Source: a virus (taxonomy: Duplodnaviria > Heunggongvirae > Uroviricota > Caudoviricetes). From it: a stretch of 27,901 nt of DNA. The notes beneath the pieces were generated by a model. The model was given only the letters and a program-made list of their open reading frames with translations, had not been told where the DNA came from and did not search any database. Shown here one piece after another: positions 1-27,901 of the stretch (positions within the stretch are counted from its first letter, which is position 1; each line of letters opens with the position of its first letter). A program made the position numbers and the translations under genes. The DNA lies in IMG/VR virus record IMGVR_UViG_2684622620_000012; one strand, written 5' to 3'.

Positions 1-255
1 ATGAACACTAAGGTGAAAGAAGCAGTAAAATGTTGGGCTTCTAGTCCAACGTGGTTTAGCAGGCATCCAATGGATACGGCGGAGTTCCGACGGGCTGTTT
101 CAAATCTCAAGCGCATTACCCCTACCCCATCTTTCGAAGAAATCAAAGAAGCGATCATGTTCTTTGTTTCCGATGCGCCGACAATGCTAGGTACGCCGTC
201 GGATATTCCTCAGGCGGTTCATGACTTCGCTGGAAAAATTTATAACAAGCTGTGA
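1..255 (+). CDS. hypothetical protein, 84 aa
   Basis: ATG at base 1, stop TGA 253-255, followed by a hairpin at 263-281. No motif recognised. May be the C-terminal part of a longer gene if the window edge cuts it. Confidence 0.4.
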   Translation: MNTKVKEAVKCWASSPTWFSRHPMDTAEFRRAVSNLKRITPTPSFEEIKEAIMFFVSDAPTMLGTPSDIPQAVHDFAGKIYNKL

Positions 256-262
256 GCAAAAT

Positions 263-281
263 GCGGGCTATCCCAGCCCGC
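263..281. terminator. hairpin GCGGGCT-ATCCC-AGCCCGC between convergent ORFs
   Basis: Perfect 7 bp inverted repeat with 5 nt loop; on the minus strand it is followed by ATTTTG. Sits between the stops of 1..255 (+) and 290..493 (-). Confidence 0.4.
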
Positions 282-289
282 ATCCCTAA

Positions 290-493
290 TTAACGCCGTA
301 ACTTGTTTGGCTTCGTCCATTGGTACGCCTTTTCGTTTTCCCGCCGCTGGTGGCGTTCCTGTTGCAGCACAACGGAAACAGGCGCTGAACACCTGTTAAT
401 TTTGCTTGCTGGTTGTTTGATTCCGGCAATGCTGCGGATCATCTCCAGCATATCGGCTTCGGTGATGGTCATAGGTTTCCTATCAGCACTCAT
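290..493 (-). CDS. hypothetical small protein, about 67 aa
   Basis: Track ORF 290..499 opens with TTG; first ATG is at 493. No clear Shine-Dalgarno. A plus-strand ORF 303..503 competes. Confidence 0.3.
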   Translation of the reverse strand: MSADRKPMTITEADMLEMIRSIAGIKQPASKINRCSAPVSVVLQQERHQRRENEKAYQWTKPNKLRR

Positions 494-521
494 ATCCAAT
501 TAATAAGTTCAATACAATGGA

Positions 522-1106
522 TTATCCCGTTTTAGTGACTAACCATTGCAGAATAACGATAATTAAATATGTTAATGTGCCAGTTCCAAGAAGTATTAAT
601 AATTGATAGCAACGTAGGGCAATATTACTAATCGATTTTTGCATCACGATATTCACTGGCTCAGCCACACACTCTTTAGATCTTATCGATAGAATACTTG
701 GAACTTCTCTATTTATTGATAATATTTCACATTGAATAGACTCACTAGGTGCAAGGCTTTCAAACTTGATAATATAGCGACCATCCTGTTCAATATTTTC
801 TTCAAAATGGTGGACAGGCCAAAAATTAATATGCATTGGCTTATAGTTAAAAACCAATGATATATTAGTAGCACTTTCTCGCCCTTCATTAACAAGAATA
901 ATAGATCGTGTATACACCAACTGTGAATTAGATATTACCTCACCATTAGCATTCCGTAAGGGTTCATTGAGAAGAAAAGTAAATCCATGCTGATAACCAT
1001 AGGATAACTTTGCCTTGCTTTTAAATCTGTTATTCAGTATCCATGTTAAAATCGCTATAAAAAAAGAAAATAGTTCTTTCCCATAAAGATTAAAAAAACT
1101 CATCAC
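522..1106 (-). CDS. membrane protein with N- and C-terminal transmembrane helices, 194 aa
   Basis: Hydrophobic helices FSFFIAILTWIL (N-term) and LLILLGTGTLTYLIIVILQWLV (C-term) flank a ~140 aa soluble region. GTG at 1106 and ATG at 1103, with AAGGAAA upstream. Markedly AT-rich compared with neighbours. Confidence 0.6.
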   Translation of the reverse strand: MMSFFNLYGKELFSFFIAILTWILNNRFKSKAKLSYGYQHGFTFLLNEPLRNANGEVISNSQLVYTRSIILVNEGRESATNISLVFNYKPMHINFWPVHHFEENIEQDGRYIIKFESLAPSESIQCEILSINREVPSILSIRSKECVAEPVNIVMQKSISNIALRCYQLLILLGTGTLTYLIIVILQWLVTKTG

Positions 1107-1225
1107 ACATTTCCTTCAGTAATCTGATTCTGCTGTCAAAGTTACCAGCACTATAGTCATTCATCCACATTGCGACAAGAAGGTTACAGCACGTTCAATC
1201 ACACCTTAGGAAATCTTAGGGGGCT

Positions 1226-1499
1226 GGTTGACACTTTCCGGCTTAAGACCTTAATAAATCTTAATATCGCAGGTTGACACACTTGACACTTTTTCGGGAA
1301 AAACCTTAACAAAACTTAACCATCCCTGGCATTTCTAAGCATGGCAACTTGACACTTTTCGCGATTTTTTCGGTTTTTTGACGTGGTGAATATGGTACAA
1401 GGCCAGTAATGGCGCGGCTTCCAGCAAGGTTGACACTTTTTCGCGTTCAGAGTGTAAAGTGTCAACCTGGCAAGCTGCTCAACTTGACACTTTTTGAGG
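1226..1499. repeat. array of six direct and one inverted copy of GGTTGACACTTTT(CG) (iteron-like)
   Basis: Direct copies at about 1226-1239, 1272-1280, 1281-1298, 1345-1363, 1426-1445 and 1481-1499; inverted copy AAAGTGTCAACC at 1457-1468. Second motif CTTAA(T/C)AAA(A/T)CTTAA occurs twice at 1248-1266 and 1305-1320. Confidence 0.7.
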
Positions 1500-2027
1500 T
1501 CATTGATGGCCTGATTTTTCCCATTCAGCCAGGGCGTTTAGTCCTGCCTCACTCCATGTGTCCTGTTCATCGGGACAATCGCTGGCAACATAGCATAGTT
1601 CACAACGCAGCATATGAATTGCCAGCCAGGCATTACCCCGCAAATTGTATTGTTCAAAGTAATGCTGTCCTTCATCATCCTCAAGGCAGATAGCACCATC
1701 ATCAAGAAAGTGCACTTCCCAGCCTAATTCCCCGGCTGCATTCAGCACACGCTGCCGTATGTCATCGTCCGTTACTGGCGCAGGGATTTTACCGTCTCTG
1801 GCCTTAACTGCTTTCCAGAACTCGCCCCACGTCATTTCCAGCGTTCTCTCTGGCCACATTTCAGAAACGGTGTCTTTCCCCTGTGCTGGTGGGCTGTTCC
1901 GCTGATCTGTCGCATCCACATCAATTTTTTTGCCAGACATGATCACTTCGCCTTTCTCGATCCAGTCGTAAACTGTCTGGCGGCTTACGCCTTTGTATTT
2001 GGCGTATTCGGCTTTACTCATCAACAT
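1500..2027 (-). CDS. DNA-binding protein with N-terminal helix-turn-helix (MerR/excisionase-like), about 175 aa
   Basis: N-terminal SKAEYAKYKGVSRQTVYDWIEKGEV resembles HTH_17/excisionase-type motifs. GAGGTGA sits 5 nt upstream of the ATG at 2027; the track ATG at 2045 lacks an SD. Confidence 0.6.
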   Translation of the reverse strand: MLMSKAEYAKYKGVSRQTVYDWIEKGEVIMSGKKIDVDATDQRNSPPAQGKDTVSEMWPERTLEMTWGEFWKAVKARDGKIPAPVTDDDIRQRVLNAAGELGWEVHFLDDGAICLEDDEGQHYFEQYNLRGNAWLAIHMLRCELCYVASDCPDEQDTWSEAGLNALAEWEKSGHQ

Positions 2028-2127
2028 GTAGCTCACCTCATGCATATACGATAAAAAAATAATTTCATGCGGAAAGGGAATGCGTTGTGGGTATGGAGGA
2101 AAGGGGCAATAACCGCCCCTTACTGAT

Positions 2128-2400
2128 TCAGTTGCGCCAGGATGGCTGGCTAAGCGTGGTTTTCATTACATCATTGACGACCTGTTTTACGATTTCTGTG
2201 TTGGCAGTCGTGCTTTCAACATCAACAAAGCCATAATCGCCAATTTCCACCGTCAGGGATTCCAGTTTCTTCCCTAGAGCATCAGGCAACTCTCCACTGA
2301 ACCGGTGCTGAAGATTTTCCACCAGCAACGCCCTGAATGCCTCGCTGTTCTCTTTTTTCTGCCATAGCTGGCGTTTATCCACTCTGATATTTAATTTCAC
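2128..2400 (-). CDS. hypothetical protein, 90 aa
   Basis: GTG start with strong SD AAGAGGTGA 5 nt upstream; start overlaps the stop of the upstream gene (GTGA), suggesting translational coupling. Confidence 0.55.
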   Translation of the reverse strand: MKLNIRVDKRQLWQKKENSEAFRALLVENLQHRFSGELPDALGKKLESLTVEIGDYGFVDVESTTANTEIVKQVVNDVMKTTLSQPSWRN

Positions 2401-2564
2401 AGTCTCACCTCTTTAAGTGCCTTATCCATCAGTTGCCGAGCGATAACATGAATCGACGGTGCCACACCAAGCACAGATTTCTGACGCTCTTCGTCCTGGA
2501 TGCGTTGCAGGGCTTCGATCTGCCTCCGGGAAAGTAAAACTGGCTTTACTCCGTGATTTTTCAT
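2397..2564 (-). CDS. small putative ribbon-helix-helix-like DNA-binding protein, 55 aa
   Basis: MKNHGVKPVLLSRRQIEALQRIQ...: short beta-strand-like N-terminus followed by two predicted helices. ATG at 2564; stop overlaps the downstream GTG start. Fold assignment is tentative. Confidence 0.45.
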   Translation of the reverse strand: MKNHGVKPVLLSRRQIEALQRIQDEERQKSVLGVAPSIHVIARQLMDKALKEVRL

Positions 2565-2842
2565 GATGATCCCTTCTGAATGACAATAATTGCAATTATT
2601 GCACAAATTGAAATGATACCAGAGACAATTGCAATAAATGAAACGAAAAGCATCAATAAACCAACCTTCGGCACTGAATGCTCTGATTTTTCTGCAAAGG
2701 TATGGCAGATGTTGGTGCATGCAAACATAAAGGCAATAGCAGAAGAAACAGCGGGGAGTGAAAAGGGGAAGTTTTTATAAATACACGATTGTCGCCTCAC
2801 TGCAGGTTAACAGCCACAAGCTCCATGATAATAACTTGTTAA

Positions 2843-3166
2843 TTATTTCATCAGATTTTTCATTATTTGCGCGATTGAGTACACAAGCAAAAACTCGGCA
2901 GCCGCAAGAGTATAAAAAACATAAATTCGCTTAGCCCACCGACGATGAAAGAACTCCTCAGCATGGCCGGATGTTCGAGATACAAGCCATGCACCTACTG
3001 CACACAGAGCAGGTGCAATGAGCACAGTTATAAACCAGATTGTGATGCCCATCCCATACCTACTGATAATAGCCATTGGTATTGCAAAAATGAATGTTAG
3101 AGCAGCATTAGCTAATAGAATATCTTTTAAAGTATTTTCAATTAGTTTTTCTAGATTATCTTTCAT
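2843..3166 (-). CDS. small integral membrane protein, 107 aa
   Basis: Three hydrophobic segments (e.g. ILLANAALTFIFAIPMAII, ITIWFITVLIAPALCAVGAWLV); ATG at 3166 preceded by a G-rich SD; AT-rich. Confidence 0.6.
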   Translation of the reverse strand: MKDNLEKLIENTLKDILLANAALTFIFAIPMAIISRYGMGITIWFITVLIAPALCAVGAWLVSRTSGHAEEFFHRRWAKRIYVFYTLAAAEFLLVYSIAQIMKNLMK

Positions 3167-3196
3167 CTAATCCCCCCCGTTGAACATTAATATATA

Positions 3197-3219
3197 AAAG
3201 CCCCTTACTAAGGGGCTTT
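3197..3219. terminator. perfect hairpin AAAGCCCCTTA/TAAGGGGCTTT between lipoprotein and membrane protein genes
   Basis: 11 bp inverted repeat with A-run upstream and T-rich sequence downstream on the minus strand; sits just after the lipoprotein stop at 3231. Confidence 0.55.
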
Positions 3220-3230
3220 GCACGGATTGT

Positions 3231-4373
3231 TTAAAGGGAACTTTTTTTCGCCCCTTCAATTTCTGCCTGACAAATTTCGTCATTTGTAAATGAGTACTGC
3301 AAATAGACATATCCCTGAGTGGAATTGTTCGCTCTGGCCTCAATATATATAGTATCAATATTGTTTTTTAATGGTATTTCTTTTGTTCCCTTCCATGTGG
3401 CAGATAAGAAGCGTTCTTTTTTGTTTAGCCCCCTCATCCAGTCCTGAGGATCTTTCCAAATTGAACCAGCCAGCAAAAAGTCTGTAGTATCAGCCTTTCC
3501 ATACAGAGAACTTAAAGAATTACTCAATTCTTCAAACTTGGATTTAAGAGCCAATCCATAGCTATCAGTATCAATATTTTTTCCTAAAGCCCGTATTTGA
3601 CATAAACCAGCTTTCGGGGAGATCAACAAACCATACATTTCAAAATCTGCGTTTTGCTTCGGTAATTTATCAGAAGTATACAGATTCACACTGTCTGGTA
3701 GTGGCTTGAGCTTAGCACCGATCATATCTTCGATGTTTTTCTGTGTAAGACCGGCTTCTAAGCCAAACGGACCATCCGCTGGCGGGAGTAAAGGAAGTTG
3801 CTCTTGGGAATTTTTGGCTGTTACTTCCGTTTCAGTACTGTTTTTTGCGTCATTATCTTGTACTGATGCCAGCTTAACTTCAGCGAGGCCATACTTGGCT
3901 GTGAGGTACTTTTGCTGCAACATTGCCATGGTCTGCTCTTCAGTGGCAACAGTAGATAATTTTAGTACCTTTATCAGACCACCACTATACTGACGAGCAT
4001 CAGCTTTGGCTTCGTTGATTTTTGCATCTAAGCTGTCAATTTCAGTTTTAATTGAAGCCGCAAGCTCAGGATCAGGTTTTACTCCAGATACAACAACATC
4101 AATTTTGGCGCCTGATTCAATAGCATTAATACGCTGTTCCAAAAGCGCTTTATTAGTTCCTAATATTTCCAGTCTTGCTGTTGTCAGATTTTTTATCAAC
4201 CCACCAGAAAACTGCTGGTCAACTTCCTTAGCTGCTGATATTTCACCTTCCGTTTGCGACAGTTCAGCTTTAAGAGCCGCTACTTCCTGTTTCTGTTCTG
4301 GAGTTAACTCTTCTGGCCCACATCCGGTTAACATTACTATACCGACTAATGTTGCAATTAAAGTTTTATTCAT
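3231..4373 (-). CDS. lipoprotein with coiled-coil-like internal repeats, 380 aa
   Basis: Signal peptide plus lipobox (MNKTLIATLVGIVMLTGC); an internal ~40 aa segment is duplicated (QQFSGGLIKNLTTARLEILG... and RQYSGGLIKVLKLSTVATEE); ATG at 4373; AT-rich. Confidence 0.75.
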   Translation of the reverse strand: MNKTLIATLVGIVMLTGCGPEELTPEQKQEVAALKAELSQTEGEISAAKEVDQQFSGGLIKNLTTARLEILGTNKALLEQRINAIESGAKIDVVVSGVKPDPELAASIKTEIDSLDAKINEAKADARQYSGGLIKVLKLSTVATEEQTMAMLQQKYLTAKYGLAEVKLASVQDNDAKNSTETEVTAKNSQEQLPLLPPADGPFGLEAGLTQKNIEDMIGAKLKPLPDSVNLYTSDKLPKQNADFEMYGLLISPKAGLCQIRALGKNIDTDSYGLALKSKFEELSNSLSSLYGKADTTDFLLAGSIWKDPQDWMRGLNKKERFLSATWKGTKEIPLKNNIDTIYIEARANNSTQGYVYLQYSFTNDEICQAEIEGAKKSSL

Positions 4374-4507
4374 ATCCCTATTCCAAATGAAAATATTCAG
4401 ATTAATCGTATCAGGAACCCAGATGCAATTGAATATTCATCTGCTCAGCAACGTAGTAGATTTCCTCAGAAAGCATCAACAAAAAACCAAGAGAATCCCA
4501 TCCTCTG

Positions 4508-4795
4508 TTACTGACTACAATTGTTCTTTTTTTGGTATTTCCTGAATGCCTCACCATTGGGCTGATGTAATCCCATCCCGACATGTGCCCGGCTGATGGT
4601 TTTGCGCATCTCCCCGAAATTATCCTGCCTTGCTGGTGGGCGTGCTGCCTTGTGGATACATTCCGCGCGACGTTTTGCCGCCTGTTCCCGTGCCTTGTCA
4701 TCATTCGCCAGCATGATGACCTCAGCCCACCGAGCCGCCGCTCTCCGGTACAGACCACGCGCTTCCAGTGCTTCCGCTTTGCTGTCGTGAATCAT
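4508..4795 (-). CDS. PerC-like transcriptional regulator (tentative), 95 aa
   Basis: N-terminal SKAEALEARGLYRRAAARWAEVIM resembles the conserved N-terminus of PerC/Pch-type regulators as I recall it; start overlaps the FinO-like stop (ATGA). Confidence 0.45.
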   Translation of the reverse strand: MIHDSKAEALEARGLYRRAAARWAEVIMLANDDKAREQAAKRRAECIHKAARPPARQDNFGEMRKTISRAHVGMGLHQPNGEAFRKYQKKNNCSQ

Positions 4796-5370
4796 GCGCC
4801 TGTTTTCTCCTTTGCTGCCCGGCGCTGACGTTTGCGCTTCTCATTCAGCGCCACCAGCCGCGTTTCTGCGTCCTGTTGTTCCTGTGGTGTCACCTCGCCG
4901 CACGGCTGGCCTTTCAGGTCGTAGCGTACCCCACCAGCCATTAAGGCGCGGTAATAGCGCGGACACTGCGCATAAGATGCCAGCGTCGCACGTAATGCCC
5001 CTGGCCCGAATGCCAGCCCCCTGACGGCGAGATTCTGCATCAGGTCGTCAAATATTCCCACCTTAAGCGGCTTCGGTGCTTCCCGGTTGAATAATTCAGG
5101 CCACAACTCAGTAAGGCGGTTAACGCGCCTGCGATTTTTGCGCTGGCGTTTGGTCATATGCCGCCACGATGTCGCCCCTGTGAGCTTCTGCTGCGCTTTC
5201 TGGTTACCGAGCATCACTTTATGCGCCGATGGGGTTTTATCCTGCTCCTGTGCCGCCTGCGTCGTTTTCTGCGGCGTGCCGTAAATGCCTTTCGGTTTTC
5301 TGTTAATGGTCAGCTTAGTCATGCTTTGCCCCATCGTTTTTACTGATTGTTTCATGCCCGGTACTTTCAT
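4792..5370 (-). CDS. FinO/ProQ-domain RNA-binding protein with basic N-terminal extension, 192 aa
   Basis: C-terminal half (LTELWPELFN...PLKVGIFDDLMQNL...LRATLASYAQCPRYYRALMAGGVRYDLKGQPCGEV) aligns by eye with the ProQ N-terminal/FinO domain of E. coli ProQ. Start uncertain: no good SD at any in-frame ATG. Confidence 0.75.
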   Translation of the reverse strand: MKVPGMKQSVKTMGQSMTKLTINRKPKGIYGTPQKTTQAAQEQDKTPSAHKVMLGNQKAQQKLTGATSWRHMTKRQRKNRRRVNRLTELWPELFNREAPKPLKVGIFDDLMQNLAVRGLAFGPGALRATLASYAQCPRYYRALMAGGVRYDLKGQPCGEVTPQEQQDAETRLVALNEKRKRQRRAAKEKTGA

Positions 5371-5399
5371 CTACCATCAACGTCAAAACTACGAAACGG

Positions 5400-5674
5400 G
5401 ATGCATTCATATAGATGCGCTGAACGTATACTGCAATAATGGCTGGGTGGAAATCGACAAAAACATCGCCGAAAACGCCTAACGTGGTGTGGCAGTGGGC
5501 CGGAAAAACTGGTTGTTCGCAGGTTCCAACAGCGGTGGCGAACATACTGCGGTGCTGTACTTGCTGATCGGCACGTGCCGTCTGAACAAGGAGGAGCCAG
5601 AAAAATGGTTGCGTTACGTCATTGAGCATATCCCGGACTGGACGGCAAACCGGGTACGTGATCTGTTGTCCTAG
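5400..5674 (+). pseudogene. IS66-family transposase, C-terminal remnant with in-frame stop
   Basis: GWVEIDKNIAENA*RGVAVGRKNWLFAGSNSGGEHTAVLYLLIGTCRLN... matches the conserved IS66 TnpC C-terminus (EIDNN...GRKNWLF...); TAA at 5480-5482 interrupts the frame; only ~90 codons of a ~500 aa transposase are present. Confidence 0.65.
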
Positions 5675-5962
5675 AAAGCCGATCTAACCGGGCAATAAAT
5701 ATCAAAACGGTTTTGGCGAGCCGCTTGCATCTCAACAAAACAATTGATATTTAAATAATAAAAATACATACACTACAATAAGTTAAATTATGAGGTTATA
5801 TTGGGGATACTTCACATAAAGAGTTATGATGACCCCGGATAACTTTATCGAAAGTACCGATGATAATCTAAGTTAACAATGAGTTTCAGTTTTTCGATTC
5901 ATACATGACATGGCTTGCACTATGTAAGTGATTAATTATTAATATTATTTTACGCATAATCG

Positions 5963-5990
5963 AGAAGGGGGCGCTTAAGTACCCCCAAAC
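5963..5990. repeat. AAGGGGGCGCT + CTTAAGTACCCCCAAA motif, shared with the integrase upstream region
   Basis: AAGTACCCCCAA (5977-5988) recurs exactly at 16276-16287; CTTAAGTACCCC(C)AAA recurs inverted at 16299-16314; AAGGGGCGCT recurs at 16333-16342. Also forms a local hairpin (GGGGG...CCCCC) just 3' of the peptidase gene. Confidence 0.4.
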
Positions 5991-5992
5991 TT

Positions 5993-6889
5993 TTAGATAT
6001 GCCGAATAAAGGATTGGTTATTAGAGCCTTCAATAAGCTTAACTGTAGGAGTGTTGAAAAGGGTTTGTGTACAACAGTGATGTACTGTAAGAACTGCGTC
6101 CTGAAACTGGGGATGGTCTTCAAGCTGAGTGATCCGCAAACCTAATTCAATGGCTCTCTCTGCGTGGATATGCCGAGAATGATCCTTCGTATCCGTACGA
6201 TTGTTTAAGCTTTTGACAATCGCAGTGGCGAGTTCGCTACGCCGAGGTTCAGGTAAATCTTTAAGCATTCCATTTTTTAACCATTCAGTAACCAAATCAT
6301 CGGCAAGCTGAATAGCTTTGCTAGCTGTATCAAAAATGGTAGGTGGGTAGCGCGAGATGATTGTTTGCCAAATCGGGAGGCTGGAAGGTTCTTTTTGAAT
6401 GCTATCAATAGCATTTTTTAACTCTTCCAAAATACCATAAGCTGAAAGACCACCAAAGATATGAGGATCAAAAGGTCCGATACTTGAATGATGCCCCATT
6501 ACAATTTCTTTGCAGGCACACGCAATCATTGTTCCTGCAGACATGCTCATTTGAGGAACAATGGCCCGAATATCACCATTAAAAAGCTTTTTAAGGTAGT
6601 AAACCAGAGACTCAGCCGCAGTTATAGAACCACCAGGGGTATGCAAGAAAAGGTCTAAGCCTTTCGTTCTATCCATTCCGTTAACAACAGCCATGAAACC
6701 ATTTTTGTCATCATCATTGATGCTGACATGCTGATGATTACCGTTATGTAAAAAGTCTGTGTAGTAACATATTACGTTTCTATCAGTACTGTCACTCAAA
6801 GCTTTTATGTACTTACGGCGGACAATATCAAAGCGAGAATCGTCTTGGAGGCTTTGGATTTCCTCCAAGACTTGGGCCAGATTGGGCAT
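5993..6889 (-). CDS. ClpP/crotonase-fold serine peptidase (S49/SDH-like family), 298 aa
   Basis: [20 protein letters not shown]...[23 protein letters not shown] matches the TPGG...SAGT nucleophile region of ClpP/SppA/serine-dehydrogenase-type proteases; AAGGA sits 8 nt upstream of the ATG; AT-rich. Confidence 0.65.
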
Positions 6890-6907
6890 GGGATGGTAAC
6901 GTCCTTG

Positions 6908-7132
6908 TTAAGCTTTTGTAGTGGTGCTTACATGCAAAGTTGAGTAGCCAGTTGTTCTGGTAGAACACTTAAGCTTAGTCATCTCATGTTGATGAGAAAA
7001 ACTTGCAACACCGCTTAAGCCGCCGAACTCATGGCTCATTGCGCCAAATTGTTGTGGGAACTGGATACCTGAAGTATTTGATGCCACAAGTCCCGTTTCC
7101 AAGAGAATTTTTTCGTAATTGATTTCAGCCAT
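6908..7132 (-). CDS. small hypothetical protein, 74 aa, upstream partner of the peptidase
   Basis: ATG at 7132 with GGAG 8 nt upstream; stops 18 bp before the peptidase start. S/T/G-rich with no recognised motif. Confidence 0.4.
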   Translation of the reverse strand: MAEINYEKILLETGLVASNTSGIQFPQQFGAMSHEFGGLSGVASFSHQHEMTKLKCSTRTTGYSTLHVSTTTKA

Positions 7133-7210
7133 GTTAGTACTCCGCTAAATGTAGTGCTTGCGTCAATGCTTCGACACTACATGTTGTTTTTATAGTTCTT
7201 TTTAGACAGA

Positions 7211-7244
7211 AAAACCCCGCTGTCTGGCGAGGTTTTATTTTTCT
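7211..7244. terminator. hairpin AAAACCCCGC...GCGAGGTTTT with flanking T-runs
   Basis: ~10 bp imperfect stem with loop TGTCTG, followed by TTTATTTTTC on plus and TTTTTC on minus; separates the helicase-fragment region from the peptidase operon. Confidence 0.35.
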
Positions 7245-7379
7245 TATGCTGATAATAGCAGCAATTATAAGAAGTCAAAGTCTTTTTATGTAAATTTTAA
7301 GCTGTTAGGGGTGATTTTTCTCTAACTTGTTGATTCGTTCTCAAGCTAAGTCATGTTTTAAGAGCGGCAACTGCACTAA

Positions 7380-8274
7380 TAACCTGCCCGTTCTCAGACA
7401 TGATTCGTGAAAATGCGAGACGTTTCAGCTGCTCCATATCGAGTCCAGGAGCCCGTAGTAATGCATCAGACAGTTCCTGCTACTTTCCGCTGTACATCGA
7501 CAGCAGCATTTTCCTGACTGCTGCGCTCGAACCTACCGAATGCCTGAACATCATCAGATGCCAGTGGTTTAACCGGTGAGAATCTGTTCATCAGATAATC
7601 GAGAATGTTTGCAGTCTGCTTGCTTACGGCAGACACACCACGAGTAAAGGATTTAAGCGTGTCCAGATTCCACCCGCTCTGCGGTTTTTTGCCTGTTCGT
7701 TAAAATCCGGATCGTTGCGGATAACGTCAAGCAATTCTGCCTCTACTTCTGCCCGCTGCGCCATGACGCGTAGGTTAGTCAGTTCGCCGACCATGCCGCA
7801 GAATAAAGCATCCATCTGAGTATTTGGCGCAGCAACCTTACCGGCATAATCCACCAGCATTCCCACGCAATCAGCTAGCCGCTTCAGGTGGTCACAGAAG
7901 GCGTACAGCTTTACCTCCAGTGCCTCTTTGCTGTTCCGTTTCCTCAGCAGCAGCGCCCGCTCTTTTTCCGGGGTCCTTATCTTCCTCACTGACGCGACAG
8001 TTAAACTGGAAAATAACACGGCGACGGGCAACGCTTCCGGCGTGTTCGGTAAAAATCATCGGCGTATTATTCGTGGCCACAACCACCGCCCGGCATATTC
8101 TGTAAAACTTACGCTCTGTCCCTGTCGCATCCAGTGCGCAATCATGATCAGAGTTCTGGTAAAGCGGTGAATATCGCCGCATAGTCCACATGATGTCGCA
8201 AAACTTTTCAGCTCTTCACGCTCTATGTAAGTCATACCCTGAGGTATGTAACGTTCTGTTTTCATTTTTAACAT
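7380..8274 (-). pseudogene. decayed C-terminal fragment of a D5/P4-alpha-type (SF3) primase-helicase
   Basis: Three broken ORFs (8056..8274, 7892..8191, 7624..8031). The middle one carries VVVATNNTPMIFTEHAGSVARRRVIFQFN, resembling SF3 helicase motif C plus the downstream RR...F segment of D5/P4 primases. No Walker A/B upstream; frame changes and an in-frame stop present. Confidence 0.4.
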
Positions 8275-8280
8275 TCCTGA

Positions 8281-8680
8281 TTTTTTAATTCCTCACCTGC
8301 TGCGCAGTGAGAATTTATGAAGTTAATAACAATATGATTTTAAATATATTTTTAAGCACTCACTTTTTAATCCTTATATATACGCAAAAGTGAGGTAAAT
8401 AGTTAAGTTTTAGTTAATATCTTGCATGGTATGTTTTTTAACCTACCTGTTATTTTTATTACCTCATTTCTATTAACTCACCATTCCTCACTTTTGTTCC
8501 TCACTTTTTGTTATTCTTGTTCTGCTCCTCAGTCGTTTTCTTTATTGTTGTAATATGTTGTTTTGCAATGTTTTTTTAATTCCTCATTTTTTGATCTATA
8601 TACAGGTGAGAAAGTGAGGAAAACAGGGATGATTTTTAAATATTCCCTTCCCCCCTCACTTTTACGCTTCACTTTTTACA
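8281..8680. repeat. iteron-rich AT-rich region (more than 10 copies of TTCCTCACTTTT in both orientations), candidate origin
   Basis: Copies at about 8291, 8358, 8388 (inv), 8461, 8477, 8486, 8499, 8581, 8606-8620 (inv pair), 8653, 8668; exact 15-mer TTTTTTAATTCCTCA at 8281-8295 and 8573-8587; lies immediately 3' of the helicase gene. Confidence 0.6.
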
Positions 8681-10088
8681 GTGGGCGCACATCATCACCG
8701 TCAATAGCGATTACGCCGTCACCTTCCAGCTTGTACAGCCAGCGCCGGAAGTTTTTCATCTCATACCCCAGCTTTTTCATGTCATCGCGCAACAACGGAA
8801 TAGTACATTTATCTCCGCGTTGCGTGCGTGAACGAATACAACCCCATAGTGCGGCGTGATTCTCCGTCTTGTTCCCAGCTTCCTCGATGCGCTCCAGTTC
8901 AACCGGCGGACGGGGCTTATCCTCCAGCACCAGCGACGTGATTAACTCCCCGCCCTCATCCTTGAAAAGCTCAACCTCGCGCAAATCGCAAGCCATTTCT
9001 TTCAGTTCCTCCGCATCCTTCATCTTGGTACATGCGATAACCAGGGCTTCACTGCCTGCACCTTCACGGCGTATCCGGTATTCTGCATCCAGTGCTGCAC
9101 GAAACGCACTGGAACCGCGCGCACCCTTTGTTTCATCCTTGCCGGAATGGTGAATTACCAGCACTGTAGCGCCTGTACGTCGTTTCAGTTCGTCACATCC
9201 ATGGACAAATGCCCCCATATCCCGCGCATCATTTTCATCGCTGCCACCAAAGCAACGCGCCAGAGTATCCAGAATAATCATGCGTACAGGTTTACCCGTT
9301 TCCTGCTCAACCTGTCGGGCAGCAATAACCATTTCATCAACATCACCCGGTGCGGCCGGAAAAATTGGACGATTTACCAGGTATAGATTTTTCACCTGCT
9401 CACTGTTCACCAGTTCCCATGCCTTGATACGACGAGGAACACCGATCCCGCCCTCACCAACGACATACATCACCGCACCATGTACAACCCTGCGACCTCC
9501 CCACGGGATACCGGTAGCAACATGACACGCCCACGAACACGCAAGGAACGACTTATAAGAACCGCTCGCACCGTATGTGCTACATAGCGAATTAGCCGGA
9601 ATCACGCCCTTAACTACATAGCTAAGCTGTGAATCATATCCTTCCGATCCAATGCTCATTGGTAGCGTGGTTTTTCGCTGGCTGTATTGCTCGTCAGTAA
9701 GTATTTCCCCGCGCTCAGCCTGTTCGCGGATCCGTTGCAGGTAGTCGTGCCAGTTCTCCGGCTCCCCGTCGGTGATACCTTTGTATAATTTCGCCTCCTG
9801 TACGCCAGCCAGCGCCAGCTTTTCAGCGATAGCATTGATCTGGATTGGTTCGATCTCCCCCGCGAGATAGACACGCGCAAAGCGGCGTTCATCGTCGACA
9901 ATGCGGATATTCGCCAGGTCTGCCAGTTGCTTTGGCCCCAGGTAAACAGGTGGTACGTTATCGCCGTGTTTTCGTCCTTCGCTTTCAATCCAGTGTTGAG
10001 CATGGGCGTAAGCATCCGTCCCGGCAAAAATGATTACCTCGGTGAATTTATCCTTCGGCTGATATTTTAAATTCGGTGCGTTTTTCAC
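8676..10088 (-). CDS. RecA-like NTPase, RepA/DnaB-type replicative helicase (AAA_25-like), 470 aa
   Basis: P-loop YGASGSYKS, Walker B-like MIILDTLARCF, and VLVIHHSGKDETKGARGSSAF typical of RepA/DnaB-family helicases; GTG start with GGGAGGT 6 nt upstream, overlapping the upstream stop. Confidence 0.7.
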   Translation of the reverse strand: MKNAPNLKYQPKDKFTEVIIFAGTDAYAHAQHWIESEGRKHGDNVPPVYLGPKQLADLANIRIVDDERRFARVYLAGEIEPIQINAIAEKLALAGVQEAKLYKGITDGEPENWHDYLQRIREQAERGEILTDEQYSQRKTTLPMSIGSEGYDSQLSYVVKGVIPANSLCSTYGASGSYKSFLACSWACHVATGIPWGGRRVVHGAVMYVVGEGGIGVPRRIKAWELVNSEQVKNLYLVNRPIFPAAPGDVDEMVIAARQVEQETGKPVRMIILDTLARCFGGSDENDARDMGAFVHGCDELKRRTGATVLVIHHSGKDETKGARGSSAFRAALDAEYRIRREGAGSEALVIACTKMKDAEELKEMACDLREVELFKDEGGELITSLVLEDKPRPPVELERIEEAGNKTENHAALWGCIRSRTQRGDKCTIPLLRDDMKKLGYEMKNFRRWLYKLEGDGVIAIDGDDVRPL

Positions 10089-10375
10089 TTCTTACCTCCC
10101 GCAACCAACATTGCCCGGATTTTTTTAATATTCGTGGCTGCACGTCTCGCCACCGCCTGTTGTTTGTTTTCAACCAGAATAAAATCACGCTCAAACTGAC
10201 GGCGCGGCATTACGCAGTCATATTCGTAAGCCTCACGGCGGTAGGTGATATTGCCTGGCGTAACGTGACGAATAACCACTCGTCCCCCACGTCTGGTGTC
10301 GCGGTAAATATCTCCGTGTCTGATTTCAGGCCGAGAGAGACCGCTGGCAGTAAAGCCAGAATTTTTCTTTTTCAT
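10085..10375 (-). CDS. hypothetical basic protein, 96 aa
   Basis: Member of a chain of tightly packed minus-strand small genes; stop overlaps the helicase GTG start. Confidence 0.5.
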   Translation of the reverse strand: MKKKNSGFTASGLSRPEIRHGDIYRDTRRGGRVVIRHVTPGNITYRREAYEYDCVMPRRQFERDFILVENKQQAVARRAATNIKKIRAMLVAGGKK

Positions 10376-10379
10376 GGTT

Positions 10380-10580
10380 TTATTTTCCTGTCAGCAGTTC
10401 CGGTTTTATTTCCGCACGAATACAAAGTTCAGAAAAAAATTCAGGAGAACCAACAATCTCATTACTTTTCAGTCGGCATTGTGATTTCACTTTCCCTTTA
10501 TCTAGGTAAACCAGTACGCGTCCGGTGAAATCATCTGGCACATTAAGCACTACGGGTACATGCGCTTCATGATTATGCAT
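10380..10580 (-). CDS. hypothetical protein, 66 aa
   Basis: Start overlaps the upstream gene stop; no recognised motif. Confidence 0.45.
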   Translation of the reverse strand: MHNHEAHVPVVLNVPDDFTGRVLVYLDKGKVKSQCRLKSNEIVGSPEFFSELCIRAEIKPELLTGK

Positions 10581-10806
10581 GGCTTACATCCTCCGTGAAT
10601 TTTCTTCTGTAACGCGTCTCTGCCACATATTCCGCATAGTCTGACGCAATACTAAGAATCATTTCACCCTCTGACTTGTAGCCACTGGTATTGATAAGAA
10701 AATATGCAGCTTTCATCATGTCAGCAACGCTCAACAATGCGCCCGCTGCATCTTCCTGTGCGCCATCAAATTCCCGTTTCAGGGAATTAAAACGATCATC
10801 ACGCAT
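10573..10806 (-). CDS. hypothetical acidic protein, 77 aa
   Basis: Start overlaps the upstream stop; no recognised motif. Confidence 0.45.
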   Translation of the reverse strand: MRDDRFNSLKREFDGAQEDAAGALLSVADMMKAAYFLINTSGYKSEGEMILSIASDYAEYVAETRYRRKFTEDVSHA

Positions 10807-11164
10807 GTTTACCCCCCTGAATGACCTGATAACCGCAACTGGTCAGCAACTCGATAAATTCCGGCAGTGTGCCGAAACAGCAATCATCACGCAGCCGTTC
10901 GCAGGATACCTCGACGCCGTTTTCGTAGTGACTCACCATACGTCCGGTAAAATGCAGATCATCATCGTGATGACTCGTTGACGGCTTAATCAGTCGCGCA
11001 CGTTCCGCCAGTTCCAGCAATGCTTCAACGCTTCCGGCAATTGCACCATCCGGCAGGTGATAATTACGCACTATGCGCCCGTTCTCCACATTGACCAGCA
11101 ACTGCCCGGTAAATTTCTCGTCAAACTGAATGCTGTTAAGGTCAGAAATTGACAGGTTATGCAT
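10799..11164 (-). CDS. hypothetical protein, about 121 aa
   Basis: ATG at 11164 with AGGAGG upstream, 2 nt after the upstream stop; the track ORF extends to 11182 without an RBS. Confidence 0.5.
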   Translation of the reverse strand: MHNLSISDLNSIQFDEKFTGQLLVNVENGRIVRNYHLPDGAIAGSVEALLELAERARLIKPSTSHHDDDLHFTGRMVSHYENGVEVSCERLRDDCCFGTLPEFIELLTSCGYQVIQGGKHA

Positions 11165-11381
11165 AGTGCACCTCCTGCACATCAGCCATGATAATTTTTC
11201 CGGCCTTATCCAGTGCCTGATCGGCTTTTAGCTGCACAAATGCTAAATAATGGAAGATGCATTCTGATTCTCTGGCTGCGTGTTTATGCGCCACACCAGC
11301 GATAGCAGAAATCTCAATAAGTGAATCCATCAGCGTTTTGATAGTGTCTACCGCTGCATCAGGCCATGTTGCATTACACAT
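11157..11381 (-). CDS. hypothetical protein, 74 aa
   Basis: ATG at 11381 overlaps the stop of the upstream gene. Confidence 0.45.
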   Translation of the reverse strand: MCNATWPDAAVDTIKTLMDSLIEISAIAGVAHKHAARESECIFHYLAFVQLKADQALDKAGKIIMADVQEVHYA

Positions 11382-11739
11382 GCTCCACCTCCTGGCGAAT
11401 ACGGGCAGTGAATACCATCACGCAGCCATCAGGAGATTGCTGGCGTGCTTCCTGTTCGCTGGTGGCCTCGATGTGAATCACGCGCGGTTGTGCCGTACTC
11501 AGGGCGATAAAACGCCATATAAAATTGTTTTCGCATTTCTGAATAAACAGCGTGTTTTCTTCGCGCCCTTTCCATGTTGCCGAGATATAGCCCATGTCAT
11601 TGAGCATCTTGCAGGCATCAACCAGCGTATCGGCGGCTACGTGTACAGTGTTTTTACCGTCAGCCATGCAATCACGGTGCACCGCCAGGAAGGTGTATAT
11701 AAATTTAGGGTGAGTTTGAGTATGCTGTGTTCCAGCCAT
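11374..11739 (-). CDS. hypothetical protein, 121 aa, first gene of the early operon
   Basis: ATG at 11739 with GAGGT 7 nt upstream; the track ORF runs on upstream to 12831 in the same frame, but that upstream part looks non-coding or frameshifted. Confidence 0.5.
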   Translation of the reverse strand: MAGTQHTQTHPKFIYTFLAVHRDCMADGKNTVHVAADTLVDACKMLNDMGYISATWKGREENTLFIQKCENNFIWRFIALSTAQPRVIHIEATSEQEARQQSPDGCVMVFTARIRQEVEHV

Positions 11740-11813
11740 AATCGTTACCTCATTTAACGGTTTGGTTAGACGCCCTGCATGTGTTGCGAGCACTGCGGGG
11801 CGTTGCTCTTTTA

Positions 11814-11861
11814 GGTGTATTTCACCTTTGCTTTTTAATTTACTTACTGGTGAAATACACT
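11814..11861. promoter_or_regulatory. operator-like inverted repeat GGTGTATTTCACC ... GGTGAAATACAC(T) in a divergent promoter region
   Basis: 12/13 bp inverted repeat separated by 22 bp, between the early operon start (11739) and the divergent RHH gene (11927); TATACT -10-like hexamer at 11891-11896. Confidence 0.5.
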
Positions 11862-11926
11862 TCAAGCCTTTTTTTATCATTTTTTTTGCGTATACTGACA
11901 TACACCAATTTTTAGGAGATCCAGAA

Positions 11927-12106
11927 ATGGCAACTGGTGCAAAGAACGCAAAATCACAAATGACAACTGTCAGAATCCCACATGAAGTAATGGATGATAT
12001 TGAGCAACTTAAAGAACCTGGCGAAAGTACCGCTGGTTTTTTAGTTACTGCTGCAAAAGGCGAGATCAAACGCCGCCAGCGCCGCAAGGCCAAAGAACAG
12101 GAGTAA
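11927..12106 (+). CDS. small ribbon-helix-helix-like regulator, 59 aa
   Basis: AGGAGAT SD 6 nt upstream of the ATG; MTTVRIPHEVMDDIEQL fits an RHH beta-strand plus helix; divergent from the early operon; basic C-terminal tail. Confidence 0.5.
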   Translation: MATGAKNAKSQMTTVRIPHEVMDDIEQLKEPGESTAGFLVTAAKGEIKRRQRRKAKEQE

Positions 12107-12823
12107 CCATCACCAGCGCCGTGGTGTGAGGGACTACGGTGCATCGTTTTACAGGGCAGCGCCATGACCAACAAAGAATCAACCAATACACCATCACCGG
12201 CACGGAAAAGACAGCGCAGAAAGATAGCGTACGAGCATGAGTCAAACAGATTCGCGCCCTGTGCGTTTATCCTTGAGAAATTCCTTAAAGAGTACAGGCG
12301 CACAAAAATGGGATCGCATACCTGGAAAACATCGCGGCATGGCGATGTTAAAGAGCAGGAATAGCCCACCAGCAAGCCAGCATATTCACCATAATGACCC
12401 TCAGTTAAACATAGAGTCATTGGTGCAAAGCTGACACATTGCCCACCAGCCGCAAATCTGGCATTGTTGGCGATGCGTTCAAGTATGTAGCTTTCCCACT
12501 GGCGGCCCTCTGCGGTCGCCTTTGTTTTATCCAGAACGAAATCAGACATCAGATTGATCAGCACCTGGCGACCTGACAAAATCGCATCAGTCGCGCCACC
12601 AGCAAAATTTTTTGCTTTTCGGACAGTGTGATCAACGACATTTTGCAGCAAAATATTCTGCATTTCTGGCGTGCTGTAGTAACGGTGATCAGCGCCTTCA
12701 CTCTGTGCGACCACAACGCTATAATCTGCCTCGTAGACAGTAAGCAATATGGCGCAGTAGGCTATTCGTTCACAAAGGCGCTCCGGCAACGGGGCGCTTT
12801 CTCTTTTTGTAACGGTCAGAGCG

Positions 12824-13624
12824 TTACACATGGCTGTTTTCCTCCATGCGACGGGCTAACCAACGCTGCGAAAGACGAATTAATTCAGCCTTCCGCTGGT
12901 GGTAGTCCTGGCCTAACTCAATCAGCGTGATATTGCTCTGCTCAAGGTAAGAAAGGTGCTCAAGCTGCAACGTGCTCATGTGGTCGCGTGGTTCGCCTGT
13001 AATGCCGTTCGCCAGTGCCCACTGTTTTGCAGTCATGCCACCCAGCACGATACGCGCCAGCATGCTCGCTTCCGTGGTGTAGTGGTGCTGGAGTGTGTTT
13101 TTACCCAGTTCAGCCCGGTACGCCTCCAGCGCGGCACACATTGGCTTAAAGTAGCTGGCAACTGTGATACGGGCTTTCAGTTCCCGGCGTAACGCTGCGG
13201 AACGAACAGGCGCAACCTTGTGTAGCTCCTCCTCGCATTTGATAAAGTACTGGCGAACGGCGCGGCCCTGTTCGGTACGTTCGACCATCGCCAGTTCTTT
13301 CGCCATGTTCACTGTGATGATGTACTCAAGAGCGGTTTGCTGGCGAGATTTTGCGCTCACCGGATCGGGTCGGCTCAAATATTCAACAACCTCATAATCC
13401 ACGCCTTCCGTGAACCCGTATTCTTCAATGCGCCCCTTGATCCACGAACGGAAAACGCGCCCTACACCTAACGCCTTATGTAACGCTCTGGCGCTAACAA
13501 TAGTGGTTTCACTCCCGCCAATAACGCCGGAAATAATCGGGATAATTTCGCCGAAATTTTGCAGATTCTGGTTTTCAGGCCGAACGAAGCCCCGCCCCTG
13601 TACGGGCGTTTTTGGAAATTTCAT
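12824..13624 (-). CDS. phage antirepressor-like protein (AntA-type N-terminal domain), 266 aa
   Basis: TTIVSARALHKALGVGRVFRSWIKGRIEEYGFTEGVDYEV resembles the AntA/AntB antirepressor N-terminal domain; downstream of alpA on the same strand. Confidence 0.6.
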   Translation of the reverse strand: MKFPKTPVQGRGFVRPENQNLQNFGEIIPIISGVIGGSETTIVSARALHKALGVGRVFRSWIKGRIEEYGFTEGVDYEVVEYLSRPDPVSAKSRQQTALEYIITVNMAKELAMVERTEQGRAVRQYFIKCEEELHKVAPVRSAALRRELKARITVASYFKPMCAALEAYRAELGKNTLQHHYTTEASMLARIVLGGMTAKQWALANGITGEPRDHMSTLQLEHLSYLEQSNITLIELGQDYHQRKAELIRLSQRWLARRMEENSHV

Positions 13625-13701
13625 AAAAACTCCTGCTATCGAATTAAGTTACTTTTATTTGCTGGTGGATAGCTGGGGGCAATAGCCCCGTAGCCATTTA
13701 A

Positions 13702-13899
13702 TCAGGTAGCTGTTCCGCGTGATTCCGCAATACGCTGATTAATCCACTCGTCAATTTCACTCTCAACGAAAGCAATAGCTCGCGAGCCAATTTTAACTGA
13801 TGCAGGAAATTTACCTTGCCCCATAAGGCGATAAATCCATGCCTTGCTATATCCAGTTCTACGCTGAACTTCTGTTAAACGAATAAGCGTATTTGACAT
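13702..13899 (-). CDS. alpA: AlpA-family transcriptional regulator, 65 aa
   Basis: LIRLTEVQRRTGYSKAWIYRLMGQGKFPASVKIGSRAIAFVESEIDEWI is a close match to the AlpA (CP4-57 regulatory protein) HTH signature. Confidence 0.85.
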   Translation of the reverse strand: MSNTLIRLTEVQRRTGYSKAWIYRLMGQGKFPASVKIGSRAIAFVESEIDEWINQRIAESRGTAT

Positions 13900-14093
13900 A
13901 TATTTACCTCATAACGTCTACTCAATTTGACGAGGTAATCATGGCACAGAAATAACGAATATTTTCATACCCTCAGGCCTAATGGTTACCGGAAGGAAAT
14001 TAACCCTAAGGGTGATGGTAAAATTGACGGGGAAGATAAAAAAATACCCTCAGGGTAACAGTAAATCACCCTCAGGGTATGCGGTATGGTGCG

Positions 14094-14891
14094 TTAATCC
14101 GGCTTTGCGTTCTTTTGGCTGTTGTCTCGGTTAATAGGGCAGGCAGTCCTCTCTATGAGCGTTGCAAGTGCATTACTTGCCCCCCACTGCTTAAGCTCCC
14201 TAGTTATCGCTTCTTGATTTCCCCTGGTGGCAAAATCATTTTCTGGATCGTAATTGGCCCACTCTCTGTTTCTAATCTCAATAGCCTTAGCTAATGGGTC
14301 TTTATCCCAGTATTTATATAAGTGTATCGGGCGCTCTTGCTCTAACTGCTCTATCCTTGCCCTTAACTCTGCGTTTTCTTTTTCCAGCATTGCGATTTGG
14401 GATAATAAATCATCCTCTGTACGCAACTCTTTCTTTTCAATATCGCGTCCTTGTGCCTCGTCATTTTCAGAAGAGTTAGCGCCTTCCAGCTTCGTTAACG
14501 CGTCAAGGACATCGGGAAAAATTGCGAAAATTTCACCCCTTATAAATCCAATGTTCTCAAATTCGGGATCTTCCCAATAACCGGACACCAGAAAACCATT
14601 TTCATCCCTCTCACCAGGTAAACAACCACGTTTCCGAACCGCATTCAGATTTCTATAAAGAACATCATAATCAAATTCATCCCGATACGGGTTACAAAAA
14701 GATTCCAACAGCTTAAATTCATTTACTGTGTACAGGCGGATATGTTCTCCGCTTATTCTCCTGAGTATCCAAGTTATGACATCTGAAACATCATAATCAT
14801 CACCAGCGACCTTAAGCACGACCTCAAGAAATTCACGTAAAGAAATAAAATCTTTTTTGTATTCGTTTAATTCGGCATGAATATCAATCAT
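14094..14891 (-). CDS. hypothetical protein with central coiled coil, 265 aa; cargo gene between int and alpA
   Basis: ATG at 14891 with GAGGT 6 nt upstream; leucine-zipper-like segment LLSQIAMLEKENAELRARIEQLEQE; lower GC than flanking genes; no recognised catalytic motif. Confidence 0.6.
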   Translation of the reverse strand: MIDIHAELNEYKKDFISLREFLEVVLKVAGDDYDVSDVITWILRRISGEHIRLYTVNEFKLLESFCNPYRDEFDYDVLYRNLNAVRKRGCLPGERDENGFLVSGYWEDPEFENIGFIRGEIFAIFPDVLDALTKLEGANSSENDEAQGRDIEKKELRTEDDLLSQIAMLEKENAELRARIEQLEQERPIHLYKYWDKDPLAKAIEIRNREWANYDPENDFATRGNQEAITRELKQWGASNALATLIERTACPINRDNSQKNAKPD

Positions 14892-15019
14892 ACGCACACC
14901 TCAGCGTCCTCTACTGTAGTGGCTGTACCAGTCCGTCGAGGTGTACGGATTTTCGGGAGCGACCCTAGACACAGCCTTTTCTTTCGTCGCTCAAAGTCTA
15001 CTACTGTATACGCAACCAG

Positions 15020-16234
15020 TCATCCACATTTTCCGAACTTGCCATGCACCACGTTACCGCCATGTTCGAGCGAATCCATATAGTCGGCGTACCACTGGAG
15101 CATCTCGCGCCGCCCGTCCAGATATTGCGCATGATTGTACGTGCCACGAATTGAGTTCTTATCAACGTGTGCAAGCTGCGTTTCTATCCACGCGGTGTTA
15201 TAGCCCTGCTCATGTAAAATCGTGCTCATGGTGTGCCGGAATCCATGACCAGTAACCTTTCCGTTATAGCCGATGCGTTTAAATACTTGGTTTATGCTAG
15301 CCTCGCTCATTGTTTTCCTTGGATCATTGCGGCCGGGAAACATAAGCGGATAATTACCAGTTAATTCTTTAATCTGCCCAATAAGAGAAAGAGCCTGCTT
15401 AGACAAAGGCACCACATGAGGGCGACGCATTTTCATCCGTGAAGCAGGTATCTCCCAGATAGCCTTGTTGAGATCGATTTCATCCCATAATGCACCGCGC
15501 AGTTCGCCAGTTCGCAAACCAGTGATAATCAGTAGACGAGCCGCCATAACAACCAATGCACTTCCTGAGTAACTGGACAATGCCTTGAAAAAATCAGGCA
15601 ATTCTTTGGCTGTGAGGAAAGGATAATGATTAGATTCATGGCCTTGCATCGCGCTAGTAAGATCTGGGGCAGGGTTATACTCTGCGCGACCAGTGACTAT
15701 TGCATAGCGGAAAACTTCCCCGCACCGCTGCCTCACTTTTTTGGCTTTTTCTGTAGCACCGCGCCCCTCGATGCGTCGCAGCACATTCAGAAGTTCAAGT
15801 GGTTTGATTTCGGCAATTGGTTTTTTGCCAATGTAAGGGAACACATCTTTGTTGAAGGCTTCGAGGATATCTGAAGCATAACCAGCAGACCATTTTTTTA
15901 ATTTGCTGCTGTGCCACTCAAGGGCAATATCTTTGAAGGTATTGTTTAACTGCGTTTCCCGGGCAATCTTTTCCTCTCGTTTCGCTTCCATCGGATCGAT
16001 ACCCCCAGCGATACCCCTTTTAGCTTCTTCACGTTTTGCACGAGCATCAGCCAAGGTAACTTCAGGATACACACCTAGTGCTAACAGCTTCTCTTTACCA
16101 GCTACACGATATTTAAAGCGCCAGTATTTTCCTCCACTAGGTTTTACCAGGAGATACAGACCACCACCATCAGCCAGCTTGTAAGCCTTCTCTTTTGGCT
16201 TGGCAGTGTCTATTTGACGGGCATTGAGTTTCAC
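15020..16234 (-). CDS. int: tyrosine integrase, P4-type (DUF4102 N-terminus plus phage integrase catalytic domain), 404 aa
   Basis: N-terminal KLNARQIDTAKPKEKAYKLADGGGLYLLVKPSGGKYWRFKYR is the hallmark of P4-family integrases; C-terminal HGFRHT...LAH...RGTY contains the catalytic residues; GTG start with GGAGGT upstream. Confidence 0.9.
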   Translation of the reverse strand: MKLNARQIDTAKPKEKAYKLADGGGLYLLVKPSGGKYWRFKYRVAGKEKLLALGVYPEVTLADARAKREEAKRGIAGGIDPMEAKREEKIARETQLNNTFKDIALEWHSSKLKKWSAGYASDILEAFNKDVFPYIGKKPIAEIKPLELLNVLRRIEGRGATEKAKKVRQRCGEVFRYAIVTGRAEYNPAPDLTSAMQGHESNHYPFLTAKELPDFFKALSSYSGSALVVMAARLLIITGLRTGELRGALWDEIDLNKAIWEIPASRMKMRRPHVVPLSKQALSLIGQIKELTGNYPLMFPGRNDPRKTMSEASINQVFKRIGYNGKVTGHGFRHTMSTILHEQGYNTAWIETQLAHVDKNSIRGTYNHAQYLDGRREMLQWYADYMDSLEHGGNVVHGKFGKCG

Positions 16235-16342
16235 TTGGGGGTACCTCCACTAAACCGAACAGCAAATACCCCCAAAAGTACCCCCAATTGACTGTAGATT
16301 TTGGGGTACTTAAGTAGACGTCAAAAGACTAAAAGGGGCGCT
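16234..16342. repeat. cluster of GTACCCCCAA / GGGGTAC motifs and AAGGGGCGCT upstream of the integrase
   Basis: TTGGGGGTACC (16235-16245, inverted), ATACCCCCAAAAGTACCCCCAA (16266-16287), TTTTGGGGTACTTAAG (16299-16314, inverted), AAAAGGGGCGCT (16331-16342); one copy each also at 5963-5990. Confidence 0.5.
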
Positions 16343-16562
16343 AACATGCGGATTATAAGAGGTTTTTAAATACTTGAGTAGACTTGGGGAGACGTTAGAA
16401 TGGTGCCGATAATAGGAGTAAAACACTCGATTAATCTCGTGTTAATGCCATCACCTACGACCATTACTAATTGATTGAATCTTATAGAAAAAATCATCAT
16501 TTTCTATGCGTTACAATCAATTTTCACATTACAAACGCTCCGACACTTTAGCCGGGGAGTTT

Positions 16563-17840
16563 ATGAGATACAAGCCCAATCAATACATAATCTGTGATTC
16601 TTACGGTAACTACTATTTAAGGATCACGCTGCCTGTGTATATGCAGCCCTTTTTTGAAGGAAAAAGGACGTTTGTCAGAAGTCTACACACAAGTAATCTT
16701 CGTGTTGCACGTAGAAAGCGTGATCAGATTGCAGATGAATACCATTGTCTACGGGAGAGTGTCGCCCCTGTAAACAGCACAATAGAGAACACGCTGGAAC
16801 TGTTACGCAGTAAGGCTAAATACGCCAAAACAGCTACCAGAATGCAAGATACAGCGTCTTCGTGTCCGTCATTGCTTAAAATTCTTGAAATCTACCTGAC
16901 AATTAACAGCACGAAGAAGAAGCCAGCCACTTTAGCTAAAGCAAGAAAAGCGGTAGAGATGTTTCTCTCCTACCGTAAAAAGCCTGATATTGCATTGCAA
17001 GATGTGAGCCGCACCACTGTTACAGGCTGGATTGAACACATGCAAAAAACCCTTTCACAACAATCAATTGCAAATTATATCAGCCCAATGGCCCAGCTAT
17101 GGGAATTAGCTTCATCACGTTACCACGATGCGCCAGAAAGGGCGCTCTCCCCCTGGCGAGGGCATAGGCTTGATGTGGCACAAAGTAGAGAGAGCTACGA
17201 GGCATTTTCTAACAAAGAGCTATTGCAGGTGTTGCAAGTATTTTCCGGTAATTCAGCAGAAAACAAAGAAATGATGGCTTTGTGTCTTATCGGTGCTTAT
17301 ACAGGTATGCGGATCAATGAGATAGCAAGTCTCACAATAGACGATGTGAAAGAGATCGAAGGTGTGCTGTGTTTTGAAATCACACAGGGAAAAACGAAAG
17401 CTGCGGCACGTGTTGTGCCTGTACATAGCCTTATCACTCCGTTGGTGTTGTCGCTGCGTGAAAAGCCTCATAATGGCTTTTTGTTCTATCACGCCAGCAT
17501 TACAGAGCGTGTAGATGGTAAACGTTCCACGTGGCACACGCAGAGATTTACAAGAGCTAAACGAAAGGCTTTAGGGGAAAAGGGAACAGAAAGGAAGGTG
17601 TTTCATTCTCTGAGACACGGAGTAGCACAGCTTCTTGATCGAAATCAAATTCCAGAAGACAGGATCGCCCTTCTCCTGGGCCATACACGCGGTAAAACGG
17701 AGACATTCCGCACATATAGCAAGAATGCAGCTTCTCCAGTAGAGCTTAAAAAATATATTGAGCTTCTACGCTACCCTGAAATAGAGAAAGGCTTATCAAT
17801 CAATAAAAAATCAAATTTAAGGCGTAAAACAACGCCATAG
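16563..17840 (+). CDS. tyrosine recombinase/integrase (second, divergent), about 425 aa
   Basis: C-terminal catalytic signature FHSLRHGVAQLL ... LLGHTRG ... TFRTYSK (R, H-x-x-R, H, Y); ATG at 16563 preceded by GGGGAG; the track ATG at 16506 lacks an SD. AT-rich. Confidence 0.8.
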   Translation: MRYKPNQYIICDSYGNYYLRITLPVYMQPFFEGKRTFVRSLHTSNLRVARRKRDQIADEYHCLRESVAPVNSTIENTLELLRSKAKYAKTATRMQDTASSCPSLLKILEIYLTINSTKKKPATLAKARKAVEMFLSYRKKPDIALQDVSRTTVTGWIEHMQKTLSQQSIANYISPMAQLWELASSRYHDAPERALSPWRGHRLDVAQSRESYEAFSNKELLQVLQVFSGNSAENKEMMALCLIGAYTGMRINEIASLTIDDVKEIEGVLCFEITQGKTKAAARVVPVHSLITPLVLSLREKPHNGFLFYHASITERVDGKRSTWHTQRFTRAKRKALGEKGTERKVFHSLRHGVAQLLDRNQIPEDRIALLLGHTRGKTETFRTYSKNAASPVELKKYIELLRYPEIEKGLSINKKSNLRRKTTP

Positions 17841-17847
17841 ACGTAAT

Positions 17848-17880
17848 AAAGAGGCTTCAACATAGATTGGTAGCCTCTTT
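17848..17880. terminator. bidirectional hairpin AAAGAGGCT...AGCCTCTTT between convergent genes
   Basis: Perfect 9 bp inverted repeat with 15 nt loop and flanking A/T runs, in the 80 bp gap between the recombinase stop (17840) and the 17922..18635 gene stop. Confidence 0.55.
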
Positions 17881-17921
17881 TATAATTACATCGTTACAGA
17901 GCGTTTTAGAGGCGTTTACGG

Positions 17922-18635
17922 CTATTCCTGTTTAAAGGCAGGAGTAATAGTGTCTTCACCTTCACTACTTGATTTTTCAGTGTTAACACGTTTTTTCATA
18001 TTCGCCCCGATGTTCTTAGATGGCTGTGTTTTGATAGCTACAGTGTTTACAGTGCCATACGAAACGAGCCTGATCTGCTCAAAGCTAAGATCAAATACCA
18101 GGGATTCGCTTGCCTCTTCTGTGTATTCGATGCCTGTTAAAACAACGTTCTCAAAAGTTTTATTTTCTGTAACAAGAAGAAAAGGCTGTCTACTGTCCAT
18201 AATCTGATTCAGGTAGTCTATAGCTAATGATCTTCTGTTCCCGTTCACCCCTGCACTCTTTAACAAGCCAGGATCGCTTTTAATCGGTGTTTCAGTGATC
18301 CTACCTTTAAGAGAAAACTTATTGTTTTTAATTTGAACGTGATCAGACACAGTAGCACCATTTTCTACAGGATAGCTAGTAACATCTGCTTGACGTTTTA
18401 CGTTCACATCGTCTACACTGTCAAAAGCCAGTGCCATATAATTTTCATAAACGTCATTGCCAGAAGAAGCCAAGCCACTGGTAACAATAGCAAATCCGTT
18501 CTCTCCTTTTGTTGTATTAGCTTTGCTATTTTCGTTTTTTGTAGAGTTTATATCTTGTTCTGCTTTGTAAACAGCCTGAACGTGTTGTTCTGGAGTATTT
18601 GCTGCACGTATGGTTAAAATCCCGGCGGTCGCCAT
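17922..18635 (-). CDS. hypothetical protein, 237 aa (possible virion/tail-associated protein)
   Basis: Immediately downstream of the tape-measure-like gene; AAGGAAA SD; no motif recognised. Confidence 0.5.
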   Translation of the reverse strand: MATAGILTIRAANTPEQHVQAVYKAEQDINSTKNENSKANTTKGENGFAIVTSGLASSGNDVYENYMALAFDSVDDVNVKRQADVTSYPVENGATVSDHVQIKNNKFSLKGRITETPIKSDPGLLKSAGVNGNRRSLAIDYLNQIMDSRQPFLLVTENKTFENVVLTGIEYTEEASESLVFDLSFEQIRLVSYGTVNTVAIKTQPSKNIGANMKKRVNTEKSSSEGEDTITPAFKQE

Positions 18636-18669
18636 AATAATAATTTTCCTTGTAATGTTATGGCGGGAA

Positions 18670-20508
18670 TTACCCGCCGTTGGATTGTCCTGATAAGCTG
18701 GTTAATGTTAATGATTTCAAGAAGCTATCCCGACTTGCTCTTGCTGTAAAATCCACATAATCGCTTAATCTTGATGTGTCAGAATTAATAGTAAGAGGAA
18801 CCTCTGTTACCACTTCAAATGTAGGATTCAGATTAAACACAGGAGATAAATTATAAGCCGGAGTTGTCATTGCAAGATTATTTAAAGCACCCTGTTTGAG
18901 ATTGGTTATCGGTGCTTCATTGACTGACATTTTTACATCTGACACAGAAGATTTATCATCGAAAAGCAATCCCTTAATCGTGTTAAAGAGAGAATGACTA
19001 TTATCAGGTGTAGTTGTTGCAGTGCCAGCGCCTTTATATTGGTCAGGAACGAGATTAGAAAGATTCTGTTTCATTCCTTCATTGCTTAATGGCGGTGCAT
19101 CACCTAAATTTTTCTGAATAGCCTCTGTCTTATCATCATTACGATTAAACCAGTTTACAATCTTCATAATAGCTTCAAAGAGACTTCCTGTAGCTTCTCC
19201 CAGCTTCGTAAAATACGGAGTGAGATTAGAAAGGTTTTTCATAAACTCTTCCGTTACTTTTGGATCAAGAGATTTCATAAAGCCGTCTACGAATGCTACT
19301 TGTCTTGCATCAGAAAGCTGTGAAAGCTGTCTGTTTAGTTCTCTGAATTTAACGATAGATTCTTGCTGTGTTTCTGTTAGCCATTTTCCAGAGGCTTTTT
19401 GCTGGTTAATACTTTCTTGTACATCTTTAACGGAACGTTGCCAATATTTTGACGTAAGCATCAAATCATCGCCCAGGTCTTCTAAACGTTGTCCAATTTG
19501 AGAATCTGAAAACCCTTTTTTCATCATTCCATTAACAGCCTTAGAAATTAATCCAGCCGGATTATCAGCAAATTTTTTAAGGTCGCTTTTGTTAATAACA
19601 CCGATGTTTAGAAGTTCATTAATAGCGTTATCACCGCCTTTCCATTCAGATTTTCCGGTTTTCTTGTCTTTCACCAATTCAGCTTCACTGTAGGATTTTG
19701 CGGCACGTTCCCTAACATCTTTCATCTGATCCAGGTATTTTCTAGCCCCTTGATCACCCATCATAGAGTCAACGCCGTTTTTATACGCCCATTCTGTAAT
19801 ATTATACATCTGGTTAACGTCTACACCGCCAAGCCTTGCACGTTGGATCAATTCCCCTTGTGTCTCAGCATTGGCAAAACTATTAGCAACGAATTCGTTT
19901 GCTTTACTCATAGCCATCACGCCAGCAGCCGCTGTAGCGCCTCCAAATAACAGAGCGCCCATAGTGGCGGCATTCCCTGATCCTCCCTTAACAGGTGCAT
20001 AGGCTTTAGCGTGAGCGTTACGATTGCCATTAATCTTACGTTGTTGTTGTTGTAAGCGTTTCATCTGGCTATTCATACGTGCAAGCGAGATAGCCCCTTG
20101 CTCATATTGTTTTGCTATCTCTCTAGCCTGTGCAATAGCTTTATATTGTTCCGCTACAGAGAGGCGGTGCATTGCACTAATGCTTGATCCAACGTCTAAC
20201 AGTTTTAAGGCTGCCTTCTCACTGCGTGCTGCTATTTGTGCCTGTTGCCTTGCCTGTGCTCTTGCTGCGGCAGCTTGTGCTCTTTGATTCTGTTTTTCGG
20301 TTTTAGCTTTCTGTTGAGCAATCTTGTCTACTTCGTTTTGTGCTTTCTTATAGCCTTTAGTGACATTATCAAACCTTAATTTAGCTGGCTTGATATTTTC
20401 TGCGAATTCCTTTAAGCCTGTAATAGAGTCTTTCGCTTTTTTCAAGCTGTCTTTATCTACACTAAATGTAACTGTGTTCTTAATTTTAGAAGTGTTAATT
20501 TCTAACAT
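18670..20508 (-). CDS. tape-measure-like protein, 612 aa (long coiled coils plus Gly/Ala-rich hydrophobic segment)
   Basis: N-terminal Q/A/K/R-rich coiled-coil region and GALLFGGATAAAGVMAMS segment resemble phage tail tape-measure proteins; AAGGGGA SD; assignment is by composition only. Confidence 0.45.
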   Translation of the reverse strand: MLEINTSKIKNTVTFSVDKDSLKKAKDSITGLKEFAENIKPAKLRFDNVTKGYKKAQNEVDKIAQQKAKTEKQNQRAQAAAARAQARQQAQIAARSEKAALKLLDVGSSISAMHRLSVAEQYKAIAQAREIAKQYEQGAISLARMNSQMKRLQQQQRKINGNRNAHAKAYAPVKGGSGNAATMGALLFGGATAAAGVMAMSKANEFVANSFANAETQGELIQRARLGGVDVNQMYNITEWAYKNGVDSMMGDQGARKYLDQMKDVRERAAKSYSEAELVKDKKTGKSEWKGGDNAINELLNIGVINKSDLKKFADNPAGLISKAVNGMMKKGFSDSQIGQRLEDLGDDLMLTSKYWQRSVKDVQESINQQKASGKWLTETQQESIVKFRELNRQLSQLSDARQVAFVDGFMKSLDPKVTEEFMKNLSNLTPYFTKLGEATGSLFEAIMKIVNWFNRNDDKTEAIQKNLGDAPPLSNEGMKQNLSNLVPDQYKGAGTATTTPDNSHSLFNTIKGLLFDDKSSVSDVKMSVNEAPITNLKQGALNNLAMTTPAYNLSPVFNLNPTFEVVTEVPLTINSDTSRLSDYVDFTARASRDSFLKSLTLTSLSGQSNGG

Positions 20509-20519
20509 TTAAAATCCCC

Positions 20520-20723
20520 TTAATCATTTTTACCACCTTCTTTACTTAAGAAATGGTGTAGAGCCTGATCAATACTCTCGTTTAATCTGAACATACGGGC
20601 TTTTACTCCTTCATATGGAACATCTAGGAGAGAACAGAGATATTTCAGATTTAACAAGCCTCTAGAATCATTAGCATCTAAATGTACGTGTACACCATTT
20701 TTTGATTTCAAAATCACTTCCAT
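20520..20723 (-). CDS. hypothetical small protein, 67 aa
   Basis: Strong SD GAGGTGA upstream of the ATG; 11 bp before the tape-measure-like gene. Confidence 0.5.
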   Translation of the reverse strand: MEVILKSKNGVHVHLDANDSRGLLNLKYLCSLLDVPYEGVKARMFRLNESIDQALHHFLSKEGGKND

Positions 20724-20753
20724 ATTTTAATCACCTCTCAAAATTTAAAAAAA

Positions 20754-20779
20754 TAAAAAAAAAGGCGAAGCGTGAATAC
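20754..20779 (-). terminator. hairpin followed by a T9 run (minus-strand sense) after the 342 aa gene
   Basis: GCGTG-AATA-CACGC core stem within GGCGAAGCGTG...CGCCACGCC; on the minus strand it is followed by TTTTTTTTTATTTTTTT. Confidence 0.4.
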
Positions 20780-20808
20780 ACGCCACGCCTCTAATACACG
20801 TTAAAATA

Positions 20809-21837
20809 TTATTTAACTGTGATCTGCACAGAGAAGCCAACACCGTGGTTTACCACCATCTGGCTATTCTCTGTAACAACGTTAACAGCATCACCACGAG
20901 AAGATTCATAGCTATAGCTGTACACCTCAGCAGGAGCGGCATTAATCAGTTCAAAGGTGCTGGAAGCCGCCCCATAGATGGCCTGGTAGACGTTAGAGCA
21001 TTTAGCGAATTTAGGCACGGCTACAGCGTCAGCGGTCATATGTGCAAGGTGTAGCGGATCTACCAGTTTAACAACATCAATGTTAGTTCCTGGAATAGTG
21101 AACGCTGTCACCCCTGGCAGCAGGTCACGACGCTGATACACAACGTTCCCTTCTTCCAGTGGGCTTACATACTGGAATGCGTTTGCCATACCCGCAGAGA
21201 ATCGAATTGCAGAGAAGGCTTCCGGCTTACAGAAAACAACAATACGCTCTACAGCAGCCGCCTGGCTTTGTGCTTTCTCGATAATGTCAGTAGCAATCTG
21301 ATCAAATTCTTTAAAAATCTTCGTGGTGTCAGTGCTGGAGGCGTTAACAGTGGCTTTCATAGGTGTCACATTAAACAGCTTGCCCCACTCGATAAGAACA
21401 TCATCAGTTTTCGGGGTGTAGGTGCGACCACTAAACAGAGAAGCAGCCAATACGCTCTCTTTTGTACGCTGATACGCTACGTGGTGTTTAGCAACATAGT
21501 CAGCATAGATATCAGTGAGTGTTTCCTGAAAATCAGTGCCAGGCTTACGCTTGCCTTGCACGTCCTGCGGTTTGATCAGGTCTTGCCTTAAAAAGTACGG
21601 AATTTCAATAAGATATTCTTTACCTTGTTCTCGCTTAGTAACGTTGTGTTCAGAAGAGAAACGAGAGGTTTCTTTGTTGAACAGAGATTCGTTGCTTTCG
21701 ACAAGCTGGGAAACAGCTACTTTATGAGATGTAACCCCTACAGAATCCGTAAAATCAAGAGTAGAGAGCAGATAGTTTCTAGTGCTATGAGCCTGGAAAA
21801 GCGGAGCTAAATCAACGTAATCATTACCTAGAATCAT
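20809..21837 (-). CDS. phage structural-like protein, 342 aa (major capsid or major tail candidate)
   Basis: Size and position (after two small genes, before a terminator and the tape-measure-like gene) fit a major structural protein; no diagnostic motif recognised, so capsid versus tail is unresolved. Confidence 0.4.
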   Translation of the reverse strand: MILGNDYVDLAPLFQAHSTRNYLLSTLDFTDSVGVTSHKVAVSQLVESNESLFNKETSRFSSEHNVTKREQGKEYLIEIPYFLRQDLIKPQDVQGKRKPGTDFQETLTDIYADYVAKHHVAYQRTKESVLAASLFSGRTYTPKTDDVLIEWGKLFNVTPMKATVNASSTDTTKIFKEFDQIATDIIEKAQSQAAAVERIVVFCKPEAFSAIRFSAGMANAFQYVSPLEEGNVVYQRRDLLPGVTAFTIPGTNIDVVKLVDPLHLAHMTADAVAVPKFAKCSNVYQAIYGAASSTFELINAAPAEVYSYSYESSRGDAVNVVTENSQMVVNHGVGFSVQITVK

Positions 21838-21855
21838 TTATTATTATTCCTTTTA

Positions 21856-22218
21856 TTAAGAAGTGAAAACTGTATTAAAGCCTTCAAGCTGGAAGCCTTT
21901 TTTAATTAATGCTGTTTTTGCTGCTTCACTTACAGCATTCAGCGCATCAGCTTTGATGCAGACAAGCCCAGCATTGCTACGTAAAACATCTACAGGCTTG
22001 TTTTCTCCAGCCGTTACAAATTCACTCATAACAACATAAATATCATCTCCTGATTCATATATAGCGCCAGTGCTGGTGATCAAGTCTCCGCATTCAACAT
22101 CAGCAGAAAGAGAAGCAAAAACCTTGCTTTCTACAGAGGCAAACGGATCAGTACAATAACTTACAATATCTGTGAAAGTCTTTCGGACTGGAAACAGAGT
22201 GTCTAAATCAATAATCAT
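21856..22218 (-). CDS. hypothetical protein, 120 aa (possible decoration/connector-type structural protein)
   Basis: ATG overlaps the upstream stop (ATGA); positional inference only. Confidence 0.45.
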   Translation of the reverse strand: MIIDLDTLFPVRKTFTDIVSYCTDPFASVESKVFASLSADVECGDLITSTGAIYESGDDIYVVMSEFVTAGENKPVDVLRSNAGLVCIKADALNAVSEAAKTALIKKGFQLEGFNTVFTS

Positions 22219-22427
22219 TTAGTAATCTCCTTAGCTTTTAATTTGATTAATTCATTAAGGGAAGGTGTAGACGGAGAAGAAGGAGAAAAATATTTTTCAA
22301 CACATCTTTCTACTTCCTCTACAGAACACCCAGCGTATTTAGCTACCATTTCGGTAATTTGTGGATTGATCTTTAGCATTTCATCGCGATACTTGATGAT
22401 TTGCTCTTTATCATTTAAAAACAACAT
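22215..22427 (-). CDS. hypothetical protein, 70 aa
   Basis: ORF with a weak SD; first gene after the terminator at 22495-22521. Confidence 0.4.
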   Translation of the reverse strand: MLFLNDKEQIIKYRDEMLKINPQITEMVAKYAGCSVEEVERCVEKYFSPSSPSTPSLNELIKLKAKEITK

Positions 22428-22494
22428 TTATATAAACCTTGTTACCTTGTTTAAAGTAAGAAATACAACTTTTAAGTTGCATAACGGGCAAAAT

Positions 22495-22521
22495 AAAAGG
22501 CAGCATTTAAAGCCGCCTTTT
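22495..22521. terminator. hairpin AAAAGGCAGC-ATTTAAA-GCCGCCTTTT
   Basis: 10 bp stem with one mismatch, A-run 5' and T-run 3'; separates the upstream early-type genes from the structural-like genes. Confidence 0.45.
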
Positions 22522-22770
22522 ATTAACTTGTACCTATGTAATTACCCTATGTTATGCATACTCCAAGATGTATGCATAACAAAGGAAAAAAGAGGTAATA
22601 ATGACACTTAAGGAGGAGGAGAAGCGGGGAGCGGAGATTTTACTCCCCTTTAATGACAGGAAGAATTTTTAATATCGAACCAATAAAGGAAAAATAATCA
22701 CCCTATATAATTATATTAACATACAATAGATGAAATGTCAAGATATTTTACAACTTTTTTGTTGCTTTTT

Positions 22771-23106
22771 TTATTCTTCTGTGATAACGGCTAAGCGTTG
22801 AGCGAGTTCGATAAGGCCATCTCCCACATAGCGAACATCAGATTCAATATCTTCTATCCAGTTTGATAGCTCCCATATCTGATCGGCTGTCAGGTATGCG
22901 TTCTCACGCTTACAGAGCATCTCTACACGCTTAGAGAGGTTCTCAAAGGCATTCACAGCTAAATCCCAGTGTTTAAACGCCTCATTTAGTGCCGCTGGGG
23001 TGTTTTCTTTGTATGCTTCAAGTTCAGCGCGGTTTAAAGGCAGGAGGTAATCATCCTCATAATAATTAATTAGTGAGTAAATTGTATCATACGTGTTTTT
23101 GTTCAT
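22771..23106 (-). CDS. hypothetical acidic protein, about 111 aa
   Basis: ATG at 23106 with GGAGA upstream, 1 nt after the upstream stop; the track ORF starts at 23133 without an SD. Confidence 0.45.
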   Translation of the reverse strand: MNKNTYDTIYSLINYYEDDYLLPLNRAELEAYKENTPAALNEAFKHWDLAVNAFENLSKRVEMLCKRENAYLTADQIWELSNWIEDIESDVRYVGDGLIELAQRLAVITEE

Positions 23107-23107
23107 A

Positions 23108-23518
23108 TTAAAAGTCTCCATAGTGATCAGCATTATCTAGAATTTGGAATTCAGGAACTAAATTATTTAGGCCATTGGTGGCGAGATAACCAACGTAGTG
23201 ATTATAATCTTCAAATCCTAAAATCTGGTATTTGCGTAAATCAGAGCTGTCAACAATATACTCTTTTCTTTTTCTAGGTTTCCAGAATACGCCAGGTGTT
23301 GAAGATAAGATTTCTTGTAATGCGATATATTCATCTCCACAAGGCACAGAGGGAGAATGTTCTATGATCTCTGTTTTCCATTCGCCAGGGGCGCTATTAT
23401 GCTTGGTGAGCGTAACTAGCTCTTTAAAGTCTTTGCGTCTTAGAATAGATTTAGGTTTACTTAGAAGAGAAGCTGAATCACCGATCTTCTTAACAACGTT
23501 GTTTTTTCTTTTTGCCAT
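23108..23518 (-). CDS. hypothetical protein with basic N-terminus, 136 aa
   Basis: AAGGAAAA SD; N-terminal MAKRKNNVVKK suggests nucleic-acid binding; no motif recognised. Confidence 0.5.
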   Translation of the reverse strand: MAKRKNNVVKKIGDSASLLSKPKSILRRKDFKELVTLTKHNSAPGEWKTEIIEHSPSVPCGDEYIALQEILSSTPGVFWKPRKRKEYIVDSSDLRKYQILGFEDYNHYVGYLATNGLNNLVPEFQILDNADHYGDF

Positions 23519-23650
23519 TATTTACTTTTCCTTTTCTTTTAAAGGAAAACACCCCGAAATATGTTTCTAACGTGAGAAAGAACAATAACCAATACATAGC
23601 TACTATCATAATAATGTTTTCCTTTTATATTTTAATTAAATAGAGAGATT

Positions 23651-23929
23651 TTAGAGAGTGGAATAGATGAATTCTATTTCTTTATCTAGTCTTTTGAGAT
23701 TGAATGTAGAGAAAGATAATTCTTTAATCTCTATAACACCGAAATTTGATAGCTGTTTAAGCCAGAATTTTAAACCATCTTCAGAGCACCCTGCTCGATG
23801 TAACACATCGCTATATTTTAGCGGTGTTGGCTTTCCTTTATAGAGGTAAGCAAGTGTTTCGTAGATGCGTTTTCCTGTGTCATTACACTGAATTCTGTCT
23901 ACTTGATTTTTTACTAAATATTGAATCAT
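23651..23929 (-). CDS. hypothetical protein, 92 aa
   Basis: Strong SD TAAGGAGGG upstream of the ATG. Confidence 0.5.
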   Translation of the reverse strand: MIQYLVKNQVDRIQCNDTGKRIYETLAYLYKGKPTPLKYSDVLHRAGCSEDGLKFWLKQLSNFGVIEIKELSFSTFNLKRLDKEIEFIYSTL

Positions 23930-23940
23930 AACCCTCCTTA

Positions 23941-24594
23941 TTAAAATGGAATATCAAAGTCATCATACACATTTGGGTAATGCTTAGAAAAATATGCCTC
24001 AATACCATTTGGTAGCTTTAACCTGTGCTTATAGGCTAACGATGTTGCAAATTCTATAAAGGATGCTCCTGCTGTTCTGGTGTTTTTCTGCTGGCAGATA
24101 AGAGAGGCAAAATTCTCTAACACATCCTCCTCATTATCATTAGCTACTTTTTCACTTGATGAAACAGGTGTTTCTTCCGTCTCCCACGGCAAAGGCGCAT
24201 CCCAATCATCAAGAACATCAAAAGAAGACTCTTTATTATCTTCCGTAGGGGGAAGCTGATCAGGAACAGCTTTAACAGTAGCTTCTTGTTGTGTCTGGGC
24301 TTCTTGTCTAGCTTCTTCTTGTGGAATATCTACCACTTGATAGACATTAGAACTTCCTGGTCGTGCATCTTTTATAATTAATCCCATTTCGAGCAATTTC
24401 TTAACCCTTTCCTCTGCTGCTCTTGGTGTTATGCCAAAAACATCGCCTATCTTAGCGTAAGAGGGAAATGCACGATCAAACCCTTTCAGATAGCAGTAAA
24501 GGTTTTTAGCACTATCTGTAAATTTATGCCCGTTTACTTGGCTTATTTTTAGAATCCACATAGGAACTTTTACAAATTGTTCTTCATTAATCAT
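23941..24594 (-). CDS. winged-helix DNA-binding protein with acidic C-terminal region, 217 aa (replication-initiator-like)
   Basis: AKNLYCYLKGFDRAFPSYAKIGDVFGITPRAAEERVKKLLEMGLII resembles winged-helix N-terminal domains of replication initiators/replisome organisers; AAGGAG SD. Confidence 0.45.
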   Translation of the reverse strand: MINEEQFVKVPMWILKISQVNGHKFTDSAKNLYCYLKGFDRAFPSYAKIGDVFGITPRAAEERVKKLLEMGLIIKDARPGSSNVYQVVDIPQEEARQEAQTQQEATVKAVPDQLPPTEDNKESSFDVLDDWDAPLPWETEETPVSSSEKVANDNEEDVLENFASLICQQKNTRTAGASFIEFATSLAYKHRLKLPNGIEAYFSKHYPNVYDDFDIPF

Positions 24595-24645
24595 TAAAAA
24601 TCTCCTTATAAATCACGCTTAATGCGCTACTAAAGTGAATGAGGA

Positions 24646-24813
24646 TCACTTACCCTTTTTTTGTTTGATGTTCTCTGCTGCTTCAGTAATGATTTCTAAC
24701 ATCAAATCACTGACCATAATTTGCCTTTTCTTGGCTTCAGCAAATAAAACCTTGAAGATTTCAGGGTCAACGTGTAGGTAAGTGCGCGGAATTGGTTTCT
24801 TGGTTTCGCTCAT
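24646..24813 (-). CDS. ribbon-helix-helix (CopG/Arc-like) DNA-binding protein, 55 aa
   Basis: Not in the ORF track (under 60 aa). GAAGGAGAAAACT upstream of the ATG; PRTYLHVDPEIFKVLFAEAKKRQIMVSDLMLEIITEA fits beta-strand plus two helices. Confidence 0.55.
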   Translation of the reverse strand: MSETKKPIPRTYLHVDPEIFKVLFAEAKKRQIMVSDLMLEIITEAAENIKQKKGK

Positions 24814-24832
24814 AGTTTTCTCCTTCTATTCT

Positions 24833-25021
24833 TTACTCTGTTTCAGATTCTTTTTCATTTTTTCTTAGTTCATCAATAATCTTGAGTGCTTCATTGAAGC
24901 AAGCTGCTCGCTCTGGATAACCTCGACTCCTTGCCATATTACGATTCATTACTACTTGATGGCGAGATAACTCACCTTTTTTAAATGCCGAGACGACGTG
25001 CTCCGGTGTAAACCATTTCAT
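24833..25021 (-). CDS. hypothetical small protein, 62 aa, first gene of the minus-strand operon
   Basis: AAGGAG SD upstream of the ATG at 25021; putative promoter upstream. Confidence 0.5.
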   Translation of the reverse strand: MKWFTPEHVVSAFKKGELSRHQVVMNRNMARSRGYPERAACFNEALKIIDELRKNEKESETE

Positions 25022-25130
25022 AAAAACTCCTTATTCAGTTAAAAGAAAAAACACCTTGCAAGCCTGACGGCTTCAAAGTGCATTGATTTTGATTATTTAG
25101 AGAAGAATGTTTTTCTGTCCCTCTAATACC

Positions 25131-25159
25131 TATTATTACATATAAAGAAACATTTGTCA
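25131..25159 (-). promoter_or_regulatory. putative sigma70 promoter (TTGACA, 17 bp spacer, AATAAT) for the 25021 operon
   Basis: On the minus strand TTGACAAATGTTTCTTTATATGTAATAAT: perfect -35 hexamer and an AT-rich -10-like hexamer about 100 bp upstream of the first start codon. Confidence 0.4.
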
Positions 25160-26241
25160 ATACCTTTTCATAAAAAATCTGATCTTTTTCATGCACTTAC
25201 ATTTTTTCTTAGCAATTCGTGCTCTCTTGTGTAGTGCTATTCTTCATTATTGTCTAATAACGCTCTAAAACGCGTTATAACGAGATTTTGATAAAAGCAA
25301 TACATTCCCTTATGTAATGGCTGTTTAGCTCGCCAGAGGCTTATTTAAGGGGCTTATTTTGTATTTGTTAGGTATATGAAAAGGTGATGGTAGATATAAG
25401 ATAGAGAGTCACTTTATAAAACGCTCTGTAAAGCTCTGTAGTGAGCTTATATGTGTAGGCAATGCGTTTCCATTCCCTACCCTGCTTAATGCTGTTAGAG
25501 AAGCATTTAGACCCCTTATTTTTAATTACCTAAAGTATCCTCTATACACTCCTGTTATGAAACACCTCTGAATCCTTCATAAAACACATTATGACGCAAA
25601 GAACACTTTTCTAAGGTGATTCCCTTCCTGAATGCTGTTTCTTGCGTCAGAGAGCTACACAGAGCTTATAAAGCTATTATTAATAATAAAGTAGATAAAG
25701 TAAGTAAGATAAAGTAAGAAGATTAACTAAGATAGATAAGATTAATAAGATCAGAATTCTCTTTCGGTGTCGCCTCTGGCTTTTCCACCGAAAACAATTA
25801 CACGACTACAGAATGTAGGAAGTGAAATTGTATTGAGGCTTAGTGAAATTACACGAGGAAAGCAGAGTGTAATTGAGCTTTAGCCGCTCTCTCTTCGAGT
25901 AATTACACAACTACAGAGAATAACAGAGTTATTAAATGTAGGAGGGTAATTAAGAGTTAGAGAGAGTTAACACGTAAGCAATCAGTATGATTGGTTAGGT
26001 GATTACTCTTACTGCGCACAGCGCAATAGTATTTCTTCGTGGGCGTTACCGCCAACGAAGTTACACGAAGAAAGTAACGCTTTGCTTTCGGTGTGAGCGG
26101 AACGGGCCAGCCACGTAGCCCGAAAGGTAGCGGAGTAAGGCTGCTTGCCAGAGAGTGAAGCTAACGCCGGAAGGCAAAAAGATCATATAAATAAATATAT
26201 AATATTATAATTTAATAAGTAATTTAATAAATGATCTAATA

Positions 26242-26380
26242 GGTAACAGAATTCTGTGGGGGTGTCTAACAGTTTTCTGTGGGGGTGTCTAACAGAATTC
26301 TGTTAGGGTGGGGTAACAGAATTTTGTTAGGGTAAAAATCTCTTTAAAAGTTAAGATTAACAGAATTCTGTGGGGGTAGC
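26242..26380. repeat. five direct ~23 bp iterons TAACAGAATTCTGTGGGGGTGTC, each with an ACAGAATTCTGT palindrome
   Basis: Four abutting copies at 26242-26337 and a fifth at 26358-26380; variants TAACAGTTTTCTGTGGGGGTGTC, TAACAGAATTCTGTTAGGGTGGGG, TAACAGAATTTTGTTAGGGTAAAA. Confidence 0.75.
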
Positions 26381-26477
26381 TCACAGTGACCTACCGTTAC
26401 TACCAACTTTCTTACAGAGAGCATTTCAGATAGCTGAATGTAACCTCTCGTTACATCCATTTGTCACATAGCACTCA

Positions 26478-27263
26478 CTCTGTGTAATGCCTTTCTATGT
26501 GTGTGCCATAATCCCCCCTATATTCCCTGTGTAAATCATAGAATATCCCTAACTTATTCCTGTGTAATTCCATACTAAAAATTCAATGAAAAGTAGCTTA
26601 AAAGAGCAATTCTCACTTTCTTCACTTTTACATCACTTTCGCAAATCCTTGTGTAGTGCGGCTTACAGAGCACCATCAGAAATTGTTGGCTAAAAATTGT
26701 TCTGCTTGTTTCTGAACGAGTTCTCTCGTTTGTGCAAATTTTAAAATTTATTTTGTTTTTACAGCCTTATTTCGTGTAATGCGTGGCATAGCAAGCCCTT
26801 TTCTTGTGTTGTCAAAACATTTGGCAACGTTCAAACATCTGTTTAGAAATGCCAAATTGTTGATCTAACAAATAAACCTGTATAAACAGAACACCATTTA
26901 ATCTATTCCCCTGTGTAATCCACTACATCACACGATAAAAACAAAAAAACCTTTAATTATATTTCATAACATATAAAAGTCAACAGAAGCCCTCTCGTGC
27001 TCCTACGTAAAAAATCCATCACTTTTCCCCTGATACATCAATTCAAGGCGTTCTATGTGTTCCTTAGTGCATATTACGATTATTATGTTAAATGGATTTT
27101 GGCCTATATTTTGACCTGCACCCGCATAAACACTGGTTTCATCGCTTACAGCCCTTGTGAGACGTGGTGCTGTTTCTAGCATCTGATCCGACATAAAACC
27201 GATCATTCTCGTGTTTAGTGAAAGTTTAGTGAGAGACATTACAGAAAGGCTTTCTGTGTAATG
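26478..27263. repeat. dispersed same-orientation motif (T)TCCTGTGTA(A/G)T(G)C, at least 7 copies
   Basis: Copies at about 26478, 26525, 26567, 26647, 26770, 26908 and 27251, plus CTTGTGTAGTGC at 25228; spacing 45-350 bp. Confidence 0.65.
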
Positions 27264-27402
27264 ATTTAATAGGTAAAAACGATGTTGATTACGCAAGAAA
27301 ATTCCTTGCTGATATTTGGGGATTCTGGATTTTCCAGATCGGGGGGCGCTGAAAATCGCGTTAAGCACCTCTCGCAATCTAGCCATAAGGGAGGGGATTC
27401 AT

Positions 27403-27495
27403 ATGTATTTAGATGTATTTATAGCTATTTATAGCTATTTATGGCTATTTATTTTTTATTTACCTTTATTCAAAAATAACCTTATAAATCAATAA
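27403..27495 (+). CDS. putative 30 aa hydrophobic peptide (MYLDVFIAIYSYLWLFIFYLPLFKNNLINQ)
   Basis: Near-consensus SD AAGGGAGGGG 6 nt upstream of the ATG; ~22-residue hydrophobic stretch; coding sequence overlaps a tandem TATTTATAGC repeat. Not in the ORF track (under 60 aa). Confidence 0.3.
   Translation: MYLDVFIAIYSYLWLFIFYLPLFKNNLINQ
27404..27452. repeat. tandem 10 bp repeat TATTTATAGC (3-4 copies)
   Basis: GTATTTAGATGTATTTATAGCTATTTATAGCTATTTATGGCTATTTATT; followed at 27545-27580 by three CCTTAAAT(A) repeats. Confidence 0.6.
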
Positions 27496-27742
27496 GATGC
27501 AGAGCTATCTGTTTATATTTTAATCAATTAAATCAAGTTTAATACCCTTAAATCCCCTTAAAATAGCCTTAAATACCCCAATAATTAATTTTAAGGTTTT
27601 CCGTGTTCTCTTCTGCATTATGAAAATGCAAAATAAGGCACAAAACAAGCTCACAGACGCATTAAACACACATCACATATACATCCCTATACCAAGCAAT
27701 GAAAACAGCGTTAGAATGCGTCTTGTTGCGTTCTGGAGATTT

Positions 27743-27901
27743 TCAGAAATCCTCTCTAAGCCATTTCAACTCACTAAGGAGTTTTCTTTCTTCGTTCTCT
27801 CGTTGCTTTCGCTCTAGCCAGGCTTTTCCCTCTGGCGTAGACAGGAACTTACGAGCGTGAATCTTGCGGTTATTACGTTTTATAGCTGCAATGTTTTTCA
27901 T
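27743..27901 (-). CDS. small basic protein, 52 aa, starting at the window edge (possibly 5'-truncated)
   Basis: ATG at 27899-27901, TGA at 27743-27745; K/R/E-rich; RBS cannot be assessed because it lies outside the window; plus-strand ORF 27620..27817 competes. Confidence 0.3.
   Translation of the reverse strand: MKNIAAIKRNNRKIHARKFLSTPEGKAWLERKQRENEERKLLSELKWLREDF

Follow-up and report, generated by a model that had tools for sequence, protein, structure and literature searches.

Two integrative elements, very probably stacked in tandem at thrW, meet at a 20-bp attachment core in Escherichia coli

Divergent recombinase genes and their spacer

The window analysed here, a stretch of 27,901 nucleotides numbered from its first letter, is an E. 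coli island at thrW, next to proA. Two tyrosine recombinase genes within it are transcribed away from a spacer of 328 bp (16235-16562), int2 being taken to start at the ATG at 16563, as in RefSeq; this agrees with the shared spacer of ∼330 bp described in an earlier note on this DNA. The features of the junction are:

15020-16234, minus strand: P4-family tyrosine integrase of the left element; 404 aa, GTG start with GGAGG ahead of it
16235-16246, minus strand: arm-type repeat R1, TTGGGGGTACCT (minus-strand reading TACCCCCAA)
16264-16287, plus strand: tandem pair of 12-nt arm-type repeats, AAATACCCCCAA AAGTACCCCCAA
16300-16311, minus strand: fourth, inverted repeat copy, TTTGGGGTACTT; less conserved
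16308-16319 and 16372-16383, plus strand: two direct repeats ACTT(A/G)AGTAGAC in the P arm, conserved in all six aligned loci
16400-16419, minus strand: att core, ATGGTGCCGATAATAGGAGT; exact 20-nt match to the 3' end of thrW
16420-16562, plus strand: int2-side arm of the right element; conserved at all int2 loci, irrespective of what lies to the left
16422-16443: palindrome in the int2-side arm
16453-16467: pseudo-tRNA remnant ACCTACGACC-ATTAC in the int2-side arm
16469-16491 and 16500-16522: inverted repeat in the int2-side arm
16563-17840, plus strand: int2, DUF6538-type tyrosine recombinase of the right element, with DUF6538, SAM_5 and Phage_integrase domains

Both recombinases are as the earlier note had described them. 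The minus-strand protein, read there as a P4-type integrase, has the corresponding domains, Arm-DNA-bind_3 (PF13356, 3.6e-29), Phage_int_M (PF22022, 1.3e-34) and Phage_integrase (PF00589, 4.8e-26), and aligns with P4 Int along its entire length at 43% identity (405 aa, E 2e-117). The catalytic R, HxxR, H and Y are kept, with LRTGELR, HGFRH, LAH and GTY aligning with the P4 residues. The same R, HxxR, H and Y can be read in the sequence of int2, the sole recombinase of the right element, which is 98-99.5% identical across 19 loci and is split by IS600 in some strains, for example 08_3449. BLASTP aligns the two recombinases over 106 aa at 25% identity (E 0.018); judged by their sequences they are related at the superfamily level only, in keeping with the note's description of the second as unrelated to the first.

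The GGGGTAC/GTACCCC repeats reported in the spacer are likewise real and non-random: GGGGTAC is present five times in the window where 1.1 would be expected; three of the copies and one TACCCCC variant lie within 16235-16311. The note's statements about base composition fared less well. The GC content is 45.6% for 1-16399 and 38.6% for 16420-27901, a modest difference rather than a sharp compositional boundary, and no clean step is seen at 200-bp resolution. To call the plus-strand context strongly AT-rich is also an overstatement, as the int2 coding sequence has 43.8% GC, compared with 47.3% for that of the P4-type integrase.

The promoter of int2 presumably lies inside its arm (16420-16562). 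The words ATTGATT and TTACAAACGC are common to this arm and the thrW-proximal arm of the same element; as candidate int2 arm sites, they are too short to convince.

The thrW core and the elements that meet at it

ARAGORN detects no tRNA or tmRNA gene in the whole window, in line with the earlier note, which had seen none in the spacer, and Rfam at gathering thresholds returns nothing in the window but an int-alpA RNA. A tRNA remnant does exist, however: positions 16400-16419 are an exact copy of the last 19 nucleotides of thrW and one flanking base. As a fragment of 20 nt is too short for ARAGORN, this core was found by direct comparison with thrW.

Comparison with genomes lacking one or both elements, which the note had proposed, defines both the core and the empty site. 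In 5426 complete E. coli genomes, int2 is found in 416, while the P4-type integrase with its arm is found in 509; the constant co-occurrence of the two as one unit, which the note had said would refute its reading, is clearly not seen. Of 1039 genomes matching a 241-bp junction query, only 73 span both arms contiguously, and the remaining matches end at query position 130 or begin at 110/111. The breakpoints of homology in about 1000 genomes lie at 16399/16400 and at 16419, and a reconstructed empty site was recovered from 948 genomes, in many of them at 100% identity. In a set of 31 loci, four types of left flank and three of right flank are freely mixed around one core, which is the sole block common to all junction types. 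These data show that the DNA left of the core travels with the P4-type integrase and the DNA right of it with int2.

Each element also occurs in other company. In UTAK-5, where window positions 1-16419 are 99.9% identical, the left element lies directly on an intact thrW; in APEC20/16, where positions 1-16417 are 100.0% identical, it lies behind a 43-kb prophage. The same integrase family is found 165 bp from an intact thrW in loci L010, L011 and L031. The right element occurs alone elsewhere, with thrW on one side and a perfect core repeat on the other, as in E2865, where it sits between thrW and the chromosomal flank. In some genomes it adjoins other integrases or prophages, and in strain 95-3322 it adjoins a truncated P4-type integrase gene and vat.

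We conclude that the spacer is very probably a hybrid attachment site, at which two independent integrative elements, both targeting the 3' end of thrW (tRNA-Thr, E. coli), are stacked in tandem. With equally high confidence we propose the order thrW, right element (∼13 kb, int2), 20-bp core, left element (∼19 kb, P4-family integrase), degenerate core, chromosome. The outer ends of both elements are taken from near-identical relatives, the source genome being absent from the genome collection. The core doubles as attR for the right element and as attL for the left. Both elements have the same att orientation and are bounded by direct repeats of the thrW core, and the integrase genes diverge because the P4-type gene marks the tRNA-proximal end of the left element and int2 the tRNA-distal end of the right element. 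The earlier note's suggestion of two joined elements therefore stands, given their independent occurrence and the breakpoints at the core, but the arrangement is tandem, not head-to-head. Direct core repeats at the junctions between elements, and the independent occurrence of each element, are what is found where elements have accreted at a tRNA hotspot; such stacking at one tRNA gene is a well-known, textbook type of junction.

Other occupants of thrW include the ExPEC vat island and CP4-6, which we take to lie there in K-12. The gene is among the most frequently targeted tDNAs (PMC7545054), and in Sakai both prophage Sp1 and the P4-like Sp2 are found at it (PMC8190617, PMC2669165). All of these share the chromosomal site, but the pair of elements described here is a different one. 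Whether the right element could be equated with Sp1 was examined through strains with a split int2, which might have been Sakai-like O157; strain 08_3449 simply carries IS600 in int2, and no link to Sp1 or Sp2 emerged.

The left element and its P4-type arm

The window contains most of the left element, the features of which are:

1-16399, minus strand: left element (partial), an integrative element of ∼19 kb with a P4-type integration module
13702-13899, minus strand: candidate AlpA/Vis-type excisionase (recombination directionality factor); Pfam Phage_AlpA (PF05930), E 2.4e-19
14908-14975, minus strand: int-alpA RNA motif (Rfam RF02996); full-length cmscan match of 45.5 bits against a gathering score of 35.8

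Judging from relatives, the element runs ∼2.9 kb past the start of the window to its distal core; in APEC20/16 it extends from a distal core at 3052-3070 (of locus L002) to a proximal core at 22400-22419. The thrW-adjacent relative in O111 RM9322 was also searched for the distal end, but the island there is truncated by deletions and IS elements. Genes of the element include AlpA, AntA, Icd-like, RepA-like helicase, ProQ and PerC. The RNA motif lies directly downstream of the integrase gene, between it and alpA, and the AlpA candidate is 37% identical to P4 ORF88 (Vis), annotated as 'excisionase and transcriptional regulator'.

The GenBank record of P4 annotates 'attP arm sequence repeats' at the start of int, as a tandem pair, and, beyond the 20-bp core, as a second tandem pair, and the left element reproduces this layout. 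R1, which occupies the space from the Shine-Dalgarno sequence to the start codon of the integrase gene and is invariant in six related loci, matches the P4 arm repeat at 3915-3926 in position and orientation. The tandem pair, which persists in loci whose integrases are 86-93% identical, lines up with the P4 pair at 3942-3965 and is separated from the core by an identical gap of 112 nt. The motifs are one base apart, (A/G)TACCCCCAA in the left element and (A/G)TGCCCCCA in P4, that is, TACCCCC as against TGCCCCC. On the other arm, too, both have a second tandem pair; that of the left element lies at its far end, at 3130-3153 of L002 and 5430-5452 of L001, which represent two variants of the element. 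Both use as core the 20 bp of a tRNA gene 3' end, thrW for the left element and leuX for P4, and the integrase domain architecture and the Vis/AlpA-type excisionase homologue are likewise shared. This alignment shows, at the level of sequence homology, that 16235-16399 corresponds to the integrase-proximal arm of a P4-type att site, and that the GGGGTAC/GTACCCC 12-mers correspond to the P4 arm repeats. The domains, the homology to P4 Int, the duplicated tRNA 3'-end core, the arm repeats on both sides and the nearby Vis/AlpA factor together identify a P4-family heterobivalent integrase with a P4-type att site.

The fourth, inverted copy is degenerate in L010, L011 and L012 and has no annotated counterpart in P4, and its function is doubtful. 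The two ACTT(A/G)AGTAGAC repeats might be bound by an accessory protein (RDF or IHF-type).

The rest of the left element is unlike P4. In tblastn searches with all 13 P4 proteins, sid, psu, delta and epsilon are missing from the window, and the only matches are to int, vis and a 40-aa fragment of alpha; cI is also lacking. The ∼2.9 kb outside the window carries GapS1 in APEC20/16 and has no annotated P4 gene. Lacking the hallmark genes, the element as a whole is not a P4-like satellite. Replication of the element seems, from its gene content, to rely on the RepA-like AAA_25 helicase. PADLOC finds no known defence system among ten left-element proteins, except for a weak PDC-S22 match on the AntA protein. 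A further difference from P4 is that the distal core is imperfect, ATGGTGC-GATAATAGGAAC, with one deletion and two mismatches (17/20 positions match), and excision of the left element may therefore be inefficient, or may depend on crossover within ATGGTGC only.

By analogy with P4, the N-terminal arm-binding domain of the integrase would bind the repeats on both arms to form the intasome, with the AlpA/Vis homologue supplying the directionality of excision. As R1 and the tandem pair sit in the leader and promoter region of the integrase gene, they probably also mediate its negative autoregulation. Such autoregulation has been shown for IntS of KplE1 (CPS-53), which is at argW; there too the integrase gene adjoins attL beside the tRNA 3' end, and arm-type and RDF sites overlap its promoter (PMC2951348). 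It is from the position of R1 and the tandem pair that we would carry this logic over to the left element by analogy, the integrase lineage and the RDF (TorI) of KplE1 being different. A promoter scan returned fewer sites than in shuffled controls and so says nothing useful about promoters here.

As for the history of the junction, we propose that the left element was resident at thrW first, and that the right element then entered the regenerated thrW, which would have moved the left element and its integrase ∼13 kb from the tRNA gene. The earlier note considered the lack of a tRNA gene unusual for a P4-type integrase; displacement from thrW by the second insertion, leaving only the 20-bp core, accounts for it. 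The three direct copies of the core would allow either element to excise alone, or both jointly.

Alternative readings of this locus concern both the history and the repeats. It is possible, though unlikely, that the history was reversed, with the int2 element first at thrW and the P4-type element later entering its distal 20-bp core repeat as a secondary attB. The end sequence would be identical, and Sp10 has been shown to integrate into the attR of a prophage, at Rac in K-12 (PMC2669165). Crossover by the P4-type integrase also appears limited to the ATGGTGC end of the core, and the repeat supplies this end. Against this, a near-identical left element (99.9-100% over 16.4 kb) lies on thrW itself in UTAK-5 and behind a different prophage in APEC20/16, as would be expected if the left element were the older, stable occupant and the thrW-proximal slot turned over. 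Moreover, P4-type integration normally requires more tRNA context than a 20-bp remnant.

Of the repeats, one might suppose that they are operators for a regulator (AlpA/Vis or a repressor) and not integrase arm-type sites. R1 and the tandem pair do lie in the leader and promoter region, and expression of P4 int is reportedly subject to negative regulation by Vis as well as Int, to go by the title of Piazzolla et al. 2006. We consider this reading improbable, since a tandem pair of these 12-mers is also found at the opposite end of the element, away from any integrase promoter, since the homologous repeats of P4 are annotated as attP arm repeats, and since the integrase carries an arm-DNA-binding domain; the two roles are in any case compatible and not exclusive. 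Divergence of both genes from a common spacer with several short inverted repeats might also suggest a single functional unit, either an invertible-DNA switch (like fimB/fimE with fimS) or a paired XerC/D-like module, with the GGGGTAC/GTACCCC inverted repeats as recombination sites. Such a unit is extremely improbable. Hundreds of genomes carry one gene without the other, and the spacer is a chimera with its break at the thrW core. The repeats are confined to the side of the P4-type integrase and recur at the far end of the left element, their inverted copies are just ∼20-35 bp apart, and their layout reproduces that of P4 attP. In every aligned locus, the segment between them is in a single orientation.

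Content and nature of the right element

Beyond the core, the window holds nearly all of the right element, which in relatives reaches thrW ∼0.6 kb past the window end (in L001 it spans 21621-34787). Its features are:

16420-27901, minus strand: right element (partial), a phage-like integrative element of ∼12.4-13.2 kb
17922-20508, minus strand: tail-tube-initiator (Dit-like) and tape-measure-like genes; Pfam Dit_like, PHROG 16051
20809-21837, minus strand: major capsid protein, Phage_cap_E family
23941-24594, minus strand: candidate winged-helix, O-like replication initiator; PHROG replication-initiator families
26244-26387, plus strand: iteron-like array, five copies of ∼23 bp, TAACAGAATTCTGTGGGGGTGTC, in an ORF-poor stretch

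Four genes of the element are common to Stephanstirmvirinae phages. The DNA at 17922-20508 is 72-76% identical to that of these phages. Phage PaulScherrer has the Dit-like and tape-measure-like genes in the same order, with protein identities of 61% and 28-55%, respectively. The N-terminal 119 aa of the initiator candidate are 82% identical to a protein of Phapecoctavirus Mt1B1_P17, in a module that varies among loci. The capsid protein is only 20-25% identical to those of Pakpunavirus/KIL-type lytic myophages; as its IMG/VR matches are prophage predictions from isolate genomes and not virion DNA, they are uninformative on packaging. The iteron-like array may be the replication origin of the element. 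Among its ORFs in the window, neither a terminase nor a portal or lysis gene was detected, and none is annotated in the ∼0.6 kb outside it.

With an integrase and putative replication functions of its own, and without packaging and most virion genes, the right element has the gene content expected of a phage satellite. A bolder reading, which we offer tentatively and think rather unlikely as it stands, is that it represents an undescribed family of phage satellite or phage-interference island, which would exploit or sabotage virulent ∼150-kb myophages of the Stephanstirmvirinae (Phapecoctavirus/Justusliebigvirus) by means of its own capsid, tape-measure and tube-initiator proteins. Like satellites with structural genes (capsid-forming PICIs, PLE and P4-like), the element is small (∼13 kb), encodes an integrase, a capsid protein and an initiator-like protein accompanied by iterons, lacks terminase and portal genes, and shares several genes with one particular phage group. 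It differs from them in combining a capsid with a tape measure and a tail-tube initiator, which we have not found described for any satellite family, and in that the related phages are the virulent ∼150-kb Stephanstirmvirinae. A literature search for satellites of Phapecoctavirus/Stephanstirmvirinae, or for a satellite at thrW, found no relevant paper.

That the right side is instead a decaying prophage remnant, with int2 a relic of no current function, would agree with the missing terminase, portal and lysis genes, with an ORF-poor stretch of 1.8 kb, and with the IS600 insertions in int2. We think this very doubtful, given that the element keeps a constant size (∼12.4-13.2 kb) between thrW and a perfect 20-21-bp repeat, that fourteen of its ORFs remain intact across 15-19 loci of diverse strains, with aa identities of 93-99.5%, that it has its own initiator-like gene and iteron array, and that it is present in 416 genomes.

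The value of the junction is mainly one of annotation. The border between the two islands, which share a major integration hotspot of E. coli, is fixed exactly at 16400-16419, a P4-type integrase with no neighbouring tRNA gene is explained, and its repeats are assigned a known function through homology to P4 attP. There is a consequence for the automatic delimitation of islands and satellites, in that tools demanding a tRNA gene beside the integrase miss displaced elements. Of broader interest than the junction itself is the right element. Should the satellite reading be true, thrW would stack two different phage parasites on one att core, able to excise or move together. A satellite of virulent Stephanstirmvirinae would also matter for phage therapy that uses these phages, and for our picture of how diverse phage parasites are.

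The recombinase genes and their spacer

The two genes and the att core between them are arranged as follows.

15020-16234, minus strand: P4-type integrase gene (int), 404 aa, GTG start with GGAGG ahead
16400-16419: att core, ATGGTGCCGATAATAGGAGT, an exact copy of the last 19 nt of the tRNA-Thr gene thrW plus one flanking base
16563-17840, plus strand: int2, a tyrosine recombinase with DUF6538, SAM-like and tyrosine-recombinase catalytic domains

All three domains of a P4-type integrase are present in the first ORF by Pfam domain search, and along its full length the product shares 43% identity with phage P4 Int (E 2e-117). RefSeq annotation of near-identical loci places the start of int2 at the ATG at 16563, so the spacer runs from 16235 to 16562; the two recombinases are similar at superfamily level only. 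That start and these domains bear out the earlier note, which had described a minus-strand P4-type integrase and an unrelated plus-strand recombinase on either side of this spacer. The compositional boundary it reported is real, but "sharp" overstates a modest step: GC content is 45.6% left of 16400 and 38.6% right of it, with int2 itself at 43.8%. Its remark that the spacer holds no tRNA is right insofar as an ARAGORN search of the window detects no tRNA gene; however, the exact copy of the thrW 3' end at 16400-16419 means that the spacer carries an att core. An Rfam search of the window returned no motif besides an int-alpA RNA (RF02996, 45.5 bits; 14908-14975, minus strand), which lies just 3' of the integrase, between its stop codon and the next ORF.

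Two elements at thrW

Sequence comparison finds window-like regions in many complete E. coli chromosomes. The island in the best full-length match is bounded by yagU/ecp and tRNA-Thr (thrW)-proA, with thrW ~0.6 kb past the window end. This gene is among the most often used tDNA hotspots (PMC7545054), and the O157 Sakai prophages Sp1 and Sp2 both lie there, Sp2 being P4-like (PMC8190617, PMC2669165).

Over its left 16.4 kb, the window shows 100.0% identity to APEC20/16 and 99.9% to UTAK-5, and in both homology stops at 16417/16419. In UTAK-5 this left element sits directly on intact thrW, its integrase 165 bp from the tRNA, and relatives with ~93% identical integrases are placed likewise; in APEC20/16 a complete prophage of 43 kb, which brings its own integrase, fills the thrW-proximal slot. 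The int2 gene occurs in 416 of 5426 complete E. coli genomes, and its left neighbour differs among the loci compared: bare chromosomal flank (LysR pseudogene/paoD), yagU with an integrase relic, two other prophage integrases, or a truncated P4-type int adjoining vat. E2865 carries the int2 element alone (12.4 kb; 3444-15810 of comparison locus L014), flanked by thrW and a perfect core repeat.

A 241-bp junction query across the core matches 1039 genomes, both arms being spanned in only 73; the remaining matches stop at 16419 or start at 16399/16400. The empty site, assembled in silico from chromosomal flank and thrW, is intact in 948 genomes, many with 100% identity. Across 31 loci, flanks of four kinds on the left and of three on the right are freely combined around one core, and in three of the loci (L019, L022 and L029) the int2 element has itself been moved off thrW by another insertion. 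The recombinases are thus not confined to one co-occurring unit, and the interpretation of two different mobile elements joined in the spacer stands, given that the arms are so rarely contiguous, that int2 changes neighbours, and that each element and the empty site are found separately. The divergent-integrase layout also recurs at thrW with other partners, since at locus L012 (3414-4733) a different 439-aa tyrosine recombinase is back-to-back with a P4-type int 86% identical to that of the window; a DUF4942 gene comes after this pair.

Our conclusion from these comparisons is that they support elements stacked in tandem at thrW, with a shared att core at 16400-16419. As to the order of arrival, the same left element is seen by itself on thrW, with the int2 element in front of it, and with an unrelated prophage in front of it. 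These three settings are most simply explained if the left element was resident at thrW first and newcomers then entered the regenerated thrW and displaced it. The reverse order, in which the right element would have been resident before the left, we consider improbable. Whichever came first, the junction is a textbook model of elements piled at a tRNA gene, from which nothing here departs, and the feature adds a new, well-resolved case to a known class.

Arms of the att site

The features of the two arms, with those of P4 as annotated in GenBank, are listed below.

16235-16246: arm repeat R1, TTGGGGGTACCT, abutting the int start
16264-16287: tandem arm-repeat pair, AAATACCCCCAA AAGTACCCCCAA
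Far end of the left element, 59 nt past the distal core: distal tandem pair, ATACCCCCAAAA GTACCCCCAATA, in APEC20/16 and a second variant
16422-16443: palindrome in the int2-side arm
16453-16467: pseudo-tRNA remnant, ACCTACGACC-ATTAC, matching the next part of thrW (T-arm/anticodon-arm)
P4 3915-3926: 'attP arm sequence repeat' 12-mer, at the int start
P4 3942-3965: arm-repeat tandem pair
P4 4078-4097: core, 20 bp
P4 4151-4174: second arm-repeat tandem pair, past the core

The GGGGTAC/GTACCCC repeats noticed in the spacer hold up: exact GGGGTAC occurs five times in 27.9 kb against 1.1 expected, clustered at 16235-16311. They follow the P4 plan, the gap between tandem pair (here 16264-16287) and core being 112 nt in both, whereas the distal pair is 59 nt from the core here and 53 nt in P4, and the motif differs by one base (TACCCCC here, TGCCCCC in P4). 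Repeat copies 1-3 are invariant in loci whose integrases share only 86-93% identity; a fourth, inverted copy (16300-16311) is unconserved and without P4 counterpart. A Vis/AlpA homologue is encoded 1.1 kb downstream of int. Homology with P4 identifies 16235-16399 as the int-side arm of a P4-type att site, and the repeats as arm-type sites at which the integrase would bind.

R1 occupies the gap from the Shine-Dalgarno sequence to the int start codon, and the tandem pair lies ~30 bp upstream; from these positions, negative autoregulation of int via R1 and the tandem pair is likely. The title of Piazzolla et al. 2006 reportedly announces such regulation for P4 Int. For IntS of KplE1 it has been shown (PMC2951348).

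The distal core of the left element, ATGGTGC-GATAATAGGAAC, is the same in two genomes with unlike chromosomal flanks (L002, from APEC20/16, 3052-3070; L001, 5351-5369), and the variant is therefore element-borne. It suggests strand exchange within ATGGTGC, the first 7 nt of the core and extreme 3' end of the tRNA, and implies either a crossover limited to these 7 nt or impaired excision. In every int2 locus compared, the arm on the int2 side (16420-16562) is the same. Within it, a 33-nt insert holding the palindrome separates ACCTACGACC-ATTAC from the core; this remnant seems to be the vestige of a longer tRNA-like attP segment in an ancestor.

Gene content of the two elements

Although its integration module is clearly a P4-family member, the left element overall is not a P4-like satellite: of the 13 P4 proteins compared, none but Int, Vis and a 40-aa piece of alpha matches the window. 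This piece, at 7970-8089 (minus strand), shares 47% identity with alpha primase residues 586-625; no other trace of alpha occurs in the element, which otherwise relies on a RepA-like AAA_25 helicase (8676-10088). A 485-codon stop-free frame at 11374-12831 (minus strand) has a length that chance would seldom leave open. In RefSeq relatives, annotation of this frame is confined to the last ~121 codons (Icd-like), with small plus-strand genes over the remainder, and a Pfam search of the frame gave no domain match. In APEC20/16, a GapS1 anti-phage gene (L002 3843-5441, ~0.6-2.2 kb past the window start) is cargo beside the distal att site.

The right element, ~13 kb long, takes up 16420-27901 and extends ~0.6 kb past the window. 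It carries two candidate replication features.

23941-24594: O-like initiator candidate (winged-helix)
26244-26387: five iteron-like repeats of ~23 bp (TAACAGAATTCTGTGGGGGTGTC), within the ORF-poor 25200-27000

The iteron-like array is the probable replication origin of the element; the matching 3 kb in E2865 (L014 4206-7168) is without annotation. Tandem 10-bp units (TTATAGCTAT-like, three copies) lie at 27409-27446, close to the thrW-proximal end. The winged-helix gene is the sole variable module, at 39-94% aa identity between loci against 93-99% in its neighbours, which suggests replication-module exchange.

That the element is a decaying remnant is very unlikely, given its intact ORFs (93-99.5% aa identity across 15-19 loci), constant size, perfect att repeats, and the initiator with its iterons. 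A capsid gene is present; domain and family searches found no terminase, portal or lysis genes among the ORFs. The tail-tube-initiator and tape-measure genes are neighbours, as in the virulent ~150-kb Stephanstirmvirinae phages, with which these two genes share 72-76% DNA identity (61% protein identity for the initiator). The N-terminus of the winged-helix protein is 76-82% identical to Mt1B1_P17 and BI-EHEC proteins, and phages muut and inny have proteins that match a 55-aa ORF at 95-100% identity. For the capsid protein, identity reaches only 20-25%, and this to its counterparts in Pakpunavirus/KIL-type lytic myophages, a lineage reported to be related to Stephanstirmvirinae (PMC12846349). 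The literature searched held no published account of such an element, or of satellites tied to Stephanstirmvirinae. It is a reasonable hypothesis that the right element is a satellite or interference island, an undescribed candidate that merits separate study.

Follow-up and report, generated by a model that had tools for sequence, protein, structure and literature searches.

Gene content, transcription units and borders of the element

The element that we describe here lies in the right-hand part of the window, by which we mean the whole 27,901-nucleotide stretch of DNA that was analysed. All twelve minus-strand ORFs that a preliminary description of this DNA had placed between 17922 and 25021 were recovered (coding, from left to right, for 237, 612, 67, 342, 120, 70, 120, 136, 92, 217, 55 and 62 aa), and the AT-richness remarked on there is reflected in a GC content of 0.34-0.44 in the element part versus 0.39-0.53 in the left half of the window. 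The genes of that interval stood, but the element turned out to be larger, as the recombinase and attL (16400-17840) on one side and the region 25200-27900 on the other had been omitted.

The idea that these genes form a single long operon had to be given up, since a second promoter and the terminators set apart at least three transcription units. The early promoter of the regulatory and replication operon, expected near 25140, is a strong sigma70-like sequence at 25160-25132 on the minus strand (TTGACA-17-AATAAT, 11/12, with a TG extension). The second promoter (22741-22713, minus strand; TTGACA-17-TAATAT with TG) stands ahead of the capsid operon, which has a structured leader of about 285 nt (22428..22741 together with the promoter, minus strand; folding energy -76 kcal/mol, z = -5.1). 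Both terminators that had been called were found: a terminator-like hairpin with a U tract within this leader, before the 70-aa gene (about 22522-22490, minus strand), and a strong intrinsic terminator after the 342-aa gene (20791-20767, minus strand; 9-bp stem with 5 GC pairs, T run), which divides the capsid module from the tail module. It is possible that the capsid operon is controlled by attenuation or antitermination in its leader.

On the left, the element begins at attL (16400..16419), a 20-nt repeat, ATGGTGCCGATAATAGGAGT, composed of the last 19 nt of the thrW tRNA-Thr(CGU) gene plus 1 nt; it exactly matches the 3' end of K-12 thrW, occurs in one copy in the window, and coincides with the end of the homology of the left-hand island at 16417-16419. 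The convergent recombinase noticed earlier is a tyrosine integrase, encoded by a plus-strand ORF of 444 aa (16506..17840; annotated with 425 aa in RefSeq relatives) that faces the structural genes and has PF00589 (4.6e-17), DUF6538 and SAM-like domains. It is 97-99% conserved across all E. coli relatives, stands at the same element end every time, and shares only 24-28% identity with K-12 IntF and with the integrase of the neighbouring island.

The window ends inside the element and the matches of relatives reach its last base, which leaves room for a larger prophage with terminase, portal and tail genes past the right edge; the preliminary description had allowed for such a remainder. However, in MRE162 the attR copy follows about 630 bp past the window end, both direct repeats of the att pair (repeat family D3) are intact and 12,018 bp apart, no credible ORF was found in the final ~630 bp up to attR, and attR is followed by a CP4-type island that is unrelated. 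Three metagenome contigs likewise have their second att repeat 0.6 kb past the equivalent of the window end (att-to-att spacing 12,080-12,436 bp), with unrelated island or chromosome after it. No complete prophage was seen beside the element, and we regard a larger prophage, for which the source genome would have to depart from all 278 relatives at this junction, as next to impossible. The element is an integrative unit of ~12.0-12.4 kb, inserted at the thrW 3' end and reaching from window position 16400 to ~630 bp past the right edge. It is located in a tRNA-linked island array beside cryptic-prophage-like DNA.

Virion proteins, small proteins and selection

Three genes encode proteins with counterparts in the virion of phage phi92. 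The 342-aa protein (20809..21837, minus strand), previously called structural-like, is a major capsid protein (MCP) of the HK97 fold (lambda-E type) and a distant full-length homolog of phi92 gp124: it matches Phage_cap_E over its full length (PF03864, 3e-14, residues 14-341), and the best PDB match of its family profile is Phi92_gp124 (4.9e-19, positions 2-342 versus 3-332). Its identity to the MCPs of both genera of the proposed helper phages, Justusliebigvirus and Phapecoctavirus, is 22-24%. For its AF2 model, of moderate quality (pLDDT 55), the top Foldseek matches with E<=0.001 are all phage major capsid proteins or capsids (phiTE, ICP1, Bas63, Sf14 and YSD1), lambda being just over this cut-off. 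[quoted passage not shown] The 237-aa protein (17922..18635, minus strand), also expected to be structural, is a Dit-like tail-tube initiator homologous to phi92 gp135 (Dit_like PF21821, 4.2e-29; PDB 21vq_N Phi92_gp135, 2.9e-80), with 61-62% identity to its counterpart in Justusliebigvirus and 56% to that in Phapecoctavirus. The gene order is the same as in the helper, i.e. (small)-MCP, then (small)-TMP-initiator, and the phi92 cryo-EM paper (PMC13450770) is the source for the roles of gp124, gp134 and gp135 in the virion. Profile and structure searches thus assigned these proteins to virion families and moved none to a non-virion family.

Beyond MCP, TMP and initiator, no element protein has a homolog in the two complete helper genomes, and no terminase, portal, protease, sheath, tube, baseplate or lysis genes were found in the element. 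The reported lack of a Walker-A protein was borne out as well, the motif [AG]xxxxGK[ST] being absent from all stop-to-stop frames of at least 40 aa in 16400-27901.

The remaining genes encode small conserved proteins. One of 67 aa (20520..20723, minus strand), just upstream of TMP, is kept in most family members (dN/dS <=0.06) and takes the position of the helper's 75-aa protein and of PLE's tail assembly chaperone; a profile comparison with the small tail proteins of the helper showed no similarity. Upstream of MCP, in the position of the helper's cement protein, lies the gene of a 120-aa protein (21856..22218, minus strand; dN/dS 0.12-0.16), whose 91 homologs all come from elements of this proposed satellite family in Enterobacterales; its AF2 model has a pLDDT of 40, and hhalign against the helper cement protein gave a probability of ~1%. 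The first gene of the capsid operon encodes a 70-aa protein (22215..22427, minus strand) kept in most subfamilies (dN/dS 0.05-0.18), with no family match in Pfam, PHROGs, NCBIfam or PADLOC. Two conserved leader-proximal ORFs (24646..25021, minus strand) code for proteins of 55 and 62 aa, presumed to be regulators, that have no family match in the libraries searched; the RHH label once given to the 55-aa protein is unsupported in every one of them. Finally, a basic conserved 52-aa ORF near the right end (27743..27901, minus strand; WP_000788777.1 in RefSeq relatives) is 96-100% conserved, the divergent E. coli subfamily included, and might possibly act in excision or regulation; in the element as a whole, we identified no excisionase, no repressor and no component that senses the helper.

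Among 5,426 complete E. coli genomes, 278 have 80% or more of the element and 770 have some part of it (about 5-14%). The family is found across Enterobacterales with conserved architecture, and both the ~12 kb size and the architecture recur in a metagenome relative with 63% MCP identity (L009) and in Serratia. Purifying selection acts on all structural and small genes (dN/dS 0.04-0.22, with 0.11-0.17 for MCP, ~0.2 for TMP and 0.04-0.12 for the initiator), while length is kept at 341-348 aa for MCP across 38-96% identity and at 609-629 aa for TMP across the family. These data bear on another early suggestion, namely that a prophage which formerly had a full virion module is decaying and has left this locus. 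The small number of structural genes and the tRNA-linked island array with adjoining cryptic-prophage-like DNA would fit such a history, but hardly the purifying selection, the protein lengths, gene set and ~12 kb size kept across genera from E. coli to Serratia, the two intact att repeats, or the strong conservation of a retained non-coding site (see below). Moreover, among phages, homologs of TMP and initiator occur only in the ~150-kb Stephanstirmvirinae, whose virulent lifestyle is established. A decaying remnant is thus very improbable.

Putative replication origin and a copy of a phage terminal-repeat boundary

The 217-aa protein (23941..24594, minus strand) had been described as winged-helix and Rep-like, and it is indeed a Rep/O-like replication initiator with an N-terminal winged-helix (wHTH) DNA-binding domain (phrog_270, 1.4e-10; HTH_36). 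Rep is hypervariable, with 24-94% identity versus 93-100% for the neighbouring genes of otherwise near-identical elements, and many of its alleles are present in E. coli. A putative replication origin lies at 26175..26387, where an AT-rich stretch is followed by five iterons, TAACAGAATTCTGT, at a spacing of 23-24 bp (repeat family D1). According to a crude k-mer screen, in which position offsets are unreliable, elements with Rep at least 90% identical share the 11-mer that is repeated most often ahead of the early operon, and elements with divergent Rep alleles have another one.

The origin is contained in a 2.7-2.9-kb region nearly without ORFs (25200-27900), together with the packaging-site mimic discussed below. 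The same region holds a GC-rich structured non-coding stretch (25760..26200, minus strand; MFE -132.8 kcal/mol versus -96.8 +/- 5.7 for shuffles, z = -6.35) that matches no Rfam family and in relatives is either at least 96% identical or replaced except for short conserved islands; it could be an RNA or DNA structure.

At 27309..27377 on the plus strand there is a copy of the inner boundary of the helper's direct terminal repeat (DTR), putatively a terminase recognition and cleavage site. Its core (27338-27377) is identical at 40 of 40 positions to phi92 318-357; with DTR-L placed at 1-343 by the GenBank annotation of phi92, the equivalent cut is predicted between 27363 and 27364. This 40-nt match is the sole strong DNA match of the non-coding region against 50,697 phage records, and the site, single in each element and in each Justusliebigvirus genome, is absent from the rest of the 0.9 Mb of sequence that was compared. 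Only the inner boundary is represented, no copy of the outer DTR boundary of phi92 being found in the element. J-type elements match the Justusliebigvirus site, P-type elements (L008, L014, L024-26) have the homologous Phapecoctavirus site in the same place, and the type differs even between near-identical elements (MCP 95-96%); in L009, L011 and L028 (other genera), no phage DNA match was found in non-coding regions. Judged from these comparisons, the putative site co-varies with the genus of the helper, and the present copy is matched to a phi92-like Justusliebigvirus.

A Rep-type initiator, an iteron origin and structural genes with mosaic similarity to phages might also be found in an integrative plasmid-like element, self-sufficient and helper-independent, that had picked up a few phage genes through recombination. 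Yet profile searches detected no conjugation, mobilisation or partition genes in the element, the genes supposed to be captured make up a fixed syntenic set under selection across genera, and the helper-matched DTR-boundary site would be left unexplained. We find such an origin quite unlikely.

Proposed satellite life cycle and conflict with helper phages

In our opinion, the element is rather probably a ~12-kb integrative satellite living at the expense of ~150-kb virulent myoviruses in the subfamily Stephanstirmvirinae, and the helpers of the present copy are most likely phi92/phAPEC8 relatives, large virulent phages of E. coli. A satellite-like element encoding part of a virion was among the possibilities named in the preliminary description, and it is the one favoured by the att repeats ~12 kb apart, by MCP, TMP and initiator, and by the helper DTR-boundary copy. 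We found no described satellite family to which the element belongs; PLE and cf-PICI are functionally closest, but it is a member of neither, and a new phage-satellite family appears to be the best reading.

In the proposed life cycle, helper infection would lead to excision and to Rep-driven replication from the iteron origin with host or helper replisome proteins. The element's own capsid protein would form a small shell with room for ~12 kb (about T=3 to T=4, by our own geometric scaling from T=13 and 148.6 kb in the helper) around the portal, scaffold and protease of the helper, the compatibility of which is assumed with MCPs 22-24% identical. The helper terminase would cut the mimic site and package satellite DNA, and chimeric tails would be made of helper baseplate, tube, sheath and fibres on the satellite initiator and its TMP, shorter by ~47 aa, in such a way that tail assembly of the helper would be blocked and the satellite's own spared. 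Particles would be freed by helper lysis, and the integrase would insert the element at thrW of a new cell. The chimeric-tail proposal follows the precedent of PLE11, for which it was shown experimentally that TAC, TMP and baseplate hub of ICP1 are replaced with its own, and shorter chimeric tails are made (PMC12987554). The present account of our element is computational throughout. All IMG/VR matches of the element come from isolate genomes; metagenome contigs that extend to an att repeat or into flanking DNA have the look of integrated copies, without terminal overlap, and neither IMG/VR nor the metagenome contigs contained a circular or ~12-kb free form.

Some Stephanstirmvirinae encode the Rep DNA-binding domain fused to a predicted GIY-YIG-type nuclease. 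This domain of the element's Rep is contained in Mt1B1_P17 gp053 and in P0064 (150-kb phage contigs); P0064 is identical to Rep over the first 111 aa, and the Rep allele of L025 is 99.2% identical to Mt1B1_P17 at the nucleotide level. The C-terminal domain of the phage chimera matches phrog_681 'endonuclease' (2e-19), MUG113 (25 bits, cut-off 22.3) and T5orf172 (0.005). Such an architecture is that of ICP1 Odn, an anti-PLE nuclease which destroys PLE (PMC8263062), and the phage chimera is an apparent counter-weapon in a conflict between phages and the element.

A counter-weapon carried by phages would also be understandable if the locus were an anti-phage defence island, never packaged, in which capsid, TMP and initiator serve as dominant-negative decoys and the DTR copy as a terminase decoy. 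This would agree with similarity being highest at helper contacts (initiator 62%, TMP N-terminus 53%) and with the failure to find a packaged form, and known satellites such as PLE do double as defences (PMC12987554). On the other hand, an integrase with intact att sites and a Rep/iteron origin are needed by a mobilised element and not by a static locus, the ~12-kb size is tightly conserved, the packaging-site copy switches with the helper genus, and PADLOC recognised no known defence protein in the element, so that we consider a defence island unlikely. As defence and satellite transfer can coexist, it is more a sub-case of the satellite reading than its true rival. Three small early proteins of 120, 136 and 92 aa (22771..23929, minus strand), which match nothing in Pfam, PHROGs, NCBIfam or PADLOC and have no homolog in the two complete helper genomes, are conserved across the family and could serve to interfere with the helper or in regulation.

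Borders and genes of the element

Two different islands are present in the window. The left-hand one (1-16417) is 100% identical to an island with a P4-type integrase in E. coli APEC20/16, a strain that bears this island and lacks the element. The element starts at 16400 with a 20-nt att repeat (ATGGTGCCGATAATAGGAGT, 16400-16419), which is the exact 3' end of the thrW tRNA-Thr(CGU) gene. In the E. coli relative MRE162, the identical 20-mer stands on both sides of a unit of 12,018 bp. This unit matches window 16400-27901 colinearly (97% identity), and an unrelated CP4-type island comes after it; in three metagenome contigs the att-to-att distance is 12,080-12,436 bp. As the thrW repeats bound this colinear unit, the element, its recombinase included, reaches from 16400 to about 630 bp past the window. 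The preliminary description had considered a module whose remainder would lie beyond the right edge, and this reading is disposed of because the element ends there with a second att copy, its last ~630 bp holding no credible ORF.

The thrW 3'-end site, seen at window 16400-16419 and at 12001-12022 and 24019-24040 of L001 (a locus fetched for comparison), is used by at least three tyrosine integrases, namely the P4-type one, the element integrase and the one encoded by the CP4-type island of MRE162. Where compared, the last two share only 24-28% identity with each other and with K-12 IntF. Since several integrases use this site, tandem island arrays are formed, each island bounded by the same 20-nt repeat; in the window, the 1-16417 island adjoins the thrW repeat and two unrelated mobile elements thus stand in tandem. 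The left-hand island encodes its P4-type integrase at 15020-16234 (minus strand), an SDH ClpP-like serine protease (5993-6889), a RepA-family AAA_25 helicase (8676-10088) and an AntA/AntB antirepressor (12824-13624), as well as an Icd-like protein, PerC and ProQ/FinO. The intF/yagJ-N part of K-12 CP4-6 was rejected as a degenerate copy of the element: IntF, encoded at the same chromosomal position, is 24% identical to the element integrase and not orthologous to it, and the gene orientation differs.

All ORFs listed in the preliminary description were found where it had placed them, on the minus strand, and its structural and Rep guesses were upheld by profile searches. The 342-aa protein matched Phage_cap_E capsid proteins over its full length (3e-14), the 612-aa protein a tape-measure family (phrog_16051, 2e-54, or 1.7e-54 unrounded), the 237-aa protein Dit-like tail proteins (4e-29) and the 217-aa protein winged-helix Rep/O-like initiators (1e-10); the convergent 444-aa protein is a tyrosine recombinase. 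Judged by these homologies, the element is equipped to integrate and replicate. Profile searches with its proteins gave no terminase, portal, protease, sheath, tube, baseplate or holin match, and PADLOC found no known defence system in it. The Walker-A motif, described earlier as absent, indeed occurs in no reading frame of 16400-27901. The 'RHH' label of a 55-aa protein found no support. The promoter proposed near 25140 corresponds to a near-consensus sigma70 site at 25160-25132, and both proposed terminators were recognized, one as a strong hairpin with a T run after the 342-aa gene (20791-20767), the other as a terminator-like hairpin ahead of the 70-aa gene (~22522-22490). As these terminators and a second good promoter (22741-22713) split the region into at least three units, it is not the single operon that had been assumed.

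Virion proteins shared with large virulent myoviruses

When 50,697 phage records were searched with the DNA and the proteins, nearly all matches fell on ~150-kb myoviruses of the Stephanstirmvirinae, namely phi92-like Justusliebigvirus and phAPEC8-like Phapecoctavirus. Against solved structures, the 237-aa protein matched phi92 gp135 (2.9e-80) as well as the tube initiators of phiTE and Pam3, the 612-aa protein matched phi92 gp134 (1.7e-39), and the profile of the capsid family matched phi92 gp124 end to end (4.9e-19). In the cryo-EM structure of phi92, gp135 is the hexameric tube initiator, gp134 the trimeric tape measure and gp124 the T=13 major capsid protein (MCP) (PMC13450770, 2026). The initiator is 61-62% identical to its counterpart in these presumed helpers and the MCP 22-24%; the tape-measure protein (TMP) reaches 53% over its first 66 aa and ~31% in its middle part. 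The gene order is also that of the helper, with a small gene and the MCP followed by a small gene, the TMP and the initiator, so that the homologs of gp124, gp134 and gp135 keep the same relative order in the element and in the phi92 module. With 148.6 kb and a T=13 capsid, phi92 encodes the full set of virion and packaging genes, whereas the element has three such genes along with an integrase and att; no homologs of the other element proteins were found in two complete helper genomes.

The 342-aa protein scores 53.3 bits with the Phage_cap_E family (PF03864) over residues 14-341, above the cut-off of 22.9. Its AF2 model is of moderate quality (pLDDT 55), and the top Foldseek matches of this model (E<=0.001) are all phage major capsid structures, namely those of phiTE, ICP1, Bas63, Sf14 and YSD1, with lambda just above the E cut-off. 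By profile and fold, this protein is identified as an HK97-fold MCP. The 237-aa protein, which passes Dit_like (PF21821) with 101.7 bits against a cut-off of 24.2, is by the same kind of evidence a tail tube initiator, and homology together with its synteny upstream of the initiator marks the 612-aa protein as the TMP. The element TMP is ~47 aa shorter than that of phi92, and throughout the family TMP lengths stay within 609-629 aa. Three further assignments were tried and rejected. For the 120-aa protein as a head cement or decoration protein, the AF2 model was unusable (pLDDT 40), hhalign against the helper cement protein gave ~1% probability, and a PDB sequence search returned no match; the 67-aa and 70-aa proteins had no profile similarity to a tail assembly chaperone and to any small structural protein of the helper, respectively.

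The preliminary description had also offered a defective prophage remnant as an explanation, and this reading did not survive comparison with relatives. Against both close and distant relatives, dN/dS is 0.04-0.22 for the initiator, the TMP, the MCP and the 120-, 70- and 67-aa proteins, which points to purifying selection. MCP homologs of a conserved length (341-348 aa) are found in Escherichia, Citrobacter, Klebsiella, Enterobacter, Cronobacter, Sodalis and Serratia, and homologs of the 120-aa protein additionally in Leclercia. The order regulators, Rep, small genes, MCP, small gene, TMP, (initiator), integrase recurs in a metagenome relative (L009, MCP identity 63%) and in a Serratia relative, as do a gene-free region of 1.6-2.6 kb and the size of ~12 kb. 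Of the 5,426 complete E. coli genomes, 278 (~5%) carry at least 80% of the element and 770 (14%) at least a part of it. Judging by these sequence comparisons, the element is not a decaying remnant.

Disrupted copies do exist. The TMP match covers only 54% of its length in two loci (L020 and L022), and the copies in E. coli CEA212U and OkiPb01677 (hits H21 and H26) are annotated with internal IS3/IS600 insertions; because of these disruptions, some copies are inactivated despite the family-wide purifying selection. Public contigs contained no free or packaged form: all IMG/VR matches come from isolate genomes, and the 12-13-kb metagenome contigs are integrated copies whose ends are breaks at att and do not overlap. 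A single-protein scan of GTDB genomes returned one close relative.

The gene-free stretch: a putative packaging-site mimic and a replication module

The 2.7 kb at 25200-27900 are essentially free of ORFs, and in relatives this stretch bears no RefSeq gene annotation. The one strong match of the stretch to any phage record is a short block, window 27338-27377, identical at 40 of 40 positions to phi92 318-357. As this phi92 segment crosses the end of the left direct terminal repeat (DTR), annotated in the phi92 record as 1-343, the block spans the inner DTR boundary (...CGCGTTA/AGCAC..., boundary at the slash), that is, the place where the phi92 genome end is generated. Several Justusliebigvirus records have a common start point and show this block at 318-363. 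When the 0.9 Mb of fetched DNA were scanned with a relaxed motif, GATATTT...TCGGGGGG...GTTAA, each of 15 satellite copies (the window, MRE162 and 13 other loci) and each Justusliebigvirus record gave a single match, and no other match was obtained.

Five loci (L008, L014 and L024-26) lack this Justusliebigvirus-type block and have in the same place a block of ~80 bp that is 80-83% identical to positions 19054-19134 of the Phapecoctavirus B15. Aligned with the phi92 boundary, the B15 sequence proves homologous to it, with TGATATTT and TTCGCGTTAAGCAC as common flanks and a core that differs. Because the B15-like blocks align to the phi92 boundary, there are two versions of the site, one per helper genus, and near-identical satellites (MCP 95-96% identical) can carry different versions. 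We take this co-variation of site and helper genus as the strongest evidence that the site works with the helper packaging machinery, and the helper terminase may thus act on the mimic. The inner boundary is the only one copied, since no mimic of the outer DTR boundary emerged when the phi92 concatemer junction was searched with word size 7. In distant relatives, the non-coding DNA gave no phage match (L009, L011) or none related to Stephanstirmvirinae (L028); the helpers of these three are probably unsequenced.

Other signals are scattered over the same stretch. Directly right of the mimic, short tandem and palindromic repeats at 27416-27450 and 27541-27582 (ATAGCTATTTAT-type; AATACCCTTAAATCCCCTTAA twice) may serve as arm sites for the integrase or as additional binding sites for terminase. 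A block at 26819-26864 contains the inverted repeat TTGGCA-N21-TGCCAA and is 87-95% conserved even in the subfamily with 64% MCP identity, whose other non-coding DNA is unalignable; it resembles a protein-binding site. A 22-nt match (21/22) of 25506-25527 to phi92 147334-147355, a site in the right end of the phage genome that bears no annotation and lies ~0.9 kb ahead of the right terminal repeat, had E = 7e-4 in a small local search and may be due to chance or to a second shared cis element.

The putative origin consists of five iterons (TAACAGAATTCTGT, 23-24 bp apart) beside an AT-rich stretch at 26175-26387. The GC-rich, non-coding stretch 25760-26200 (minus strand) has a predicted fold of -132.8 kcal/mol (z = -6.35 against shuffled controls), and a near-consensus promoter at 26983-26956 (minus strand) could transcribe it. 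Rfam gave nothing near threshold. Homologs of this stretch are either at least 96% identical or replaced except for short islands (~25827-25888, 25994-26034 and 26073-26184), and so offer no usable alignment for a covariation test. A regulatory RNA of the kind seen in P4 immunity is one possibility for this stretch, and a DNA structure at the origin is another.

Among the proteins of the family, only Rep is hypervariable (24-94% identity, against 93-100% for its neighbours). Between elements with flanks of 93-100% identity, the gene (window 23941-24594; loci L012-L029) has been swapped for alleles of 24-56% identity, and in a crude screen the dominant upstream repeat motif changed with the Rep allele. 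Phages of the helper group encode proteins that begin with a piece of Rep: in gp053 (328 aa) of the Phapecoctavirus Mt1B1_P17 the first 119 residues are 82% identical to the window Rep, and in its relative P0064, found in 150-kb phage contigs, the first 111 residues are identical to it. The satellite Rep allele of one locus (L025) is 99.2% nucleotide-identical to the Mt1B1_P17 gene. The C-terminal domain of these phage proteins matches an 'endonuclease' family (phrog_681, 2e-19) and MUG113 (25 bits, cut-off 22.3), as well as T5orf172 at 0.005, below the cut-off of that family; MUG113 and T5orf172 both belong to the GIY-YIG superfamily. ICP1 Odn, a fusion of the PLE RepA DNA-binding domain with T5orf172, cuts the PLE origin (PMC8263062). 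By analogy, gp053 and P0064 appear to share the Odn architecture and may serve as counter-weapons, and the replacement of Rep is consistent with diversifying selection from such phage chimeric nucleases.

Proposed cycle and comparison with known satellites

A satellite-like element was among the options first listed, and it is the one best supported here. On one hand, the element has its own integration and replication functions (integrase, 20-nt att, Rep and five iterons); on the other hand, its virion, packaging and lysis set is incomplete, as only the MCP, TMP and initiator have virion homologs, and it bears a helper-matched cis site. We thus consider the element most probably a satellite of Stephanstirmvirinae of the phi92/phAPEC8 type. 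In the proposed cycle, helper infection would set off excision and replication, and the satellite capsid protein would form a small shell, for which geometric scaling from T=13/148.6 kb gives a rough estimate of ~13 kb at T=3 and ~21 kb at T=4. The helper terminase would act on the mimic site, chimeric tails would be built on the satellite TMP and tube initiator, helper lysis would free the particles, and the integrase would insert the element at thrW of a new cell. For the chimeric-tail step, PLE11 gives a direct experimental precedent: it swaps the ICP1 tail chaperone, TMP and baseplate hub for its own (20, 20 and 41% identity), its tails are ~10 nm shorter, and, having its own tail parts, it can therefore deploy Rta, an inhibitor of the helper TMP (PMC12987554). 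By the same analogy, one early protein of unassigned role could be a Rta-like inhibitor.

Like PLE, the element would be a satellite that sits in the chromosome, exploits a virulent myovirus and replicates by a Rep-type initiator from iterons. The recombinase of PLE is of the serine type and its initiator a RepA_N protein, whereas the element has a tyrosine integrase and an HTH_36-type Rep; because of its HTH_36/O-like initiator and tyrosine recombinase, the element is not filed as a PLE, compared here by description. The PLE models use 15 markers, including capR, repA with RepA_N, and nixI (PMC10085698). The PLE helper encodes a chimera of the satellite Rep DNA-binding domain with a T5orf172/GIY-YIG domain (Odn, PMC8263062), and phages of the helper group appear to encode a similar one here. 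A private tail-core module is also common to both, being made of TAC, TMP and hub in PLE11 and of the 67-aa protein, TMP (25-32%) and initiator (50-77%) in the element. PLE steals the helper coat protein and reshapes it by the TcaP scaffold, whereas the element has its own capsid protein; the two further differ in size (~18 kb and ~12 kb) and hosts (Vibrio and Enterobacterales), and the putative packaging-site mimicry of a DTR boundary is specific to the element.

In cf-PICIs, whose helpers are temperate phages, an HK97-fold MCP is likewise their own and the rest of the virion comes from the helper. Their gene set further includes portal, protease, head-tail adaptor, connector and terminase subunit(s), along with AlpA and primase (PMC10085698). 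The element has none of these further genes, only the MCP being held in common, and it carries tail genes; putative tmp genes are reported for some cf-PICIs (PMC12987554, Extended Data Fig. 10). The PICI model comprises an integrase, AlpA, primase-replicase, capsid-morphogenesis gene and small terminase, with no tail genes (PMC10085698), whereas in the element AlpA, primase and TerS found no matches and two tail genes are present, which places it outside the Gram-negative PICIs. As tail genes are forbidden in the PICI and cf-PICI models of SatelliteFinder (PMC10085698), elements of this family would be missed by it, a blind spot of current satellite finders.

P4 and the element, both of ~11-12 kb and found in E. 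coli, rely on a tyrosine integrase and have a tRNA gene as insertion site. For its packaging, P4 bears a copy of the helper site cos; the strategy predicted for the element, a helper packaging-site copy, is the same, and a small capsid is expected for both. P4 has no virion proteins and its temperate helper P2 provides capsids that are resized by Sid, Psu and Delta, whereas the element has its own MCP and a presumed virulent helper. [quoted passage not shown] EPIPs of Mycolicibacterium and MiniFlayer/MulchMansion of Streptomyces, satellites described only recently and compared by description, carry capsid genes like the element but have unrelated actinobacterial hosts (PMC12822802, PMC10690885). 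EPIPs additionally encode a small terminase, adaptor, stopper and scaffold, which the element does not, and their tape-measure gene is linked to altered tail length (PMC12822802).

Satellites with their own MCP (cf-PICIs, MiniFlayer, EPIPs) and satellites bearing a TMP (PLE11, some cf-PICIs, EPIPs) are thus already known. The full-text literature searched, with most subscription-journal papers outside it, held no family that combines MCP, TMP and initiator, the lack of portal, connector and terminase, Stephanstirmvirinae helpers and a DTR mimic. We rate the element as probably a new satellite family, set apart from PLE by its integrase and Rep types. We lean, if only slightly, towards a wider view, with the element as the first recognized member of its kind: a widespread Enterobacterales family with its own small capsid of an anciently diverged protein, chimeric tails and packaging from a mimic site whose versions recombine, fought by Rep-derived nucleases in an arms race independent of, and similar to, that of ICP1 and PLE. 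If true, this would be a tractable Enterobacterales counterpart of the Vibrio PLE-ICP1 system in a model organism, E. coli, with helpers already in public collections (phi92; Bas60 'PaulScherrer' of BASEL). Satellite-built chimeric tails would reach beyond Vibrio, and a private capsid protein with no private portal or connector would be a new combination. There would also be relevance to phage therapy, as Phapecoctavirus and Justusliebigvirus are commonly proposed as therapeutic agents. The two helper-matched site versions offer a natural swap experiment on DTR-type terminase recognition, which is poorly understood in large myoviruses.

A minor observation concerns the phage records themselves. 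Among those fetched for comparison (L034-L039), MG065639.1 and MG065650.1 bear 'UNVERIFIED: Campylobacter phage' titles (A150, B15, others). A150, B15 and similar records are classified as Justusliebigvirus or Phapecoctavirus and were coliphage-like in every comparison made, and their Campylobacter host label looks wrong.

Follow-up and report, generated by a model that had tools for sequence, protein, structure and literature searches.

A probable phage-satellite core in an ORF-poor, repeat-rich tract: candidate replication origin, covarying structured element and mimic of a helper terminal-repeat end

What is the function of the long ORF-poor stretch upstream of the minus-strand operon in this caudovirus record (IMGVR_UViG_2684622620_000012; 27,901 nucleotides, hereafter the window), and why is it so dense in repeats? 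An earlier note had described about 2 kb without convincing ORFs, containing at least four repeat families, and proposed a replicon control region combining origin iterons with centromere-like or repressor sites. The description holds: there is no ORF of at least 50 aa in 25197-26996, the sole ORF nearby (53 aa, GTG start, 25035-25196) has no match in family searches, and each of the four repeat families proves to be genuine and non-random. The ORF-poor tract extends further, to about 27740, with a variable cargo slot (Table 1) as its sole interruption. We favour, with some reserve, the reading that a tRNA-integrating phage satellite of about 12-13 kb has its cis-acting core in this tract, from 25022 to about 27740, and that its helpers would be phi92-like lytic myoviruses (Stephanstirmvirinae). 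The replicon proposal survives in part, in that the iterons and their AT-rich neighbour form a predicted replication origin that covaries with its initiator, but the tract is composite and the origin only one component of it.

The tract matches 708 of 5426 complete E. coli genomes (~13%), with at least 80% of its length covered in 331, and carries no annotated feature in any matching complete E. coli genome. Megablast searches found no match among phages and, among 72,556 plasmid records, just two partial matches, of which one is to a record the size of a chromosome. Every copy examined is chromosomal or lies within another integrated island, several directly beside a tRNA.

Table 1. Features of the tract and of the flanking element (window coordinates; empty cells, nothing reported)
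Feature	Position	Strand	Basis or remark
Tyrosine integrase of the satellite, 444 aa	16506-17840	+	Pfam Phage_integrase 4.6e-17 and DUF6538; marks the element's far end
Dit-like protein, homologous to helper post-tape-measure protein	17922-18635	-	Pfam Dit_like 4.2e-29
Tape-measure homologue, 612 aa (helper: 659 aa)	18670-20508	-	phrog_16051, 1.7e-54
Satellite major capsid protein, 342 aa	20809-21837	-	Pfam Phage_cap_E 3e-14
Predicted replication initiator, 217 aa: N-terminal winged helix, acidic linker, C-terminal domain	23941-24594	-	phrog_270 "replication initiation protein", 1.4e-10
Ribbon-helix-helix-like protein, 55 aa	24646-24813	-	AlphaFold pLDDT 90: extended N-terminus, then two helices
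62-aa ORF, first of replication operon	24833-25021	-	Kept in all relatives; Pfam and PHROG family searches without match
Sigma-70-type promoter, replication operon	25132-25160	-	TTGACA, 17-nt spacer, AATAAT, upstream TG; 11/12 matches; consensus match only
GTGTAGT copy, possible operator	25225-25236	+	0 mismatches; ~65 bp upstream of operon -35; role inferred
22-bp weak match to helper non-coding DNA ~0.9 kb before right terminal repeat	25506-25527	+	95% identity, phi92 147334-147355
AT-rich degenerate tandem repeats, GATAAAGTAAG type; lineage-specific insertion	25686-25751		Tandem Repeats Finder, periods 14 and 23, scores 64-65
Conserved structured element, candidate ~430-nt ncRNA, oriented toward origin	25750-26180	+	MFE -161 kcal/mol
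Structured-element domain 1, with AATTACAC..ACTACAGA repeats as stem arms	25830-25975	+	Covariance model R1
Structured-element domain 2, including invariant GCGCACAGCGC hairpin and GAGCGGAACG	26005-26180	+	Covariance model R2
AT-rich stretch, probable DNA-unwinding element	26185-26243		Read from sequence; Tandem Repeats Finder low-complexity arrays
Five type-A iterons, TAACAGAATTCTGT palindrome and G run	26244-26380		Tandem Repeats Finder, repeat search
Single non-cognate iteron relics	26380-26455		Type B CTCACAGTGACCTACC 26380-26395; type C TGTAAC-N5-GTTACA 26439-26455
Field of at least 8 same-strand YYCYTGTGTAATGC sites	26478-27263	+	Motif enrichment
Most conserved core, hub's right arm	26550-26700		Near-invariant in nine of nine E. 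coli variants (alignment)
Variable cargo slot: 79-aa ORF (27003-27242, -), terminator-like hairpin, outward promoter-like site	26925-27310		
Mimic of inner boundary of helper direct terminal repeat (DTR)	27309-27387	+	Predicted helper-type end between 27363 and 27364
Two arrays of 10-bp phased repeats: TATTTATAGC x3.7, AATACCCTTA x3.7	27403-27578		Tandem Repeats Finder
Conserved 52-aa ORF, att-proximal end	27743-27901	-	Hypothetical in all relatives' annotation; family searches without match

The gene content of the element points to a satellite. In relatives, the element lies between its integrase gene and a directly adjoining tRNA gene, which is thrW in L003, L004, L006, L008 and L009 and tRNA-Gly in L005. 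Over 205 aa, the Dit-like protein shares 62% identity with an ORF of the phage Justusliebigvirus alia (L013:14294-15004), and the DNA of 18286-18605 is 72% identical to this phage; the tape-measure homologue matches L013:12199-14178 (BLASTP, 4e-33) with just two differences in its first ~30 residues and 85% DNA identity to the helper over 20421-20507. The capsid protein shows full-length, distant homology (23-25% identity) to the capsids of phi92-like, Klebsiella and Erwinia ~147-kb phages, and a scan of genome contigs with it gave a single Escherichia locus. Terminase, portal, sheath and tube genes were not found in the element by Pfam and PHROG scans, and helicase loader and primase are absent from it; a full virion and packaging gene set is lacking, yet homologues of the helper capsid, tape-measure and Dit-like proteins are present together with a copy of the DTR boundary. 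The hub and the gene order persist in Escherichia, Citrobacter, Enterobacter and Serratia, where the ORFs are intact; IS insertions or the loss of iterons have damaged some copies.

The AT-rich stretch and the five 23-bp palindromic iterons beside it constitute a predicted lambda-O-type origin, with the adjacent winged-helix protein as its predicted initiator. The five iterons of the earlier note are recovered by a repeat search as TAACAGAATTCTGTGGGGGTG copies at 26244, 26267, 26290, 26314 and 26358, spaced by 23-24 bp with the last after 44 bp and each containing the palindromic core TAACAGAATTCTGTTA; Tandem Repeats Finder reports the array as period 23 with 3.6 copies over 26244-26327. The AT-rich stretch abuts the first iteron and likewise adjoins the iterons in the relatives inspected (E. 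coli L002-L009, Enterobacter L044, Citrobacter L047), and the same origin layout is found in Enterobacter and Citrobacter. The initiator matches several "O-like" PHROGs, Pfam HTH_36 and HTH_24 remaining below their cut-offs. Across 33 loci, many of them closely related and thus not independent observations, four types of initiator N-domain (A-D) are matched to four iteron types, barring deletion variants and truncated loci; nine complete type-A loci combine a type-A N-domain with at least four type-A iterons. While the N-domain and iteron types stay coupled, the C-domain, left-block and mimic types reassort, so that the N- and C-terminal domains of the initiator assort independently (A/C1 in the window, A/C2 in L007, D/C1 in L029 and D/C2 in L009). 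This covariation lends weight to the suggestion that the winged-helix protein is a natural candidate to bind these sites, and binding is predicted. A single type-A iteron is left in L001, L032 is truncated, and one natural copy (MRE162) has a single iteron. The relic units to the right of the array form multi-copy arrays in relatives (type B in L002, type C in L003).

In lambdoid origins, the coupling of N-domain and iterons with exchangeable C-domains is established. The present locus resembles them in its palindromic iterons of ~20 bp (four or five in lambdoid phages) adjoining an AT-rich stretch, in an initiator that binds DNA through a winged helix at its N-terminus and has a linker followed by a recruitment domain at its C-terminus, and in the same covariation of N-domain and iteron specificity with interchangeable C-domains among relatives. 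It differs in that the lambda origin lies inside the O gene, whereas here the iterons are outside any ORF and beyond the structured element, 1.65 kb away from the initiator gene and ~1.2 kb upstream of where the operon starts; in the absence of a P-like helicase loader; and in the several non-cognate iteron arrays of some satellite copies.

The paired AATTACAC..ACTACAGA motifs had been taken for control sites bound by protein. The pairing is real (AATTACACGACTACAGA / AATTACACAACTACAGA at 25796 and 25901, 94% identity), but the motifs are better explained as stem arms of a conserved RNA-like fold, and a long structured RNA is one of the outcomes that the earlier note had itself set against its proposal, so that this part of its interpretation fails. 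The element folds far better than shuffled sequences on both strands (z = -8.78 on the + strand, -6.29 on the - strand), and z is negative in all of eleven diverged homologues (mean about -4.7 on + and -3.0 on -), with the + strand lower in 9 of the 11. Because a plain MAFFT alignment across genera contained too many gaps for RNAalifold, the comparison was made with covariance models. Model R1 found 18 strong matches scoring 42.6-183 bits, which lie in E. coli, Enterobacter and metagenome loci, as well as three weak ones (14.9-22.9 bits), and none in the Citrobacter locus L047; domain 1 is missing from the L003-type lineage. In alignments fitted to the models, 95% of domain 1 cells are paired as against 81% in shuffles and 30-42% in slid controls, and 25 of 42 pairs show compensatory double changes (11.5 +/- 1.9 expected from shuffles); for domain 2 the values are 92% against 73%, and 43 of 55 pairs against 19.6 +/- 2.6. 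None of 500 shuffles reaches either count of double changes, and pairing falls to 30-43% in the slid controls of both domains. G-U cells outnumber A-C cells by 152 to 22 over the two domains, which favours the + strand. No compensatory changes occur among 13 near-identical E. coli variants, and stems are significantly depleted of variation only when the consensus structure is used, which makes the test circular (p = 6e-6), not with the unbiased window-only MFE structure (p = 0.18). A search of Rfam 15 found no match in the tract at the gathering threshold, and up to E = 1 only IsrM (15.9 bits against a 376-bit cut-off).

These comparisons strongly indicate a conserved fold with compensatory covariation, in Escherichia, Enterobacter and metagenome copies, that lies outside Rfam, and it is most likely an ncRNA transcribed toward the origin. 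The apparent divergent orientation of motifs around the origin would arise because those on the left side are stems of this RNA. A weak promoter-like site, TTAACT-17-TAAGAT (8/12), lies within the AT-rich repeats upstream; these repeats, which the earlier note had correctly placed at about 25680-25750, are missing from L003-type copies and other genera. In other genera, the DNA preceding the structured element yielded no conserved sigma-70 promoter, and the element has no clear terminator.

A rather unlikely alternative is that the structured block acts as DNA, either as hairpins extruded on the single-stranded + strand near the origin (a primosome-assembly or single-strand initiation signal) or as palindromic protein sites. 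The good folding of both strands, the position of the block against the unwinding stretch and the lack of a conserved promoter would all suit such a role, and the strand bias is compatible with it since single-stranded DNA hairpins tolerate G-T pairs. However, the stems vary freely yet stay complementary, unlike sequence-specific palindromic protein sites; a multi-branched architecture of ~430 nt with a long closing helix is typical of RNA; and in PLE, the nearest known parallel, the corresponding region gives rise to an abundant ncRNA (PMC7567579). We retain the ncRNA as the preferred interpretation. An arrangement of this kind, with a structured or promoter-driven RNA aimed at an AT-rich unwinding region just downstream (here 25750-26180 toward 26185-26243), recalls ColE1 RNA II and the R-loop origins of T4 and T7, where the direction of an RNA at such a region is established. 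ColE1 differs in requiring neither initiator nor iterons, both of which the present element has, and transcript-dependent origins differ in that a promoter or RNase H site was not identified here; the role of the RNA is hypothetical.

To the right of the origin, the GTGTAAT sites are enriched and partly conserved. The repeated same-orientation motif noted earlier is confirmed as YYBTGTGTARTS, found 17 times in the window with at most one mismatch, compared to 4.06 +/- 1.59 expected (0 of 100 shuffles reach 17); 12 of the 17 are located in 25225-27298, ten of these on the + strand. Exact TGTGTAAT is seen six times where 1.02 would be expected, and five of the six fall within the tract. Nine of nine aligned loci retain the copies at 26478 and 26556 despite diverged flanks, and the motif is nearly absent from Enterobacter and Citrobacter hubs. 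We rejected a helper signal, the motif being enriched in neither phi92 nor alia, and dropped resemblances to a DnaA box, an extended -10, a T3/T7 promoter or a primase site, which are poor matches that no test supports. The early promoters of phi92 bear no relation to this motif: they are standard sigma-70 sites with a GGCGGGAA..CCCGCC hairpin after them.

Could these sites and the other repeats form the centromere-like and repressor sites of a plasmid-like control region, bound by the RHH and winged-helix proteins and serving copy control and stable maintenance, with the iterons as its origin? The origin part of such a reading holds, with iterons, an O-like initiator and their covariation. 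There is also an RHH-fold protein encoded next door, as the earlier note had stated: the best Foldseek PDB matches of the modelled 55-aa protein are Arc, CopA(SO), MazE and CopG (probability 0.9-0.99), HMM searches giving no match. One GTGTAGT copy lies close upstream of the operon promoter, and a small site-specific recombinase is often found beside the hub, as in plasmid multimer-resolution systems. Against this, no partition NTPase (ParA/ParM type) was found by Pfam or PHROG among the 17 element ORFs scanned. Par centromeres form a close, regular array at the par promoter, whereas the GTGTAAT sites are irregularly spaced, at intervals of about 30-340 bp across 800 bp, and lie for the most part a long way from the operon promoter. 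The AATTACAC repeats belong to a covarying fold, as arms of its stems; and the near absence of plasmid matches, with examined copies chromosomal or island-borne and several beside tRNA, indicates an integrated element rather than a plasmid. A simple set of protein sites with a centromere is thus not sustained, and we consider the plasmid-like reading distinctly unlikely.

The satellite interpretation is further suggested by the right end of the tract. Within the mimic, 40 of 40 bp are identical to phi92 318-357, a segment that spans the end of the annotated phi92 DTR (1-343). The L003 lineage instead carries a Phapecoctavirus version, which straddles the end of the 328-bp DTR of phage WPEC4, and Enterobacter satellites have a related copy. 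The copied segment is accordingly centred on the repeat end in two phage genera, each satellite lineage having the version of its own genus, and the type of tail module agrees with the type of mimic in 12 of 14 loci. Such a copy of the genome-end signal of phi92-like phages makes these lytic phages the likely helpers. The weak match at 25506-25527 (E = 1e-4 when the concatemer junction is searched, 0.036 for the phage genome as a whole) is collinear with the mimic. The second (outer, or left) repeat boundary of the helper has no match in the window or in the L001 extension, and no inverted GATATTTRGGGG was found. The phased repeats that follow are probably curved DNA beside the mimic; in the Serratia locus L046, the mimic is likewise followed by TAAATACCCC-type repeats. 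Both the mimic and the satellite nature of the element had escaped the first reading.

The mimic resembles T7-type concatemer-junction signals in that the copied sequence lies exactly at the repeat end of phages with 328-343-bp DTRs, and differs from them in that the satellite holds only the inner (right) boundary of the left repeat. To our knowledge, the packaging signals of phi92-like phages have not been mapped so far. The match could instead be a recombination scar or a shared regulatory site, such as a helper-responsive promoter or operator, in what would be a decaying mosaic prophage and not an active satellite: a single boundary is mimicked, other DNA segments common to the element and these phages attest to exchange, and some copies are damaged as described above. 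This, too, we regard as improbable, given the centring of the segment on the repeat end in two phage genera with lineage-matched versions, the conservation of gene order, hub and intact ORFs across four genera, and the presence of the tract in 13% of complete E. coli genomes. That the tract is decayed coding DNA with functionless repeats, as the missing annotation and AT-rich composition might suggest, was already disfavoured and is scarcely credible in view of the covariation of iterons with initiator and of the structural covariation, the same architecture in several genera despite sequence turnover, and tract ORFs without any family match.

For the favoured satellite, the tract can be read from left to right as an ordered set of signals. 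First would come the replication operon's sigma-70 promoter and its leader, serving leftward transcription, followed by the ~430-nt + strand element, transcribed as an ncRNA toward the origin; our best guess is that this RNA would activate or prime replication at the AT-rich stretch next to it, in the manner of R-loop origins. Dimers of the 217-aa initiator would bind the five palindromic iterons through their N-terminal winged helix, next to the AT-rich stretch that would unwind, and the origin would presumably fire upon helper infection. Beyond it would lie a GTGTAAT site field for a DNA-binding protein, a swappable cargo slot and, finally, the ~80-bp copy spanning the inner end of the helper DTR, at which the helper terminase may recognise the replicated satellite DNA and cut it, at 27363|27364, for packaging.

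Among known systems, the element is likely a PLE-like satellite of virulent Stephanstirmvirinae phages. In the PLE satellite of Vibrio cholerae, a leftward gene cluster flanks a ~3-kb non-coding region that contains the origin and encodes the most abundant transcript, an ncRNA (PMC7567579). Both are integrated satellites of a virulent myovirus with an integrase at one end and an initiator as the only replication machinery of their own, and both pair a leftward cluster with a ~3-kb non-coding region that yields an abundant ncRNA and whose iteron origin is the target of an initiator encoded by the satellite itself, the binding and RNA being predicted from sequence in the present case (PMC7567579). 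No sequence or protein homology between the two was detected. The present element encodes capsid, tape-measure and Dit-like homologues, while PLE remodels the ICP1 coat protein; its initiator is O-like with a winged helix, its hosts are Enterobacterales and its likely helpers Stephanstirmvirinae; and the activity of PLE is experimental, that of the present element inferred. The PICIs and cf-PICIs of Enterobacteria are likewise integrase-bearing islands of ~10-15 kb with their own initiator and origin that exploit helper virion parts, and cf-PICIs also encode their own capsid. They differ in that the present element has no alpA/stl-type regulatory module, terminase small subunit, portal or protease (Pfam and PHROG scans), and in their helpers, temperate cos or pac phages rather than the large virulent DTR phages indicated here. 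SatelliteFinder-type definitions do not list the present gene set (PMC10085698).

Searches of the literature found no description of this element, which the O157 Sakai prophage paper does not identify, and no report of satellites of phi92, Justusliebigvirus or Phapecoctavirus. Few systems in which a satellite exploits a strictly lytic phage are well characterised, PLE/ICP1 and the marine PICMIs being the main ones; in these, satellites are potent anti-phage defences as well as gene-transfer vehicles. We tentatively propose, as a possibility that falls somewhat short of an even chance, an undescribed and widespread family of Enterobacterales satellites parasitising Stephanstirmvirinae (phi92-like and phAPEC8-like phages), which would hijack the terminase through mimicry of a terminal-repeat end and depend on a new structured RNA of ~430 nt to license or prime the iteron origin or otherwise control the helper-satellite switch. 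Phi92-like and phAPEC8-like phages are much used in phage therapy; if the proposal is true, a family present in ~13% of complete E. coli genomes would have a direct bearing on the host range of therapeutic cocktails made from them and on the ways in which such cocktails fail. The hub would then offer three directly testable handles: modular initiator/iteron specificities as a natural set of orthogonal origins, an ~80-bp candidate packaging signal for the phi92-like group, and a large structured family of candidate RNAs outside Rfam with clear covariation.

The cargo slot differs among relatives. The 79-aa ORF in the window, like the other small ORFs, has no match in Pfam, PADLOC or PDB-sequence searches; the slot of L007 holds a 183-aa ORF, and those of L002, L003, L008 and L009 a serine recombinase (Pfam Resolvase, 6.4e-34). 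The promoter-like site of the window's slot reads TTGACT-16-TATAAT at 26983-26956.

The tract upstream of the leftward operon (ORF-poor DNA from 25022 to ~27740) is more interesting than the earlier note proposed, because it belongs to a common E. coli island that is tied to phi92-like lytic phages and is probably a satellite of them. The window is E. coli chromosome and holds two separate elements, whose integrase genes lie back-to-back: a P4/CP4-like island and the satellite, which begins with a tyrosine integrase gene followed by the leftward gene set. In relatives the latter element ends at a tRNA gene ~600 bp past the end of the window (thrW in five loci, a tRNA-Gly gene in one), which places the tract between operon and attachment site. 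The ~600 bp of DNA from a 52-aa ORF to this site is ORF-poor and conserved (22760-23395 in L001, the MRE162 copy; 12230-12830 in the E. coli relative L003); it presumably contains attP arm sites, though it is long for that. The tract is matched in 708 of 5426 complete E. coli genomes, none of which carries an annotated feature there; megablast yields only two partial matches in plasmid records and none in phages. The capsid family is also found in Citrobacter, Klebsiella aerogenes, Enterobacter, Cronobacter, Serratia and Sodalis.

Positions of the features of the two elements and of the ORF-poor tract
Feature	Position	Strand	Remark
P4/CP4-like island	1 to ~16300		
int-alpA RNA	14908-14975		RF02996, 45.5 bits; within P4/CP4-like island
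Integrase of P4/CP4-like island	15020-16234	-	
Start of second element	~16400		
Tyrosine integrase	16506-17840	+	
Dit-like protein	17922-18635	leftward	
Tape-measure homologue	18670-20508	leftward	612 aa
Capsid protein	20809-21837	leftward	
Several small ORFs		leftward	between capsid and winged-helix genes in gene order
Winged-helix protein (initiator)	23941-24594	leftward	217 aa; replication-initiation (O-like) PHROGs, 1.4e-10
55-aa and 62-aa proteins		leftward	last of the leftward set listed
TTTAGACCCCTTATTTTTAATT	25506-25527		22 bp
AT-rich array	25686-25751		
Structured block	25745-26185		
Structured domain 1	25830-25975		
Structured domain 2	26005-26180		
Iterons, type A	26244-26380		five copies
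Single relic, type B	26380-26395		
Single relic, type C	26439-26455		
YYCYTGTGTAATGC field	26478-27263		same-strand, enriched
Conserved core	26550-26700		
Cargo slot	26925-27310		79-aa ORF
Terminal-repeat mimic	27309-27387		
Phased 10-bp repeats	27403-27578		arrays at 27403-27452 and 27541-27578

Sensitive BLAST of the tract, run on 50,697 phage records, links it to phi92-like phages, its likely helpers. Window 27338-27383, outside the range considered in the earlier note and within the same tract, is matched by 46 Justusliebigvirus-type genomes at 95.7% identity. The phi92 match (318-363) runs across the end of the annotated left terminal repeat (1-343); the 40 identical bp comprise ATCGGGGGGCGCTGAAAATCGCGTTA followed directly by AGCACCTCTCGCAA, with the repeat ending between the two, equivalent to the junction of window positions 27363 and 27364. 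L003-type satellites carry a diverged segment, 81% identical over 83-85 bp to Phapecoctavirus genomes. In one of these, WPEC4, self-comparison of the genome ends gives a terminal repeat of 328 bp, whose end again falls within the match (273-357). TGATATTTGRG and TCGCGTTAA are common to all four sequences, two from satellites and two from phages, and in the genus-specific middle of the mimic each satellite matches its own phage genus. A related copy in Enterobacter satellites weakly matches a Klebsiella phage of the same group, at the equivalent genome position. For the other repeat boundary of the helper, no mimic was found. In each of the two helper genera the terminal repeat reads alike at its outer and inner boundary (GTTG/AGCC.. 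or GTTG/AGCA.. and GTTA/AGCACC.., the slash marking the boundary; L011 1-363 and L012 48180-48612 for phi92, L018 and L019 for WPEC4), and phi92 has GATATTTRGGGG ~50 bp inward of the inner boundary and an inverted copy ~15 bp outside the outer one; this arrangement may reflect the terminase or nickase recognition logic of phi92- and WPEC4-type phages. The 22-bp TTTAGACCCCTTATTTTTAATT has a 95% identical counterpart in the non-coding DNA of phi92 and Justusliebigvirus alia, ~0.9 kb before their right terminal repeat; the match is collinear with the mimic and of borderline significance (E = 0.036 against the whole phage genome).

Protein homologies provide independent support for the helper link. 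The Dit-like protein shares 62% identity with the helper ORF right after the tape measure, the tape-measure homologue shows only two differences from the helper's in its first ~30 residues, and the capsid protein is a full-length homologue of the helper's at 23% identity. Of 14 loci, 12 have concordant tail-module and mimic types. In length, the tape-measure homologue of the satellite falls 47 aa short of the J. alia protein (L013 12199-14178), a difference that may alter tail length or interfere with helper tail assembly.

Among known systems, the Vibrio cholerae PLE comes closest in its way of working: in this satellite of a virulent myovirus, a leftward gene cluster flanks a ~3-kb non-coding region containing an iteron origin and the most abundant PLE transcript, an ncRNA (PMC7567579). 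The two have no sequence relationship, and the E. coli satellite, unlike PLE, has capsid, tape-measure and Dit-like genes of its own. The open literature searched, with most subscription journals outside its scope, describes no satellites of phi92, Justusliebigvirus, Phapecoctavirus or Stephanstirmvirinae.

All four repeat families described in the earlier note are present where it placed them, including the AATTACAC..ACTACAGA pair and the AT-rich GATAAAGTAAG array, as is the long stretch without convincing ORFs (no ORF of at least 50 aa at 25197-26996). Its reading of this DNA as a replicon control region survives in part: matching of initiator N-domains and iterons supports an origin with a winged-helix initiator, one repeat family belongs instead to a structured, RNA-like element, and a centromere is unsupported. 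The iterons are 23-bp units in which a 14-16-bp palindrome is followed by a G run, and an AT-rich stretch of ~60 bp immediately precedes them. The nine initiators aligned are mosaics that combine one of four winged-helix types at the N terminus (A-D) with one of two types at the C terminus (C1 and C2). Iterons in the DNA of these nine loci likewise fall into four types (A, TAACAGAATTCTGT-GGGG; B, TCACAGTGACCTACCCCC; C, TGTAACGnATCGTTACA; D, GGAAAtCATTTCC), and each accompanies the corresponding N-domain type. Another 23 loci came from an IMG/VR scan; throughout the resulting 33-locus table the multi-copy array is the cognate one wherever the region is complete, and the C-domain, left-flank and mimic types reassort (A/C1 in the window vs A/C2 in L007, D/C2 in L009 vs D/C1 in L029, C/C2 in L003 vs C/C1 in L043). 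This is strong comparative evidence that the winged-helix protein, one of the two binders proposed earlier, binds these iterons. Lambdoid O proteins and their origins show such a pattern too; the likeness lies in the way the origin would work, whereas the satellite origin is outside the initiator gene.

The MRE162 copy keeps a single iteron (21214-21243; window 26274-26357 is deleted and four of five copies are lost) with an initiator 100% identical, and one type-B unit is left in both L028 and L035; these copies may be replication-dead, or iteron number may be unstable. Some copies (L004, 3160-3480; L040) have, in addition to the cognate array, several complete non-cognate ones (B, D, E and A), which could remain from past recombination or allow a response to more than one initiator. 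The origin layout recurs in Enterobacter and Citrobacter relatives, which have iterons of their own.

The AATTACAC(G/A)ACTACAGA repeats had been taken for control sites, a reading against which the earlier note itself set a long structured RNA. Together with inverted GTGTAAT copies left of the origin, they are the 5' and 3' hairpin arms of a covarying fold. The structured block has an MFE of -161 kcal/mol vs -113.7 +/- 5.4 in shuffles (z = -8.78 on the plus strand and -6.29 on the minus strand; -2.6 to -3.5 for other tract blocks). It has no match in Rfam, its E. coli variants (96-99% identical) show no compensatory changes, and an apparent depletion of variation in stems is lost once the structure is derived from the window alone. 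Low-identity homologous blocks are found in Enterobacter (L044), Citrobacter (L047) and 16 metagenome contigs; 11 of these fold better than shuffles, with the lower z on the plus strand in nine. Two covariance models built on the E. coli copies were used to align the homologues; neither picked up the Citrobacter copy, despite its conserved anchors. In domain 1, 95.0% of cells are paired (81.1% in shuffles) and 25 of 42 pairs are changed on both sides (11.5 +/- 1.9 in shuffles); in domain 2 the values are 92.1% (73.1%) and 43 of 55 (19.6 +/- 2.6). None of 500 shuffles reaches 25 or 43, respectively, and slid controls pair at 30-43% in both domains; these alignments are fitted to the model, whereas no alignment enters into the z-scores. 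The excess of G-U over A-C cells (152 vs 22) favors the plus strand as the folded one. As no conserved sigma-70 promoter was found upstream, we consider the block likely, rather than certain, to be a functional structured nucleic acid, with RNA somewhat more probable than single-stranded DNA. It lies directly upstream of the AT-rich, probable unwinding stretch and points into it, a position and orientation that suggest a role in origin activation or priming; a regulatory role like that of the PLE ncRNA is equally open. Its invariant GGCUUAGUGAA (25838-25848) recurs twice on the plus strand, possibly by chance, as GTTTAGTGAAA and GTTTAGTGAGA (27213-27234), opposite the 5' coding end of the cargo ORF, with short antisense potential.

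GTGTAAT-type sites are overrepresented, with 17 in the window vs 4.06 +/- 1.59 expected; 12 are in the tract, 10 of them on the plus strand. Two YYCYTGTGTAATGC copies are invariant in nine loci with diverged flanks, and hubs of Enterobacter and Citrobacter almost lack the motif. It is not a motif of helper phage genomes, and a reading as a helper signal was rejected. Because the operon promoter has one copy ~65 bp upstream of it and the 55-aa protein is modeled as an RHH fold, the field might, as a tentative guess, consist of operator-like sites for a satellite regulator.

In many E. coli copies the cargo slot encodes a serine recombinase (Pfam Resolvase, 6.4e-34; e.g., L002 11605-12144) and in L007 a 183-aa ORF; the 79-aa ORF of the window is unrelated to the site-specific recombinases of relatives. 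In Enterobacter, Serratia and Citrobacter relatives a gene for a 183-192-aa tyrosine recombinase adjoins the hub, past the mimic toward the att site (e.g., L044 4166-4726). Such a hub-side recombinase could resolve multimers or concatemers. The two phased repeat arrays follow the mimic, as do TAAATACCCC-type repeats in the Serratia relative L046.
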